Source: Mytilus californianus
Lineage: Eukaryota
Direction of reading: 5' to 3'
Length of the DNA: 64,000 nt
Assembly (NCBI RefSeq): GCF_021869535.1
Contig: NW_026262745.1
Span: forward strand, 62,001-126,000
Under the pieces are notes generated by a model, which saw only the letters and a list, made by a program, of their open reading frames with translations, did not search any database and was not told the DNA's origin. Made by a program: the position numbers and the translations under genes. Shown here in pieces: positions 1 to 64,000 of the stretch; positions within the stretch are counted from its first letter, which is position 1; every line of letters begins with the position of its first letter.

Positions 1-38
1 TCATATTTTTTTCAGGATTTTGACCTTTTATGTTTCAG

Positions 39-2338
39 AATGAAGAACAGTTAACAAATGTTAATTCAGATGAAAAGGAAAAAGTCATACTAAATGTTGA
101 CACGAGTGCATTAACTGATGTCACAACTATTGTTCTTGACTGCTCCACTATAAATTTTGTTGACTTGGTCGGAGTAAAAGCACTACGTCGCGTAAGTTTT
201 TTTTTATGGTGATTGTACAATACTGAAACATTCTTCAAATGTACATAAATAAACGCAGGTGGATTTTGATTAGCTGGTAATCAGTTAATTTTTTCATGTA
301 TTTTCTTTTATCAAATGAATTTATTTCATATTTCACCAACGCCAGATTAAATCAACAAGGATATCTCTTTTTTATCCACTCTGTTGTGGTATTTGTCAAA
401 CGTATATATGGAGATGTGGTATGATTGCCAATGAGAGAACTATCCACCAATGTTAAAATGAAGTGGATTTAAGCAATTAGAGGCAACTGTACGGCCTTCA
501 ACAATGAGAAAAACCCATACCGTATAGTCGGCTATATGACTATTTACTCTTCACAAAGACACCTCTTTCACTGTCCTTATTATGATTATAAGGACTTGTG
601 TGTATACATGTACGATAATGACACAACCCAATAACACGAAAAAGCTCCCATGCAGTATTCTTTTTTTGAGCCCGAACAAAGTGTTAGAACAGTTCATAAA
701 ATAAATGGAGTAACACTTATTCCTTGTTTCTTTTGCAGCTGTTTAATGAATATGAAAAGGTGAACATTCGTGTTTTCTTGGCTGCACCTAACAGTAAGTA
801 TTTTGCTATTTACATGTACCCGGTCCACATAGTTACTGTTATTGTTTTGGGACTTGTAGACAGACAAGCAACTAAAGTGTCAAAGTGAATAGATATTCAA
901 TAAATATATTTTATTTATTTACAAAAGGTTTGTATAATCAAAACTTATCGGGTCGTTGTATAGGAATTTCGCGAAGATACTATGAAACTCAAGGTATTTA
1001 GAGCTGATGTATTAAAGAACTAGCCATGTTGCGCTTATAATATGAAAGGCAATCAACATTTTGCGGCAAATAACTATTTGGCTGTTGATCAATGTAGTAG
1101 TTTTTTTTGAAAATACCTAGATTTCAATATTATTAGTGTGTAAAACTTTTTATACGGTTAAAACCTTTTTTTGCATAATTGTATTTTTTTCTCATACAAT
1201 GATATCTCTGTCACTATGGAAACTTGTAAAAAAGTGACATATATAAGATATCAAGAGGAAAAAGAAAAACCATGAGAAGAAAAAAACAAACAATATCATG
1301 ACAAACTAGGAAAACGACGTAAAGACCAAACAACAGTTTACAAAACACTGAACAAACACGAAGGCCACTAAAGTCCGAGAGTTATCTCATGTACTCCACT
1401 TGTTGCACCCATTTTGTTGATCATGGCAAGTTAAAGCCTAGTGATAGGTCGCATTCGGTGCTATCTCAATTGAGGAAAAGGGGGACGGGATTGTGGCTAC
1501 GACCATTTGAACATATCCATGGTCATCTGTGAAACAGATATTCAATAACTGTCAACGAATTCATCATGGCGTTCGTACAATTTTCGAAGGGTTGACTTTA
1601 TCATATGTAAGGCCTAGTTCAATAGCTTCCATATACACATCCATCCTCAATTAATGAACTCATAATATGCTTTCAAAGTTCTGGAATATTATATCAACTG
1701 GGAGACAAATACTCCATATGCAGACGCTGCTGGAATTTTGCAAGATAACAATTGAAAGATGATAGGAAAGATGAAAAATCATCTTTTTTGTCGTAAAGTT
1801 TAGTTCTCAACCGACCCTCATTGTCAATGTCTAGATGTAAGATATGAGGCACATTTAACTGTATCGACGGTATCCTTTTCTAAAGCTTGATGGAATATAG
1901 GGATTAACATAGTCACTTTGAATGATTTAGTGAAAAGAAATCATCTATATGGCTGAACGTGAAGTTAAAAGATGAAGCCAGTTCTAATCAAGAATCTTGT
2001 TTATAAAATCTGCCACATCTGAATAAAGGAACGGTTCGGAGGACCACATTTTTCCCATAGGAATGTCGTTTGTCTAATGAAATTGTTGCAAGTTTGATAA
2101 AAAAAAAAAACAGAAGAAGTCACACAAAATCAAAAAGATCAATTTGTTAAATATGTATGCTGGAAATAAAAAAAAAACACATTATAAATAAAACATTCTC
2201 CCCCTATATATATATATTTATTTTTTAGAAAAAGTATTATCCATATTAAAGGCAGCAGAATTCTTTGAAGAATATAAGGACAGTATATACATAGATGTCT
2301 CAAGTGCTTTAGGCAATCACCCTAATGCTGAGGTGTAA
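39..2338 (+). CDS. SLC26 (prestin/SLC26A5-like) anion transporter paralogue 1, 3' end only (STAS domain exons)
   Basis: Three in-phase GT-AG exons: 39-191 (NEEQ...TTIVLDCSTINFVDLVGVKALRR), 739-793 (LFNEYEKVNIRVFLAAPN) and 2229-2338 (KVLSILKAAEFF...NAEV*). The 'IVLDCS.INFVD.VGVK.L' motif is the SLC26 STAS signature. The 55-nt exon and the phases match the last exons of the paralogue at 49683-52081. The gene begins upstream of the window. Confidence 0.9.
410..535 (+). repeat. Interspersed repeat (GGAGATGTGGTATGATTGCCAATGAGA family)
   Basis: A reverse-complement copy of the same sequence lies at ~38385-38566; it shares its head with the family at 29359-29680. Confidence 0.7.
1300..2097 (-). mobile_element. 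Decayed Penelope-like retroelement (RT domain fragment plus 3' tail) in an SLC26 intron
   Basis: Minus-strand translation with stops and frameshifts gives IPMG...FLYS, FNFTFSHIDDFFSLN (YIDD-type catalytic motif), KDT..CASYL, GRLRTKLYDKKDDF and IPAASAYGVFVSQLI, typical of Penelope-like RTs. Confidence 0.8.
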
Positions 2339-3205
2339 GAATGCATACATCACTGATCGCATAGATCTTCATAATCTAATATTTAGAAATCAAAATTGTA
2401 GAAACATATATCACAATAAATGTAGCAGAATTTGACTTATCTTGTTTTACTTTACCTTTTATACCCAATTGCAAGAAAACTGTTAATTTACAATGATATA
2501 TTAGTCTGTATATAAACATAGGAGAAAATTTGAAGTAGATACACACCAAAAGAAAATACAAAAATGAAAGGACAACACATCTAGGACAACAAATCATTCA
2601 TATTATTTTTTTTAATTGTGAAATATGAAAATCAGAGAGTAAGAATGAGCCAAACCAAAGAATGTCTGAATGTTTGAATTTACAAAAAATACTCTGTGGA
2701 TTAACTTGGTTCTCTGCATATCAGAAATAGCAGAGAGTCACAAATTTAGCATCACAACAACGACTATTCATACAAGTTGAAGCTATTAATTGGTAGTAAC
2801 TGGTACTTACGATATCTTTAATCATGTAAGTATATGTATAATAAAAATTGATGGATTTAAAATACGCGTATAGCATTTATGTGCAGAATGCAAAGGAACA
2901 AGCCAAATTACATATGACAGATATCATTTGATATTTGAGACAGAAGTATATATGAATGGATTTTATATATTGAATAAACAGACAAAGATTTAAGACAATT
3001 CTATTCAGTATTTTAATAACAATAGTTTCACATAATTTATCAATTCGATGTTTACATGGCACCCTGTAGACTACACATGTTACCGTTTGTAATTAGATAA
3101 AACTTGTTTCTTTTCTGTTTAATGTTACCAATCTGGTTATACAGTTTTCTTTTTTGATGCATGACTCTCTTACATACACTCCATCACTAATATCCCAGCA
3201 TAGTA

Positions 3206-6200
3206 TTATTCTAGTCCCCCCATGCACACATATTTAATTTCTAAGTAGTCTTCCATGCCATATTTTCCTCCTTCGCGTCCCAACCCTGATTCCTTCCAAC
3301 CACCGAAGATAGCTTCTGGCATTGCGGGTAATCCTTCATTCACACCAACAATACCAAATTCAAGTTTCTCAGCTATCCGCCACATTTGGCTTATATTTTC
3401 TGTAAACACGTAACCTAGAAAAAAAAAAGTAACAGAGTGCACTTTTTAAGGGTAAATAAACAAGTTAATAACCGACGTAAGTGTTAAAACCCGAAAAAAA
3501 AACTACCACTTTTCATTTTCGTATGTTTGTGTGACCGTCCTCCACTGCAGTTGATTCTATTAGGGTTTAAATGATAAAATGAATAGTATTTTTTCTTTGA
3601 ACACGCGCAAAGTGCTAGAAAAAAAAAGTAAAATAACAAAAATACCGAACTCCAAGGAAAATTCATAACGCAAAGTCCCTAATCAAGTGGCAAAATCAAA
3701 AGCTCAAGCACATCAAACGAATGGAAAACAACTGTTATATTCCTGATTTGGTACAGGCATTTCCTTATGTAGAATATGGTGGATTAAACCTGGTGTTATA
3801 GCTATTTAACCTCTCACTTGTATGAGAGTCATATAGCATTCCATTATATTGACAACAATGTGTGAGCAAAACACACTGACATTATAGATAAAATTAAAAA
3901 AATTGAGGTACAGCAGTCAACATAGTGTTATAATCTTAATCACTATAAAACAAATAACTATTTAAACAAAGAAAAACAAAATGGCATATAGACACTCTAT
4001 AGACAAAGTACATAAGCAAGAGTGAAAGACAAGGATACAATAAAATGCTCCGCAGGGCGCAGCTTGATACGACCGCAGAGGTTGAACCCTGAACAGTTGG
4101 GGAAAGTATGGACACAACATTCAAGCTTGATACAGCTCTGAATTTGGATTGTGATTAAATATTTGACACAGCATAGGTTTCTGACACAGAATGAATGTGG
4201 TCTAAGAACTTAAAAATTTTAAATTGGACATTCACCTATTATGGTCCAATATCCAAAATCTAAATACATGGTTAGATTCAGCATATTAAAGAACCCCCAA
4301 GAATTCAATTTTTGATGAAATCAAACAAAGTTTAATTTTGGACCCTTTTGACCTCAATGTGGACAAAGTTGATAACAGGGCCCACAAATCAAAAATCTAA
4401 ATACATGGTTAGATTCAGCATATCAAAGAACCCCATATATTCAATTTTTGTTGAAATCAAACAAAGTTTAATTTTGGACCCCGATTTGGACCAACTTGAA
4501 AACTGGGCCCATAATCAAAAATCTAAATACATGTTTAGATTCAGCATATCAAAGAACCCTCAGAATTCAATTTTTGTTAAAATCAAACAAAGTTTAATTT
4601 TGGACCCTTTGGACCTTAATGTAGACCAATTTGAAAACAGAACCAAAAATTAAGAATCTAAATACACGGTTAGATTCGGCATATCAAAGAACCCCAATAA
4701 TTCAATTTCTGTTGAAATCAAACAAAGTTTAATTTTGGACCCCGATTTGGACCAACTTGAAAACTGGGCCCATAATCAAAAATCTAAATACATGGTTAGA
4801 TTCAGCATATCAAAGAACCCCATATATTCAATTTTTGTTGAAATCAAACAAAGTTTAATTTTGGACCCCGATTTGGACCAACTTGAAAACTGGGCCCATA
4901 ATCAAAAATCTAAATACATGGTTAGATTCAGCATATCAAAGAACCCCATATATTCAATTTTTGTTGAAATCAAACAAAGTTTAATTTTGGACCCTTTTGA
5001 CCTCAATGTGGACAAAGTTGATAACGGGGCCCAAAAATCAAAAATCTAAATACATGGTTAGATTCAGCATATCAAAGAACCCCATATATTCAATTTTTGT
5101 TGAAATCAAACAAAGTTTAATTTTGGACCCCGATTTGGACCAACTTGAAAACTTGGCCCATAATCAAAAATCTAAATACATGGTTAGATTCAGCATATCA
5201 AAGAACCCCATATATTCAATTTTTGTTGAAATCAAACAAAGTTTAATTTTGGACCCCGATTTGGACCAACTTGAAAACTGGGCCCATAATCAAAAATCTA
5301 AATACATGGTTAGATTCAGCATATCAAAGAACTCCATATATTCAATTTTTGTTGAAATCAAACAAAGTTTAATTTTGGACCCTTTTGACCTCAATGTGGA
5401 CAAAGTTGATAACGGGGCCCAAAAATCAAAATCTAAATACATGGTTAGATTCAGCATATCAAAGAACCCCATATATTCAATTTTTGTTGAAATCAAACAA
5501 AGTTTAATTTTGGACCCTGATTTGAACCAACTTGAAAACTGGGCCCATAATCAAAAATCTAAATACATGGTTAGATTCAGCATATCAAAGAACCCCATAT
5601 ATCCAATTTTTGTTGAAATCAAACAAAGTTTAATTTTGGACCCCGATTTGGACCAACTTGAAAACTGGGCCCATAATCAAAAATCTAAATACATGTTTAG
5701 ATTCAGCATATCAAAGAACCCTAAGAATTCAATTTTTGTTAAAATCAAACAAAGTTTAATTTTGGACCCTTTGGACCTTAATGTAGACCAATTTGAAAAC
5801 GGAACCAAAAATTAAGAATCTAAATACACGGTTAGATTCGGCATATCAAAGAACCCCATATATTCAATTTCTGATGAAATCAAACAAAGTTAAATTTTGG
5901 ACCCTTTGGACCTCAATGTGGACCAATTTAAAAACGGGGCCCAATATCCAAAAACTTAATACACGGTTAGATTCAGCATATTAAAGAACCCCAAGAATTC
6001 AAGAATAAAACCCTATTGAAATTGATCAAGAAATAAGCAATTTATACGAAGTATCTTCTTTTGCACAATACTGTGCAATTGAATATTTCTTGCTATTGCG
6101 CAATACTGTACAATTGACAATTTCTTGCTATTGCGCAATATTGTGCTATTGGATATTTCTTGCTATTGCGCAATACTATGCAATTGGAGATTTCTTGCTA

Positions 6201-9200
6201 TTGTGCAATACTGTGCAATTGAAGATTTCTTGCTATTGTGCAATACTGTGCAATTGAAAATTTCTTGCTATTGCACAATACTTATTATATAATAATTTAC
6301 ACATTCTGTTTGGTGTGTATCTCCTATCATATCATTATTATTTGCTTTTAAATATAAATCAGAAATAACCAACTTAAAATGGAAAATTTTAAAAGAAAAA
6401 AAAAGGAAAAAAAGAAAAAAAAAAAAAAAAAAAAAAAATCCCACCCCCCTCAAATTTTTTGAACCCCCTAATGATTCATCACCCCCAAACTCAATCCCAG
6501 CCTTCCCTTTGTGGTATGGTACCTTGCAGTACAATTTCAGAGAGATCCATAAACTTGAACACAAGTTATTGTCTAGAAACTAGAAAAATGCTTATTTTTG
6601 GCCCCTTTTTGGCCCCCAATTCCTAAACGTTTCGGGCAATTACCCCCAAACTCAATTCCAGCTTTCCCTTTGTGAAATGGAACCTTGTAGTACAATTTCA
6701 GAAATATCCAAACACTTACACACAAGTTATTGTCATGAAACTAGAAAAATGCTTGTTTTTTGCCCCTTTTGTGGCCCCTAATTCCTAAAATTTTGAGGCA
6801 ATTACCCCCAAAATCAATAACAGCCTTCCCTTTGTGATATGGAACCTTGTGGTACAATGTCAGAGAGATCCATACACTTACACACAAGTTATTGTCTGGA
6901 AGTTACAAAAATGCTTATTTTTGGCCCCTTTTTGGCCCCTAATTCCTTAACTGTTGGTACCATAACCACCAAAATCAATCCCAACCTTCCTTTCGTGGTA
7001 TAGAACCTTATGGTAAAATTTCATGGAGATCCATTCACTTAAACTAAAGTTAGAGTGCGAAAACCAATGTGTCTTCGGACGACGCCGGACGACGCCAGAC
7101 GACGACGACGACGACGACGACGACGACAACGCCAACGTCATACCAATATACGACCAAAAAATTTTTAATTTTTGCGGTCGTATAAAAATGACCATAGCAC
7201 AATAACACAATGGCGGGATGTATAAATATCTAGCCACACCAAAAGTATATACCAAAAATGGACTAAACAGTAAAGGTTAAAATACACAAAGACAAATGAA
7301 AAGAACACCATAACACGTGATTAAGATGATAAATAACGTCAGTATAACTAAATAATGAAATATTGCACACACTTGTTAAAAAATTATTATATTGTAAAAT
7401 AAGAAACAATAAACAGGTTCAAATATCTATGTTTTCATTTTTGGCGCTCAAAACCTGGGTTTAAACGTAACTGATGATGCGTATTCCAAAAACAATGCAT
7501 AGTGCACAAGAAAATGGGTATAATACGGGTTTTTACATCTTCGCTAGCCAAGGGTTACAATCCAGTCTCCTCCTCTCCACCCTTGGCAGATAAAGCCAAC
7601 ATTTGTGATAACAATGCTGCGCCATCTGCCGTTGGATAAAAGTCACGTCCATTCCGACTGCATCATTCTTGACCAATGGCAGCACTTGAACTCTCTCCAG
7701 TATGGAGGTGTAAAATGGTCGTGTCTAGTGTTTACAAATTTTGTGAAGCAGGAACCGAAAATATGCGTTGACATTCCAACATTTGCTCGAGAAACATACC
7801 CAGTAACTTCAATTAGTTGATTTTGAACTTTAAAATTGTCACTAAATATCGTCCTATGTTTTTGGGGATAAATACTTGTTGCACAATCAACACGTGGTAA
7901 TTGTTTATTTACATTTTCTACATTTACACGTGATCATCTTATAGGCGTTTTTTGATTGGATGCAGCCAGTTACAACTGCGTCCAATGGAAATCATTACCT
8001 CGTGGATCCGAAATTCTACCTTAATCCGCCAAGGGTAGAGAGGAGTGGACTGGATCGTAACCCTTGGCTTGCGAAGATGGGGTTTTTATAACTAATTCAG
8101 TATGTTCATCAACTTAGTAAGTTAACTGATAAAATTTGAAATATGAACCTTAGTTAGAATGTATTTCTGTATGTTGGTATTTAAAAAGTCAATCAGTTGA
8201 AATTAAATCATTATTGTGATTAACTATATCAATGAAATATTCATCTCAAATTCCTTTACATTCATTACGAGTGTTAGTCCATTGATAAGAATACTGTACA
8301 GATGAATTTGATGTTTTATGTTTAACTGTAATTTTTATAACCTAGGAAACACTAAAAATTTTATGGTGTATATACATATGTGTCTAATTAAATCATATTA
8401 AAAAATGCTGTAGACAATATATGTAATATACATGAATTATATGGTTACAAAATTTTCATCATGTACTAAATCAATTCTTAACTATGGATGTATGAAATTA
8501 ACCTAAGGTTTTTGTCATGAAAAAGGATTTAATTATAAAAAATTCGGATTATAATTGCCCGTAAGTATGTCCGTTTAATTTACCCGCTAGTCCTGACGAT
8601 GTGTTGTTTGCCAAGTGTATTGCCTCTTCTTCTGTTTTAAATCTGGAATTATCAATTTAGAACATGCATGTAGCTTATTAAATTAGAATTATGAAAAAGG
8701 TCAACATTTATTTATAGAAAATTCAAACACCCTTGTTCAAATTGTTCATGCATGTATATATGTATATTATTTCTTTTGTCAAAGCTGTGTCATTGATGCT
8801 GCATCTGTTTGTTCAATTCCTAATACAAACTGCTTATTTTTGTTACTTCAATATGGATCATGAATTATTATATAAATTAAAGAAATAGTTTATCTTTCTT
8901 ATATTCATAACAGATTGCAAGGTATTCTCACCAAAATTGACCCATATTTTAACTTGTTTAAATCAGTGTACAACATACCTTATAACAGCAGCCAGTGGGC
9001 CGAACTGTTCCTCTTTATAACATTTCATATCAGTTGTAACATCACGGATAAGTGTAGGTTCATAGAAGTTACCCTCTTTCCTTTGTCCGCCCAATAATAT
9101 CTTGGCGCCATTTGATTTTGCATCTTGAACCAAAGCCTCAATCTTCAAACAATATAATCAAGACTACATGTTCCAGAGAAAGTATTACAGATTCACATTT

Positions 9201-12200
9201 TGTTAAATGTGTGTAGGGATATCGTTTAAGAAATATATTCACCACATTCCTTCTTTTCTATTAAATTAACAGACTGTTTTTTGTGCTGCATTGTGGCCCG
9301 AGAAGTTATTGGAGAAGCTTGTCTTATGTTTTTTACTTCACGTTTTGCTATATCGGTCTGAATGTTAATCGAAAAATGCTATGGATTCCATCCGAATATT
9401 TTGCCCTTTTTCAACATTATTTACTTGTAAGTTATCTAACAAGTATCTTCATATGCCCATGATTTGCCTAAATGTTTGTACTCTCTGTGTATTTTGCAAG
9501 GATATAATTGAGATTATTGCCAGTTCTAGTTAAAACGCTGTAGTTTGGGGCCAAAAAGGGGTCTTACCGGACCTTCTCCTTAGCCTGAACCTATATGTTT
9601 CAATTTATGGGTAGCATAAACATTAACGCCATATAGCAAAGAATTTCACTCAAACTTGTTCCAAAAAAGTATAACAAAAATACCAAACTCCAAAGTTCAT
9701 TAAAAAAAAGGGGAAGTCCATAAAGACTGACGATATCAAACATTATCAACCAACAGAACGAGTGAAAAACAAGTGTCATATTCCTGACTTGGTTCAGGCA
9801 TTTTCCGAAGAAAATGGTGGTTTAAACCTGGTTTTATAGCTAGCTAAACCTCCGACTTGTGAGACAGTTGTTTTGACAAAATTTGGGAGCAACCGAAAGG
9901 AACTAAGTAACATCTTGAACTTAAAAGAGGTAAAGAGGTGTGATCTTTTGCTTCGTGTTTAGACCTCATTTTGAATTTGAGAGAAGGAACAGCAATACAA
10001 GCGCTGTTCTTCAACATTCAGGTTTTTGACTTTGGTATTGTGAGTTTGTGTTATGACTTCAAATGTATGCCCTCTTTTACATTTTACCATATATATTCAC
10101 ACAACATTTAATCTATCAAACAAAATACAATAAATGGCACATATTTGTGCATAAAATGAAAATAATAAAATCAAATGATACAACTGCTAGAGCAAGAGAA
10201 ACTGGTAACCTACGTATTATCTAAAACAATTTTTTTGTAATCGCACGAAAATAGTCGTAAAAGAAAAGATAAAGAATAAAAACATTCACCTATTCATCCG
10301 TTCAGTCATATTCTTACAGAGAGAAATGTAAAATGACCTGTATATCTCTTCTTTTCTTTCTATTTTTTTTTATCGAGGTGGGAGGGTTGACAACTGTTTC
10401 ATTGATTTTTAAATGTTCGCAGATCACCATCATTGTTGAACTGGTCTCACTATCCTTCTTGCTTTTGCTCAATCAAGAAACCAGCATTCAGATAATTGGA
10501 TTACGTCACATCATTATAAAATCTTTAGACGTATGGACAAAAGGAAGAATTGAAAGATGTAAATTTCAATTTAAAACTAGTGTTATTTTTACCTTTTCAA
10601 CTGCTCGATTGTTGATTAGAGGTCCTTGTGTAGACTTTGGATTGAAACCATCCCCGATATGTAATTCTTGTTCCATCCTTTTTGATAAAGCTTCTAGGAA
10701 TGTCTCGTAAATGGAATCTTGTACCATAATTCTATTTGCACATATGCATGCCTAAAATGAACTTTCCATCAAAAGTTTGAAGACAATTTACATGTTCACT
10801 ATTCAAACAATCTCTTTCGTTTTTCTTTCTTTTCGTGGATAATTAATTATGATTCAATATATACTATGTTCACAAATGTAAAAAAAAAAAATGAAGTACA
10901 CCATACTATGCACTTTGCTTGGTAATCAGTACCCCAAATAGAAATTACCATAAAACCAAGAAAATTGCAAATTTTGTCATACGTAAGTGTTGCCTCATTA
11001 TTTTCATTTTAATAAAGATAGTTAGTGAATTAATCATATAATTTTGAATGTAAAATATCAGGTTAGAAAATGTATAGGGTAAAGTTCAAGAACAGAAGGT
11101 GTATTGTTTCAATGGTGAGTTTTTTTGAACGCTGTCAATTCTACAATTTGTCACTGCTGATCATGTCGAACTAAAATTAATACAACTACCTCTGAAATTT
11201 AAAATTTGTGTTTTACCATTGATGACAAATGATAGGACTTACCTGGCCGGTATTCCTGAACTTACTCCCCATAACTCCAGTCACAGCTTTGTCAATATCT
11301 GCAGTTTCAAAAACTATAAACGGTGCATTACCGCCGTTTTCTAATGAAACCCTCTTTACAGTAGAAGCTGATTGTTCAAGTAAAATCTACAAAATAAGAT
11401 AATAACTTTAAGTTTTTATTTTCAATACATTCTTTATATACAATTTTGCTGTATTATAAAAACAAAATTATTGAAGGTGTATTTTGCATTTACCCAAAGA
11501 AATGGACTTATACTATTATTGTAATACTTATTAATAATTATAATAATAAAAACGCAAGGTCATGATGGTATGTGACAAAGTTTCAACTGTGCTGTATCCT
11601 CATACCAATTATTACAAAACAACCACAAATTCAATAAAAAACAAGAAATGATTGTAACAGGATGCTGTTACGAAGTCTCCCAAACGAAGCTCCCATAATT
11701 CGTAATTCCCAGGGTCGCCTGACATTGGGCAAAGTCCAGTGAAAATTGGTTTGGTCCAGTAAAGTTATATGCATAAGTGATGCCTAAGGACTAACCCTGT
11801 ATATCATTCATATCATCTTGGCATGACAAACCAGAATATGTATGGTTTAGGGGTGGGGATCTCGACCATTTACAAGATATTAGAACTTTCTCAAATGGCA
11901 GGGGGTCGGGATGACCCCTGGGGACTAACCCTGTATATCATTCAAACCATCTTAGCATGACAAACCAGAATATATATGGTTTAGGGGTGGGGATCTTGAC
12001 CACTTACAAGATATTAGAACTTTCTTTAATGGCATGGGGTGGGGTGACCCCTGGGGACTAACCCTGTATTTCATTTCATGTGCTTTATCATGACAAACCA
12101 GAATATATATGGTTTAGGGGTGGGGATCTCGACCATTTACAAGATATTAGAACTTTCTCAAATGGCAGGGGTCGGGATGACCCCTGGGGACTAACCCTGT

Positions 12201-15200
12201 ATATCATTCAAACCATCTCAGCATGACAAACCAGAATATATATGGTTTAGGGGTGGGGATCTTGACCACTTACAAGATATTATAACTTTCTTAAATGGCA
12301 TAGGGTGGGGGTGACCCCTGGGGACTAACCCTGTATTTCATTTGATTTGCTTTATCATGACAAACCATAATATATATGGTTTAGGGGTGGGGATCTCGAC
12401 CATTTATAAGATATTAGAACTTTCTCAAATGGCAGGGGATCAGGATGACCCCTGGGGACTAACCCTGTATATCATTCAAACCATCTTAGCATGACAAACC
12501 AGAATATATATGGTTTAGGGGTGGGGATCTTGACCACTTACAAGATATTAGAACTTTCTTAAATGGCACGGGGTGGGGGTGATCCCTGGGGACTAACCCT
12601 GTATTTCATTTCATGTGCTTTATCATGACAAACCAGAATATATATGGTTTAGGGGTGGGGATCTCAACCATTTACAAGATATTAGAACTTTCTCAAACCA
12701 CAGGGGGTCGGGATGACCCCCTGGGGTCTAACCCTGTATATCATTCAAACCATCTTAGCATGACAAACCAGAATATATATGGTTTAGGGGTGGGGATCTC
12801 GACCATTTACAAGATATTAGAACTTTCTCAAATGGCAGGGGGTCAGGATGACCCCTGGGGACTAACCCTGTATATCATTCAAACCATCTTAGCATGACAA
12901 ACCATAATATATATGGTTAAGGGGTGGGGATCTTGACCACTTACAAGGTATTAGAACTTTCTTAAATGGCAGGGGGTGGGGATGACCCCTGGGGACTAAC
13001 CCTGTATTTCATTTAATGGGTTTTGTCATTTAGAACATTTTCAATTAAAAAGATTGTGTCTATCACAAACGGTTTTCAATTTATAATCATTTGAAAATTT
13101 TAAAAAATAAAATCCCATAGGGTTCTATAGTAAAACCCTCTTTTCTTTTTGCCCCTCAAAGTACCCCTTTATAAACCCCATTGCACAAACAAAACACTGA
13201 TTGCACCACTAGACATGTTAGTCTAACATATTGTGAAACCCTAAGTTAATCTGACAAGCGGTTTTGGAGAACGGGTGCGGACAAGTTCAAATTTAAAAGC
13301 GGCGGAAGAGGAAGAGGAAGAGGAAGAGGAAGAATAATAATAATAATAATAAGAACTGAGCAAAAACAATAAGTCTTCCCAAACTTCGTTTGGGAGACTA
13401 AAAAATACGTGGCCAAGAAATATGGCCCTGGACACGATCATGTCACAAAATAAAATTAAATTCACCTTAACGCCAGAGATCTAAGATCATATGTGTATTT
13501 TAAAATTGTACATGTACGTAACACATCATCTTAAATGGAAGCAGCCGCATGCCAAATATCAAAGATCCTTGCCATAGTCATTTTAATACATGCCAATGAG
13601 GACAAAGTTCAAGGTGATAAGTCATGCCAAATATCAAAGACTATGTCATAGTCATTCAAACATGGCAATGACAAAGTTCAAGGTAAAAAAGGTTAACCAA
13701 ATGGTATGCAATCATGTATCATCGTAGGCTGATGAACGTTCATCATATTATCAAAAAGCTTCTGTTTATCTGGAAGTCATAGGTCTGGTTTGTTAAACAA
13801 ATCTTCAGTTTATGTACCAACATGCAAATTAGCAGACGTTTCAATCCAATTTGAAAAATAAAAAAAGTAAAACTGTATGACAGTCGGAATAAAAATAGGT
13901 TTTTCCTACATTTCGTACATACCTTCGAATTCCTACGGCAGTAGAAAATGACGTCTACCTGAAAGTATGATTTTAAATAAGGAAATATAACTTGCTTACC
14001 TTTCCTACGGCAGTTGATCCAGTAAACGATATCTGCTTGACTGTGGGACTTTTACACAGTGTTTTGCCAACATCAGCTGAATTCTCTCTGCTACATGTAA
14101 CAACATTCAACACACCAGACGGTAATCCTGCTTTCTCTGCCAACTAATATCCAAACAAAATGTTTAAAAAAGAAAGTATCTATTTTTTTACACCAGAAAA
14201 CCATAAGTACTAAGGCAATTTATGATTAAGTGAAGACAGATCTTTTCTTATAAGAAACAGATCAAAATTATTCTGAATGATTGATCCTATTTTTTCTATT
14301 TGACTCTTAGAATTAAGAATTAAGAATTATTCTATTGATTGTGTAATCAACATAGGATTTCAATTTAAAAAAAAAAACAAAATAGGGGCATTTATGAAAT
14401 GACGAAACTTAGGGAGCAACCCAAAAAGATAGTAATCATGAAATAACACTATAAACACATGCAGTCTGACCACGGCTGAGGGGTTGGCTGCTTAAAATGA
14501 CTTGGTAATAATTTCAATTCTTGTGGAAGTTTGATTTTTTCTTTTGTGGAAATATAAATTTTAAAAAATTGTAATTTTTACGCTATTAGAGAACCTGTTA
14601 TATGCCTAATGCTATATTGTTGTAATGTAAAACATTGAAAAAAAACTTTTCAAACAAAACCTTGGTGAGTTTGTTCAATGTATATACAGAATGATTGCGT
14701 CATCAACATAGAAATTGTGGTAAGCATACTGCCATTAATGAATCAGTTGATATTTTTCAAATCTTGTAACATTATATATTTACCTCACATAGAGCTAATG
14801 CAGAGTATGGTGTATCTTCTGCCGGCTTTAATACTACAGTACAACCTGCAGCAATGGCGGGTCCAGCTTTTCTGGTTATCATGGCATGAGGAAAATTCCA
14901 CTTTTAAAATAGTAGGAAAGAAATGTTATACAAGAATATCAACAAATCATTTTCAAAGCTTAGTTTATTGAATACTAGTTAATTCCAGAATGAAGGTTAT
15001 CTACGCTGATACACCATTAGATAAACATACAAAGTAACGTTGTGAGATAACGCTACAAAAAAAAGAAGTCTTGATTTTATCATGAACGCACCAGTTTTAG
15101 TGTCAACATTTAAAATGGATATGGACATGTTTTCTAATTTCTTAAAAGTATTAAGCAGTCGTTTCATTTACTACAATGTTTATTGATCAGTTATTTGGTT

Positions 15201-18200
15201 CCTCAAATAAGTTTATATTATAACAGTGAAATGCTTTGACGTGTAAATATATTCAATTGAATTTTTACATCCTGTTCAGTCTTTAGTTATCTATGTTGTG
15301 TTTTGTGTACTGCTGTTTGTCTCTTGGTCTGTTTCTTTTTTTTTTGCCATCTCGTTGTCAATTTATTTTCGACTTGTGAGTTTGAATTTCACTTTGTTAT
15401 CTTTCGCCTCTCTTTCCTTTGTTGTTAAATATTATTTCCTTACCATTGTCATACAAAAATACATGTAAATTATAAGACATCCAGTAACTTTTGCAGGTAT
15501 ATACACAAAATGTTTATTATGTAAGCCATCAAAACTATATCGCCAATGGCAGTCGGCAGGGTTTAAGAACATCTGTTGTTCGACCTGTTAGTCAAATGCG
15601 TTTTGTTAAAATATACTTTTTTGGTCTTTTGGAAAATGTTGTTTGTGCTGTATTTAGACCCCTCTAACAAGAAATTTGTTTTGCATGCACACGTATAAAA
15701 ATTGCGGTTTTTATCCAACGTAATCATAGGTTTGAACGTTGTTTTCAATTTAGACTTGTTTATATTTTTTCGTTTGGGCTTGTATTATATTTGCCTTCGG
15801 GTTTATATGATCCGTTCATCCTATTTTGACTCCTCAAAATTCAAGAGTCTATCCTAAATTGAGGTAAATTATATGGCCTTCCAAATACCCTTTCGATTCC
15901 TAACATCACTGAAGAGACATTAATTGTCGAAATCCGGATATGGTGTTCAAAAATCTTTGCACCTTTTGTTTGCGGTATACCATCTTTGCCGCAAGTTAAT
16001 TGTTTTCTGTTTGGTATTAATTTATAAATAAGATCCATTTATTACACCTGGTGATCCGTTTATTTGGCAATCGCCAATGGCAGTCGGCAGGGTTTAAGAA
16101 CATTTGTTGTTCGACCTGTTAGTCAAATGCGTTTTGTTAAAATATACTTTTTCACTTTTTTGGTCTTTTGGAAAATGTTGTTTGTGCTGTATTTAGACCC
16201 CTCTAACAAGAAATTTGTTTTGCATGCACACGTATAAAAATTGCGGTTTTTATCCAACGTAATCATAGGTTTGAACATTGTTTTCAATTTAGACTTATAT
16301 ATATATATATACATTCTGCATAAAATAATTAATTTTACAGTTATTGAGTCCTTGTTCCAACCAAGGAGCAAAATATCAAAAGCTCATACTCCTTCTTAAA
16401 ATATAAATTTAGGCCGGAGTACTACCATGACTTATGTACATCAAAATAATAGAATTAATTTGCCAGTTACAACAATTTCAACTGTTAACCGAACTACAAC
16501 TACGCTGATTTCCATATTAGGTATATCACTTATATATATTATTTAACAGCAACATAACAATACCTTTAAGAATATGTATATGCGTCATGTTGATGAATTA
16601 ATTAACACGCATATCAGGATAAAAACTTACGATATGGCGCAGTCGAGCGGAGCAAGTTAACACGAGACCATCGATGAGGAAAACTGATTATTGGTGAAAA
16701 ATACAAAAAAGTTCCCATTTAGTCGACATTGTGTGCAGTCTCCATATTCGTTTTGTGTCAAGTGTGAATTCTTTCGGCATCGCTTGAAACATTACAATCG
16801 TAATTCCTTAAGAAATATTGGATTCGCAATGCTCTTCATTTTCTTATATTATTCGGCCTTTTAACCTTTTGATTTGTGCGTCACTGATAAGTCTTTTGTT
16901 GACAAAAAGAGCATCTGGCAAACGCAAATATAAACCTGATATCTTTGATGATTTTTTAATGAAAATGTACATGGCTATTTCCATTACTAGTATGGCATGC
17001 CACAAAATTTTGCGTGCTTTTACATCCATTTTACCTAGGTAAAGTGTATGAATTCGTTTCAAACCACTAAAGATAGTTACCGGTGTTATCATTCCAGTTA
17101 CCCCTATCGGCTGTTTCAGTACCAAAAGTTTCTTTGATTTGGCGGGAGAGGGTACAATATCTCCATAAACACGTCTGGCTTCTTCAGCAAACCATTCTAG
17201 AAATCCTATTCCATAATTTAGTTCTCCGATCGATTCCTGGAGTGGCTTACCCTAATGAATAAAACAAAATATTAAATAAAATTTCTAAACTTTTAATGAG
17301 AATGGTGAGTCTTGTAAATATAACACATTCTTATTATTAAAAATAAATCCAAAGATGTAATAAAAAAACCAATTACTTTGACATCTAAAAGGGCTTTTGA
17401 TGAACTTCAGGCGTGTATATCATGCGAGAATATTAGGATTATATTTTTGCTTTTGAAAAAACCAATCATTACAGACTGCATAGGACAAGTTAAAAGAAGC
17501 CATCCTTATGTACATATTTATTGTATAATATAAACGTTAAACGACCAAACAGGGTCTAAACTAAACAGAAAAATCTACTAAGTTAATGTCATTTTGCCTG
17601 AGGGAGCAGCAACATTAGTTAATGTGTACTATATTCAGAATGTGTAATTTAAATCATGACTGTACTTAAGCATAGTTCCATGCATATGGTGGGATATTAT
17701 CATCCCAAGGGACTGACAAACCACCAGCAGAGCATATCCCAGTGATATTTACAATACAAAAAAATGATTCAAGTTTAAATTCCTCGTCAGGTAAACTGGA
17801 CACCAAACGTTTTTGAAGGAACATATATAAATTTGGTATCAGTTTAAACGCAACAGCGAAAATTATCAACCTAGGTTAGAAAACAATTAGAAAAAAATGT
17901 ATAAATTGTAAGTTAACAATTATAACAAGAGTGTTTACAAAGCAAATGAAAGCATTATGTCATCAACATGTAGGATAGCGTTTGAAACATAAGAGAACAA
18001 ACCATTTCCAATGTTAAAATCTTAGCTAGATCTTCTTTGTTTTCGTTACATAAGTCAACCCATCGTCTCAAGATAGTACTTCTTTCCTGCAATCATAAAA
18101 TCATAATAACATATATTTTATGAATAAGATAATGAGATACCAAGATGTAAATAAAAATCGAAGAAAGACACACAAGAGCATTGTCAAAAGAATTCTACAA

Positions 18201-21200
18201 GCTCAATTGTCCAACTGACTTAAATATGCTATTTTGATATTTATTTTTGTAAAAATATGGATAAAAATATCACAAAAAAACCATTGAGGATCTTGTTTTG
18301 CTGATTAGTTTTTGCTATTTACAAACTTTCTGCTTATCTTCATTTTTCAAGATTGAAAAAAAAAAACACGTTACTTAAAATGATAAAAAAATATAATTTG
18401 CGGGTAATTACTGCGGTAAGGTACAATCCGGTAATTTGAAAAATTGAACGTAGGTAGATTTGTATATTCTGAGCTTTTCTGGGGTCAGATTTCCTCTTTC
18501 TATATATTTGACAATTACTTACATTTTACTCAAATTTTGTAATGATCATTCAGGCCAAGGTTAGAATTGTTCAAGTGGTTTCAGAGAATATTTTTGAAAA
18601 AAAATGTCACGACGACGGACGAAACCATTACATGGCTCAAAACTGAACAATTTATAATGAATTCTTAAATAGTCAGTAAACACTTCATAGAAAACTCAAG
18701 ATTGAGAACTTCATCATAAACACATTATAATAGTTTACTAAAGACATATGTGCTTTGGGGAACTTGGTGCTGGCAGATCTTTATTAGTGTCTGTTTAATT
18801 TATTCACAATGCAAAAAATGTACCAATTGTATATACCATTGTCAATTGTTAAAGAATGGGAATTGTGCTTTTTTGTCGTTTGGTTGCTGCTCATTGACAT
18901 AAACCAAAAACTCTTTTTCATTCAATCTAAGTAAAGAGTTGTTTGCTTAACGTCTAGTTGCAAATATTTCATGTTTATTCTGGACGAGAACAAATTGACA
19001 ACAAATCCGATAAGCATGTTCTGCAAAGAAAAGAAGGTCGAACGACATGATGGCAGCTTAAAGAGTTGTTGCAATGACATTTAACGTACCAAGAACACAA
19101 AACATCGATTTTATCATCCCTATTTCGACCAGACGTTGCTGCGTATTAATACATCCCGCATTATCAAATAGATAATCCCTTTTTAACACTTGTTTTACTA
19201 TCGGATCGGGGATGTGCAGGTGAATCCGTTTATTTACGCCAGTCAACCCTTTGGGGGCGATGGTTCTTGTAAATTTATGTTACTTACTTGATATTATGAA
19301 CTCACTCACTGCATAGCAGTACTCACGTGCAAATGAGGTCTTCAGAGTGTAGTTAAACCAACAGAAAAATGATTAAAACTTTAAATTCAATATTTCAGTT
19401 ACATTTCCAATGCAAGTTACCTTAGCAGTTGTTTCTTTCCATGATTCTAATGCTTCAGCAGCACATTGTATAGCCCTCTCGGTATCCCCTGAATTCATGT
19501 CTGGGATACATCCTATCTTTTCTTGAGTAGATGGATTGTAGACTGTATCCAGAAAGGATGACATAAATACATTTTACAGTATGATTATCAGAACTTCTTA
19601 CTGCATACGATTAGGCTTCTTTTCCTATTAAACTGGCACTTCCTCTTCTCTTTTTGATTCAGACATAATTGATTATAAATTTATTTCATTTTAAAGAAAA
19701 AAACATGATTTTTCTTTTTTTGTGTCTTTTTTAATAATTATCTAGTACAATGCAAGATTTTCCTAGTACACATCTGGATATCCCAATTTCTACCAGAAGA
19801 TATTAGAATTCTGATTTGTACTGGATTTTGATTAGTATAAATCGGAATTCCAAATTCCACTAGCAGATGTTTATATATAAAAATACTCATCGAAAACTTA
19901 AACATTATGCCGTTCTTGGAAATACGGAAACCGAAAAGGGAAGGTGTCTATGTTTTTTTTTTTCTTATTTTTAATTTATTCCTCGAGAAAAAAATATTAT
20001 GCTCGATTTTTGTTGCTAAAACAGATAGTTTTAATCAGACCATTACACACAAACTACGCAGGATACTGATTAATTAATGATCTGTCTCTAGTTGTGATGC
20101 CGTTGATTCGTTCTCTGGCTGGGTCAAAATAAACAAGAAGTTATTATTTTCTGATTTTCTTACAACCATGTGGCGCTTTCGGTTGATTGATTGTTGCTTG
20201 TTCAACGTCCAGTGACAAACGTTTCATGCATATTCAGGTCGAGAACAAACTAACAAATACTACAATAAATAGGTTTTCCGAGGTATAAAAACTGGATATA
20301 AGGGCGGGCAATCATGAATGCCTTTGGTAAATAAGGGTCTGTTCAATTAGGGCAGAAATTTGTCCTGGCAAAAGACCACATACGGAACCCACAGAGAGCT
20401 GTTGCAGTGAACATGGCACACGCCCAACACGAGGCTTTTGATTTAACGTCCCAATCCTGACTAAAACTGGATAATTTCTGTACATGCGTATTTATACATA
20501 CCACACAGTTAAAACGAATTCCCCTGTCAGCCAAGATTTCAAAAACCAATATTTCAACTTAAAGCTAGAAACATAAACATGGTCTAACTATAGTTGTAAA
20601 ATGCATATATTTAACTACTAAATCTTCATCTTCGAAATTGCGTGTCGATTTTTGTTTTCATGTTTCACAAAATAAATTGCCATGCTTTGTCAAATACTAT
20701 GGTATGTTCCCAATTCTGGCTATTCAATATTTGCTCAATCATTGGATAATTTAACAGTTTTTCCTGTTAACTACATTTTAATATAACTTGGAGTTCAAAC
20801 ATGTGTAGCCTAATGTACCTTTATAACGTACCCCAAGGTTGACTGTGGAATAGACATATGGTCACCATTGCCAAAGTTGGGCGTCCGTTTGACTGTGCGG
20901 GATGTACAAGAACGCAGCCACGTTCGGTCAGAATGGGGACGTTAAATCCGATACCTCGTATGAAGAGAGTGCTTCGCTCTTTGCACGTGAAAAACTCTTG
21001 CAACAACTCATTGAGGGATCCGTAGGTGGCCTGTTGCAAGGCTAAAATTCGGTCCTTATCCAATATACCCTCATTTTCCCGTTGCAGTCCGAATTTCCCC
21101 GACCTTTACCCCGGACGGCCTCTATTACAGGACCTACTTATTGTATTTATTGTTAATTTGTTCTCGTCCTGAACATGCATGAAATATTTGCCACTAGACT

Positions 21201-21815
21201 TTAAGCAACCAACAATCAATCAATATGTACTGATTTCGACAATTAAAACGACCCCGTTCGTATTACTGTAAGATCTAAAAGTATTTATTTAAGGTAACTG
21301 TGAAACCTCTCAAAGAATTCTTAAGCACGCTGTGTAAGTCAAGACGGTTTGCAATCATGAAAATAAAATCAAAACAATGATGACACAATGACGGAAAAGA
21401 AATTATCCAAGATACATGGTGCTATTAATACATTTATGATCTGATCCGATTTGAGTTAAAATTTAATTGTTTGGCGATCAAAATGTAATTCAGTCTTGGA
21501 TAACACGTAACTTATAATGTTTAGTACAAATAAGTATAGATTATATTTCATCAGAAACCTTGCAAAAAGGGTCTCAGTTATTATTTCATTTTTCATATCA
21601 ATAAATCAGGATATATTATCATAATTACCATCAAATGTCTTTCCACTGCTCGCATCAACCCATTGTCCGTTCACATAAGCCTTTTCGTGTACCAGCCTGT
21701 GATATGAGCGTAATGTTTGGTCCAGCCTGGTTTTTGTAAATCTCGAACTGCAGAGGGGAGATATGTGTATCTGATAAAGATTTCGACTTCTCCCAAGCAG
21801 TACTCTAATCCTCAT
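3206..21815 (-). CDS. ALDH5A1: Succinate-semialdehyde dehydrogenase, mitochondrial (ALDH5A1-like), 11 coding exons, 519 aa
   Basis: Exons (minus strand): 21815-21629, 19542-19421, 18086-18003, 17251-17081, 14900-14784, 14143-14000, 11386-11243, 10751-10593, 9142-8979, 8642-8584, 3414-3206. Total 1560 nt, all GT-AG and in phase. Motifs: Arg-rich acid-poor presequence, [59 protein letters not shown] (catalytic Cys plus CxC redox-switch Cys), EE.FGP, SGLGREG.KYG...[12 protein letters not shown]. Confidence 0.95.
3620..3935. repeat. SINE-like interspersed repeat with the GCCTGT(A/C)CCAAGTCAGGA core
   Basis: A near full-length reverse-complement copy lies at ~39645-39965 and a partial copy at ~9675-9875. 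Confidence 0.7.
4225..6003. repeat. Tandem satellite, ~13.5 units of 126 bp and 135-137 bp variants
   Basis: GTTAGATTC anchor at 4271, 4408, 4534, 4669, 4795, 4921, 5057, 5183, 5309, 5444, 5570, 5696, 5831 and 5966. Confidence 0.95.
6056..6282. repeat. 35-bp minisatellite (~6.5 copies) containing the palindrome ATTGCGCAAT
   Basis: Unit TTTCTTGCTATTGCGCAATACTGTGCAATTGAAGA; anchors at 6086, 6121 and onward. Confidence 0.95.
6480..7060. repeat. ~161-bp tandem repeat (~3.6 copies)
   Basis: CCCCAAA(C/A)TCAAT anchor at ~6482, 6643, 6805 and 6965. Confidence 0.9.
7536..8079. mobile_element. MITE, 544 bp, with 60-bp TIRs and a perfect 9-bp TSD (Mutator-like)
   Basis: TIRs 7536-7595 and 8020-8079 match at 53/60 positions; GGGTTTTTA is duplicated at 7527-7535 and 8080-8088. 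Confidence 0.9.
11655..13404 (+). mobile_element. HINE-like element with a central 134-bp satellite array
   Basis: Perfect 16-bp subterminal inverted repeat AGTCTCCCAAACGAAG (11674-11689) / CTTCGTTTGGGAGACT (13384-13399), 3' hairpin, (GGAAGA)n(AAT)n microsatellite and AACAG start. Confidence 0.85.
11790..13015. repeat. 134-bp G-rich tandem repeat, 9 full units plus a partial, two alternating variants
   Basis: ACTAACCCTGTA anchor at 11790, 11924, 12057, 12190, 12324, 12458, 12592, 12727, 12861 and 12995. Confidence 0.95.
15539..16296. repeat. Two ~220-bp direct repeats (15539-15757 and 16070-16296) flanking a ~310-bp segment
   Basis: ATCGCCAATGGCAGTCGGCAGGG...TTTCAATTTAGACTT is present twice; the second copy has an 8-nt insertion. 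Confidence 0.9.
15902..15947 (+). ncRNA. Minimal type I hammerhead ribozyme (Penelope/retrozyme-like)
   Basis: AACATCA-CTGAAGA-GACA(TTAAT)TGTC-GAAA-TCCGGA-TA-TGGTGTT. All core nucleotides are present (CUGANGA, G-C closing pair of stem II, GAAA, UH site). Helix I is 7 bp with one G-U pair and helix III is a short palindrome. Confidence 0.8.
18945..19260 (-). mobile_element. SINE fragment (same tail family as 20820-21225)
   Basis: GCTTAACGTCTAGTTGCAAATATTTCATG...GGACGAGAACAAATT matches the reverse complement of the tail at 21150-21225. Confidence 0.6.
20180..20550 (-). mobile_element. SINE (MetaSINE-like central domain, (CAAT)n tail), diverged copy
   Basis: Colinear similarity to the reverse complement of 20820-21225, including TTGATTGATTG and GATTTAACGTCCC. 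Confidence 0.65.
20820..21225 (+). mobile_element. SINE (MetaSINE-like central domain, (CAAT)n tail)
   Basis: GC-richer body with GGACGTTAAATCCGAT and GCTCTTTGCACGTGAAAAACTC, ending AAGCAACCAACAATCAATCAAT; the tail recurs at ~58700-58815. Family assignment is from recalled consensus motifs. Confidence 0.65.
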
Positions 21816-22634
21816 TTAAAACCTTCAAAATACAAATGAATCCACTATAAATGTTCTACCTGTGTTGCGGAAGTATTTTACTATGTAAACAGTTACACCA
21901 ATTAGTATGCTGCATCACGAGTTCCTGTTTATAACTATGCTCAATTTGCGTAAATGAAAATTTATTTTATTTAACAACAAATATAATTGTTCATGTAAGG
22001 TATAATTTGTGTATTTCTTCTACAAAATAAAACATGACTGTGGTTGTAACAACCCGGTATCACAGCATTGATCACCGGTGCATTGATCCAGTCATTCCTG
22101 CGACAGCTGTAATTTAAAAACAAAAACGTTTCTCGTTAAAATTTTCGTACAAAACATATATTCATCTCTTCTCTGTTAATTGTAACAATTTCAACATTGT
22201 TTTGCAAAATTAAAAATTGTAATAGATTTTTAAGAATTAAGTACATTTATTTGATTTCAATACCACAGGCTTGTAACATCGTCAATACCAAATACCAGAT
22301 CTCTAGAGGGAAAATCACAATCATTGATATAAATGCATATTCTATATATGGAATGCAATGTAATTTATGTTAGTTTAACCGTATTTTATTCATATAAATT
22401 GAATTGGATTGGGCAACAGGCAAAGCCTATGTAAGCCCTCTCCATAAACCCATACCGCATAGTTAGCTATAAAAGGCCCCGAAATGACAAATCTAAAACA
22501 ATTCAAACGAGAAAAAACTAACGGCCTGATTTATGTACAAAATAATGAACGAAAAACAAATATGACATACAACAACAAAGGACAACCACTGAACAACTGG
22601 CTCCTGACTTGGGACAGCCACATACAGAATGTGG

Positions 22635-25633
22635 CGGGGTTAAACTAGTTTGAAGGCGCCTACCCTTCCCCTAACCTGGGACAGTGGTGTAACAGTACAA
22701 CATAAGAACAAACTGTAAAAATCAGTTGAAAAGGACATTACTCATCAGATAGATACAAAGCAGAAATACATCAAACAAAAGCACAGAGTGGACGTGGCAG
22801 GGTACTTATACATCCCCACAACAAAAAGACACTAAGTACAGATCTGAGAGTACTCGCAGTTACTGACAGCTAGTTCGAAGCCAATAACAACTAATAGAAA
22901 AAAATATATAATTCGTGTAAAGGCAGAGAATCATATAATTAACATGGCAACTGGGGAAAGGATATACATGTTTCTTTTCCAAGAAATGAGCGATAATTGT
23001 ATTCTGAAATAAGACAGCTATGTATCCTTGATATCTTGACTGGTTTCCTGTTTGTCGTCTGATGTTTTCGGTGGAACGGTACAAGACAGCTTTGTTTCCT
23101 TGATATCATTCCTGGTCTCCAAATTGTCGTGTGTCGGGGTTAAACTAGTTTGAAGGCGCCTACCCTTCCCCTAACCTGGGACAGTGGTGTAACAGTACAA
23201 CATAAGAACAAACTGTAAAAATCAGTTGAAAAGGGCATTACTCATCAGATAGATACAAAGCAGAAATACATCAAACAAAAGCACAGAGTGGACGTGGCAG
23301 GGTACTTATACATCCCCACAACAAAAAGACACTAAGTACAGATCTGAGAGTACTCGCAGTTACTGACAGCTAGTTCGAAGCCAACAACAAATAATAGAAA
23401 AAAATATATAATTCGTGTAAAGGCAGAGAATCATATAATTAACATGGCAACTGGGGAAAGGATATACATGTTTCTTTTCCAAGAAATGAGCGATAATTGT
23501 ATTCTGAAATAAGACAGCTATGTATCCTTGATATCTTGACTGGTTTCCTGTTTGTCGTCTGATGTTTTCGGTGGAACGGTACGAGACAGCTTTGTTTCCT
23601 TGATATCATTCCTGGTCTCCAAATTGTCGTGTGTCGGGGTTAAACTAGTTTGAAGGAGCCTACCCTTCCCCTAACCTGGGACAGTGGTGTAACAGTACAA
23701 CATAAGAACAAACTGTAAAAATCAGTTGAAAAGGGCATTACTCATCAGATAGATACAAAGCAGAAATACATCAAACAAAAGCACAGAGTGGACGTGGCAG
23801 GGTACTTATACATCCCCACAACAAAAAGACACTAAGTACAGATCTGAGAGTACTCGCAGTTACTGACAGCTAGTTCAAAGCCAATAACAACTAATAGAAA
23901 AAAATATATAATTCGTGTAAAGGCAGAGAATCATATAATTAACATGGCAACTGGGGAAAGGATATACATGTTTCTTTTCCAAGAAATGAGCGATAATTGT
24001 ATTCTGAAATAAGACAGCTATGTATCCTTGATATCTTGACTGGTTTCCTGTTTGTCGTCTGATGTTTTCGGTGGAACGGTACGAGACAGCTTTGTTTCCT
24101 TGATATCATTCCTGGTCTCCAAATTGTCGTGTGTCGGGGTTAAACTAGTTTGAAGGCGCCTACCCTTCCCCTAACCTGGGACAGTGGTGTAACAGTACAA
24201 CATAAGAACAAACTGTAAAAATCAGTTGAAAAGGGCATTACTCATCAGATAGATACAAAGCAGAAATACATCAAACAAAAGCACAGAGTGGACGTGGCAG
24301 GGTACTTATACATCCCCACAACAAAAAGACACTAAGTACAGATCTGAGAGTTCTCGCAGTTACTGACAGCTAGTTCAAAGCCAATAACAACTAATAGAAA
24401 AAAATATATAATTCGTGTAAAGGCAGAGAATCATATAATTAACATGGCAACTGGGGAAAGGATATACATGTTTCTTTTCCAAGAAATGAGCGATAATTGT
24501 ATTCTGAAATAAGACAGCTATGTATCCTTGATATCTTGACTGGTTTCCTGTTTGTCGTCTGATGTTTTCGGTGGAACGGTACGAGACAGCTTTGTTTCCT
24601 TGATATCATTCCTGGTCTCCAAATTGTCGTGTGTCGGGGTTAAACTAGTTTGAAGGAGCCTACCCTTCCCCTAACCTGGGACAGTGGTGTAACAGTACAA
24701 CATAAGAACAAACTGTAAAAATCAGTTGAAAAGGGCATTACTCATCAGATAGATACAAAGCAGAAATACATCAAACAAAAGCACAGAGTGGACGTGGCAG
24801 GGTACTTATACATCCCCACAACAAAAAGACACTAAGTACAGATCTGAGAGTACTCACAGTTACTGACAGCTAGTTCAAAGCCAATAACAACTAATAGAAA
24901 AAAATATATAATTCGTGTAAAGGCAGAGAATCATATAATTAACATGGCAACTGGGGAAAGGATATACATGTTTCTTTTCCAAGAAATGAGCGATAATTGT
25001 ATTCTGAAATAAGACAGCTATGTATCCTTGATATCTTGACTGGTTTCCTGTTTGTCGTCTGATGTTTTCGGTGGAACGGTACGAGACAGCTTTGTTTCCT
25101 TGATATCATTCCTGGTCTCCAAATTGTCGTGTGTCGGGGTTAAACTAGTTTGAAGGCGCCTACCCTTCCCCTAACCTGGGACAGTGGTGTAACAGTACAA
25201 CATAAGAACAAACTGTAAAAATCAGTTGAAAAGGGCATTACTCATCAGATAGATACAAAGCAGAAATACATCAAACAAAAGCACAGAGTGGACGTGGCAG
25301 GGTACTTATACATCCCCACAACAAAAAGACACTAAGTACAGATCTGAGAGTTCTCGCAGTTACTGACAGCTAGTTCAAAGCCAATAACAACTAATAGAAA
25401 AAAATATATAATTCGTGTAAAGGCAGAGAATCATATAATTAACATGGCAACTGGGGAAAGGATATACATGTTTCTTTTCCAAGAAATGAGCGATAATTGT
25501 ATTCTGAAATAAGACAGCTATGTATCCTTGATATCTTGACTGGTTTCCTGTTTGTCGTCTGATGTTTTCGGTGGAACGGTACGAGACAGCTTTGTTTCCT
25601 TGATATCATTCCTGGTCTCCAAATTGTCGTGTG
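22635..25633. repeat. Six-copy tandem array with an exact 500-bp period (SINE-like 3' part plus captured flank)
   Basis: CGGGGTTAAACTAGTTTG at 22635, 23135, 23635, 24135, 24635 and 25135, with only a handful of SNPs between units. The first ~275 bp of each unit is homologous to the dispersed repeat seen in reverse at ~59930-60320. Confidence 0.97.
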
Positions 25634-28277
25634 ATGTTTTCTGTGGAACGGTAGTGACAAAAACATTTTGTGTGTAGAAAACTGAGTACATCGTTCGCAA
25701 TTAGAAAATGAATCATGTATGCATAAGTCTTAGATTGTCTACAAAATAGGATAACGGTCAAAATCATTAAACTTACGTATATTTCTAAAGAAAATGAAAA
25801 ACAAAAGACTTTATAAGTGTGGCCATGCAGATATTTAACAGACTGATGCTGTAGGTCCTTGGTTATCATTCGATAGTGATTGAAATTTTAAACGGGACAT
25901 GATTATCCCAAAGGCCCAACAGATATATTTGCTCCACCTTTACCTATGTCAGGACGGGCAGATATGACGACCTTATTAACATTTTCGATGTGACAACCGA
26001 TAAAAAGAAAACGTTCAACTTGAACACCCGTCTTTAAAAATAACTCCAAAGTAACAAGTTATTGTCGATTCGCATCCCAAATATAGACATGATAGACAAC
26101 CGTTCGGAAATAAATACAAGGCATAACGCTTTGGTCATGTTGGTTCCGATCCTTATGGACGAACAGTCATGCTGCCGTATTTATCCCTACTTTATTATTA
26201 AAAGTATCGATTAGCCTGGAGGTGCTGTTATGGTTTTTAAAAGGTTTTTTAAAAGTATAAATACTTACGTAGATGTTTCACTGTACAAGCTAATGTCATA
26301 AATAAGGACGTTCACCTGTGACCTCTCAAGAAACCTTGTATTTATTTTTATATACGCGATAATTGAGGGTCAGGATGGGTTCTGTAATCTTTAATTTTTT
26401 AGGCCATTTTTCTCTATTCTTTATACTTTTTGCCCATTATGCTCTATTCTTTATATTTTAACACCTCATTATATATTCTCTATTCTTTATTTTTTTTGCC
26501 CATTATTCTCTATTCTGTAAACACATTCCACACTCTCATAACGGGGGAGATAGCATCCTGGTCAACTTACTTAATACCATAGATGTATATAATATACAGC
26601 TATGTTAATACTAATGCGGGGCAAAGTTTCACACTGGGATGTGATGCTAGCATTACAAAACTATCAGTAAATGCTCATTAAGTATGTGTTTGTACCATAT
26701 ACTGCCTTTCAGCGCAAAGGTCACAACAAATAGGCTATGTTGACTATTTATAGATACAAATGTTTTTATATCGACCAAAAAATCTGTGTATTTTAAACAC
26801 ATATAAAGTTTGTATTATACAGTAAATTAAATTTTAAGAAATGATCAGAAAATAAATGAATAAATATTAAAATATAGATAGATAAATAAATAAATAAATT
26901 GCAATTTCACGAAATATCTCCAAATGAGGTATATTTCTCCAAAACGAATGACATTGATGAAATTGCACCTTTTTCTCCCTTTGATAGTGTCAAGATCTGT
27001 GTGTTGCTCCATAATAATTCCATTTAATTAGTGGTTTAGATGGTTTTTCAATAGTTTTATTTGATGACTATGCAGAAGCACCAGGCTTGGTATGGAAAAC
27101 TTTGGTAAAGTGATGTTTAAATGGAGGTTTCTTCAAATAATCATGCGTTTTCTTGGAGGGGGAGGCCTAGGGTGTAAGTAGTTTTTCTTTTTTGAAACAA
27201 TGAGTAGTCATTTTCAACTTTGGGAGAAAAGCAATATACATGTATTTTTAACACTTTATACTACATGAATATCTACTTAAACAGTATTCTAAGGCGGTGA
27301 GGTATAATTGCCTTAGAGACAAATAGGAGCCCAAATTGTTGTGGATGAAAGACGTAAGCAACAGGAAACTCAATTTTAGCAATTTCTTCAAACATTTATA
27401 TTGGTCAGAATATTTATGTGTATTAAAAACTAGATTGGATTTTCATTTCTCGTTTCAGCATTTTTTTAAGCAGTGGCTGTACCTTTCCGGTTACTATTTA
27501 TGTGTTGTGTATTATGTATCATAACACTTTATAGTTACTGGACAGGTTGAACTTAAGCGACGAAGCATCCAAACAGCACCAGATCATTTGCGATTCCAGC
27601 TGATTTCAGATTAGTAATTAATGATAAAAAAAGTTAAAAAGCTCTAGCTCATGTAACCGATTTTATTAAATGATCGATAGATATTAAATACAGAAAAAAG
27701 ACACAAGCTTAACAATGATCCTAATAAAGAAAATGTAAGTTTTGTGAATGAACTGAAAATAGATCATGACATGATGTGCCGCCGCATGGGAAGTTGCATA
27801 CAGCAAGGCCAGTGATATTGACAATATCCAGTACAGTACAGATGAAAGAGACCAGTATTGATAATTGAAATAAATTTTTTAAAGATTTTGCATTGTTATC
27901 AAAGCGGTGCATGTATTATTGTATGTAAGAAGCTGGGGAAGACAGATCTCCTTATGATATCTTATATATTTAATGCCAATATATACCTTAACTAAACACT
28001 GGGGTTTGTCATAGACACAAAATTATAATGCAGGCTTACAGATTTCATATGAAGCACCTTAATAAAGTGCAGTCACCAATCCGAATTGTAGAGTAAGTCA
28101 ATAATATCAATTAAGCAGGCTATGGTGTTAAGCTTACCTACAGTAACTCCAAACACTCTTTGATACAATATCATATTGTATATTACTGTTTCATGTATTT
28201 GTATTTTTGTAATTCATCACAATAATAATCACCAGTTTTAGATTTATGCGCTTTTTCTATATTTTTTTTATATAAAT

Positions 28278-28762
28278 AACAAGTGAAACTGCGAGCCACT
28301 GCTCACCGATGATACCCCCGCCGCAAGTGGATAATTTTGATAGTGTAAAAATATGTAAGTGTTCAGTAAACAGGAAGTTGTTGAGTGATGAATCTGAAAA
28401 CGCATCACACGGTATAGCTGACGTATATAAACCCTGAAACCAAATTTCAGAAATCCTTGTAATGTAGTTCCTGAGAAAAATGTGACGAAAATTTTCAACT
28501 TGGATGTCATGTGTAAAATGATGTAAGTGTTCGGTTAACAGGAATTTGTTGAGTGATGAGTCTGAAAACGCATCACACGGTATAGCTGACTTACATAAAC
28601 CCTGAAACCAAATTTCAGAAATCCTTATGGCGTAGTTCCTGAGAAAGATGAGACGAAAAATATTCATGGGACGGAATGACGGACGGACGGACGGATGGAA
28701 GGACAGACGGACAGACAGATGTAAAACAGTATACCCCCACTTTTTTAAAGCGGGGGTATAAT
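28278..28762 (+). mobile_element. pearl/HINE-like element with two 168-bp core repeats and an (ACGG)n microsatellite
   Basis: AACAAG start; subterminal inverted repeat ATACCCCCGC (28312-28321) / GCGGGGGTAT (28750-28759); 3' hairpin; core repeats start at 28353 and 28521. Confidence 0.9.
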
Positions 28763-29034
28763 AAACAAACACCAAATATTCGACTTTTTATTTAAATGAT
28801 AATAGCTTTTTCAATTGAGAGATTAAACTTAAGTCACCTAGTCAAATATATAAAAAAAAAATCACAAGGAACAAAGATATCAGCCTTTAAACAAAACAAC
28901 CACCGGGTTTTTACAGAAACAGATGCCAGCATCAAAAGAAGACAGATCCCAGCATCTAAAGAAAATGACTCAGCAAAAAAAGGGGTCAAAACAATCATTT
29001 TTCTAGTTTCCTGAAAAGAAAATAATCTTCAAAA

Positions 29035-29262
29035 TTTCAAAACAAAATTTGGGGGGTTTCAAAAAAGTTTGGGGGGGGGGGGGGGGGGGGGGGTGTTTCA
29101 TATTTTGTATCAGAAACCTATATTATGTAAAAGACTTGATCACAATCCAAATTTAGACAGTATCAAGCTTGAATATTATGTCCAAACTTGCCCCAACTGT
29201 TCAGGGTTCGACCTCTGCGGTTGTAACAGGCTGCGCTCGGCGAAGCATTTTATTTTTTATGG
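29035..29262 (-). mobile_element. Internally deleted, truncated copy of the 4038-7187 element
   Basis: The reverse complement matches ~4038-4195 and then runs directly into the poly-C/AAATTTTTTGAACCCCC segment found at ~6440-6470. Confidence 0.75.
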
Positions 29263-29358
29263 GATGCAAGCATCCAAACAAAAGGTATGTCAAAGTCTAT
29301 ATATATATATATATATTAGATGCCAGCGTCCAAATGCTGGTGTGTTCAATATAGATAT

Positions 29359-29680
29359 AAGAAGATGTGGTATGAGTGCCAATGAGACAACTCTCCATCC
29401 AAGTCAAAATTTATAAAAGTAAACCATTATAGGTCAAAGTACGGTCTTCAACACGGAGCCTTGGCTCACACCGAACAGCAAGCTATAAAGGGCCCCAAAA
29501 ATTACTAGTGTAAAACCATTCAAACGGGAAAACCAACGGTCTAATCTATATAAAAAACGAGAAACACTTATGAACCACATCAACAAACGACAACTACTGA
29601 ACATCAGAATCCTTACTTAGGACAGGTGCAAACAATTGCAGCGGGTTTAAACGTTTTAATGGTACCAAACCTTCACCCTT
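29359..29680 (+). repeat. Abundant interspersed repeat (GAAGATGTGGTATGAGTGCCAATGAGACAACTCTCCATCCAAGTCA family)
   Basis: Other copies: 34383-34726 (-), 42365-42592 (-), 61672-61936 (+); fragments at ~36003-36055 (-) and ~52290-52352 (-). Confidence 0.9.
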
Positions 29681-31796
29681 CATCCTAGAACTTTATAAGG
29701 TCATATCAGCATCATGCAAAGAAGAAGATGCTATTTCCATATTTTTTTTAATTAACCACCAACGCATTTTTAAAATATTCTGTATACAAAAAAGAAAGTT
29801 GTTAATTGTATGAAACAACATCTCAACCACAAAAGGTATTGAAAAATTTATATAGGCATCCCATATTTTTTAGAACCAAAAATATTTGTTCAGCAGAATC
29901 TGCTACCCATAGAGATGAAATGAATTCGTATGCTTGAGAGTAAGATTACATTTGCTGATACTATAAAAAAAAACAAAACAATTTAATGGAAAACATAATA
30001 AAAACCTAACTTTTTCACAGAACATGGTGAAATTTCGAAGAAATAACACATGCTCATAAAAATTCTAAAGATATCAATAAACAGCATATGAGAATATAAA
30101 AGTTTAGCTGATAACCTATTTTGTGCAGTATATGTAACAAATCGTTTTGTTCAAAACACTATCATACATGAAATTGAATATTATATCTGTAGTCGTGTTT
30201 ACCTTGTATTCAAATAAAACACAAACACGTTGTATAGGTCTATGGTTCTTTTATTTCATCAGAATTGATGTAAATATTCTAAGTGAAAAGTGACCCTGAA
30301 ATAATAACAAATATAATTCTTATACAATTCAATCGGTAATAATCAATTACTATAAAATCAATATATCTATATGCATACAAGAAAACTGTGTAGATTTCTT
30401 TTGCTCTTTAAAATAATAGTTTTACAAGCTACACAAAACGATATTACACCATTTCGAATTCTGTATTAAATGATTACATAATATATTTCTCTGTATTTCG
30501 TGCATGGAAAAATATGCAACGACGGACTAAGTTCACAGCTAAATACATAGCTACGCTTGTAGTATCATACCAGAAATAGTTAGTTAAACATAATAATACA
30601 ACGCAATTGTAAGTGCAAACAAGACATTACGTATTGGCAACGGTTACACAAAGCAGATAATACATTTAAGCAAAGCAACATAAAAATAACATGAACATTA
30701 CAAACTGTATACATATAAACATACCTCAGATGTAGTGCAAAGGTCTTTGCTTCACCAACTGATTGGTTTGAATCAGTTTACATTCTTTACAATATATGTA
30801 ATACCTGAAGACAAAATATTAAAATTATAAAAACCTTATGCAATACTGCTAGATTAAACAGAATTATCTCCCCTTAAATCTGGTTAATCAAATATTTACT
30901 TGTATTAACTTTATAGAAGTATAAAATCTTTTAACGCTCACTCATACAAACTGTTAAAATAGATTATATATTACTGTTACTAGAAATTTAAGTATAAATT
31001 ATACTTTTATCAGTTTTATGCAGATTTTATATATTTTACTAAATCTTACAAATAAAACTATATTATCAAGTTTACCTTTATTACTTTATATGTTATCGTG
31101 AATAGTTTACACATATATTTACTTTTTAATCAATTTAAATCATACACCTTTCATAATACTGACACCTACTTATTCAATTCTACACTTATATATCACACAC
31201 TCTTAGATAAAAAAACTGCAATGTTAATGTAATGAATAAATTAGTAATAAACTGACCTTATATAAGAATATGATAGTCCTAGACTATTTCAAAAGTAAAG
31301 ATATAACAACTTCCAAATGAGCTGAAGAAAATGGCTACCACTTCATATCAAGACTTTAGCCAACTGTCCAAAACAAAGAAAAGTTAAACAAAAGATTCCC
31401 TCCTAAATCATACAATTCCCTCCTAAAACAATTGAAAAGATATTAATCAATAGGTAATGTTCTACCTGAATAAACTAGCAGACTACAAATTATAATAACT
31501 GTAAATAGAATATATCAAGTATATATTCTAATAACATAAAACCTTAATTAATGTAAAACATAAAAATATAGCTCTACCACATATCCAGAACAATACAAGA
31601 CATAGAGGTGTATACGAATGAAAGTTATGATAGATCCGAATTTTATTCAGAATGCACCAATAAGAAACTGTAGTTTTTCTTCAATTTATTTACCTAAAAC
31701 TATTAAATAAGCTGCAAAATTATTAGTATATGTACGACTACATTGCATTAGGCAATGGAAATCAACAATGTATATTTATATAAACGATAAAACTTG

Positions 31797-31827
<31 letters not shown>

Positions 31828-32004
31828 GAATGACATTATATAATTAAAATGTCAATTGTTCTTGAACAATTGAGAGGTCTTTCCTTTTCGTAATGTAAAA
31901 TATATGTTTCAATAGACGTAGAATGCATTGAAAAGCTAAAAAAAACCACATACAACCCTTAAAATATGACAAAAAACACATAATCCGCTATATGCAAAAT
32001 GACC

Positions 32005-33030
32005 TTGACTTTTGACCTTTGTCAAGGTATTTGGTCCACAATGTCAGTATAAAAGACCCCATGGGTCTAGACCCTTTGGTTCAAGAGTTAAGGCTAATTT
32101 TGTCTTTTCAGAAACAGTTAATAGGGGTTATGCCCCTTACGGACAGGTAAAATCTCTTCTGTCAAATATAAAAAAGTTGCGCCTTAGTCACCTAAACATT
32201 TTTCACTATTTACTTTTTTTTTTAAGTATAATCGTTTTTGAGATATCCAATAAAAAGTTGTAAGGTCAAAGGTCAAGGTCAAACTTAAAAAGCTTGAAAA
32301 CACTAAAAATCCTTTATATAAGGTTAAAAACACTTAATTCGCTTTCTGGGACATGACCTTGACCTTTGACCTTGTGACCTTTCTCAAAGTCATTGGTCCC
32401 TTATGTCATTGCTGTTGACCCCATGGGGCTAGGACCTTTGGTTATATAGTAAAAGCTGCGATTGCCTTTTCAGAAACCTAAAACAGGGGTTATGCCCCTT
32501 ACAGAAAGGTCAAATCTCTTTGATCAAATGTAAAAAAAGTTGCGACTTTATGACCCAAACATTTTTCACTATTTACTATTTCTGTAAGATTAACCGTTTT
32601 TGAGATATCCAATAAAAAAGCTGTAAGGTCAAAGGTCAAGGTCAACCTTAAAAAGCTTTAAAAGACACTAAAAATCCCTTAAATAAGGTCAAAAACACAT
32701 AATTCGCTCTCTGGGATATGACCTTGACCTTTGACCTTGTGACCTTTGGCAAGGTCATTGGTCCCAAATGTCATTGTTGAAGTCCCCATGGATCTAGGAC
32801 CTTTGGTTATATAGTAAAAGCTGATTTTGTCTTTTCATAAACCTAAAACAGGGGTTATGCCCCTTACAGAAAGGTCAAATCTCTTCGGTCAAAATGTAAC
32901 AAAGTTGCGCCTTAATGACCCAAACATTTTCCACTATTCAAAACTTCTGTAAGTATAATGGTTTCTGAGATTATCCCATAACAAGGTGTAAGGTCAAAGG
33001 TCAAGGTCGACATACAAATTTGACCTTGAG
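32005..33030. repeat. ~364-bp tandem repeat (~2.8 copies) rich in TGACCTTGACCTTTGA motifs, probably the core of a Helentron-type element
   Basis: GTCAAAGGTCAAGGTC anchor at ~32265, 32628 and 32993. Confidence 0.85.
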
Positions 33031-33912
33031 GCATTTTCAAAGTCACATGAATTGATGATCATTGGTGAAGATCCTAGGTGGCTACGACTTACGGTTTCTG
33101 AGTTTTGGTGGCCAACCGACACCGGTTAATTTTCAAAGGGGCATAACCCTACCAATGAGTCGTTGAATCTTTTCGATCCAAATGTAACGAAGAACCGGGG
33201 TCTGGTCCTGAACAAATTTCACCCTTTGCTTTTTTTCTACCTATTACGGTTACGGTGTTTGAATGATAACAAGGTTTTTAGGTTTCGGAGGGATAACTCT
33301 GGACCGACAAAATTTTACGACTCACAGGGTGAGTTCCGGATAGGTGTTTGTGACACCGATACATAGTGTGAACCTGAAAGCAACATGGCTTACGGTTACG
33401 GAGGTTTTGGAAAAGGAAAGACCTTAATTAGGTTATATCAAAATTATGAAAAACTCCAAGTAGATTTACATGTACAAGTACATTGTAACACCCTATAAAA
33501 AGCCTCTCAATATTACAAACAAAAGGGTAATTAACTATTTCTTCATATCCCTGGACGAAATAGAAGTAATATATTGTCAATAAGTAAATAAAGATATTAG
33601 ATTCTTACCTCTTTTAAATATGATATGCTTTCATGGCTTTATAAACAAATGAGTGAAACAAAACAAATGCGTTTGGTGCATTAATTAGACCGAACTATAA
33701 ACGAATTCAATATCTGCAATATATCTCTGACAAAACAACTGACACTGCAAGAACGACGTTTCACATACTACACATTCACGACATTTAAATTGCATTTTTA
33801 GCAGATTACTGATCCAAAACACTTGTGTGTTGATGTGCGTTGATGTGTGTATGGATTATTGTGTATAAAACACGTGGAGATCTAAACTACATAATTTTTA
33901 TGCACTGACATA

Positions 33913-36900
33913 ATGGCAGAGCCTGAAACAGAAATCCTGGAAATAACAGCAAATGAAGACACCGGGTTACACAGAGTTGTAGATTTTAATGCTAAATATT
34001 ATAAACAGAAAACAGACGAAAAGATTTGCGACAGAATTAAAAAATATGCTAAGAAATACTCATCAATAAATTACATGAAGTCATGTTTGTTTTCTAATGT
34101 GCCTATAATACGGAACCTTAGAAAATATAACTTACAGAAATACTTAGTGAGTGATATTCTCTCTGGAATTACAGTCGGCATCATGCAGATACCTCAAGGT
34201 ATGTCAGTTAACCACATTGTACAGAAACGGTATTACATGTATATTGTATATTTTGGGTCGTAAAAGAGGGGAGGAATAGATGCATGATCAAGGAAAAAAG
34301 AAAGTATGATCTCGTGTTTGTTTGCCTCTTTTTAAAAGTTGCACGAGCAAATTAACATGATGGAAATCTTATTATGTTGTAATGTTACACTACTGTCTCA
34401 GGTTAGGGTGAGGGTTGGCGCCTGTTAAAAGTTTAAACCCGATGCATTTTTATGCACCTGTCCTAAGTCAGGAGCCTGTTGTTCAGTGGTTGTCGTTTGT
34501 TGGTGTGGTTCATAAGTGTTTCTCGTCTTTTATATAGATTGGACCGTTGGTTTTCCTGTTTGAATTGTTTTACACTAGTCATTTTGGGGCCCTTTATAGC
34601 TTGCTGTTCGGTGTGAGCCAAGGCTCCATGTTGAAGGCCGTACTTTGACCTATAATTGTTAACTTTTTATACATTGTGACTTGGATGGAGAGTTGTCTCA
34701 TTGGCACTCATACCACATCTTCTTATTTATAATTACACTTTGTACGAATATAACTTTTGGCCATCCACTTTATATAGAAAATGAAAGGATATGGAGTAAA
34801 TGTACATGGGACAAAATCGCACACAATACATAGAAAAAATAGAAAATTATCAATGAACAGGGCTTTTATTCCTGTTCTTGATCTTGACAGTTGATGTAGG
34901 GTCTTCAACAATGAACGAATAATTCATACCCTACAACAATGTCAAGACGGCCCCTAGCGTCGACTTAAGCGGTACTATTGATAAAAATAAACCATAGTTC
35001 ACCTTCTTGCTCCCCACCCGCCAGGAGTGCCAACTTGTGCGATGCTTGTGTACGACGGTTCTCCAGTCGAAAGCACCAGGGATACAAGAAAAGTGCAGTG
35101 AATTAATTTTGAAAGACATCGATCGCCGCTAAAATATGCCTTGGTGTTACACATGACAGGAGCGGTCAATGAATTACATAATTTATAATTACGGGCGAGG
35201 TTTTTCATCATATATTTGTCATACATTGCCCAACAAAAGACCAATAATTTCGAAACAACAAATTATAGACAATACATATAAAACTAAAAAAAACCAAATG
35301 ATAGACAGCACGGGGCACATCGAAATATATGTAAGAAAACCTAGCAATTTGAAATAGTATGAAAGGGCAATATACAAAACAGATGACCAGAACAGTATTT
35401 TGAAGAAATTTAACCAAACATGAAATTTTGACGGTGTATTGATATGAGAAATTCTGACATGAACAAGCACACCATAACTGTAAATATTATAAGAGATTAC
35501 ACCTCAAGCACGGGGAAACGTTCTACTGCCTCCACACAGCACTAGAGACAAACTCTAGAATCAATAGAAAATGAAAGGATATGGAGTAAATGTACATGGG
35601 ACAAAATCGTACACAATACATAGAAAACATAGAAAATTATCAATGAACAGGGCTTTTATTCCTGTTCTTCATCTTGACAGTTGATATGCATCGACAAAAC
35701 AGTTGCTTACTTTTAAATAGATTACCAGCAGCGGTGTCGACTAGGTGGTAGTGAGCAATTACATGTATTTGACCACTATGCGCAAAAAACGTGTTTCTTG
35801 AATATCATTCTTTGACATCAAATTTGTTATTTATTTTGGGTACAGTATACAAAATAACAGTCAAACTAAAATTTAACGTTAGACATTTGCCAAATTTGCT
35901 GTTCCAGAGTTATGCCTAACGGATACTCGCCTGATAGCAAAACATTAATGTTTAAAATTATATAATTAAACAATACTTTTTAAATATTTTTTACACGTTG
36001 TGATTTGGATGGAGAGTTGTCTCATTGGCACTCATACCACATCTTCTTATTTCTATTTTGAACACTTCATATATATTCTAAACAAAATCGACTTTTAATT
36101 TGAAATATATCAGCTTTGTATTTCGAAGGTAATGTTCCTTAATAAAGCGAAATTTGGAGATTTTATGTTTCTTCTTTAGACTAGATGCATAAATATGATT
36201 TTAGGAACAATATTGATACTAATAATGTGTCACGAAATATCTACTAGAGTACAATTTTGAAATTTTTTTTGGTGCATTTCGCCTCTTTATAATTATATAT
36301 TATGGCTTATAATGCTAAAGTCAAGCATCGAAATTTGTTATACAAAGACCGTATGTCCATGGGTGCTCTTTACTTTTATGTTTAACTGTAAACAGACAAC
36401 GGACCCCAAACGATGGTAACTAATACACGTCGGTTAAATCAGTAAATACAAATTCAACAATACAGAAAGTAAAAATTGTTTTTTACTCCATTATTTATGA
36501 CGTCTTTTACAAAATTTAGTCTTCATTATAGAATGTTAGATAGAGACGCTCGCCGCCTGCTTATGTCCCTGTCAAATATTATATCTTTGTTTGATGTATA
36601 ATACAATATTACGTCCGAGCTACTCGGCAAATTTAAATCAAAATGATCAATAACTGATGCTGATAAATTATGGAGATTAATAAATGTTTTAACAAGCTGT
36701 TGGAAATTCACCCATTAAAACAAACTTGTCTTTTATGTTTTCAAAATGCAATTAAATCTAGACTTAAAAGCCCGTGTTAGTTGTAAACCACAACATACAG
36801 AATGACCTTATTGCTCTTTCTACAATGTAAAATATGAAACTTAATAACATTGTACTATTTCAGGCGTGACCCGGCTTTGGATTGTGAAAACACTGCCATC

Positions 36901-39900
36901 GATATGAGGAATGTACCACTGTCTTCCTTTTTATTACATGCATGGTATTTGGTTTGTTGATAACATTGCCACCGATATGTGGAATGTACAATGCCGTCTT
37001 TTTTTTTATTACAGACATGGCATTTGGTTTGTTGACAACACTGACACCGATATGTGGAATGTACACTGTCTTCCTTTTTTTATTACAGGCATGATATTTG
37101 GTTTGTCGATAACACTGCCACCGATATGTGGAATGTTCACTGCCTTCTCTTTTTATTACAGGCATGACATTACAGGCATGGCATTTGGTTTGTTGATAAC
37201 ACTGCCACCGGTATGTGGATTGTACACTGCCTTCTTTTTATTACAGGCATGGCATTTGGTTTGTTGACAACATTGCCACCGATATGTGGAATGTACACTG
37301 CCTTCTTTGGTCCTTTGACATACTTTTTCTTCGGATCATCAAGACATCTCTCTGTAGGTAAGGACAATCATATTTAACAGTTACACATTAGAACTGTTCT
37401 GCGTATATATATATACATCCCGTATAATCGATTTAATGCACCCGCTTTCTGCATGCGCTTGACTGTCAGACGGAAGTCAAACTTTAACAATAATATTTCT
37501 TTCTGGAATCAACTTTTGGAGATTTCTTAAAAATTCAGGTATGAGATTTGCATATATATATATATAGCTATTAATACCTATTATTGAAATGCTAAGATCG
37601 ATACATATAGTCAGTCTTAATCAGTCGGTAAAATTTGTGTTGCAATAGCGGCAGTTAATTGAGATAACAATTAGCAGTAGCCGGAGTCAAGAGTGGTGTT
37701 CATATATGTTATCAATACTGTGTTAATGTGCAGTAGCCGGAGTATTTTGAGTTTTTTTTTTGTCTTTGGTTGCAGTAGCTACAGCCAGATTGATGTTGAC
37801 ATATATGTATGAGATAAATTATGTTATTCTGTGCAGTAACTGGATTCAGTTTGATGCTGACATATGTTATTAATTTTGTTATAATGTGCAGTAGTCGGAG
37901 CCAGTTTGATAGTGATAAATGTAATTTATTTTGTTATTAGGAGCAGTAGCCGTAGTTAGTCTGATGATGGCTTCAGTGATTGATGTTGCAATGCAAGAAA
38001 ACAATCTGTATGTAATCACAGAAAACTCAACAAATACTTCAACAGATGAGATTGTTAATAAACGAAAAATAGAGATAGCTACGTCAGTATCATTCGTGTC
38101 TGGGCTAATTATGGTAACAATATGATGTTTATTACTTTTTTTTAACGCTATTTACTTAAAAGAGAAGCGAAAGATACCAATGGGATATTCAACTCATAAG
38201 GCGAAAACAAACTGACAATGCCATGGCAAAAAACGAAAAACGAAGAAAAGTCAGACAAATAATAGTACACACAACATAACTTACACCTTTTACTGTTTAT
38301 ATGTTTATATGCACTTTATAATAATACCTTTTATATCTAACCAGTTAAATAATGTGTTTTTCGTAAATTGTTACGTTATAAATTAGGCCATTAGTCTTCT
38401 CAATTGAATTGTTTCATATTTTTCATGTCGGTGCCTTTTATATCCGACTATACGGTATGAGTTTTTCTCATTGTTAAAGGCCGTACGGTTGCCTTTAATT
38501 GCTTACATCCTCTTTATTTGAACTTTGGTGGATAGTTGTCACATTGGCAATCATACCAAATCTCCTTATTTTTATATTGGTGAATTATTGCATATAAAGC
38601 AACTGTTGATTTATTCAGTTATTACAAGAATGTGAAAATTGTTCTGCTACATAAAAAAAAATCAAATGAAATCAAATGTATACCAGTATTCAAATATTAT
38701 TTTTTTCAGATTTTATTGGGTAAATTAAAGTTTGGGTTGATTTCGACTTACATGTCCGAGCAGTTGGTTAGTGGATTTACGGCAGCAGTGGCAATACACA
38801 TCACAACGAGTCAGGCAAAACATATTTTTGGCATCTCTGTGCCTCAACATAATGGCATATTCAAGGTGATAAAGGTAGGGTTCCAAAATTTAATACCTTT
38901 TCATGCCCATACAGCTCAGTTAAAGGGGGGCAATAGCTACGAGATATAAAAAAAATAAAATATGATTTTGTTTTTTGTTCAATAATTAACATGATAAATG
39001 AAAGTGAAATAGTGAAATAATAATTCGCTTTAAGCAGCCAGTTTAGTTCAATTTTCTCAAAATAAGCTAAGAAACATCGCTGATGAATGATTCACTTGCA
39101 AGGGAATAATTCGAATCCGTATTCATGTGACCGTTAATTCAACCCATTAGTTAGAGATTGGTTACGTATGTATTAGTCGTGTTCAGCCATTAAAAGTAAA
39201 AGATTGTCAACATTGAAAGTGAAACAATTAAAGGTGAACCATTTCGTTGACTGATTCGATCCACAACAAATCATTCTTATGCAGGTGAAAACGATGATTA
39301 ACTTATTTTTTTAACCTATATCATGAAATCAAACAGACCTAGAAAAGTCCAAGTGCACGAGGGCGCTATCTATTTATATTTATGTTTATGTTTATATCGG
39401 GTTATGTATTCGTCGGCAGTTTTTGGAGGTCATCTCGATTGTTAATTAGATGGAGTCTATACTAAAATACACACGAAATGCTGATATAAATTATCGAGTC
39501 CATACATTGTTAATTGTTTATTTCAGACTTATTGTAATTTGGATATACGTTTTATATTTTTTGTATTTTTGTGTTTCATTTTTGCTTTTGTGCTATGTCT
39601 ATATGCCATTTTGTTTTTCTTTGTTAGCATATTTGTTTTTTTATAGTGTTTAAGATTATAACACAATGTTGACTGCTGTACCCCTATTTTTGACATTTTT
39701 ACCTATTATGTCTGTTTGTTTTGTTCACACATTGTTCTCAATATAATGGAATTTTATGCGACTGTCATACAAGTGGGAGGTTAGCTAGCTATAAAACCAG
39801 GTTTAATCCACCATTTTCTACATAAGGAAATGCCTGTACCAAGTCAGGAATATGACAGTTGTTTTCCATTCGTTTGATGTGTTTGATCTTTTGAAATTGC

Positions 39901-42900
39901 CATTTTATAAGAGACTTTCCGATTTGAATTTTACTTGGAGTTCGGTATTTTTGTTATTTTACTTTTTAGTATGTTATAAATAAAATATGAGAATTTGAGT
40001 CAAATTGGTGAACATGAATTTTACAGCTAATGCCCCTTTAATGGGTCGTCATTGTAGTGTCACCCATGTCCGTCGGTTCGTTCTTATGAATACCGCTCTT
40101 ATTCTAAGTTATTTTTTCTTCATGCCTGTAGCATTAAAACTGATTTTTTTGTCGATTATATAAGGAAAATTATATAAGGATTAGATAAAGATCACAAGTT
40201 TCGCTTAAATATATAACCTGCTTTGCACGGAAAAGCGAGGACATTCATATAAATATTATACGCATAACTCAACCTTGTCCATTTTTCTTCGGGTTTGAGC
40301 AGTGAAATCAAGGGGCAATCAAAAACCATAATTCCAATAAAAACAGATAATACAATGACCAATAGAAACAGACAATACAATGACCAAAGAAAAATGAGGA
40401 AAAGACAAACAACAATTACAGATCATTACGATGAAAAGTTTAAAAGATTTAGCAACACAAACCCTTGGGATGTTGGGAAGGAAAACAGTTCCTTCTCCAT
40501 AAGTGACACCCGCATGCACGTTAAAATCTGGTAGAAGTTGTAATCGGTAATGTCACAACCGATGAAAAGCGAAATGGATTCTGGTTACGACAGATCATTA
40601 TTATATACCTTTCAGTGTTGTATTCAAGCTGCGTATACATGGAATAGGATCCCAATTACAGGATACCAGTCCATTACCCACGAATGAAGTCTCTTAATAA
40701 ATCTACCATCTTTTAAATGGGATATTGTACCGAGATGAAAAATATGTAAAGATGCTTAAATTTGTAGTATATATAAACATGATAAAGGGTATTCATTAAA
40801 CTTTCAACTTCTGTAAATTTTCAGTGATTCTGAAATGTATAGGGTGGACGATTGTCTGAGTAAATGGTCCAAATTTTATTTTCGATTTTAATCAGGAAGT
40901 TAATAAAATGACCCTATTAATACTCAAAACAGTACTGCTCTCTTAAATGCCGGTCATGACCTTCCAAAAATTCTCCCATAAGCCATGAAGTATGAGAAAG
41001 TAATTTAAATTTTGCAGTCTAATATAGGGAATAAAAATTCTTCCCCTCAATTTGGATAAAATTTCATTGAAGTAATGGGGGAAAATTTGGTCCCCGTTCC
41101 ACATAATACGTATTAATCTGGAAATTACAATGAAACAGAGTTTTAAATCGAACTATTTAATGATCATTGTAATTACCTGTACTTTATTATATCCTATTTT
41201 TCAGACCTGGAGAGATGTTTGTTACAACATACCATCCACTAACTTCGCCACACTCATTAGCACTGTGATTTGTTTTATCATTCTTTACCTCGTTAAAGTT
41301 CAAATTAATATGAGATTTAAGGCCAAACTGAAGATGCCCATTCCTATAGAACTCATCATTGTAAGTATAACAGAAGATGGAATAATTGAATCAATTGTAT
41401 TAAGTTAAATTAATAATAATTAACATTAACCACTCTATTGGTTATATAATGCTGAGTCGCACAGTTAAAAAATGGATGCATCATTGGTGAATGTAAGAAA
41501 ATCAGATGTTTTACAGCTACTTTAAATCATATGTTAACATACAATTACACTAATGTATGAATAAACAAATATGGTGGGTATATATTGATTAGACTGCAAC
41601 CCAACGACACAAAACAAATCTGAAGGATTTTCTTAAATCAAAACATGATCCATGTACTTCAAAGCACTTATATTTTCTCTAAATATGAGGTTTGAACCTT
41701 TAGTTTTGTATCAAATAAAAATGAATAAACAATTAAGATAGTATAATTATAAATGGTTCTTCTTTTAAAGATTTCCATTGCAACTGTCATAGCTCATTTT
41801 GCCAAGTTCCATCAGAGGTTTAACATCAACATTTTAAAAGACATCCCAGCAGGGTAATGTACAGTTTGTTTAGCATGCTATCGTCGGGCGGCTTACCATT
41901 CGGGACTAGAGTAAAAAAGAAGATCGATTTCAAATCAGTCATTACTTTAATTTTTCATCTTATTAACACGACTCGGCAACATGACAGGTGCAACAAGTGG
42001 AACATGATCTAATTATCCTTCCGGAACACCTGAAATCACCAAGGGTGCAATGCAAAAAACACCAAGGTAGTGCAAACTGTATCCCTGCTTATCAATTTTA
42101 GAATGAATAGTAGTATTTAGCCAATACGATACAAATTGGCGATAATATAAATATTTATTTTATTACTTTGTATCATTATTGTAAATAACTTCTAAACTGT
42201 TTTGGTCAATACATTATATTTGAAATTAAAGTAAAAAGGACAAGAACTGTGTAAATAAACATCTCTCCACTGAGTTTTAGTATAATATCCATGGTAATCT
42301 TCAGACATTTTAATCTTTATTTGAAAATAAAAGCACATTAAAAAATATCAAAATGTACTTAATTGTTTGCACCCGTCCTAAGTCAGGAATCTGAGGTTCA
42401 GTAGTTGTCGTTTGTTGATGTGGTTCATAAGTGTTTCTCGTTTCTCGTTTTTTATACATGTGTAGCTTGCTTTTCGGTGTGAGCCAAGGCTCCGTGTTGA
42501 AGACCGTACTTTGACCTATATAATGGTTTACTTTTATAAATTTTGACTTGGATGGAGAGTTGTCTCATATGCACTCATACCACATCTTCTTATATATAAT
42601 TAATGAATTCCAAAATTACTTAATAAGTTATTAAAAAATAGCTTAAAAAGATATGTACCTTAGTTTTATGCTGACTACAAATGCCTAATTTAAACAATCT
42701 GGACCATGTGAATATTTCAGGTTGCCATCACCAGTTTTACCTAACCCTGTTTTGGCTACAGGGTATGTAGCTGACGCCTTCATTATAGGAATCGTGGCCT
42801 TCACCCATTCGGTATCTGGCGCTAGACTTCTGGCCAGGAAACATAATTATGAAATTGATCCTAATCAGGTAGGTTTTAGTCGCTCATTTGAGTCTGGATC

Positions 42901-45900
42901 ACGAACATAGAAAATGTATTTGTTTTATCATTCGACAAGTAAGCGAGTTCCGATAGATCTGTATTTTAATCAAATTGGTATAGTATTATTCCAGAGACAG
43001 ATGACGTTTTGAATGATGGCCAATCAAAATCAAAGAAGACACCAGACGGACATGTTTTTCCTCCAAACAATTGATCTGTAACAAAATGAAAAAACTAGTC
43101 TTCTATGACCTTCAAAAACCTCTTTATCTTGTGCCCGTTCCTGCTACAGCTTAGTAATTTAAAAACAACATGTCTAAATCTACAATGTACCACACATACT
43201 GGGGAATGAGTATGAGACACTCGCATGCGATTCATTGTATTTGCAACGAATTAATACTGAAAATTAACACTGAAATTTATAAATTTCATAAACTTCCGCT
43301 TCATAAAATTTTAAGCATTGAAGGCAGTTACTTACCTGTTTAGAATATAATGATTCGAAATTATGAAAATAGTGTTTGTAATGATACTTAATTATCAGTA
43401 AATTTGTTCATTTATACTAAAAAAGCTAATAAATTACAGATATTGAGAAAGTTAAGTGACACATAATTATTTCAATAGGAGTTGGTTGCTAGTGGAGCAG
43501 GGAGCGTTGTATGTTCAATTTTCTCTGGATACATCAATGCTGGGTCATTATCAAGAACTATGGTACTAGATGGTACGAACGGTAAATCCCAGGTACACTT
43601 ACACAATGATATTTCTTTCTTTTGAGTTTAGTATGGAGTGTTCAAATCTAACGTAGAAGTACATTATAGAAGTCACATCAACAAAATCTTTCTTAGCACC
43701 TGACCATTATTTTTTAACATACTTTAAAATGTTCTAACAATTAGTTTTACGCTATATATATGTTTCCCTCGATGTTAGGGAATTTAAGAGCCTTCATAGA
43801 CTTTAACATACTTATCTCCTGACAACTGGGGAGGATAAGAATAGTGCTTCATAGTGGTGAGGACATTGACTCTCTTTTATCCTAGTATATTAAACTCAAT
43901 TCATGTTACCCGCCTTTACAAGAGAAACTCGGGCTGCATACTGCGCGTTCTTTGGAACACTTTTACCAATGCTAAGTTTCCGGATAAGAAATATTAAATA
44001 GTTGATTTTAACAATATGTATTGTTAGAGTTTAACGAATTAGACAGCTTTAGATAAGGTATATTATTCAAATCTATACAACTTTATTAAATTATTGTTGA
44101 TTAATTTCGTAGAGGAAAAGACATTTATGATACCATCATTCATTTATGTGCACGTATTAATAAACGCTTTTACATTAAATGTATTTTGCTATCCACGTTG
44201 CAATCTATATACAGATATAATTAACATTTGTTTCCATATAGTAATAATTAAATGTGCATGATTTGAATAAAAATCAATATTGAGTATCAAAAAGATATGT
44301 AGCCAAAAGCGTATCTTTCATTGCAAAAATAATTTCTAGATAATATTTTATAGATCGCCTGTTTAGTGGGATGTGTTATTGTCATAATCATGATATTAGC
44401 AATTGGACCATTGTTTTACTCATTACCAAAGGTAGGATGCTTATTATAAGTAATACATTAATTTCTGGATTAAGTCTTTTTTTCTAGCAAGGTCGTCACT
44501 TATCTTGAAAACATTACACAGTCATTTTATTGTTTTTAACTTCTATTATATTTTAACTTTCTTAACTGTCTTTTATACTTTAGAGTAACTATTATAGTTT
44601 ATATTTAATTTTGTTCATTTCAATATTTTAAACTTGAAATCATTTTTCTTTCCTCATTTATTTATGATAATATTTTATTAGAATCAGACAAACAAATAAA
44701 CTACACCATACGATATTAATAGTATTATAAGGGTTTACAAAAAGGAATGGAAAACCTAAATCCGAAGTTTTTATTAATTTTGTAAAAAAATGAGAGTTCA
44801 TTTTACAGTGTGTTTTGTCAGCAGTAATAATTATAAACCTACGAACGATGTATCTTCAAATATTAGAGGTACCATCACTGTGGCGCACATCAAAGTTTGA
44901 TTTTGTAAGTAGAAACTAAAACGTGTATACGAAATGTTTAAGACTCTAATATAAGAATAGTCAAGTCAAATATTCCAATTGTTACAACAATCCCGCTTCT
45001 TTTTCCCTCGAATGTGACATCACCGAAGTAGATATCACTGAGTTTGCTCTTTCATGATGAACTCGACGGGTGCCAAATATGGAGCAGGATGATCTGTTTA
45101 CCTTTCTGGAGCACCTCAGTCCTGATATCACCCCTGACATTTGGTGGGTTTTGTTTTGCCAAGTTGTGTTTTGTATAATGTTGTTTGTCCTTTGGTCGTT
45201 TTCATGCCCCACTTGGGGGCATTATGTTTTCGGTCAGTGCGTCCGTCCGTCCGTCCGTCCGTCTGTCACGCTACAGGTTAATGTTTTTGGTTAAAGTTTT
45301 TGGTCAAGGTAGTTTTTGATGAAGTTGAAGTCCAATCAACTTGAAACTTAGTACACATGTGCCCTATGATATGATCTTTATATGTTAATGCCAAATTAGA
45401 GTTTTTACCCCAATATCATGGTCCACTGAACATAGAAAATGATAGTGCGAGTGGGGCATCCGTGTACTATGGACACATTCTTTGTTTTTTTTTGCCAAGG
45501 CGTTGTCAGTTTTTTATCGACCTGTGATTTTGAATATCGCTTTGGTATCTTCCGCCTCTCTTTCAAATATAATAGAAACCAAACGATACTGTTATAAAAG
45601 TATACTCTTGTCCAGCAGTAAAATCCATGATAAACAGTGTCGTTCGTTTAGCTATGCAGGATGTATAAATACTCATACACGTTCGTTTAGCTACATGTAT
45701 ATATGCAGATGTGTAAATGTGCATTCACGTCCGGTAAGAATGGGTACGTTAATTGTAATATATTTATATAGTGTTCTATGAATCTTAAGGAAACTTTGCA
45801 AGAACTCTCTGAGGGGTTTATATATGGCCTGTCACAAGGGTCAATGTCAGCCCTTATCACAAATACAATCTTTTTCAAGTGACAATCTAAGTGTTCATGT

Positions 45901-48900
45901 AGAACCTTCATATTTAATTTACTGTTAATGTGTTCTCATCTAGAATATATGTAAAACATTTGCAACTGGTAGGTAAACAAACAACAACTATCAATCAATC
46001 GTATATATTGCACAAACCAAAAAATATCTGTATTATCAGAATTTAAGTACAGCTAATTCAAATACATTGTTTGTGAGTTAAATGAATAGGAACACAGTAT
46101 AGACTAAACAAAAGAGACAAATGTAAAGACAATGTCAAACAGAAGTAGTGATGTTTTTAATGGAAATCCAAGAATACTACACAGAGAAGATAAGTATTCA
46201 GAAACAAATCTAACTTAACCAGAGATGAACTCAGATGTACATGTCGTGGTTTTTAAAAAAATCGGAATTCAGTGATATAAAGTTTTAATGCGAGCAAGGA
46301 TATTTGAACTTTAACAAACGTAACAGGTTCAAGTGTGTTTATACGTCTAGAGAACAACATGAAGGTTAATATACACGTGAAGATGGCTATTACATTAAGA
46401 TTTTTTTTGTGTTTAAATTTTCTATCTAGCCACGAGTTTCTCTATTAGGGAGGGTATGTGGAGAATGGTGTGTATAAAGAAATATTATAGTCTTGTAACT
46501 GCAAAGTCTATCATAATGAATAACAAATGAAAGTCTTGAGGATTTTACACGTCCATCAATGTTAGTTGTATTATTGCAACAAACTATAATCCATTAATTA
46601 CATGTAAGATTGAGGGTATACAGCCAAACTCATGACTGTGAATAAAAATATCCAAGTCAAGTATAGATTTGAGTAAAAACTTATAGCTCTGCATGTTGGA
46701 ATAGGAAATAAATCATAGCTAATTGAACGACATTGAAAAGTGGCCTCTGGTGGGTAGTTGAGAATGAGATACTAAACGTTTTTATTGTAAACCTTTTTTT
46801 CTGCAGGTTATATGGATGGTGACCTTTCTGACCTCATCCATTCTTGATGTAGATATTGGCATAGCTTCAAGTCTGATATTTTCTCTATTGACTGTATCAT
46901 TACGAACACAAAGGTCAGTGATAAAGATAAAATTATAGGACTGTACAGTCCGTATAGTATACGTAAGCACAATAATATAATGTAGCTCTTTTTATAGTTA
47001 TGACAACTATTACAATTATTTGGCATTCTGACATTATATATTATTTTTATTTGATCAAAGATAATTCTATAAATATGACCAAAGAAAGAAGTTCAAGGTT
47101 TGAAGTATTATGCCGAAATATAGAATTATTTTTTTGCTGCAAGATGAATGATTACACAAGCACACTTTGTGAAGATATGAATTTGAACAAACTATGTTGT
47201 ATTCATTTTCAGTCCTTCGTCATATACACTAGGATTTGTTGGGAAAACAAATCAGTTAAAATCAGTAGAAAGATATGATCCCGTAAGTATCACTTCTAAT
47301 ATGATAAATACACAGAGAATTGACTGATGTTAAACTGGATGTTAAGCAAACAAACAGTTTGTTTGCTTAACATCCAGTTTTAAATACACATAGGCGATGG
47401 AACACACTCGTCTTTTTATATTTCATCCGTACACTTTTGACAATGCATACATGTAAATATGACGTGTATTGCTTGGGAAACTGAAAACTTAGTATAGGAC
47501 CGTTTTATCGCGGTATATTATTTCCAAATTCTATTTATAGATTTTGAATGAAAAATTAAAATGACATAGTTGGGTTTTCTTAAATAGCTTATGATAACGA
47601 AATATACATGTACGAGCTGATATTCAGATGACATTTAGTCGTTGAAAAAATATATGCATATTTCGGCATAAGTGAGATAGAAAATGTGGAGGAAATGGAA
47701 GAGAGACCATGTATCTGAGAGACGGAAGATACCAAAGGGATATTCAAAGTCCCAAAAAAACTGACAATGTTATGGCAATACAAAAAACGAGATCAAAAGA
47801 CAACATCCTACAAAACATAACATAAAAAACTAAAGACTGAGCAACCCCACCTAAAACCGGGTGATCTCAGGTGCTCTGGAAGGGTAGCAGATCCTGTTCC
47901 ACATGTGTGAAATTACAAATCAAAAATTTTAAACTTTATATAATACAAAACGTTTAAAACCATATTTGCACCATTTTGCTGTTATACTCGCGTCTCCAAA
48001 ACATCATTGTAAAGTAAAGAACATGATATACATGTAACTTAATTCTGTGAGATACAGAATCAAGTAAGGAGAATAAATGTTGTCGTTCATTCATTAAAGC
48101 AAAATTGATAGAATGAAAACTATCCTACAAAGTCAACAAACTCAATGAGTAATCGTCTACCCCTTTTTCAGGTTGTTGCGCCAGACAATGTTAGAATAAT
48201 TCAGTTCCAAGCCCCTATTTACTTTGCTAATGCCGACATATTTGTGAAGAGTGTGGTCAAGTTGACTGGTATTGATCCAGTAAAGGCCAGGAAGAAACAG
48301 AAACAGTTTAATCAAGTGGAGACAAACATAAGCCCGGTAATTGTTGTATCCTTTGATATAAATCCAGTGATTTATTATGATATAACATTTATACTGTGTC
48401 TACTAATAAAACAAGACGCTATTTATATATCAATGAGACACCAAACTAACGAAAAACAAAACCAGACAGTCTTGTAAAGGTTAACAAAAGTCTCCAACAA
48501 TAGACAAGTGTCTATGTTCCAGACCATATGAGTATTTGTACCGTACGCGTATGGTCATGACCATATGAGTATACATATGGTCCGACCATACGAGTACGGT
48601 CAGACCATATGAGTATATACTCGTTTGGTTATTAACGGGCCATACTACTAGTATATGAGTATTTAGACCATAAAGGTATTTTTCGAATAAATTCAAACTT
48701 CCTTAACAGACACAGCTCGTTCTCTGAACCAAAATTGGAACAAGTTATTAACTGAAATCCATTATCTTTGTCACATGTTGTCTGAATCTTGGTATATTTG
48801 TGTTTTGCCCTCACAATATAGAGTCAATTTTAAGCACCTTTATGCTGTCAACAGTTTCGTCCGTACATGAAACCACAGGTGTTTTGAGAATGCACATTTT

Positions 48901-51900
48901 TTTTCTATTCTACGATGTTTAGAATAAATTTTCTTTAATTTCTTCTAATTTCCACTTATTTTCACTTGACTGATATGTTTATACTCTTATTCATGTGATC
49001 TTACAATAACAGTGGTTTCTACATAAGAACAGAGGGACAGCACGTATAAACTATTGTAATTGTAAATCGTATATAGAGGAGCATGAAGAAATTAAATAAC
49101 TGAAAATAATTTGAAATGTTTAAGAAATCTTAAATTAGAAATTGAAACAACAAAATAAGGTTAATGCGTTGTTCAATGCTCCAATTGCTAATGTGTAACA
49201 GTTACTTCTTGCTTAACATGTTTCTTAAAGACATATTAATAATGACCATGCAAAAACGCGTCTACTATAATTTTACTTATTTTTTGTGATCAAAATTCAT
49301 TTTATTTCATTTATCACGTTTCAATGATTACCGAATTATTATCTAAGTCAAAATTTGATTTTTAAGAAACGTAGTCTATGACACCTTGAAGGGTTATGCC
49401 TTATGCAATTATCGTTCAACATCTATATAATACATTGTATGTCAAACACTAACGTCCATTGGCATCAAATTCCCTGAAAGACAACGATGTTAAACAAATA
49501 TAAGGATTTAAAAAAAATTATCCTTTTAACAATTTTGATTCGAGTGCCTATGATGAATATTTTAATTGTTTTACATTTTGTCACGTCGTGGCCTTTTACA
49601 GCTAAACATTTGTATGGATTTTGCTCAATCATTACTTACAGTACTTACAGTGTATATACATGTTCTATACTTTAATTCATAGACGGATTTGACGGAAAAT
49701 TGTGATCTAACAATGCAAATAGAGTCAAAGATGTCAGAAAAATTTGTTGATGGTGTAGAAATCGTTATACTTGATTTTTCTGGAGTGAATTTTATCGATA
49801 TTGTTGGAATAAAGGCGTTAAAAAGGGTATGTACTTGTGTGTTCTATTAATTATGAATGTTAGTCACAATGTTAATATGTTCAGTTAAAGCTATCATATA
49901 ATACAGCTTATAAATTTGTTATAGATAGATATTTTTATTTTAAAGTACTACTTGGTACATGTACATGAAATACATTATACTATATATTATAGCCAATAAA
50001 CATATGTTAACAGGAGAGTACTGAACATTTGAGTATTTATTGTGTAACTTAAAGACTTAATATGACCATATGTTTCGTTTTATTTAACAATGAAAATCTA
50101 ATAGATTACATTATTAATAACGTGTATTGGTTCAGTTAGTTATACATGTACATTATACACAACTTTACAGATCTTTTCATAATGCTAGCAAGACAAAGGC
50201 TTGTTTGTATCAATGTTTGCTCAAGCATTGTAATTAAGATTGACATCTGAAAACAATATAAAAAGGCGAATTTAAACTTGTATACATTATATTTAAATTT
50301 GACTGTACATTATCAAATAATCAAATTTACCTTTACACAGGTTTAACTCTGTCTACTTATATTGTTTGCAGATGTCAATCTTAATTACAATGCTTCAGCA
50401 AACATTTGTACAAACAAAGCAGGCATGTCAAACAAACCTTTGTCTTGCTAGGATTATGAAAAGAGCTGTAATACCTAAAAGTTTTGTAAAGACTGTAAAA
50501 TTCAGATATTATTGCGTGCATTTATTATTGCAATTTTTGAAGAAGTGATGACAAAAATGCGAGATTATTTATTGCGATTTCAGGAAAATCTGCATTCTGA
50601 ATAAATGTATCAGAAATCAGAATGCGAGTTCTTATTATTGCGAACGTCACCCAGTCGCATTATTCGCATTAATAAAAACCTTGCAATTAGTTCTGAATTT
50701 ACAGTAGTCAGTTATTACGTTGAGAATTATGCTAATGCTTATGGTATCTGAATGTTCTAGGTATATACAGATTATAACAGCATTGGAATTCAAGTATTTA
50801 TAGCTAGCTGCAATGGTGAGTAATTTTAAACGATTCTCTTTAACTATATAAGCGTGTTTGTCTGTAGTAGCAAAACCATTGCAACTCGTATTGGTCTATT
50901 TATTGTAATAAACATGAAGAACAACAATAAACTCGCTGTATTTATGTTCTTGGTTCTCCAAGTGCTTGTAAGGATTTTGTGTAATGAATTGATACATCGT
51001 AGCCTTTCTTTTCAATAGTTACATATATGTAATGATTTACATTAAAGCACCAGTTCTCTCTCGTACCTTTATTATTTGTGCTGAATGTTTAAATATATGT
51101 TAGAGAAACATATATATTGCAGCAGGTTTAATTGTCATTTGTTGTCGATTAATTTACTGTATATGGCTGACATCTCTTACATTTTAACATTTTCAATTAT
51201 TAATAGACTGTTTTTTTTTATAAATAGGGAATGTTCGTTAATGAGACAGCAATCCAATGACACAAATAATAGAAAGACATTTACATTTATGTAGCAGTAA
51301 AATTACTAGTTCTACCTTCAACATCAAACAGGTGTCTATACAATTTGTTTAGCTTAAATTTAACAAGTCTGAGGCAGTAGCCTAGATATATTAGAACTAT
51401 CAGGATGTGCGATATCTAGATATCTAACAAGTAAACAATACATGTACATATACACCTATAAAAGTGGTTTAATCGGTATTTACATGTATATACAGTGTAT
51501 ATATATAGTTAACGATTGACTTAACGTATCTTTGTAATAATCAGTGTCCATATGGTTGAGAAAGTCATTGATGTTATCGTAACACATAAAAAGGATAACA
51601 GAGATTATGAGAAATGTCTAGATTATAAAAAAATACACCTGACTCTTGAAAAACAAACAAACAAACACACACAACAAAGACGAAGAACATTGACCAACAC
51701 ATGGTCCAGATAGCCCGACTTGCAAACTTCTACGTCATTTGGTCTCTAGTGGAGAGTTGGTTCATTAGCAATCGTACCACATCGTCGTATTTTTGATATG
51801 GGTACAGGCACAAAAGTACGAGGAGTTAAGTTTTCTGCACACATCCCCGTGTTTTGTCTATCTATAATATCTGTAGCAAAAGTAAAACTCTGATTAAATA

Positions 51901-52081
51901 GAGGTGCATCAAAAACATGTATCATATTTGTTATAAATGTTTTGTTTTTATATATTTCACAGATACTGTTACAACCATGATGACATCTACAGACTTTATG
52001 AAGGATTATGAAGAAACAGTATATTTAACAGTGAATTGTATACTTACACATAAAAAACTGAGATCAGGCTTACAAGTTTGA
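33913..52081 (+). CDS. SLC26 (prestin/SLC26A5-like) anion transporter paralogue 2, 16 coding exons, 689 aa
   Basis: Exons: 33913-34198, 37247-37357, 37941-38113, 38710-38874, 41205-41360, 41771-41853, 42721-42868, 43479-43592, 44354-44431, 44809-44904, 46807-46913, 47213-47282, 48172-48336, 49683-49826, 50761-50815, 51963-52081. Total 2070 nt, all GT-AG and in phase. Motifs: DILSGITVGIMQIPQGMAF, FFGSSRHLSVG, GFTAA.A.HI..SQ, PIPIEL, DPNQEL, SLSRT, LDVDIG, IQFQAPIYFAN, VILDFSGVNFID. Confidence 0.95.
34774..35685. repeat. Two 122-bp direct repeats (34774-34895 and 35564-35685) flanking a ~670-bp segment
   Basis: ATAGAAAATGAAAGGATATGGAG...CTTGACAGTTGAT is present twice with 3 mismatches. Confidence 0.85.
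36864..37246 (+). repeat. Tandem array of 71-76 bp units, each a copy of the exon 2 splice acceptor plus the first ~60 nt of SLC26 exon 2
   Basis: Units start at 36864, 36940, 37015, 37089, 37162 (14-nt partial) and 37176; the true exon starts at 37247. Each unit is GCATGGCATTTGGTTTGTTGA..AC..TGCCACCGATATGTGGAATGTACAC followed by (T)nATTACAG. Confidence 0.9.
37640..37940 (+). repeat. Degenerate ~55-bp tandem array derived from the SLC26 exon 3 acceptor junction
   Basis: GCAGTAG(C/T)CGGAG..AGT.TGAT motif at 37674, 37730, 37772, 37833 and 37888 mirrors the exon 3 start GAGCAGTAGCCGTAGTTAGTCTGATG (37941). Confidence 0.7.
44985..45200 (+). mobile_element. 3' tail fragment of the Penelope-like family (TTACCTTTCTGGAGCACCT motif)
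   Basis: Related fragments at ~47715-47908 (-), ~40300-40600 (-), ~41985-42045 (+) and the tail of the element at 1300-1600. Confidence 0.55.
45200..45486 (-). mobile_element. Short HINE/pearl-like element with a (CGTC)n microsatellite
   Basis: Inverted repeat ATGCCCCACT (45204-45213) / AGTGGGGCAT (45450-45459), terminal hairpin ATGCCCC-ACTTG-GGGGCAT, and an AACAAAGAATGTGTCC start on the minus strand. Confidence 0.8.
48520..48672. repeat. Short palindrome-rich minisatellite (GACCATATGAGTAT / ACCGTACGCGTATGGTC)
   Basis: The ACCATA(T/C)GAGTA motif is repeated about five times. Confidence 0.7.
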
Positions 52082-52687
52082 TACAATTCTTATAAATTTT
52101 CAACTGTGTTGAATAATAAATATTGCATGCAATTGGAAGTTGTCATTTTCTACATACATTTTGTACCATTCCTTTCACCGTAGGACCGTCATAAAGAAAA
52201 CCATCGATCGATTACCCTTTCCTTAAAATTCGATGACATGAAGTGGCCACGCACATGATTAAATTGAAGGCCAGGCATACTTTTGTACTTTTTATACATT
52301 GTGACTGGGATGGAGAGTTGTCTCATTGGCACTTATACCACATCTTCTTATTTATTATGTGACCCCAATGGATTGTTTAGTTTGTAAGTCCTGAATACAA
52401 TTATGTTACCTGCTATGTTAACTGCATGTGTTGTCATGATTCTCAAAAAACAAATTAACATACAATTTGACATAACAATATGCTCCACAAATTACTGCTG
52501 TTTCAGGTCTATTACCACGGCCAGCACTTGAAGTGTGAAATCATTTTTACATCACTTGTATTTAAAATCACCATACATATGTAGATGTATACGTACCAAA
52601 TCAAAAGCTTCAACATAAAAACATCTGTCAGTTTTTAAAAAGTGGGGACATGTAGTCATAGGAGAGTGCAGATAGCTTAGTTGAAGG

Positions 52688-52799
52688 CACAGGCACTTGT
52701 CTCTCAAAGATTCCTATATATGTTTTTCAAAAATGCGAGTTAGGTACCTTGTGTTATATTAAGGTATATAGGATTTTTTTTCTGAGACAAGTGCCTGTG
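52688..52799. mobile_element. 112-bp mini-MITE with perfect 16-bp TIRs and an imperfect 8-bp TSD
   Basis: CACAGGCACTTGTCTC (52688-52703) / GAGACAAGTGCCTGTG (52784-52799); flanks GTTGAAGG (52680-52687) and GATGAAGG (52800-52807). Confidence 0.7.
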
Positions 52800-52869
52800 G
52801 ATGAAGGTGCTAAACTTCATTTTCAATGGATCAATAAAAAATAATTAGCAGGCCTAGGTGCTTTCGACA

Positions 52870-53005
52870 TCAATTACAATCGACTAGGATTGCCAGTTTT
52901 CCTTCCGAAGGTCGGTGGTTCTCTCCGGACACTCTGGCTTCTTCCGATAATAAAAACTGGCCGCATCGATATAATCAAAAGTGCTGAAAGTGGCGTAAAA
53001 ACATC
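52870..53005 (+). mobile_element. V-domain SINE 3' fragment
   Basis: GGTCGGTGGTTCTCTCCGGACACTCTGGCTTCTTCC...AAAACTGGCCGC..GATATAA..AAAGTGGCGTAAAAAC resembles the recalled V-SINE core and tail. Confidence 0.55.
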
Positions 53006-55303
53006 AACAATCAACAATAAAAAACTACAAATTTTTTATGATATCGGTTGTACATTGTAAGTCATTAACTATTTCTGAATAATAATTTTTAATAATAATT
53101 TATTTGTGCTCTTGGTGTCTTTTCTCCCTTTTTAGGAATGATAAAGATTATTTTTAGATAGAAATATTTAAAAAATATAACCATGACATAAATCGAGCCT
53201 AAAATGCATCTTGTTGCTCTTGGTTTACTTTTGATATTTAAATAGGTTTTAATATTAGGTAAAGAACTGATACATTTGGATAAACTAAGTAAACATTGAG
53301 GATAATTAGACTTTTGTCTTTTATTTGTTTTTTTTTGTCGTAGGGGTGCTGTCACATTGAGATAGACTCGATGTCTGCTGAATTAACTTTTACGAGGTGA
53401 ATTTGATATTAAAGGGAAGAATATAGGGAGAAGGCGTTCAGAAACGATAAATTCAAGTACATGTAAAACATACAATGCCATGGACAACATGGAAACTTGC
53501 ATATGTTAAATCTTCGATTATTAAATTACTTTTTTTCCCAATTTCTATTACTTTGTAGAATGCGTATGTATATATATATATATATGACTGTTAAAGTTTC
53601 TAGAAAGTGATGCCGATTTCTATAAGCCGTGTTTCAAGAACAACCAAAAATGTCTACTTACTATTCACCTAATAAAATATAAAAAGGGAAAATATTTTTT
53701 CTCCACACAAATAAAAGGAGATGATTGGTTTATGCCATTGAGACAGAAACCCCAAAAAGATATGCATGTACATGTGTATCAAACAACATATAGAAGTCAA
53801 CACAACGTGTTAATAAATAGACAATGGTCTGTATAACATGTCGAGTTCAGATTACTAGTAGTCTTGATATTGAAATGAAATAGTGAATAATGATAAAAAA
53901 TATCACGGAGTTTACATTGAGACTATTTTTCTTTCCCAGTAATTGTGCGAACAGGTCACCTGCTTTCTGTATGACAGCACAATCGGATCTTTATGTCTAC
54001 AGCTAAACACACACAAATTAGAAGCATAATTAGTGGCTTACAGCAGTATATTCTTCTTGAAGGTTATTTTCAATACTTCTTCAGACAGTGAAGCACACCT
54101 ACTGTACGTATGAAGAAACACAATGGTTTTTGTCTATTTACTTGCACATTATGATCAATAAACAGTCGGTCGGGAAATAGGACTGTCAATGCACTTGAAA
54201 GTAAGGATGGATAAGAGTACATCAGAAACCTACATCCACAGATCCCCATGTATGTTGTTGGACGATTTTAGAATAGCCTGATACTCTTCTTTCAAGAGAC
54301 TTTGATTAATCAATCCGTATTTGATGTATAGATTTTTCCGTGGATTACAAATGTTACAGTAATGCATCCTGTAAAACCAGAAGGATTCATATCTCTTCAA
54401 GCAAGGGTCTTACTTGCGGTTCATATATACGAATATGTGAAAACTGTTGTTTCTTATTTGTGTTTGTAACTATGTATACTGTATTGTTTATTATATTTGT
54501 AAAAACAATATTATAATGATATTATATTATGCTCCTTGTGAGCCCATTTGATGGAAATAAAGCATCATCTTCTTCTTCTATAGCCATGTTTTCACCCAAA
54601 ACACCTGTTTGCTACTTTTCAGTTAAATTCGTAACATTTGGTTGGTTTGTTAATTTTATACTTATTATACCTAATATCGTTGTTTTCTCGTTTGAACTGA
54701 AATTACGATACTAATTTTATTGTCAGCTACATGTATTTGAAATACATAACAAACTGCAAACTGGTGTAGGTACATGCAATGATACAATAATAGCATTGCA
54801 ACATAAAAGGTACATGTACACTCAAAGAAAAAGTTTATCATGAAATCTTTTATCTATTTTAGATAATAACGCATGAAATATTTTTGTTTCAAAACTGAAA
54901 AGGAAAGTGGAAGATTGTTAAGCTTTCAAATGAATATTCTTATATGCAATACAAGTTATAATAGACTTAACAATGATACAAGTACCATTTAATCGTTCAA
55001 AAATAATTATTTCATTAAATTTGGTAATTTCTATTTTGAAAAATTGGTCCATACTTCTCAAAATACTGCATTCATTTTTTTCAACGATTGTAAGAATATT
55101 CTTATATGCATAATAAATGTTTCAAGTTTAATTTCGGTAATGACATATTCCATATAATGAATCTTTAAACAATTTTTGACAATTAAATACCTGATCTGGG
55201 GGTATTGTTTGACAATTTCTCTTCAACTGTTTCAAATCAATTGTTAATGTTAAAACTATATTTAATGGTTCGTTTGTTAACAGTTGATTGTTTTGAACAA
55301 AAA

Positions 55304-58300
55304 ATGGCGACAGTTATAATTCAGTTTTGTAATCGTTGTGAAGAAAGGAAATATTTAAAGCTATGTAAGAAATGTCTACAGTATTTATGTAGTGATTGTA
55401 AGCGTGAACATTTCTGCGGAGTTACCGCAGCACCTCCAACTATCTATAGTTCTAGTGAACACTTGATAAAGAGCATCGACAATAAACCATTCCAATGTCG
55501 GACTCATTTGAAGGAAGTCGTCCGTTTTTGTTTTACTTGCACCCTCCAACTTTGTGAGGAATGCCTAGATAACGATCTCTCTGAGCATAAAAACCACGTG
55601 ATATACAACGTAGATAACGCTGCTAAAGAGATACGAAGGCAAACAGATGAAAAAATCGCATCACTCAAAGTTAAGATAGAAAAGGCTAGAAGGCAGAGAC
55701 ATGAACTTGATAAACAAAGGTTCAGTTCAACACACAGACATAATACTAGACGGCAGGTCACTAACCTCGCCTCTAATCTGGCCTCTGCCATAGTTGCCGC
55801 TATTGAAGACCAGGCACGATTAGATAAAACAGTAGCTGCCGAAAGTGTAACAAAGCTTCAGAAGACTATTGATGTTTGGACGGACACCAACCGTACACTA
55901 CATAAAATCTCTACAGCACCTCACAACCTAGAAAATATCCATCTTTTCTGTAAATATATAAAAGTTCATGAAAATTTGGATTTACCTTCTATAAAGACAA
56001 CAGCTGATTTTCCTGATGATAGAAAATTTCAACACTCAGAACTTATTCAAACCGAATTAAGATCATTAGTGGAATACTTAGAAGCGTTGTAAGTATGCAT
56101 TGCATGTAACGGGGAAATGTAATTTACACTTAAAATGTATAACATTAAACATTTGTTTAAATACAATAACCTTAAATAGCATGAAATAAATTATACGTAG
56201 TATTGGGACATTCCGTTTATGATAGAAAAATTCACAAATGATATTCCCACTTGAACTTTGTTGTATGAACGCTATAAATAAAACAATACAAAACTATCAA
56301 CAAAACAATGCACTTAACATTCATAAATTGAAATAAATTCAACTCAAATGAAGTCGGGTGTTAGGAGCAAACATCAATGAACTGGAGATGCTTCACAGTT
56401 CAGTGAAAGTGTAAAGTTTGGTTTCGGGTTGAAGTTGCTCGATTGTAACAAAATTGGCGTTCAACTTGTTCGGAAACATTTCTATTCATAATTTCCAATT
56501 AAAATACATAATGAAATTTCTGTATTTGTGTATACTACATGTATGTGTAGTTTTCTTACATTCCATAGTGTAAATGGAAGTTTTAGAATTGATTAGTTTA
56601 AAAATCCCCCAATTAAAAAGTAAAACCCAAAACACAACAAATTAAAAACAAAATAAACCACAGAGAATGTATGTATTAAAAGGAGAATGTATCCCTTTTA
56701 TTTTGATTTGAAGTAAGCGTATTTACATATTTGGCAGTACATTAAACCAACATTGCTTACCTGATTGAAAATCTTCTTTTAACTTTCTTAATACATGTTT
56801 TAAAGGCAAGCTCTTTATAGTTATTTATTTTAAAAAATGCATTGCCCAGTTTTCTTTTAAAATGCTAAATTGTATTTCACCCTATATAATCTTAATAAAA
56901 AATGATAATTTTATTAAACATTATAGAATAATAACATATACCTGTATAAATCTACATATAAACGTTCGAACCATTAGTGCCTAATTCAAATACAAATATA
57001 CAACTACATTGTATGTCCACACAGACAGGTTTATCTGAGGCCTGTTCAGACGAAGAAACACACAAGCTTCTAGATACTTCATAACCCCGCAATGGCAATC
57101 GAGGTACACTAATATAGATATAAATAGACAAATAAAACAACCTCTCATTCAGTATCTGTTTAAAAAATTTTAGGGATGCGTGCGATACTAACCATTCCAC
57201 AACGCAAACAGTTATTAGTTTATTTTATAGTAGTTGTATATCTCGAACCCTTCTGCTGCATGCAGGAACTATAAGAATTGTATGCACATGTTTGTGTACG
57301 GTAGTTAAAGCGTTGAACTTACAGTCATCCGATGCGCTCCTTCAAAATAGCTACGGTCAACTCAGTCTTTTACTAACTTATAAAATACACAATGATATCG
57401 ATACGTTTTTATCTATTATATTATCTATTCGACAGAACTGGTATCAATGTTCCCTTGCCTGTGAAAACACAAGAAGAAATAGAGAGGTAATGTTCTAAAT
57501 CAGTTTAATTCTGTAGACTTATTAGTAAAAATCTATCTATAAAAAGTGACTGGTCCTTAATGAAAAGTGAATATTTTCATTTCTTTAAACAAATAATAAT
57601 ATGGACTGGTTATCCGGCTTCCTACAACAATAAACACTTACCGCCATGTTATATGAACGGTTTACATAAGATGAAATACGCAATGCTTAGGACAGTCATA
57701 TATTCTGTCGGTCTCGCTAAAAGAAACTAGTTTCCTCAAACTTTCATGCATGTGCACAATATCATGTGTAATATGTTCACAAAATATATCATTGCATACA
57801 ATTCTTGAATATTTAAGACTTGCAACCGCCTATGATCGAGAAATGACAATGGTTGATTTGGCTACCAACCCAGCGTCCAGACCACAATCAAGAATTAGTA
57901 TTAAAACAAACATGACAGCGACTACAATGCTGACTAAATACGAAGAAGATTCCATCATGTATATCAAAAGTGAAAATCAAGCTTTGAAAATGGAACTCAG
58001 GTATGGTGTTCAATATATAACTGTTAATGATATATACAATGTATATATTCTGCAATACAAAATATGATCAGTCGAAATAGCTCAAAGATGTTATTATTCA
58101 TAGATGCTGGATCATATGTTTAGCACTCCTGAACAACAATATCGTACTCTAGAAACATGTACTTACATGTACTGATCATTATCATGTAGGTGTGAAATAT
58201 GAACAGGAAATTAGCAGACAATTATTTATTTTGTTTATAGTTTTCAGACATAAGCAGATAATTGTTTATTTCGTTTATAGTATTTAGACATTCACCTCCA

Positions 58301-61300
58301 TCAACCGAGATAGTTAAGCTTTAAAAACGTTAGATCCACCTCAATAGCGTGCATATGCATAAATTTATGTTATAATTTGTTGCAGTAAACTTAGAAAACA
58401 GACAAAAGAAATGATGCATGCGACATCCCTTCTATCGAACTACTGCACAAACGTGATGACGTTTTCCTTGATGCAGGAGGATGATATACTGGATGCCCTA
58501 AGAAAACCCATGGTGGACGATGATGAATTATCTGAGTTCTATCATAGCATCTCATCTGTTGGTCATTCCTTCTCAAAACTAAAGAGCAAGATGTAAGTTA
58601 ACAATGCATTCTACATATGATCATATAAAATTACCCATGAAAATATTACGAGACTGGGGCTCTTTTCACAAAAAATCTTACGACAAAAAACGACCATCCT
58701 AGTGGACCCCTATTACAGGACCTACATATTGTATTTATTGGGAATTTGTTTTCATCCTGTAAATGCATGAGACATTAGCCACTAAACGTCAATCAAGCAA
58801 TCAATCAATCAATCAAACAAACTTTAAATCGACACCCAGTGTACAAGTCGTAAAATCAATTAGCAGAGAATTAACATTTATCTACTATAAAGACTAGATT
58901 ATTTTATGACATGCATTAGGTTAATCTTTAGGATTGCATATTCGTTGACAACATGTTTCAGGAAAAGTAAAAACTCAACTTCAAAAATACTTTACAAGTA
59001 ACATATCAGAGTAGTATATGCAGACTAAAAACTTTATTTGTGAGCATGTATAGTAAAAGATGCATTCTTCACCGGTAAAATTTCCATGACTCTGTCTCTA
59101 CATTATCATATTTTGTAGTCAAATTTTTCAAAGTAACAAAGAAATATGAAAACACTGTCATATATTACTCTTTTTAACCTTTATATTGTCTTGCTTCAAA
59201 TTAACAACTAGCAATGCTTGTATCTTCTAGACTGAATGTTGAAAGCACTGATATGGGATCCTTTGAAGACCTCCAGAACAACACGGATGACACTAAAAGT
59301 ATTCAAACAAGGTGAGTTACTATATTTTTATTAATATACAATATATGTACATTGTCAGAAAATATAAAATTTATTTGTATGAGCTTAAGAAACAGGAAGA
59401 AAAGCAAAGCTGGGAGCCTCGCTTTTCTCCAGTTTCGTAGCGAGTACAAATACATTTTATATTTCTTTTAGAAACAGGACGAAAAGCGAGGCTCGCCGAG
59501 CGTTTCTCCTGTTTCGTAGCGAGTACAAATAAATTTTATATTTCTGACAATGTACATATATTATTTTTATCCTGTAATTTTTACACGACACTTTAAGGTT
59601 TATTCGTTTAAATCCAAATAGTTGGCTCTGCTTTTTCAAAGAAATCGACATATTACGGTGATGTTGTTTACCGAGCCCTGAAATTTAGATACGATCCGGG
59701 TAAACTTTTCAATCCTTTAAATAAACTTTTTCTAAAAGGTTACCAATTCAACACTGTGAGTAGACATTTGAATATTGCTTTTATTGGTGTATATATTGTC
59801 ATCAGTAAATCAAAACCATGCTAAATATTATTGTTTTACACATATGCACATTCACGGTACTACAATCTGTCTATACCTATAATTTGGCATTACATACATG
59901 TAAGGTCATGTTTTTCTCTGACTGTTAATGACGTCTTTAAACTAAATCCGTTGGATGTTAGATATGTACTGATTGATATTTTCGTCTTAGATACATGATT
60001 TTTTATTAGTTGTTATTGGCTATGAACTAGCTGTCAGTAACTGTGAGTTCTCTCAGATCTGTACTTTGTGTATTTCTTGTTTTTAAGGATGTATAAATAC
60101 CCTGCCACGTCCGGCCTGTATTATCAAGTTTTAATAGATGTCTTTTCTGCTATGTATCGATCTGACGAGTTAAGCCCTTTTCAACTGTAGATTTTTCTAG
60201 TTTGTTCTAATATTGTACTGTTACCACACTCCTAGATTAGGGGAGAATTGGCGCCTTCAAACATGTTTAACCCCGCCACATTCTATATATGCCTTTCCCA
60301 AGACAGAAGCCTGTAGTTTCGTTATTAACTAGGCCGTTAGTTTTCTCAATTGAATTATTTCAATTTTACAATTACAAATAAAGCAAGTGTAGATCTACAT
60401 GTTATTTGTACAAAGTTGGGTGATTGCAGGATAAAAGAAAATATTAAAAATCCTTCTAGGCAACTCTGTGTTTAATCACCTTAAGCCGTTGTACCAATAT
60501 CAATTTTTATACATTATACTTTCCAAGGACAAAACTTTTTAAAATGAATTATTCCATAAAGATATCGATGATACCCACCCAATAATCAATTACCACTATT
60601 AAAAGCAGCAAAGAGAAAAACAACACAAGTAAACAATCGACATATAGAAAATGTTTGGCATTCCGCGAGTTTAGAAGATTTAATAATTTTTGACGCAATA
60701 GATGTTATCCAAAGCGGACTAGCAACATTTCAACACAGTTTATTACTAAAATAGGAACATTCAAAACTAAAATTAACGAATAAAAACTTAATGAACGAAG
60801 TAAACTATTACATAGGATAGCATATCCAAATAAATTTTATTATCATTATCAGAACATTTCTAAAACTTCATTAGAAATTTCTACAAAGCATAAAGCAAGG
60901 TAATAACTCATCAAAGATACAAACAATCTACCATATAATTTCGTACGCCATACTCGCGTTTCTTCAAATGAAGACCCACCAGTAGCGCTCGAATCCGGAG
61001 TGCAATAAGCATTACACATAAGTTTCCGTAATTAAGACAAACTGCAGTCGTCCAAAAAAACAAATGCGACGGAGATTTTCCTCCACTTCTTAAATGCCGG
61101 TTCTCGAACATCTCTATCTATTTTGCATTAAAAGTTCACGAGAGAAGTCATATCATAGATTATCTTCATCCTTAAAAGGTGTTACCTAATTTCTTTGATA
61201 CATTTTGTCATACCTGAAAAATTCCAAGAACATTAAAATCTTTATATTTCAGGATGACCATTGAAACTGTAGCCAATCACAGCATAGCAGAAACAGTATC

Positions 61301-63438
61301 CACTACTATCCACGACAAAGTCAGCGAGTTACCTCCCATATCACAGAAGAGCAGTAGACCAAACAGCATTATTTACATGTACTCTAAATTGTATGATAAT
61401 GAGTGGAGTGATGCCTTAGACGTGCTGACACAGTCTGGAAAACGATGGGCTATGGACCTCGTCATAAAACATCTATACATAGTCATAAAGGTAAACTAGC
61501 TTTATCATTTTTTTATTTTACGACGACGAGGGTTTTGTTTAACGACCATGGCTACCCATGAGGGTCTTGCACGGTCGGGTTATTTTACTTAGTTTAAAGA
61601 CATAAAATATGAAATATGTATTACTTAGAATTCAAATTTTTTTACCAAATACAATACATGATATAGTAATAGGAAGATGTGGTATGAGTGCCAATGAGAC
61701 AACTCTCCATCCAAGTTACAATTTATAAAAGTAAACCATTATAGGTCAAGGTACGGCCTTCAACACGGAGCATTGGCTCACACCGAACAGCAAGCTATAA
61801 AGGGCCCCAAAAAATTACTAGTGTAAAACCATTCAAACGGAAAAACCAACGGTCTAATCTATATAAAAACGAGAAACACGTATGAACTACATAAACAGAC
61901 GACAACTACTGTAATCAGATTCCTGACTTAGGACAGTTTGTTTTCATACTAATACTGCATTTCCGATAATCTGTTAATTCTTTATCAATGGATTGTGCTT
62001 CGTAAACGTGTGTATGTGTATTCCAGGCTTGTTACAAAATATGTAAACATATAGAAGAGCAACAGCTACAAGATCTGATTGACACAGTGTTTCTCTCAAA
62101 TAATGGCCGAAGGGTGAGTTTAAGACTAAAACCTAGAGATTCTTGCAACTTAACAGACAAAAAGAAAAAATTAGAAAATAAGGTGAAGTGATGTGATTTG
62201 CAAATGTGACAATTATACCAAACAAAGAGAAAATCACGTGGATGTATAGTTTTTATTTAACATTTTAATAAAAAAGTTAATAAAAAACCATTTATATGGC
62301 ATTTTATTCAACATATATAACAACATTTCATCTTTTGGGGCAAAACTTCGACTTTTGTTATTTATCGATTAGGCAATGTCCATAGCTTTAAAGTCATGCC
62401 TGTTTATATGATCTTAATATGTATGATCGTAAGGACTGAATATAGTTAGAAAGAAAAAAAAATCAACCAAGAGTTATTTGATTGTTTCCTCCGTCTTATA
62501 TCAGGGATAGGTGCTTTTCTTTTACCATTTGTTTCCTTTAAATTAAAGAAATGTGTTTTAGATTATTAAGAATATATTTTTTTTCTTTCAGCTCCCTCTA
62601 ACAGATATAAAGGCAATAATGGATTTACGTAGACGAATAGCAGTTGATACAGCCATAAACATCAGACAGGTATCACTTTTTACGGTGTTTTTATTTTTAA
62701 ATATTTCTTTTTAAATTATTTTGTTTTTTAAAGCTCTTCAACTTTCTTACAAATCTTGATCTAACTAGTATAATTCCAGCGCCACTTATGAGTGTTTTGT
62801 AGAAAAAAATAAATACAGAACACTAAATCCTAAACAAAAGAACACTGCAAAACTTTCTTAATGTGATTTATCATCTTGAAATTAACTTATAGTTTGTCAA
62901 CATGAGCAAACATAATGACATTATTCTTTAGTTTAGATGATTAATGGTTTTAATGTATCAAATTTTAACTTGATCTCCTTAAGAATGTCCTCAGATACGA
63001 ATATTTTGTTTTAAAGAAAACTCGTATTTATTTACCTAACTTTTTCTTTGTAAATTTTGTAAATGAATATTAATTTATCTATATCTCTTACTGATGATTC
63101 GTATAATTGAATTTTATTTTTTTTTACCTTAGAACATACCAAAGATGGACCAGTTTCAATCAGAGCTGACCAAGTGCTCATTTAAAAAGGACAAGTTACT
63201 TAAACAAATATACGATACTCCATTTTACGGTAAATGTGTATATTTATGCTGGTGCATGACCTTAGAGGAGCCCCCGTTGTGTTTAGACAAAGAACCACCG
63301 AAAGGATCAGTAGTTGACAAAGATTTATATAGAGAATTTACCAAGGGAGGAAAAAGAATTGAGTATTGTGTATGGCCACCATTACTTCTTAAGGAGGATG
63401 GCGAGATTCTAGTTAAAGGAATTGTACAAGTTCGTTAA
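55304..63438 (+). CDS. RING-less TRIM-like protein: B-box1, B-box2, coiled coil, fused to a Mieap/SPATA18-like C-terminal domain; 9 coding exons, 671 aa
   Basis: Exons: 55304-56088, 57436-57486, 57818-58000, 58386-58592, 59231-59311, 61253-61490, 62027-62113, 62592-62669, 63133-63438. Total 2016 nt, all GT-AG, one open frame. B-box1 CxxC-x8-CxxC-x4-CxxC-x3-H; B-box2 CxxH-x7-CxxC-x4-CxxC-x7-HxxH; Mieap-like motifs LYDNEWSDAL, KCV.LCW.M...EPP and Y..FTKGG..IEYCVWPPL.L...G.ILVKG.VQ. Confidence 0.8.
59340..59562. mobile_element. 223-bp foldback/MITE-like element with ~40-bp TIRs and an internal ~79-bp duplication
   Basis: AATATATGTACATTGTCAGAAAATATAAAATTTATTTGTA (59340-59379) is the reverse complement, with one indel, of 59524-59562. 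The interior has two copies of AGAAACAGGA...GTTTCGTAGCGAGTACAAATA. Confidence 0.8.
59930..60320 (-). repeat. Dispersed copy of the SINE-like element that seeds the 500-bp array
   Basis: CTAGCTGTCAGTAACTG, CTCAGATCTGTAC, CCCTGCCACGTCC and TTAACCCCGCCACATTCT are reverse complements of motifs in 22630-22910. Confidence 0.8.
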
Positions 63439-63576
63439 GTAAATGTACAATCAGACGAGGAAATGATACAAAATAAAACAAACACAAGTGTACAACGTTA
63501 TCCGTTTTACCAATAAATGATAAAGATAGCCATTTCCAATTTGAAAGATAAAATTTATTCATTTCAAACTACTTTA

Positions 63577-63691
63577 AATGTTTCTTGTATGGTAGAAGGT
63601 AGTGTATTTTCTATAAATTCGAAATTGTATGTTTCTTGTTTGAATGTTTCTTGTATGATAGAAGGCAGTGCATTTTCCATAAATTCGAAAT
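63577..63691. repeat. Local duplication with a 66-bp period in the probable 3' UTR of the B-box/Mieap gene
   Basis: AATGTTTCTTGTATG.TAGAAGG.AGTG.ATTTTC.ATAAATTCGAAAT at 63577 and 63643. Confidence 0.8.
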
Positions 63692-64000
63692 CTATTTCAT
63701 TTTCCTCTCTGTCGGTTTCTCTCAATTACTTCCAATAATTGTTGCTTAATGTTGTACTTAAACTTTTAGTGAAATTGTCAGAACCTCTGGTTAATAAGAA
63801 GCAACATCCTTGACCATGTTCAACAATCGTAAATCCATTTTGAATACACAAACTGAAAGCAAAACTCTGATTGCATTTTATGAGCAATACTGGGATTGGT
63901 AGACAGGTACATTGCTAACCTGTCTACAAGACTTGCTTGTAATAGGTAGTTTTTCGTAGTGGAAAACGATTCTGCATATATGTCCAGCTGATCTAAATAT

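What the first reader, a model, noticed from the sequence alone, without database searches (positions are those of the whole stretch)
55304..63438. B-box/B-box/coiled-coil module fused to a Mieap (mitochondria-eating protein)-like domain in one gene
Seen: the apparent stand-alone B-box ORF does not end at 56092. Its 'stop' is inside a GTAAGT donor (TT|GTAAGT at 56088), and eight further exons continue in frame to a C-terminal domain with Mieap-like motifs, giving 671 aa. Known: RING-less B-box/coiled-coil (TRIM-like) genes and Mieap-like genes are each expanded in bivalves. TRIM scaffolds typically oligomerise and act in innate immunity and selective autophagy, and vertebrate Mieap/SPATA18 acts in mitochondrial quality control. 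I am not aware of this combination among described TRIM C-terminal classes, but could not search. Inference: a TRIM-like receptor that couples oligomerisation to mitochondrial quality control or immune signalling. This is the best candidate for a new system in the window.
Basis: partly seen in the sequence, partly recalled or inferred. Interest (0 to 1): 0.7.

Follow-up and report, generated by a model that had tools for sequence, protein, structure and literature searches.

The report
Mussel B-box/coiled-coil/MIEAP fusion gene
This is a real, spliced and transcribed mussel gene that joins a RING-less TRIM-like front end to a "mitochondria-eating protein" (MIEAP) domain; Mytilus databases already hold uncharacterised sister genes of the same design, so it is an undescribed variant, not a new system.

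Summary
Nine exons (55304-63438, + strand) join with GT-AG at every junction into one open 671-codon frame. The apparent stop of the B-box ORF (TAA 56090-56092) lies inside the GTAAGT donor.

- **Transcripts:** spliced contigs from three public runs carry the first five junctions exactly as predicted. They link the B-box exon through to the first MIEAP exon.
- **Domains:** exon 1 encodes two B-boxes and a TRIM-type coiled coil, with no RING. Exons 6-9 encode a collinear Pfam MIEAP domain.
- **Relatives:** the combination is not unique. Annotated but uncharacterised Mytilus proteins (M. edulis XP_071125285.1, M. galloprovincialis VDI41420.1, and entries in M. coruscus, M. californianus and M. 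trossulus) have the same architecture. They align end to end with this model (E 8e-77, 25% identity).
- **Gene structure:** the M. edulis gene has all eight introns at the same alignment columns and phases, so the fusion is old within the family.
- **Earlier scan note:** this scan already noted the same architecture on other DNA of this genome (s1-340060, an intronless copy).
- **Literature:** no paper found describes the fusion.

Function is inferred. It is most likely a non-ligase oligomeric scaffold that presents MIEAP domains. A role in mitochondrial quality control or immunity is untested. The MIEAP fold could not be modelled.

The parts
55304..56088 (+). Exon 1 (aa 1 to 261 plus two bases of codon 262): start codon in an aaaaATGg context, B-box1, B-box2 and the TRIM-type coiled coil. 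It ends at the TT|GTAAGT donor, and the in-frame TAA at 56090-56092 is intronic.
   Evidence: sequence and frame. Pfam zf-B_box E 1.2e-7, 32.2 bits against a cutoff of 24.1, two stretches; joint 56088>57436 in 3 runs.
55328..55417 (+). B-box1-type zinc finger (aa 9-38; C9 C12 C21 C24 C29 C32 H36 C38).
   Evidence: ligand pattern. C9 to H36 are nearly invariant columns across 39 B-box/coiled-coil relatives; match to the PML B1-box 6imq.
55496..55597 (+). B-box2 zinc finger (aa 65-98; C65 H68 C76 C79 C84 C87 H95 H98).
   Evidence: best Pfam stretch aa 61-100. (all eight ligands are nearly invariant columns). TRIM5alpha B-box2 5k3q, TM by target 0.69, rmsd 1.9.
55610..56083 (+). TRIM-type coiled-coil region: long helix aa 103-204, then helices 211-223 and 245-260.
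   Evidence: AF2 model of exon 1, mean pLDDT 80.5. Foldseek hits to TRIM72 7xt2, KAP1/TRIM28 6qaj and 7z36, TRIM5alpha 4tn3. Atlas TRIM24/25/46/58/71 clusters, TM 0.47-0.58. Pfam TRIM_CC only weak, E 0.093.
57436..57486 (+). Exon 2 (51 nt, phase 2 in and out).
   Evidence: joints on both sides in 3 runs; same length and phase as exon 2 of the M. edulis paralogue.
57818..58000 (+). Exon 3: Ser/Thr-rich linker and the start of a second short coiled coil (aa about 322-352).
   Evidence: No Pfam family.
58386..58592 (+). Exon 4: linker.
   Evidence: Closest homologues are 76-77% identical here.
59231..59311 (+). Exon 5 (81 nt): linker.
   Evidence: Same length as in the M. edulis paralogue.
61253..61490 (+). 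Exon 6: end of the linker and start of the MIEAP domain (domain begins about aa 471, nt 61356).
   Evidence: MIEAP profile positions 1-43, E 0.044, weak on its own but collinear; joint 59311>61253 in 3 runs; aligned to the MIEAP domain of P0055 and P0008.
62027..62113 (+). Exon 7 (87 nt): MIEAP domain, middle part.
   Evidence: frame, GT-AG; homologous to exon 7 of the M. edulis gene, same 87 nt, phase 0. No read evidence was obtained here.
62592..62669 (+). Exon 8 (78 nt): MIEAP domain, middle part.
   Evidence: same 78 nt, phase 0. No read evidence was obtained here.
63133..63438 (+). Exon 9: C-terminal half of the MIEAP domain (to aa 670, nt 63432) and the TAA stop at 63436-63438.
   Evidence: MIEAP E 6.5e-10, 39.8 bits against a cutoff of 27, profile 123-194 of 195; the window row shares all 17 invariant columns of the seven-row alignment; same 306 nt as in the paralogue.
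63472..63517 (+). Two AATAAA polyadenylation signals, 34 and 74 nt after the stop.
   Evidence: pattern only; the 3' end was not mapped.

Best explanation
A single nine-exon gene of a Mytilus-type mussel encodes a 671-aa protein. In order it has B-box1, B-box2, a TRIM-type coiled coil (all in exon 1), a Ser/Thr-rich acidic linker of about 210 aa with a second short coiled coil (exons 2-6), and a complete MIEAP domain (exons 6-9). It has no RING. It belongs to a small, old, fast-diverging Mytilus family with the same architecture and the same exon structure. Those points are shown. The mechanism is inferred. The B-box/coiled-coil module probably makes dimers and higher-order assemblies as in TRIM proteins, but without ubiquitin-ligase activity of its own. 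This would present two or more flexibly tethered MIEAP domains. In human Mieap, the structured hydrophobic C-terminal half directs the protein into cardiolipin-containing mitochondrial condensates, and the hydrophilic coiled-coil and disordered half provides multivalency. The mussel protein keeps that two-part logic, with a TRIM-type oligomeriser as the hydrophilic half. I therefore read it as a multivalent scaffold that concentrates a MIEAP-bound ligand (lipid or partner protein), not as an E3 ligase. I give about 0.95 to the gene and its architecture, and about 0.3 to this particular mechanism.
For: Gene model: open frame and GT-AG at all junctions; five junctions seen in spliced contigs of three runs, with empty introns. 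Domains: zf-B_box above threshold, and MIEAP above threshold in exon 9 with a collinear weak hit in exon 6. Zn ligands fall in nearly invariant columns. The exon-1 model has pLDDT 80.5 with a 100-residue helix and two return helices, and matches TRIM72, TRIM28 and TRIM5alpha B-box/coiled-coil structures. Family: the best full-length hit in 1.84 billion representatives is P0008, with zf-B_box, TRIM_CC and MIEAP. The model aligns end to end with P0055 (1-670 against 1-643, E 8e-77), and the MIEAP part is 39% identical to P0008. All 8 introns share column and phase with the M. edulis gene. The neighbour gene in M. edulis also has B-box and MIEAP. Constraint: dN/dS is about 0.07-0.15 against the closest homologues in both halves, though dS is saturated. 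No RING lies in the 6.8 kb upstream, and the paralogues start at the same Met. Human Mieap domain logic comes from PMC10845071. The bivalve Mieap and B-box expansions come from PMC8382680.
Against: No single transcript contig spans all nine exons, and junctions 6-8 have no read support here. Expression is low: contig depth is 5-7, and the sampled raw RNA run had no reads on the exons. The closest homologues on ENA contigs carry a frameshift (L002, L003) or an internal stop (L004) in exon 1, so some copies of this lineage may be decaying, or those assemblies have errors. Nothing tests lipid binding, oligomerisation or localisation. The MIEAP domain could not be modelled (pLDDT 33.8). Orthology to vertebrate Mieap/SPATA18 is not established, so transferring its function is weak.
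Confidence: 0.65

Rival explanations
1. There are two separate genes: a stand-alone B-box/coiled-coil gene ending at 56092 and a Mieap-like gene downstream. The joined contigs would be read-through or assembly chimeras.
For: The ORF does have a stop at 56090-56092. Low depth continues about 350 nt into intron 1 in X1, so an intron-retaining message coding only the 262-aa B-box/coiled-coil product may exist. No single contig covers all exons.
Against: The exact GT..AG joint 56088>57436 appears in three runs and two organism labels. The protein is collinear end to end with annotated 592-644-aa paralogues, including across the exon 1/2 junction. Intron positions and phases are identical to the M. 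edulis gene.
Confidence: 0.03
2. The MIEAP domain is a GrpE-like partner of atypical Hsp70s (HSPA12). The protein would then be a TRIM-like scaffold that recruits or resets those chaperones, not a lipid-binding or mitochondrial factor.
For: This is only a lead from earlier unchecked notes of this scan (s1-287914, s1-288000). The Hsp70 and Mieap orthogroups are both among the bivalve gene-family expansions reported in PMC8382680.
Against: A MIEAP profile compared with E. coli GrpE gave hhalign probability 0.14%. Pfam scans of four MIEAP proteins at E up to 10 list no GrpE. The profile found no PDB relative by sequence. All of these tests have low power. I could not test the fold because the model failed.
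Confidence: 0.12
3. It is a fast-evolving innate-immune sensor or restriction-factor-like TRIM relative. The MIEAP domain would be the variable recognition module, for example for microbial or exposed mitochondrial cardiolipin.
For: Paralogues are only about 25% identical overall. Only one representative cluster with MIEAP was reachable from the B-box half. Copies lie in tandem. Some close copies look broken, as in birth-and-death families. RING-less TRIMs and TRIM5alpha-like lattices act in immunity (general knowledge).
Against: The MIEAP domain is the best conserved part, at 39-45% identity against about 23% in the front half. That is the opposite of a variable recognition module. dN/dS is well below 1 in all parts measured. 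No expression data under challenge were examined.
Confidence: 0.12
4. It is a lineage-specific gene that drifts with little or no function, a product of the domain shuffling that is common in bivalve B-box expansions.
For: Expression is low. No annotated orthologue appeared in the protein collections. There are frame disruptions in the nearest homologues.
Against: The frame is intact over nine exons. All sixteen Zn ligands and all 17 invariant columns of the MIEAP C-terminal alignment are kept. dN/dS is about 0.1. The architecture and intron positions have been kept across very divergent paralogues.
Confidence: 0.08

Closest known systems
Uncharacterised Mytilus B-box/MIEAP proteins (M. edulis XP_071125285.1; M. 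galloprovincialis VDI41420.1 / A0A8B6F045 and XP_076117731.1; M. coruscus CAC5361577.1 and CAC5390091.1; M. californianus XP_052077897.1)
   Same: They share the same domain order: B-box1, B-box2, TRIM-type coiled coil, linker with a short coiled coil, then MIEAP. The alignment is end to end (E 8e-77). Both genes have nine exons with all eight introns at the same columns and phases, and exons 2, 5, 7, 8 and 9 are of identical length.
   Different: Overall identity is only about 25% (39% in MIEAP), so this is a distinct, old paralogue, not an orthologue. This copy's linker is longer (671 aa against 592-644 aa). No annotated orthologue of this copy was found. None of these proteins has been studied.
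TRIM / RBCC family, especially RING-less members (for example TRIM29 and TRIM16-type, from general knowledge) and solved B-box/coiled-coil structures (TRIM72 7xt2, KAP1/TRIM28 6qaj, TRIM5alpha 4tn3)
   Same: It has tandem B-box1 and B-box2 with full Zn-ligand sets, followed by a helix of about 100 residues and two return helices. The fold matches TRIM B-box/coiled-coil structures.
   Different: It has no RING, so no intrinsic E3 module. The Pfam TRIM_CC match is below threshold (E 0.093). The C-terminal domain is MIEAP, which is not among the described TRIM C-terminal classes (COS/FN3/SPRY, PHD-bromo, filamin/NHL, MATH, ARF, TM; from general knowledge). It is absent from all TRIM papers found.
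Vertebrate Mieap / SPATA18
   Same: The C-terminal MIEAP domain (PF16026) is above Pfam's threshold. The overall two-part layout is shared: a hydrophilic, coiled-coil-bearing, partly disordered front half and a structured C-terminal half (PMC10845071).
   Different: Human Mieap has no B-boxes. Its front half has two ordinary coiled coils flanked by disordered regions. The mussel gene belongs to the bivalve-specific expansion (about 53 genes per genome in the largest orthogroup, PMC8382680), so orthology and shared function (p53 induction, cardiolipin condensates) are not shown.

Membership tests
TRIM / RBCC (tripartite motif) family | N-terminal RING finger | tested here: not met
   The protein starts 8 residues before B-box1. 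There is no C3HC4 pattern and no tblastn match (best E 0.53) to RING parts of nine TRIM hits in 48.5-55.3 kb. The paralogues start at the same Met.
TRIM / RBCC (tripartite motif) family | B-box zinc fingers with complete ligand sets | tested here: met
   Pfam zf-B_box E 1.2e-7, 32.2 bits against a cutoff of 24.1, two stretches. Ligands C9 to H36 and C65 to H98 are nearly invariant columns in a 39-sequence alignment. Structural matches to B-box1 and B-box2 domains.
TRIM / RBCC (tripartite motif) family | TRIM-type coiled coil directly after B-box2 (long helix plus return helices) | tested here: met
   AF2 model with pLDDT 80.5 and helices 103-204, 211-223 and 245-260. Foldseek hits to TRIM72, TRIM28 and TRIM5alpha B-box/coiled-coil chains with probability 0.94-1.0 and E 1e-3 to 1e-2. 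Atlas TM 0.47-0.58 to TRIM clusters. Pfam TRIM_CC itself is below threshold.
TRIM / RBCC (tripartite motif) family | Antiparallel dimerisation and E3 ligase activity | not testable with these tools
   This needs SEC-MALS or a structure of the fragment, and ubiquitination assays.
Mieap / SPATA18 family (Pfam PF16026 MIEAP) | MIEAP domain above Pfam's gathering score | tested here: met
   Exon 9 alone scores 39.8 bits against a cutoff of 27 (profile 123-194 of 195). Exon 6 gives a collinear weak hit to profile 1-43. The spliced region aa 472-670 aligns to the full MIEAP domains of P0008 and P0055. The whole spliced protein could not be scanned because it has no reference.
Mieap / SPATA18 family (Pfam PF16026 MIEAP) | Orthology to vertebrate SPATA18 | not tested
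   No vertebrate sequence was retrieved. The gene sits in a bivalve-specific expansion (PMC8382680).
Mieap / SPATA18 family (Pfam PF16026 MIEAP) | Cardiolipin-linked condensate formation in mitochondria | not testable with these tools
   This is known only for human Mieap (PMC10845071).
Mytilus B-box/coiled-coil/MIEAP paralogue group | Same domain order with end-to-end collinear similarity | tested here: met
   blastp aligns 1-670 to 1-643 of P0055 with E 8e-77. P0008, P0055, P0056 and P0057 match both MIEAP and zf-B_box in Pfam, though the zf-B_box score of P0008 and P0055 (23.1-23.2 bits) falls just under the 24.1-bit cutoff.
Mytilus B-box/coiled-coil/MIEAP paralogue group | Shared exon-intron structure | tested here: met
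   All 8 introns are at identical alignment columns with phases 2,2,2,2,2,0,0,0 in both genes.
GrpE-like nucleotide-exchange factors (lead from earlier scan notes) | Detectable similarity of the MIEAP domain to GrpE | tested here: inconclusive
   At sequence level there was nothing: hhalign probability 0.14% against E. coli GrpE, no GrpE in Pfam at E up to 10, and no PDB hit. At fold level it could not be tested because the model had pLDDT 33.8.

The most novel reading that the evidence does not exclude
B-box/coiled-coil/MIEAP proteins could be a distinct, mussel-lineage class of RING-less TRIM-like assemblies. Their MIEAP heads would recognise a specific ligand, either exposed cardiolipin on damaged mitochondria or bacteria, or atypical Hsp70 (HSPA12) through a GrpE-like head. 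The TRIM-type lattice would then turn that recognition into a condensate or signalling platform. This would be a new functional TRIM class and the first handle on what the hugely expanded bivalve Mieap family does.
Probability: 0.15. Interest if true: 0.7.

Novelty: new variant of a known kind. Interest (0 to 1): 0.4.

Why it matters
Mieap-domain and B-box genes are among the gene families reported as expanded in bivalves, yet no paper found here assigns a function to either expansion. A family in which the two are fused, with an exon structure kept across very divergent paralogues, suggests that MIEAP domains work as multivalent, oligomer-presented modules. The same logic has been proposed for human Mieap condensates. 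The fusion gives a compact construct for testing what the MIEAP domain binds. It also adds a C-terminal domain type to the list of TRIM-like architectures. It does not open a long-standing question by itself.

Tried and rejected
- **Word searches:** the search with exon 1 found only fragments because of the length window. Searches with the paralogue P0008, and with the MIEAP region of P0055, found only the same Mytilus group. The taxonomic range of the architecture could therefore not be counted.
- **Representative search:** the search with exon 1 gave 52 hits. Only one of them carries MIEAP, and there was no orthologue.
- **Atlas by features:** exon 9 gave only MIEAP fragment clusters. P0055 gave no usable hit.
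- **Metagenome scan:** the scan for more MIEAP sequences returned a single locus, L005, so no deep alignment could be built.
- **MIEAP fold:** AF2 on the shallow alignment failed (pLDDT 33.8), and I did not search with that model. An earlier alignment that included short exon pieces (A2) misplaced them and was dropped.
- **Other look-ups:** the PDB by sequence and hhalign against GrpE found nothing. An exact look-up of the exon-1 ORF found nothing on record.
- **Rejected readings:** I rejected an upstream RING exon and a second copy in the window. I rejected spliced contigs coming from DNA or a retrocopy, because introns have zero depth while exons have depth 5-7 and identity is over 99%. I also rejected an apparent extra exon-6-like match inside intron 6 at 61745-62026, which is only a low-identity extension of the exon 7 match.
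- **Not done:** the whole 671-aa spliced protein was never handed to a search or fold tool, because it has no reference and I did not type it. Only its exon pieces and stored paralogues were used.


Full report
**Observation**

- Every intron starts with GT and ends with AG behind a pyrimidine-rich tract.
- Intron phases are 2,2,2,2,2,0,0,0.
- The ORF finder ends the first exon's ORF at 56092.

**Transcript evidence**

The sequencing-run search found no run on record as an RNA holder. It did find several small runs whose contigs hold 10-20% of the stretch's words, close to the exonic share of 25%. I laid three of these and one raw-read RNA run on 55650-61600.
- In X1 and X2 (organism A) and X4 (organism B), contigs cover the exons at depth about 5-7.
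- The introns are empty except for high-copy repeats.
- The contigs carry exactly the joints 56088>57436, 57486>57818, 58000>58386, 58592>59231 and 59311>61253, each with GT..AG ends.
- One X1 contig covers exons 1, 2 and 3. An X2 contig covers exons 3 and 4. Another X1 contig (1128 nt) covers exons 4, 5 and 6 and continues 658 nt. That length would fit exons 7-9 (471 nt) plus a short 3' UTR.

Empty introns, exact splice joints and identity above 99% argue that these are RNA-derived contigs, not genomic DNA or a retrocopy.

There are three limits.
- No single contig spans the gene.
- The sampled 6% of the raw-read RNA run had no reads on the exons, so expression is low.

**Domains**

Only exon pieces could be handed to the family scan.
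- Exon 1 matches zf-B_box above threshold (E 1.2e-7, two stretches) and TRIM_CC weakly.
- Exon 9 alone matches MIEAP above threshold (39.8 bits, cutoff 27, profile positions 123-194 of 195).
- Exon 6 matches profile positions 1-43 weakly, in the right order.

The Zn ligands of both B-boxes (C9 C12 C21 C24 C29 C32 H36; C65 H68 C76 C79 C84 C87 H95 H98) fall in nearly invariant columns of an alignment with 38 relatives.

An AlphaFold model of exon 1 built on that alignment has mean pLDDT 80.5. It shows two small zinc-finger folds, a helix from residue 103 to 204, and two further helices. Its best matches among solved structures include:
- B-box/coiled-coil chains of TRIM72, KAP1/TRIM28 and TRIM5alpha;
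- isolated B-box1 and B-box2 domains;
- in the ESM Atlas, TRIM24, TRIM25, TRIM46, TRIM58 and TRIM71 clusters and mollusc B-box clusters.

No RING motif or RING-like match lies in the 6.8 kb upstream. The middle part (aa 262-470) matches no family. It is Ser/Thr-rich and acidic, and holds a short heptad stretch around aa 322-352.

**Relatives**

A search of 1.84 billion representatives with exon 1 gave only 52 hits.
- The nearest are short fragments, 60-79% identical.
- The best full-length hit is P0008, a 592-aa M. galloprovincialis protein. Pfam finds zf-B_box (23.1 bits, just under its 24.1-bit cutoff), TRIM_CC and a full MIEAP domain in it.
- Its close kin in M. edulis, M. coruscus, M. californianus and M. 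trossulus are annotated 'uncharacterized' or 'B box-type domain-containing protein'. The precomputed domain lists show MIEAP in all of them and zf-B_box in the M. coruscus entries.

My spliced model aligns with the M. edulis protein from residue 1 to 670 (E 8e-77, 25% identity). This includes the exon 1/2 junction and exons 7-8, which are too short to score on their own. The MIEAP part is 39% identical to P0008.

I rebuilt that gene on the M. edulis chromosome locus (L001).
- It has nine exons.
- All eight introns fall at the same alignment column and phase as here.
- Exons 2, 5, 7, 8 and 9 have identical lengths.
- Its upstream neighbour is another B-box plus MIEAP gene.

The fusion is therefore old relative to the divergence of these paralogues, and it is inherited as a whole gene.

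The closest homologues of this particular copy lie on long ENA contigs (L002-L004).
- They are 60-78% identical and hold the same exons in the same order, as far as each locus reaches or a match was found: exons 1-8 in L002 and L003, exons 1-5 in L004.
- They carry a frameshift or an internal stop in exon 1.
- dN/dS against them is about 0.07-0.15 in both halves, with saturated dS.

I found no annotated orthologue of this copy.

**Earlier notes of this scan**

These are unchecked AI notes, used as leads only.
- s1-340060 reports the same architecture in an intronless gene on another piece of this genome. The scan has therefore seen this kind before.
- s1-287914 and s1-288000 propose that the MIEAP head resembles GrpE.
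- s1-274887 calls the genome the California mussel, which I did not verify.

I tried to test the GrpE lead.
- The MIEAP profile has no sequence relative in the PDB.
- Pfam lists no GrpE for four MIEAP proteins at E up to 10.
- hhalign against E. coli GrpE gives probability 0.14%.
- The fold test failed, because only seven similar sequences were available and the model had pLDDT 33.8.

The lead remains open.

**Literature**
- PMC8382680 reports large bivalve expansions of a Mieap orthogroup (about 53 genes per genome) and of a B-box orthogroup, but does not mention a fusion.
- PMC5549309 notes Mieap-domain transcripts over-represented in mussel gills.
- PMC10845071 shows that human Mieap has a hydrophilic front half with two coiled coils and disordered regions, and a structured hydrophobic C-terminal half. 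That C-terminal half drives partition into cardiolipin-containing mitochondrial condensates.
- No paper found combines B-box or TRIM with MIEAP.

**How it probably works**

Shown:
- one transcribed gene;
- a RING-less B-box/B-box/TRIM-type coiled-coil front end;
- a flexible linker and a MIEAP domain;
- purifying selection on both halves;
- the architecture kept in a small Mytilus family.

Inferred:
- The front end oligomerises as in TRIM proteins but cannot ligate ubiquitin on its own.
- The MIEAP domains are presented in pairs or arrays.
- By analogy with human Mieap, multivalency plus a ligand-binding C-terminal domain would build assemblies on a lipid or protein target.

I give this about 0.3. 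The rivals are an Hsp70-partner adaptor, an immune sensor and near-neutral drift, at about 0.1 each. The two-gene reading gets about 0.03.

**Verdict**

- The architecture is absent from the described TRIM classes, and no paper found describes it.
- It already exists in public Mytilus proteomes and was already noted by this scan.
- Its function is untested.

I rate it a new variant of a known kind, of moderate interest.

Noticed in passing
window 59232-60425 (intron 5) and 58635-58833 (intron 4): High-copy, transcribed repeats sit inside the introns. Contig depth is in the hundreds to thousands in all three RNA-type runs and in the raw RNA reads, with many loose ends at 58658/58689, 59653, 59999 and 60266/60315. 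An internally duplicated unit of about 80 nt lies at 59374-59545, and a (CAAT)n microsatellite lies near 58800-58827. These are probably mussel transposable elements or SINEs.
   Followed up: partly
window 61500-61900 (intron 6) and 29069-29416: The same repeat family appears twice in the window. Two ORFs, at 61609-61728 and 29069-29416, share a 14-residue peptide. Depth rises to 55-180 from 61421 onward.
   Followed up: no
L002:10001-20474, L003:10001-20474, L004:10001-16040: The closest homologues of this gene lie on long ENA contigs (ERZ21930238, ERZ26273167). They keep the exon order but have a frameshift (L002, L003, near aa 132-135) or an internal stop (L004, after aa 99) in exon 1. These are either decaying copies or long-read assembly errors. 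Each is preceded about 5 kb upstream by the last exon of another MIEAP gene, so they sit in tandem arrays, unlike here.
   Followed up: partly
L001:12398-12923: Intron 3 of the annotated M. edulis paralogue can reproduce the RefSeq protein only with a GC-AG intron. The window gene uses GT-AG at the same position.
   Followed up: yes
L001:1-3839: The gene directly upstream of the M. edulis paralogue (802-aa product) also carries zf-B_box (weak) plus MIEAP. It is a tandem pair of the same architecture. Its B-box half was too diverged to appear among the 52 hits of the exon-1 search.
   Followed up: partly
window 56089-56445: Low contig depth (1-2) continues from exon 1 into the first 350 nt or so of intron 1 in run X1. 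An intron-retaining message would end at the in-donor TAA and encode only the 262-aa B-box/coiled-coil module.
   Followed up: no
window 33913-48477: Exons of an SLC26-type anion transporter gene lie on the + strand upstream. The ORFs at 33913-34263 and 48145-48477 look like its N-terminal and STAS-region exons. An earlier scan note (s1-328227) concerns repeated copies of its exon-2 acceptor at 36864-37357.
   Followed up: no
window 4997-5815: A tandem repeat with a unit of about 126-130 nt is read by the ORF finder as a 272-aa repetitive ORF. It looks like satellite-like DNA, not a gene.
   Followed up: no
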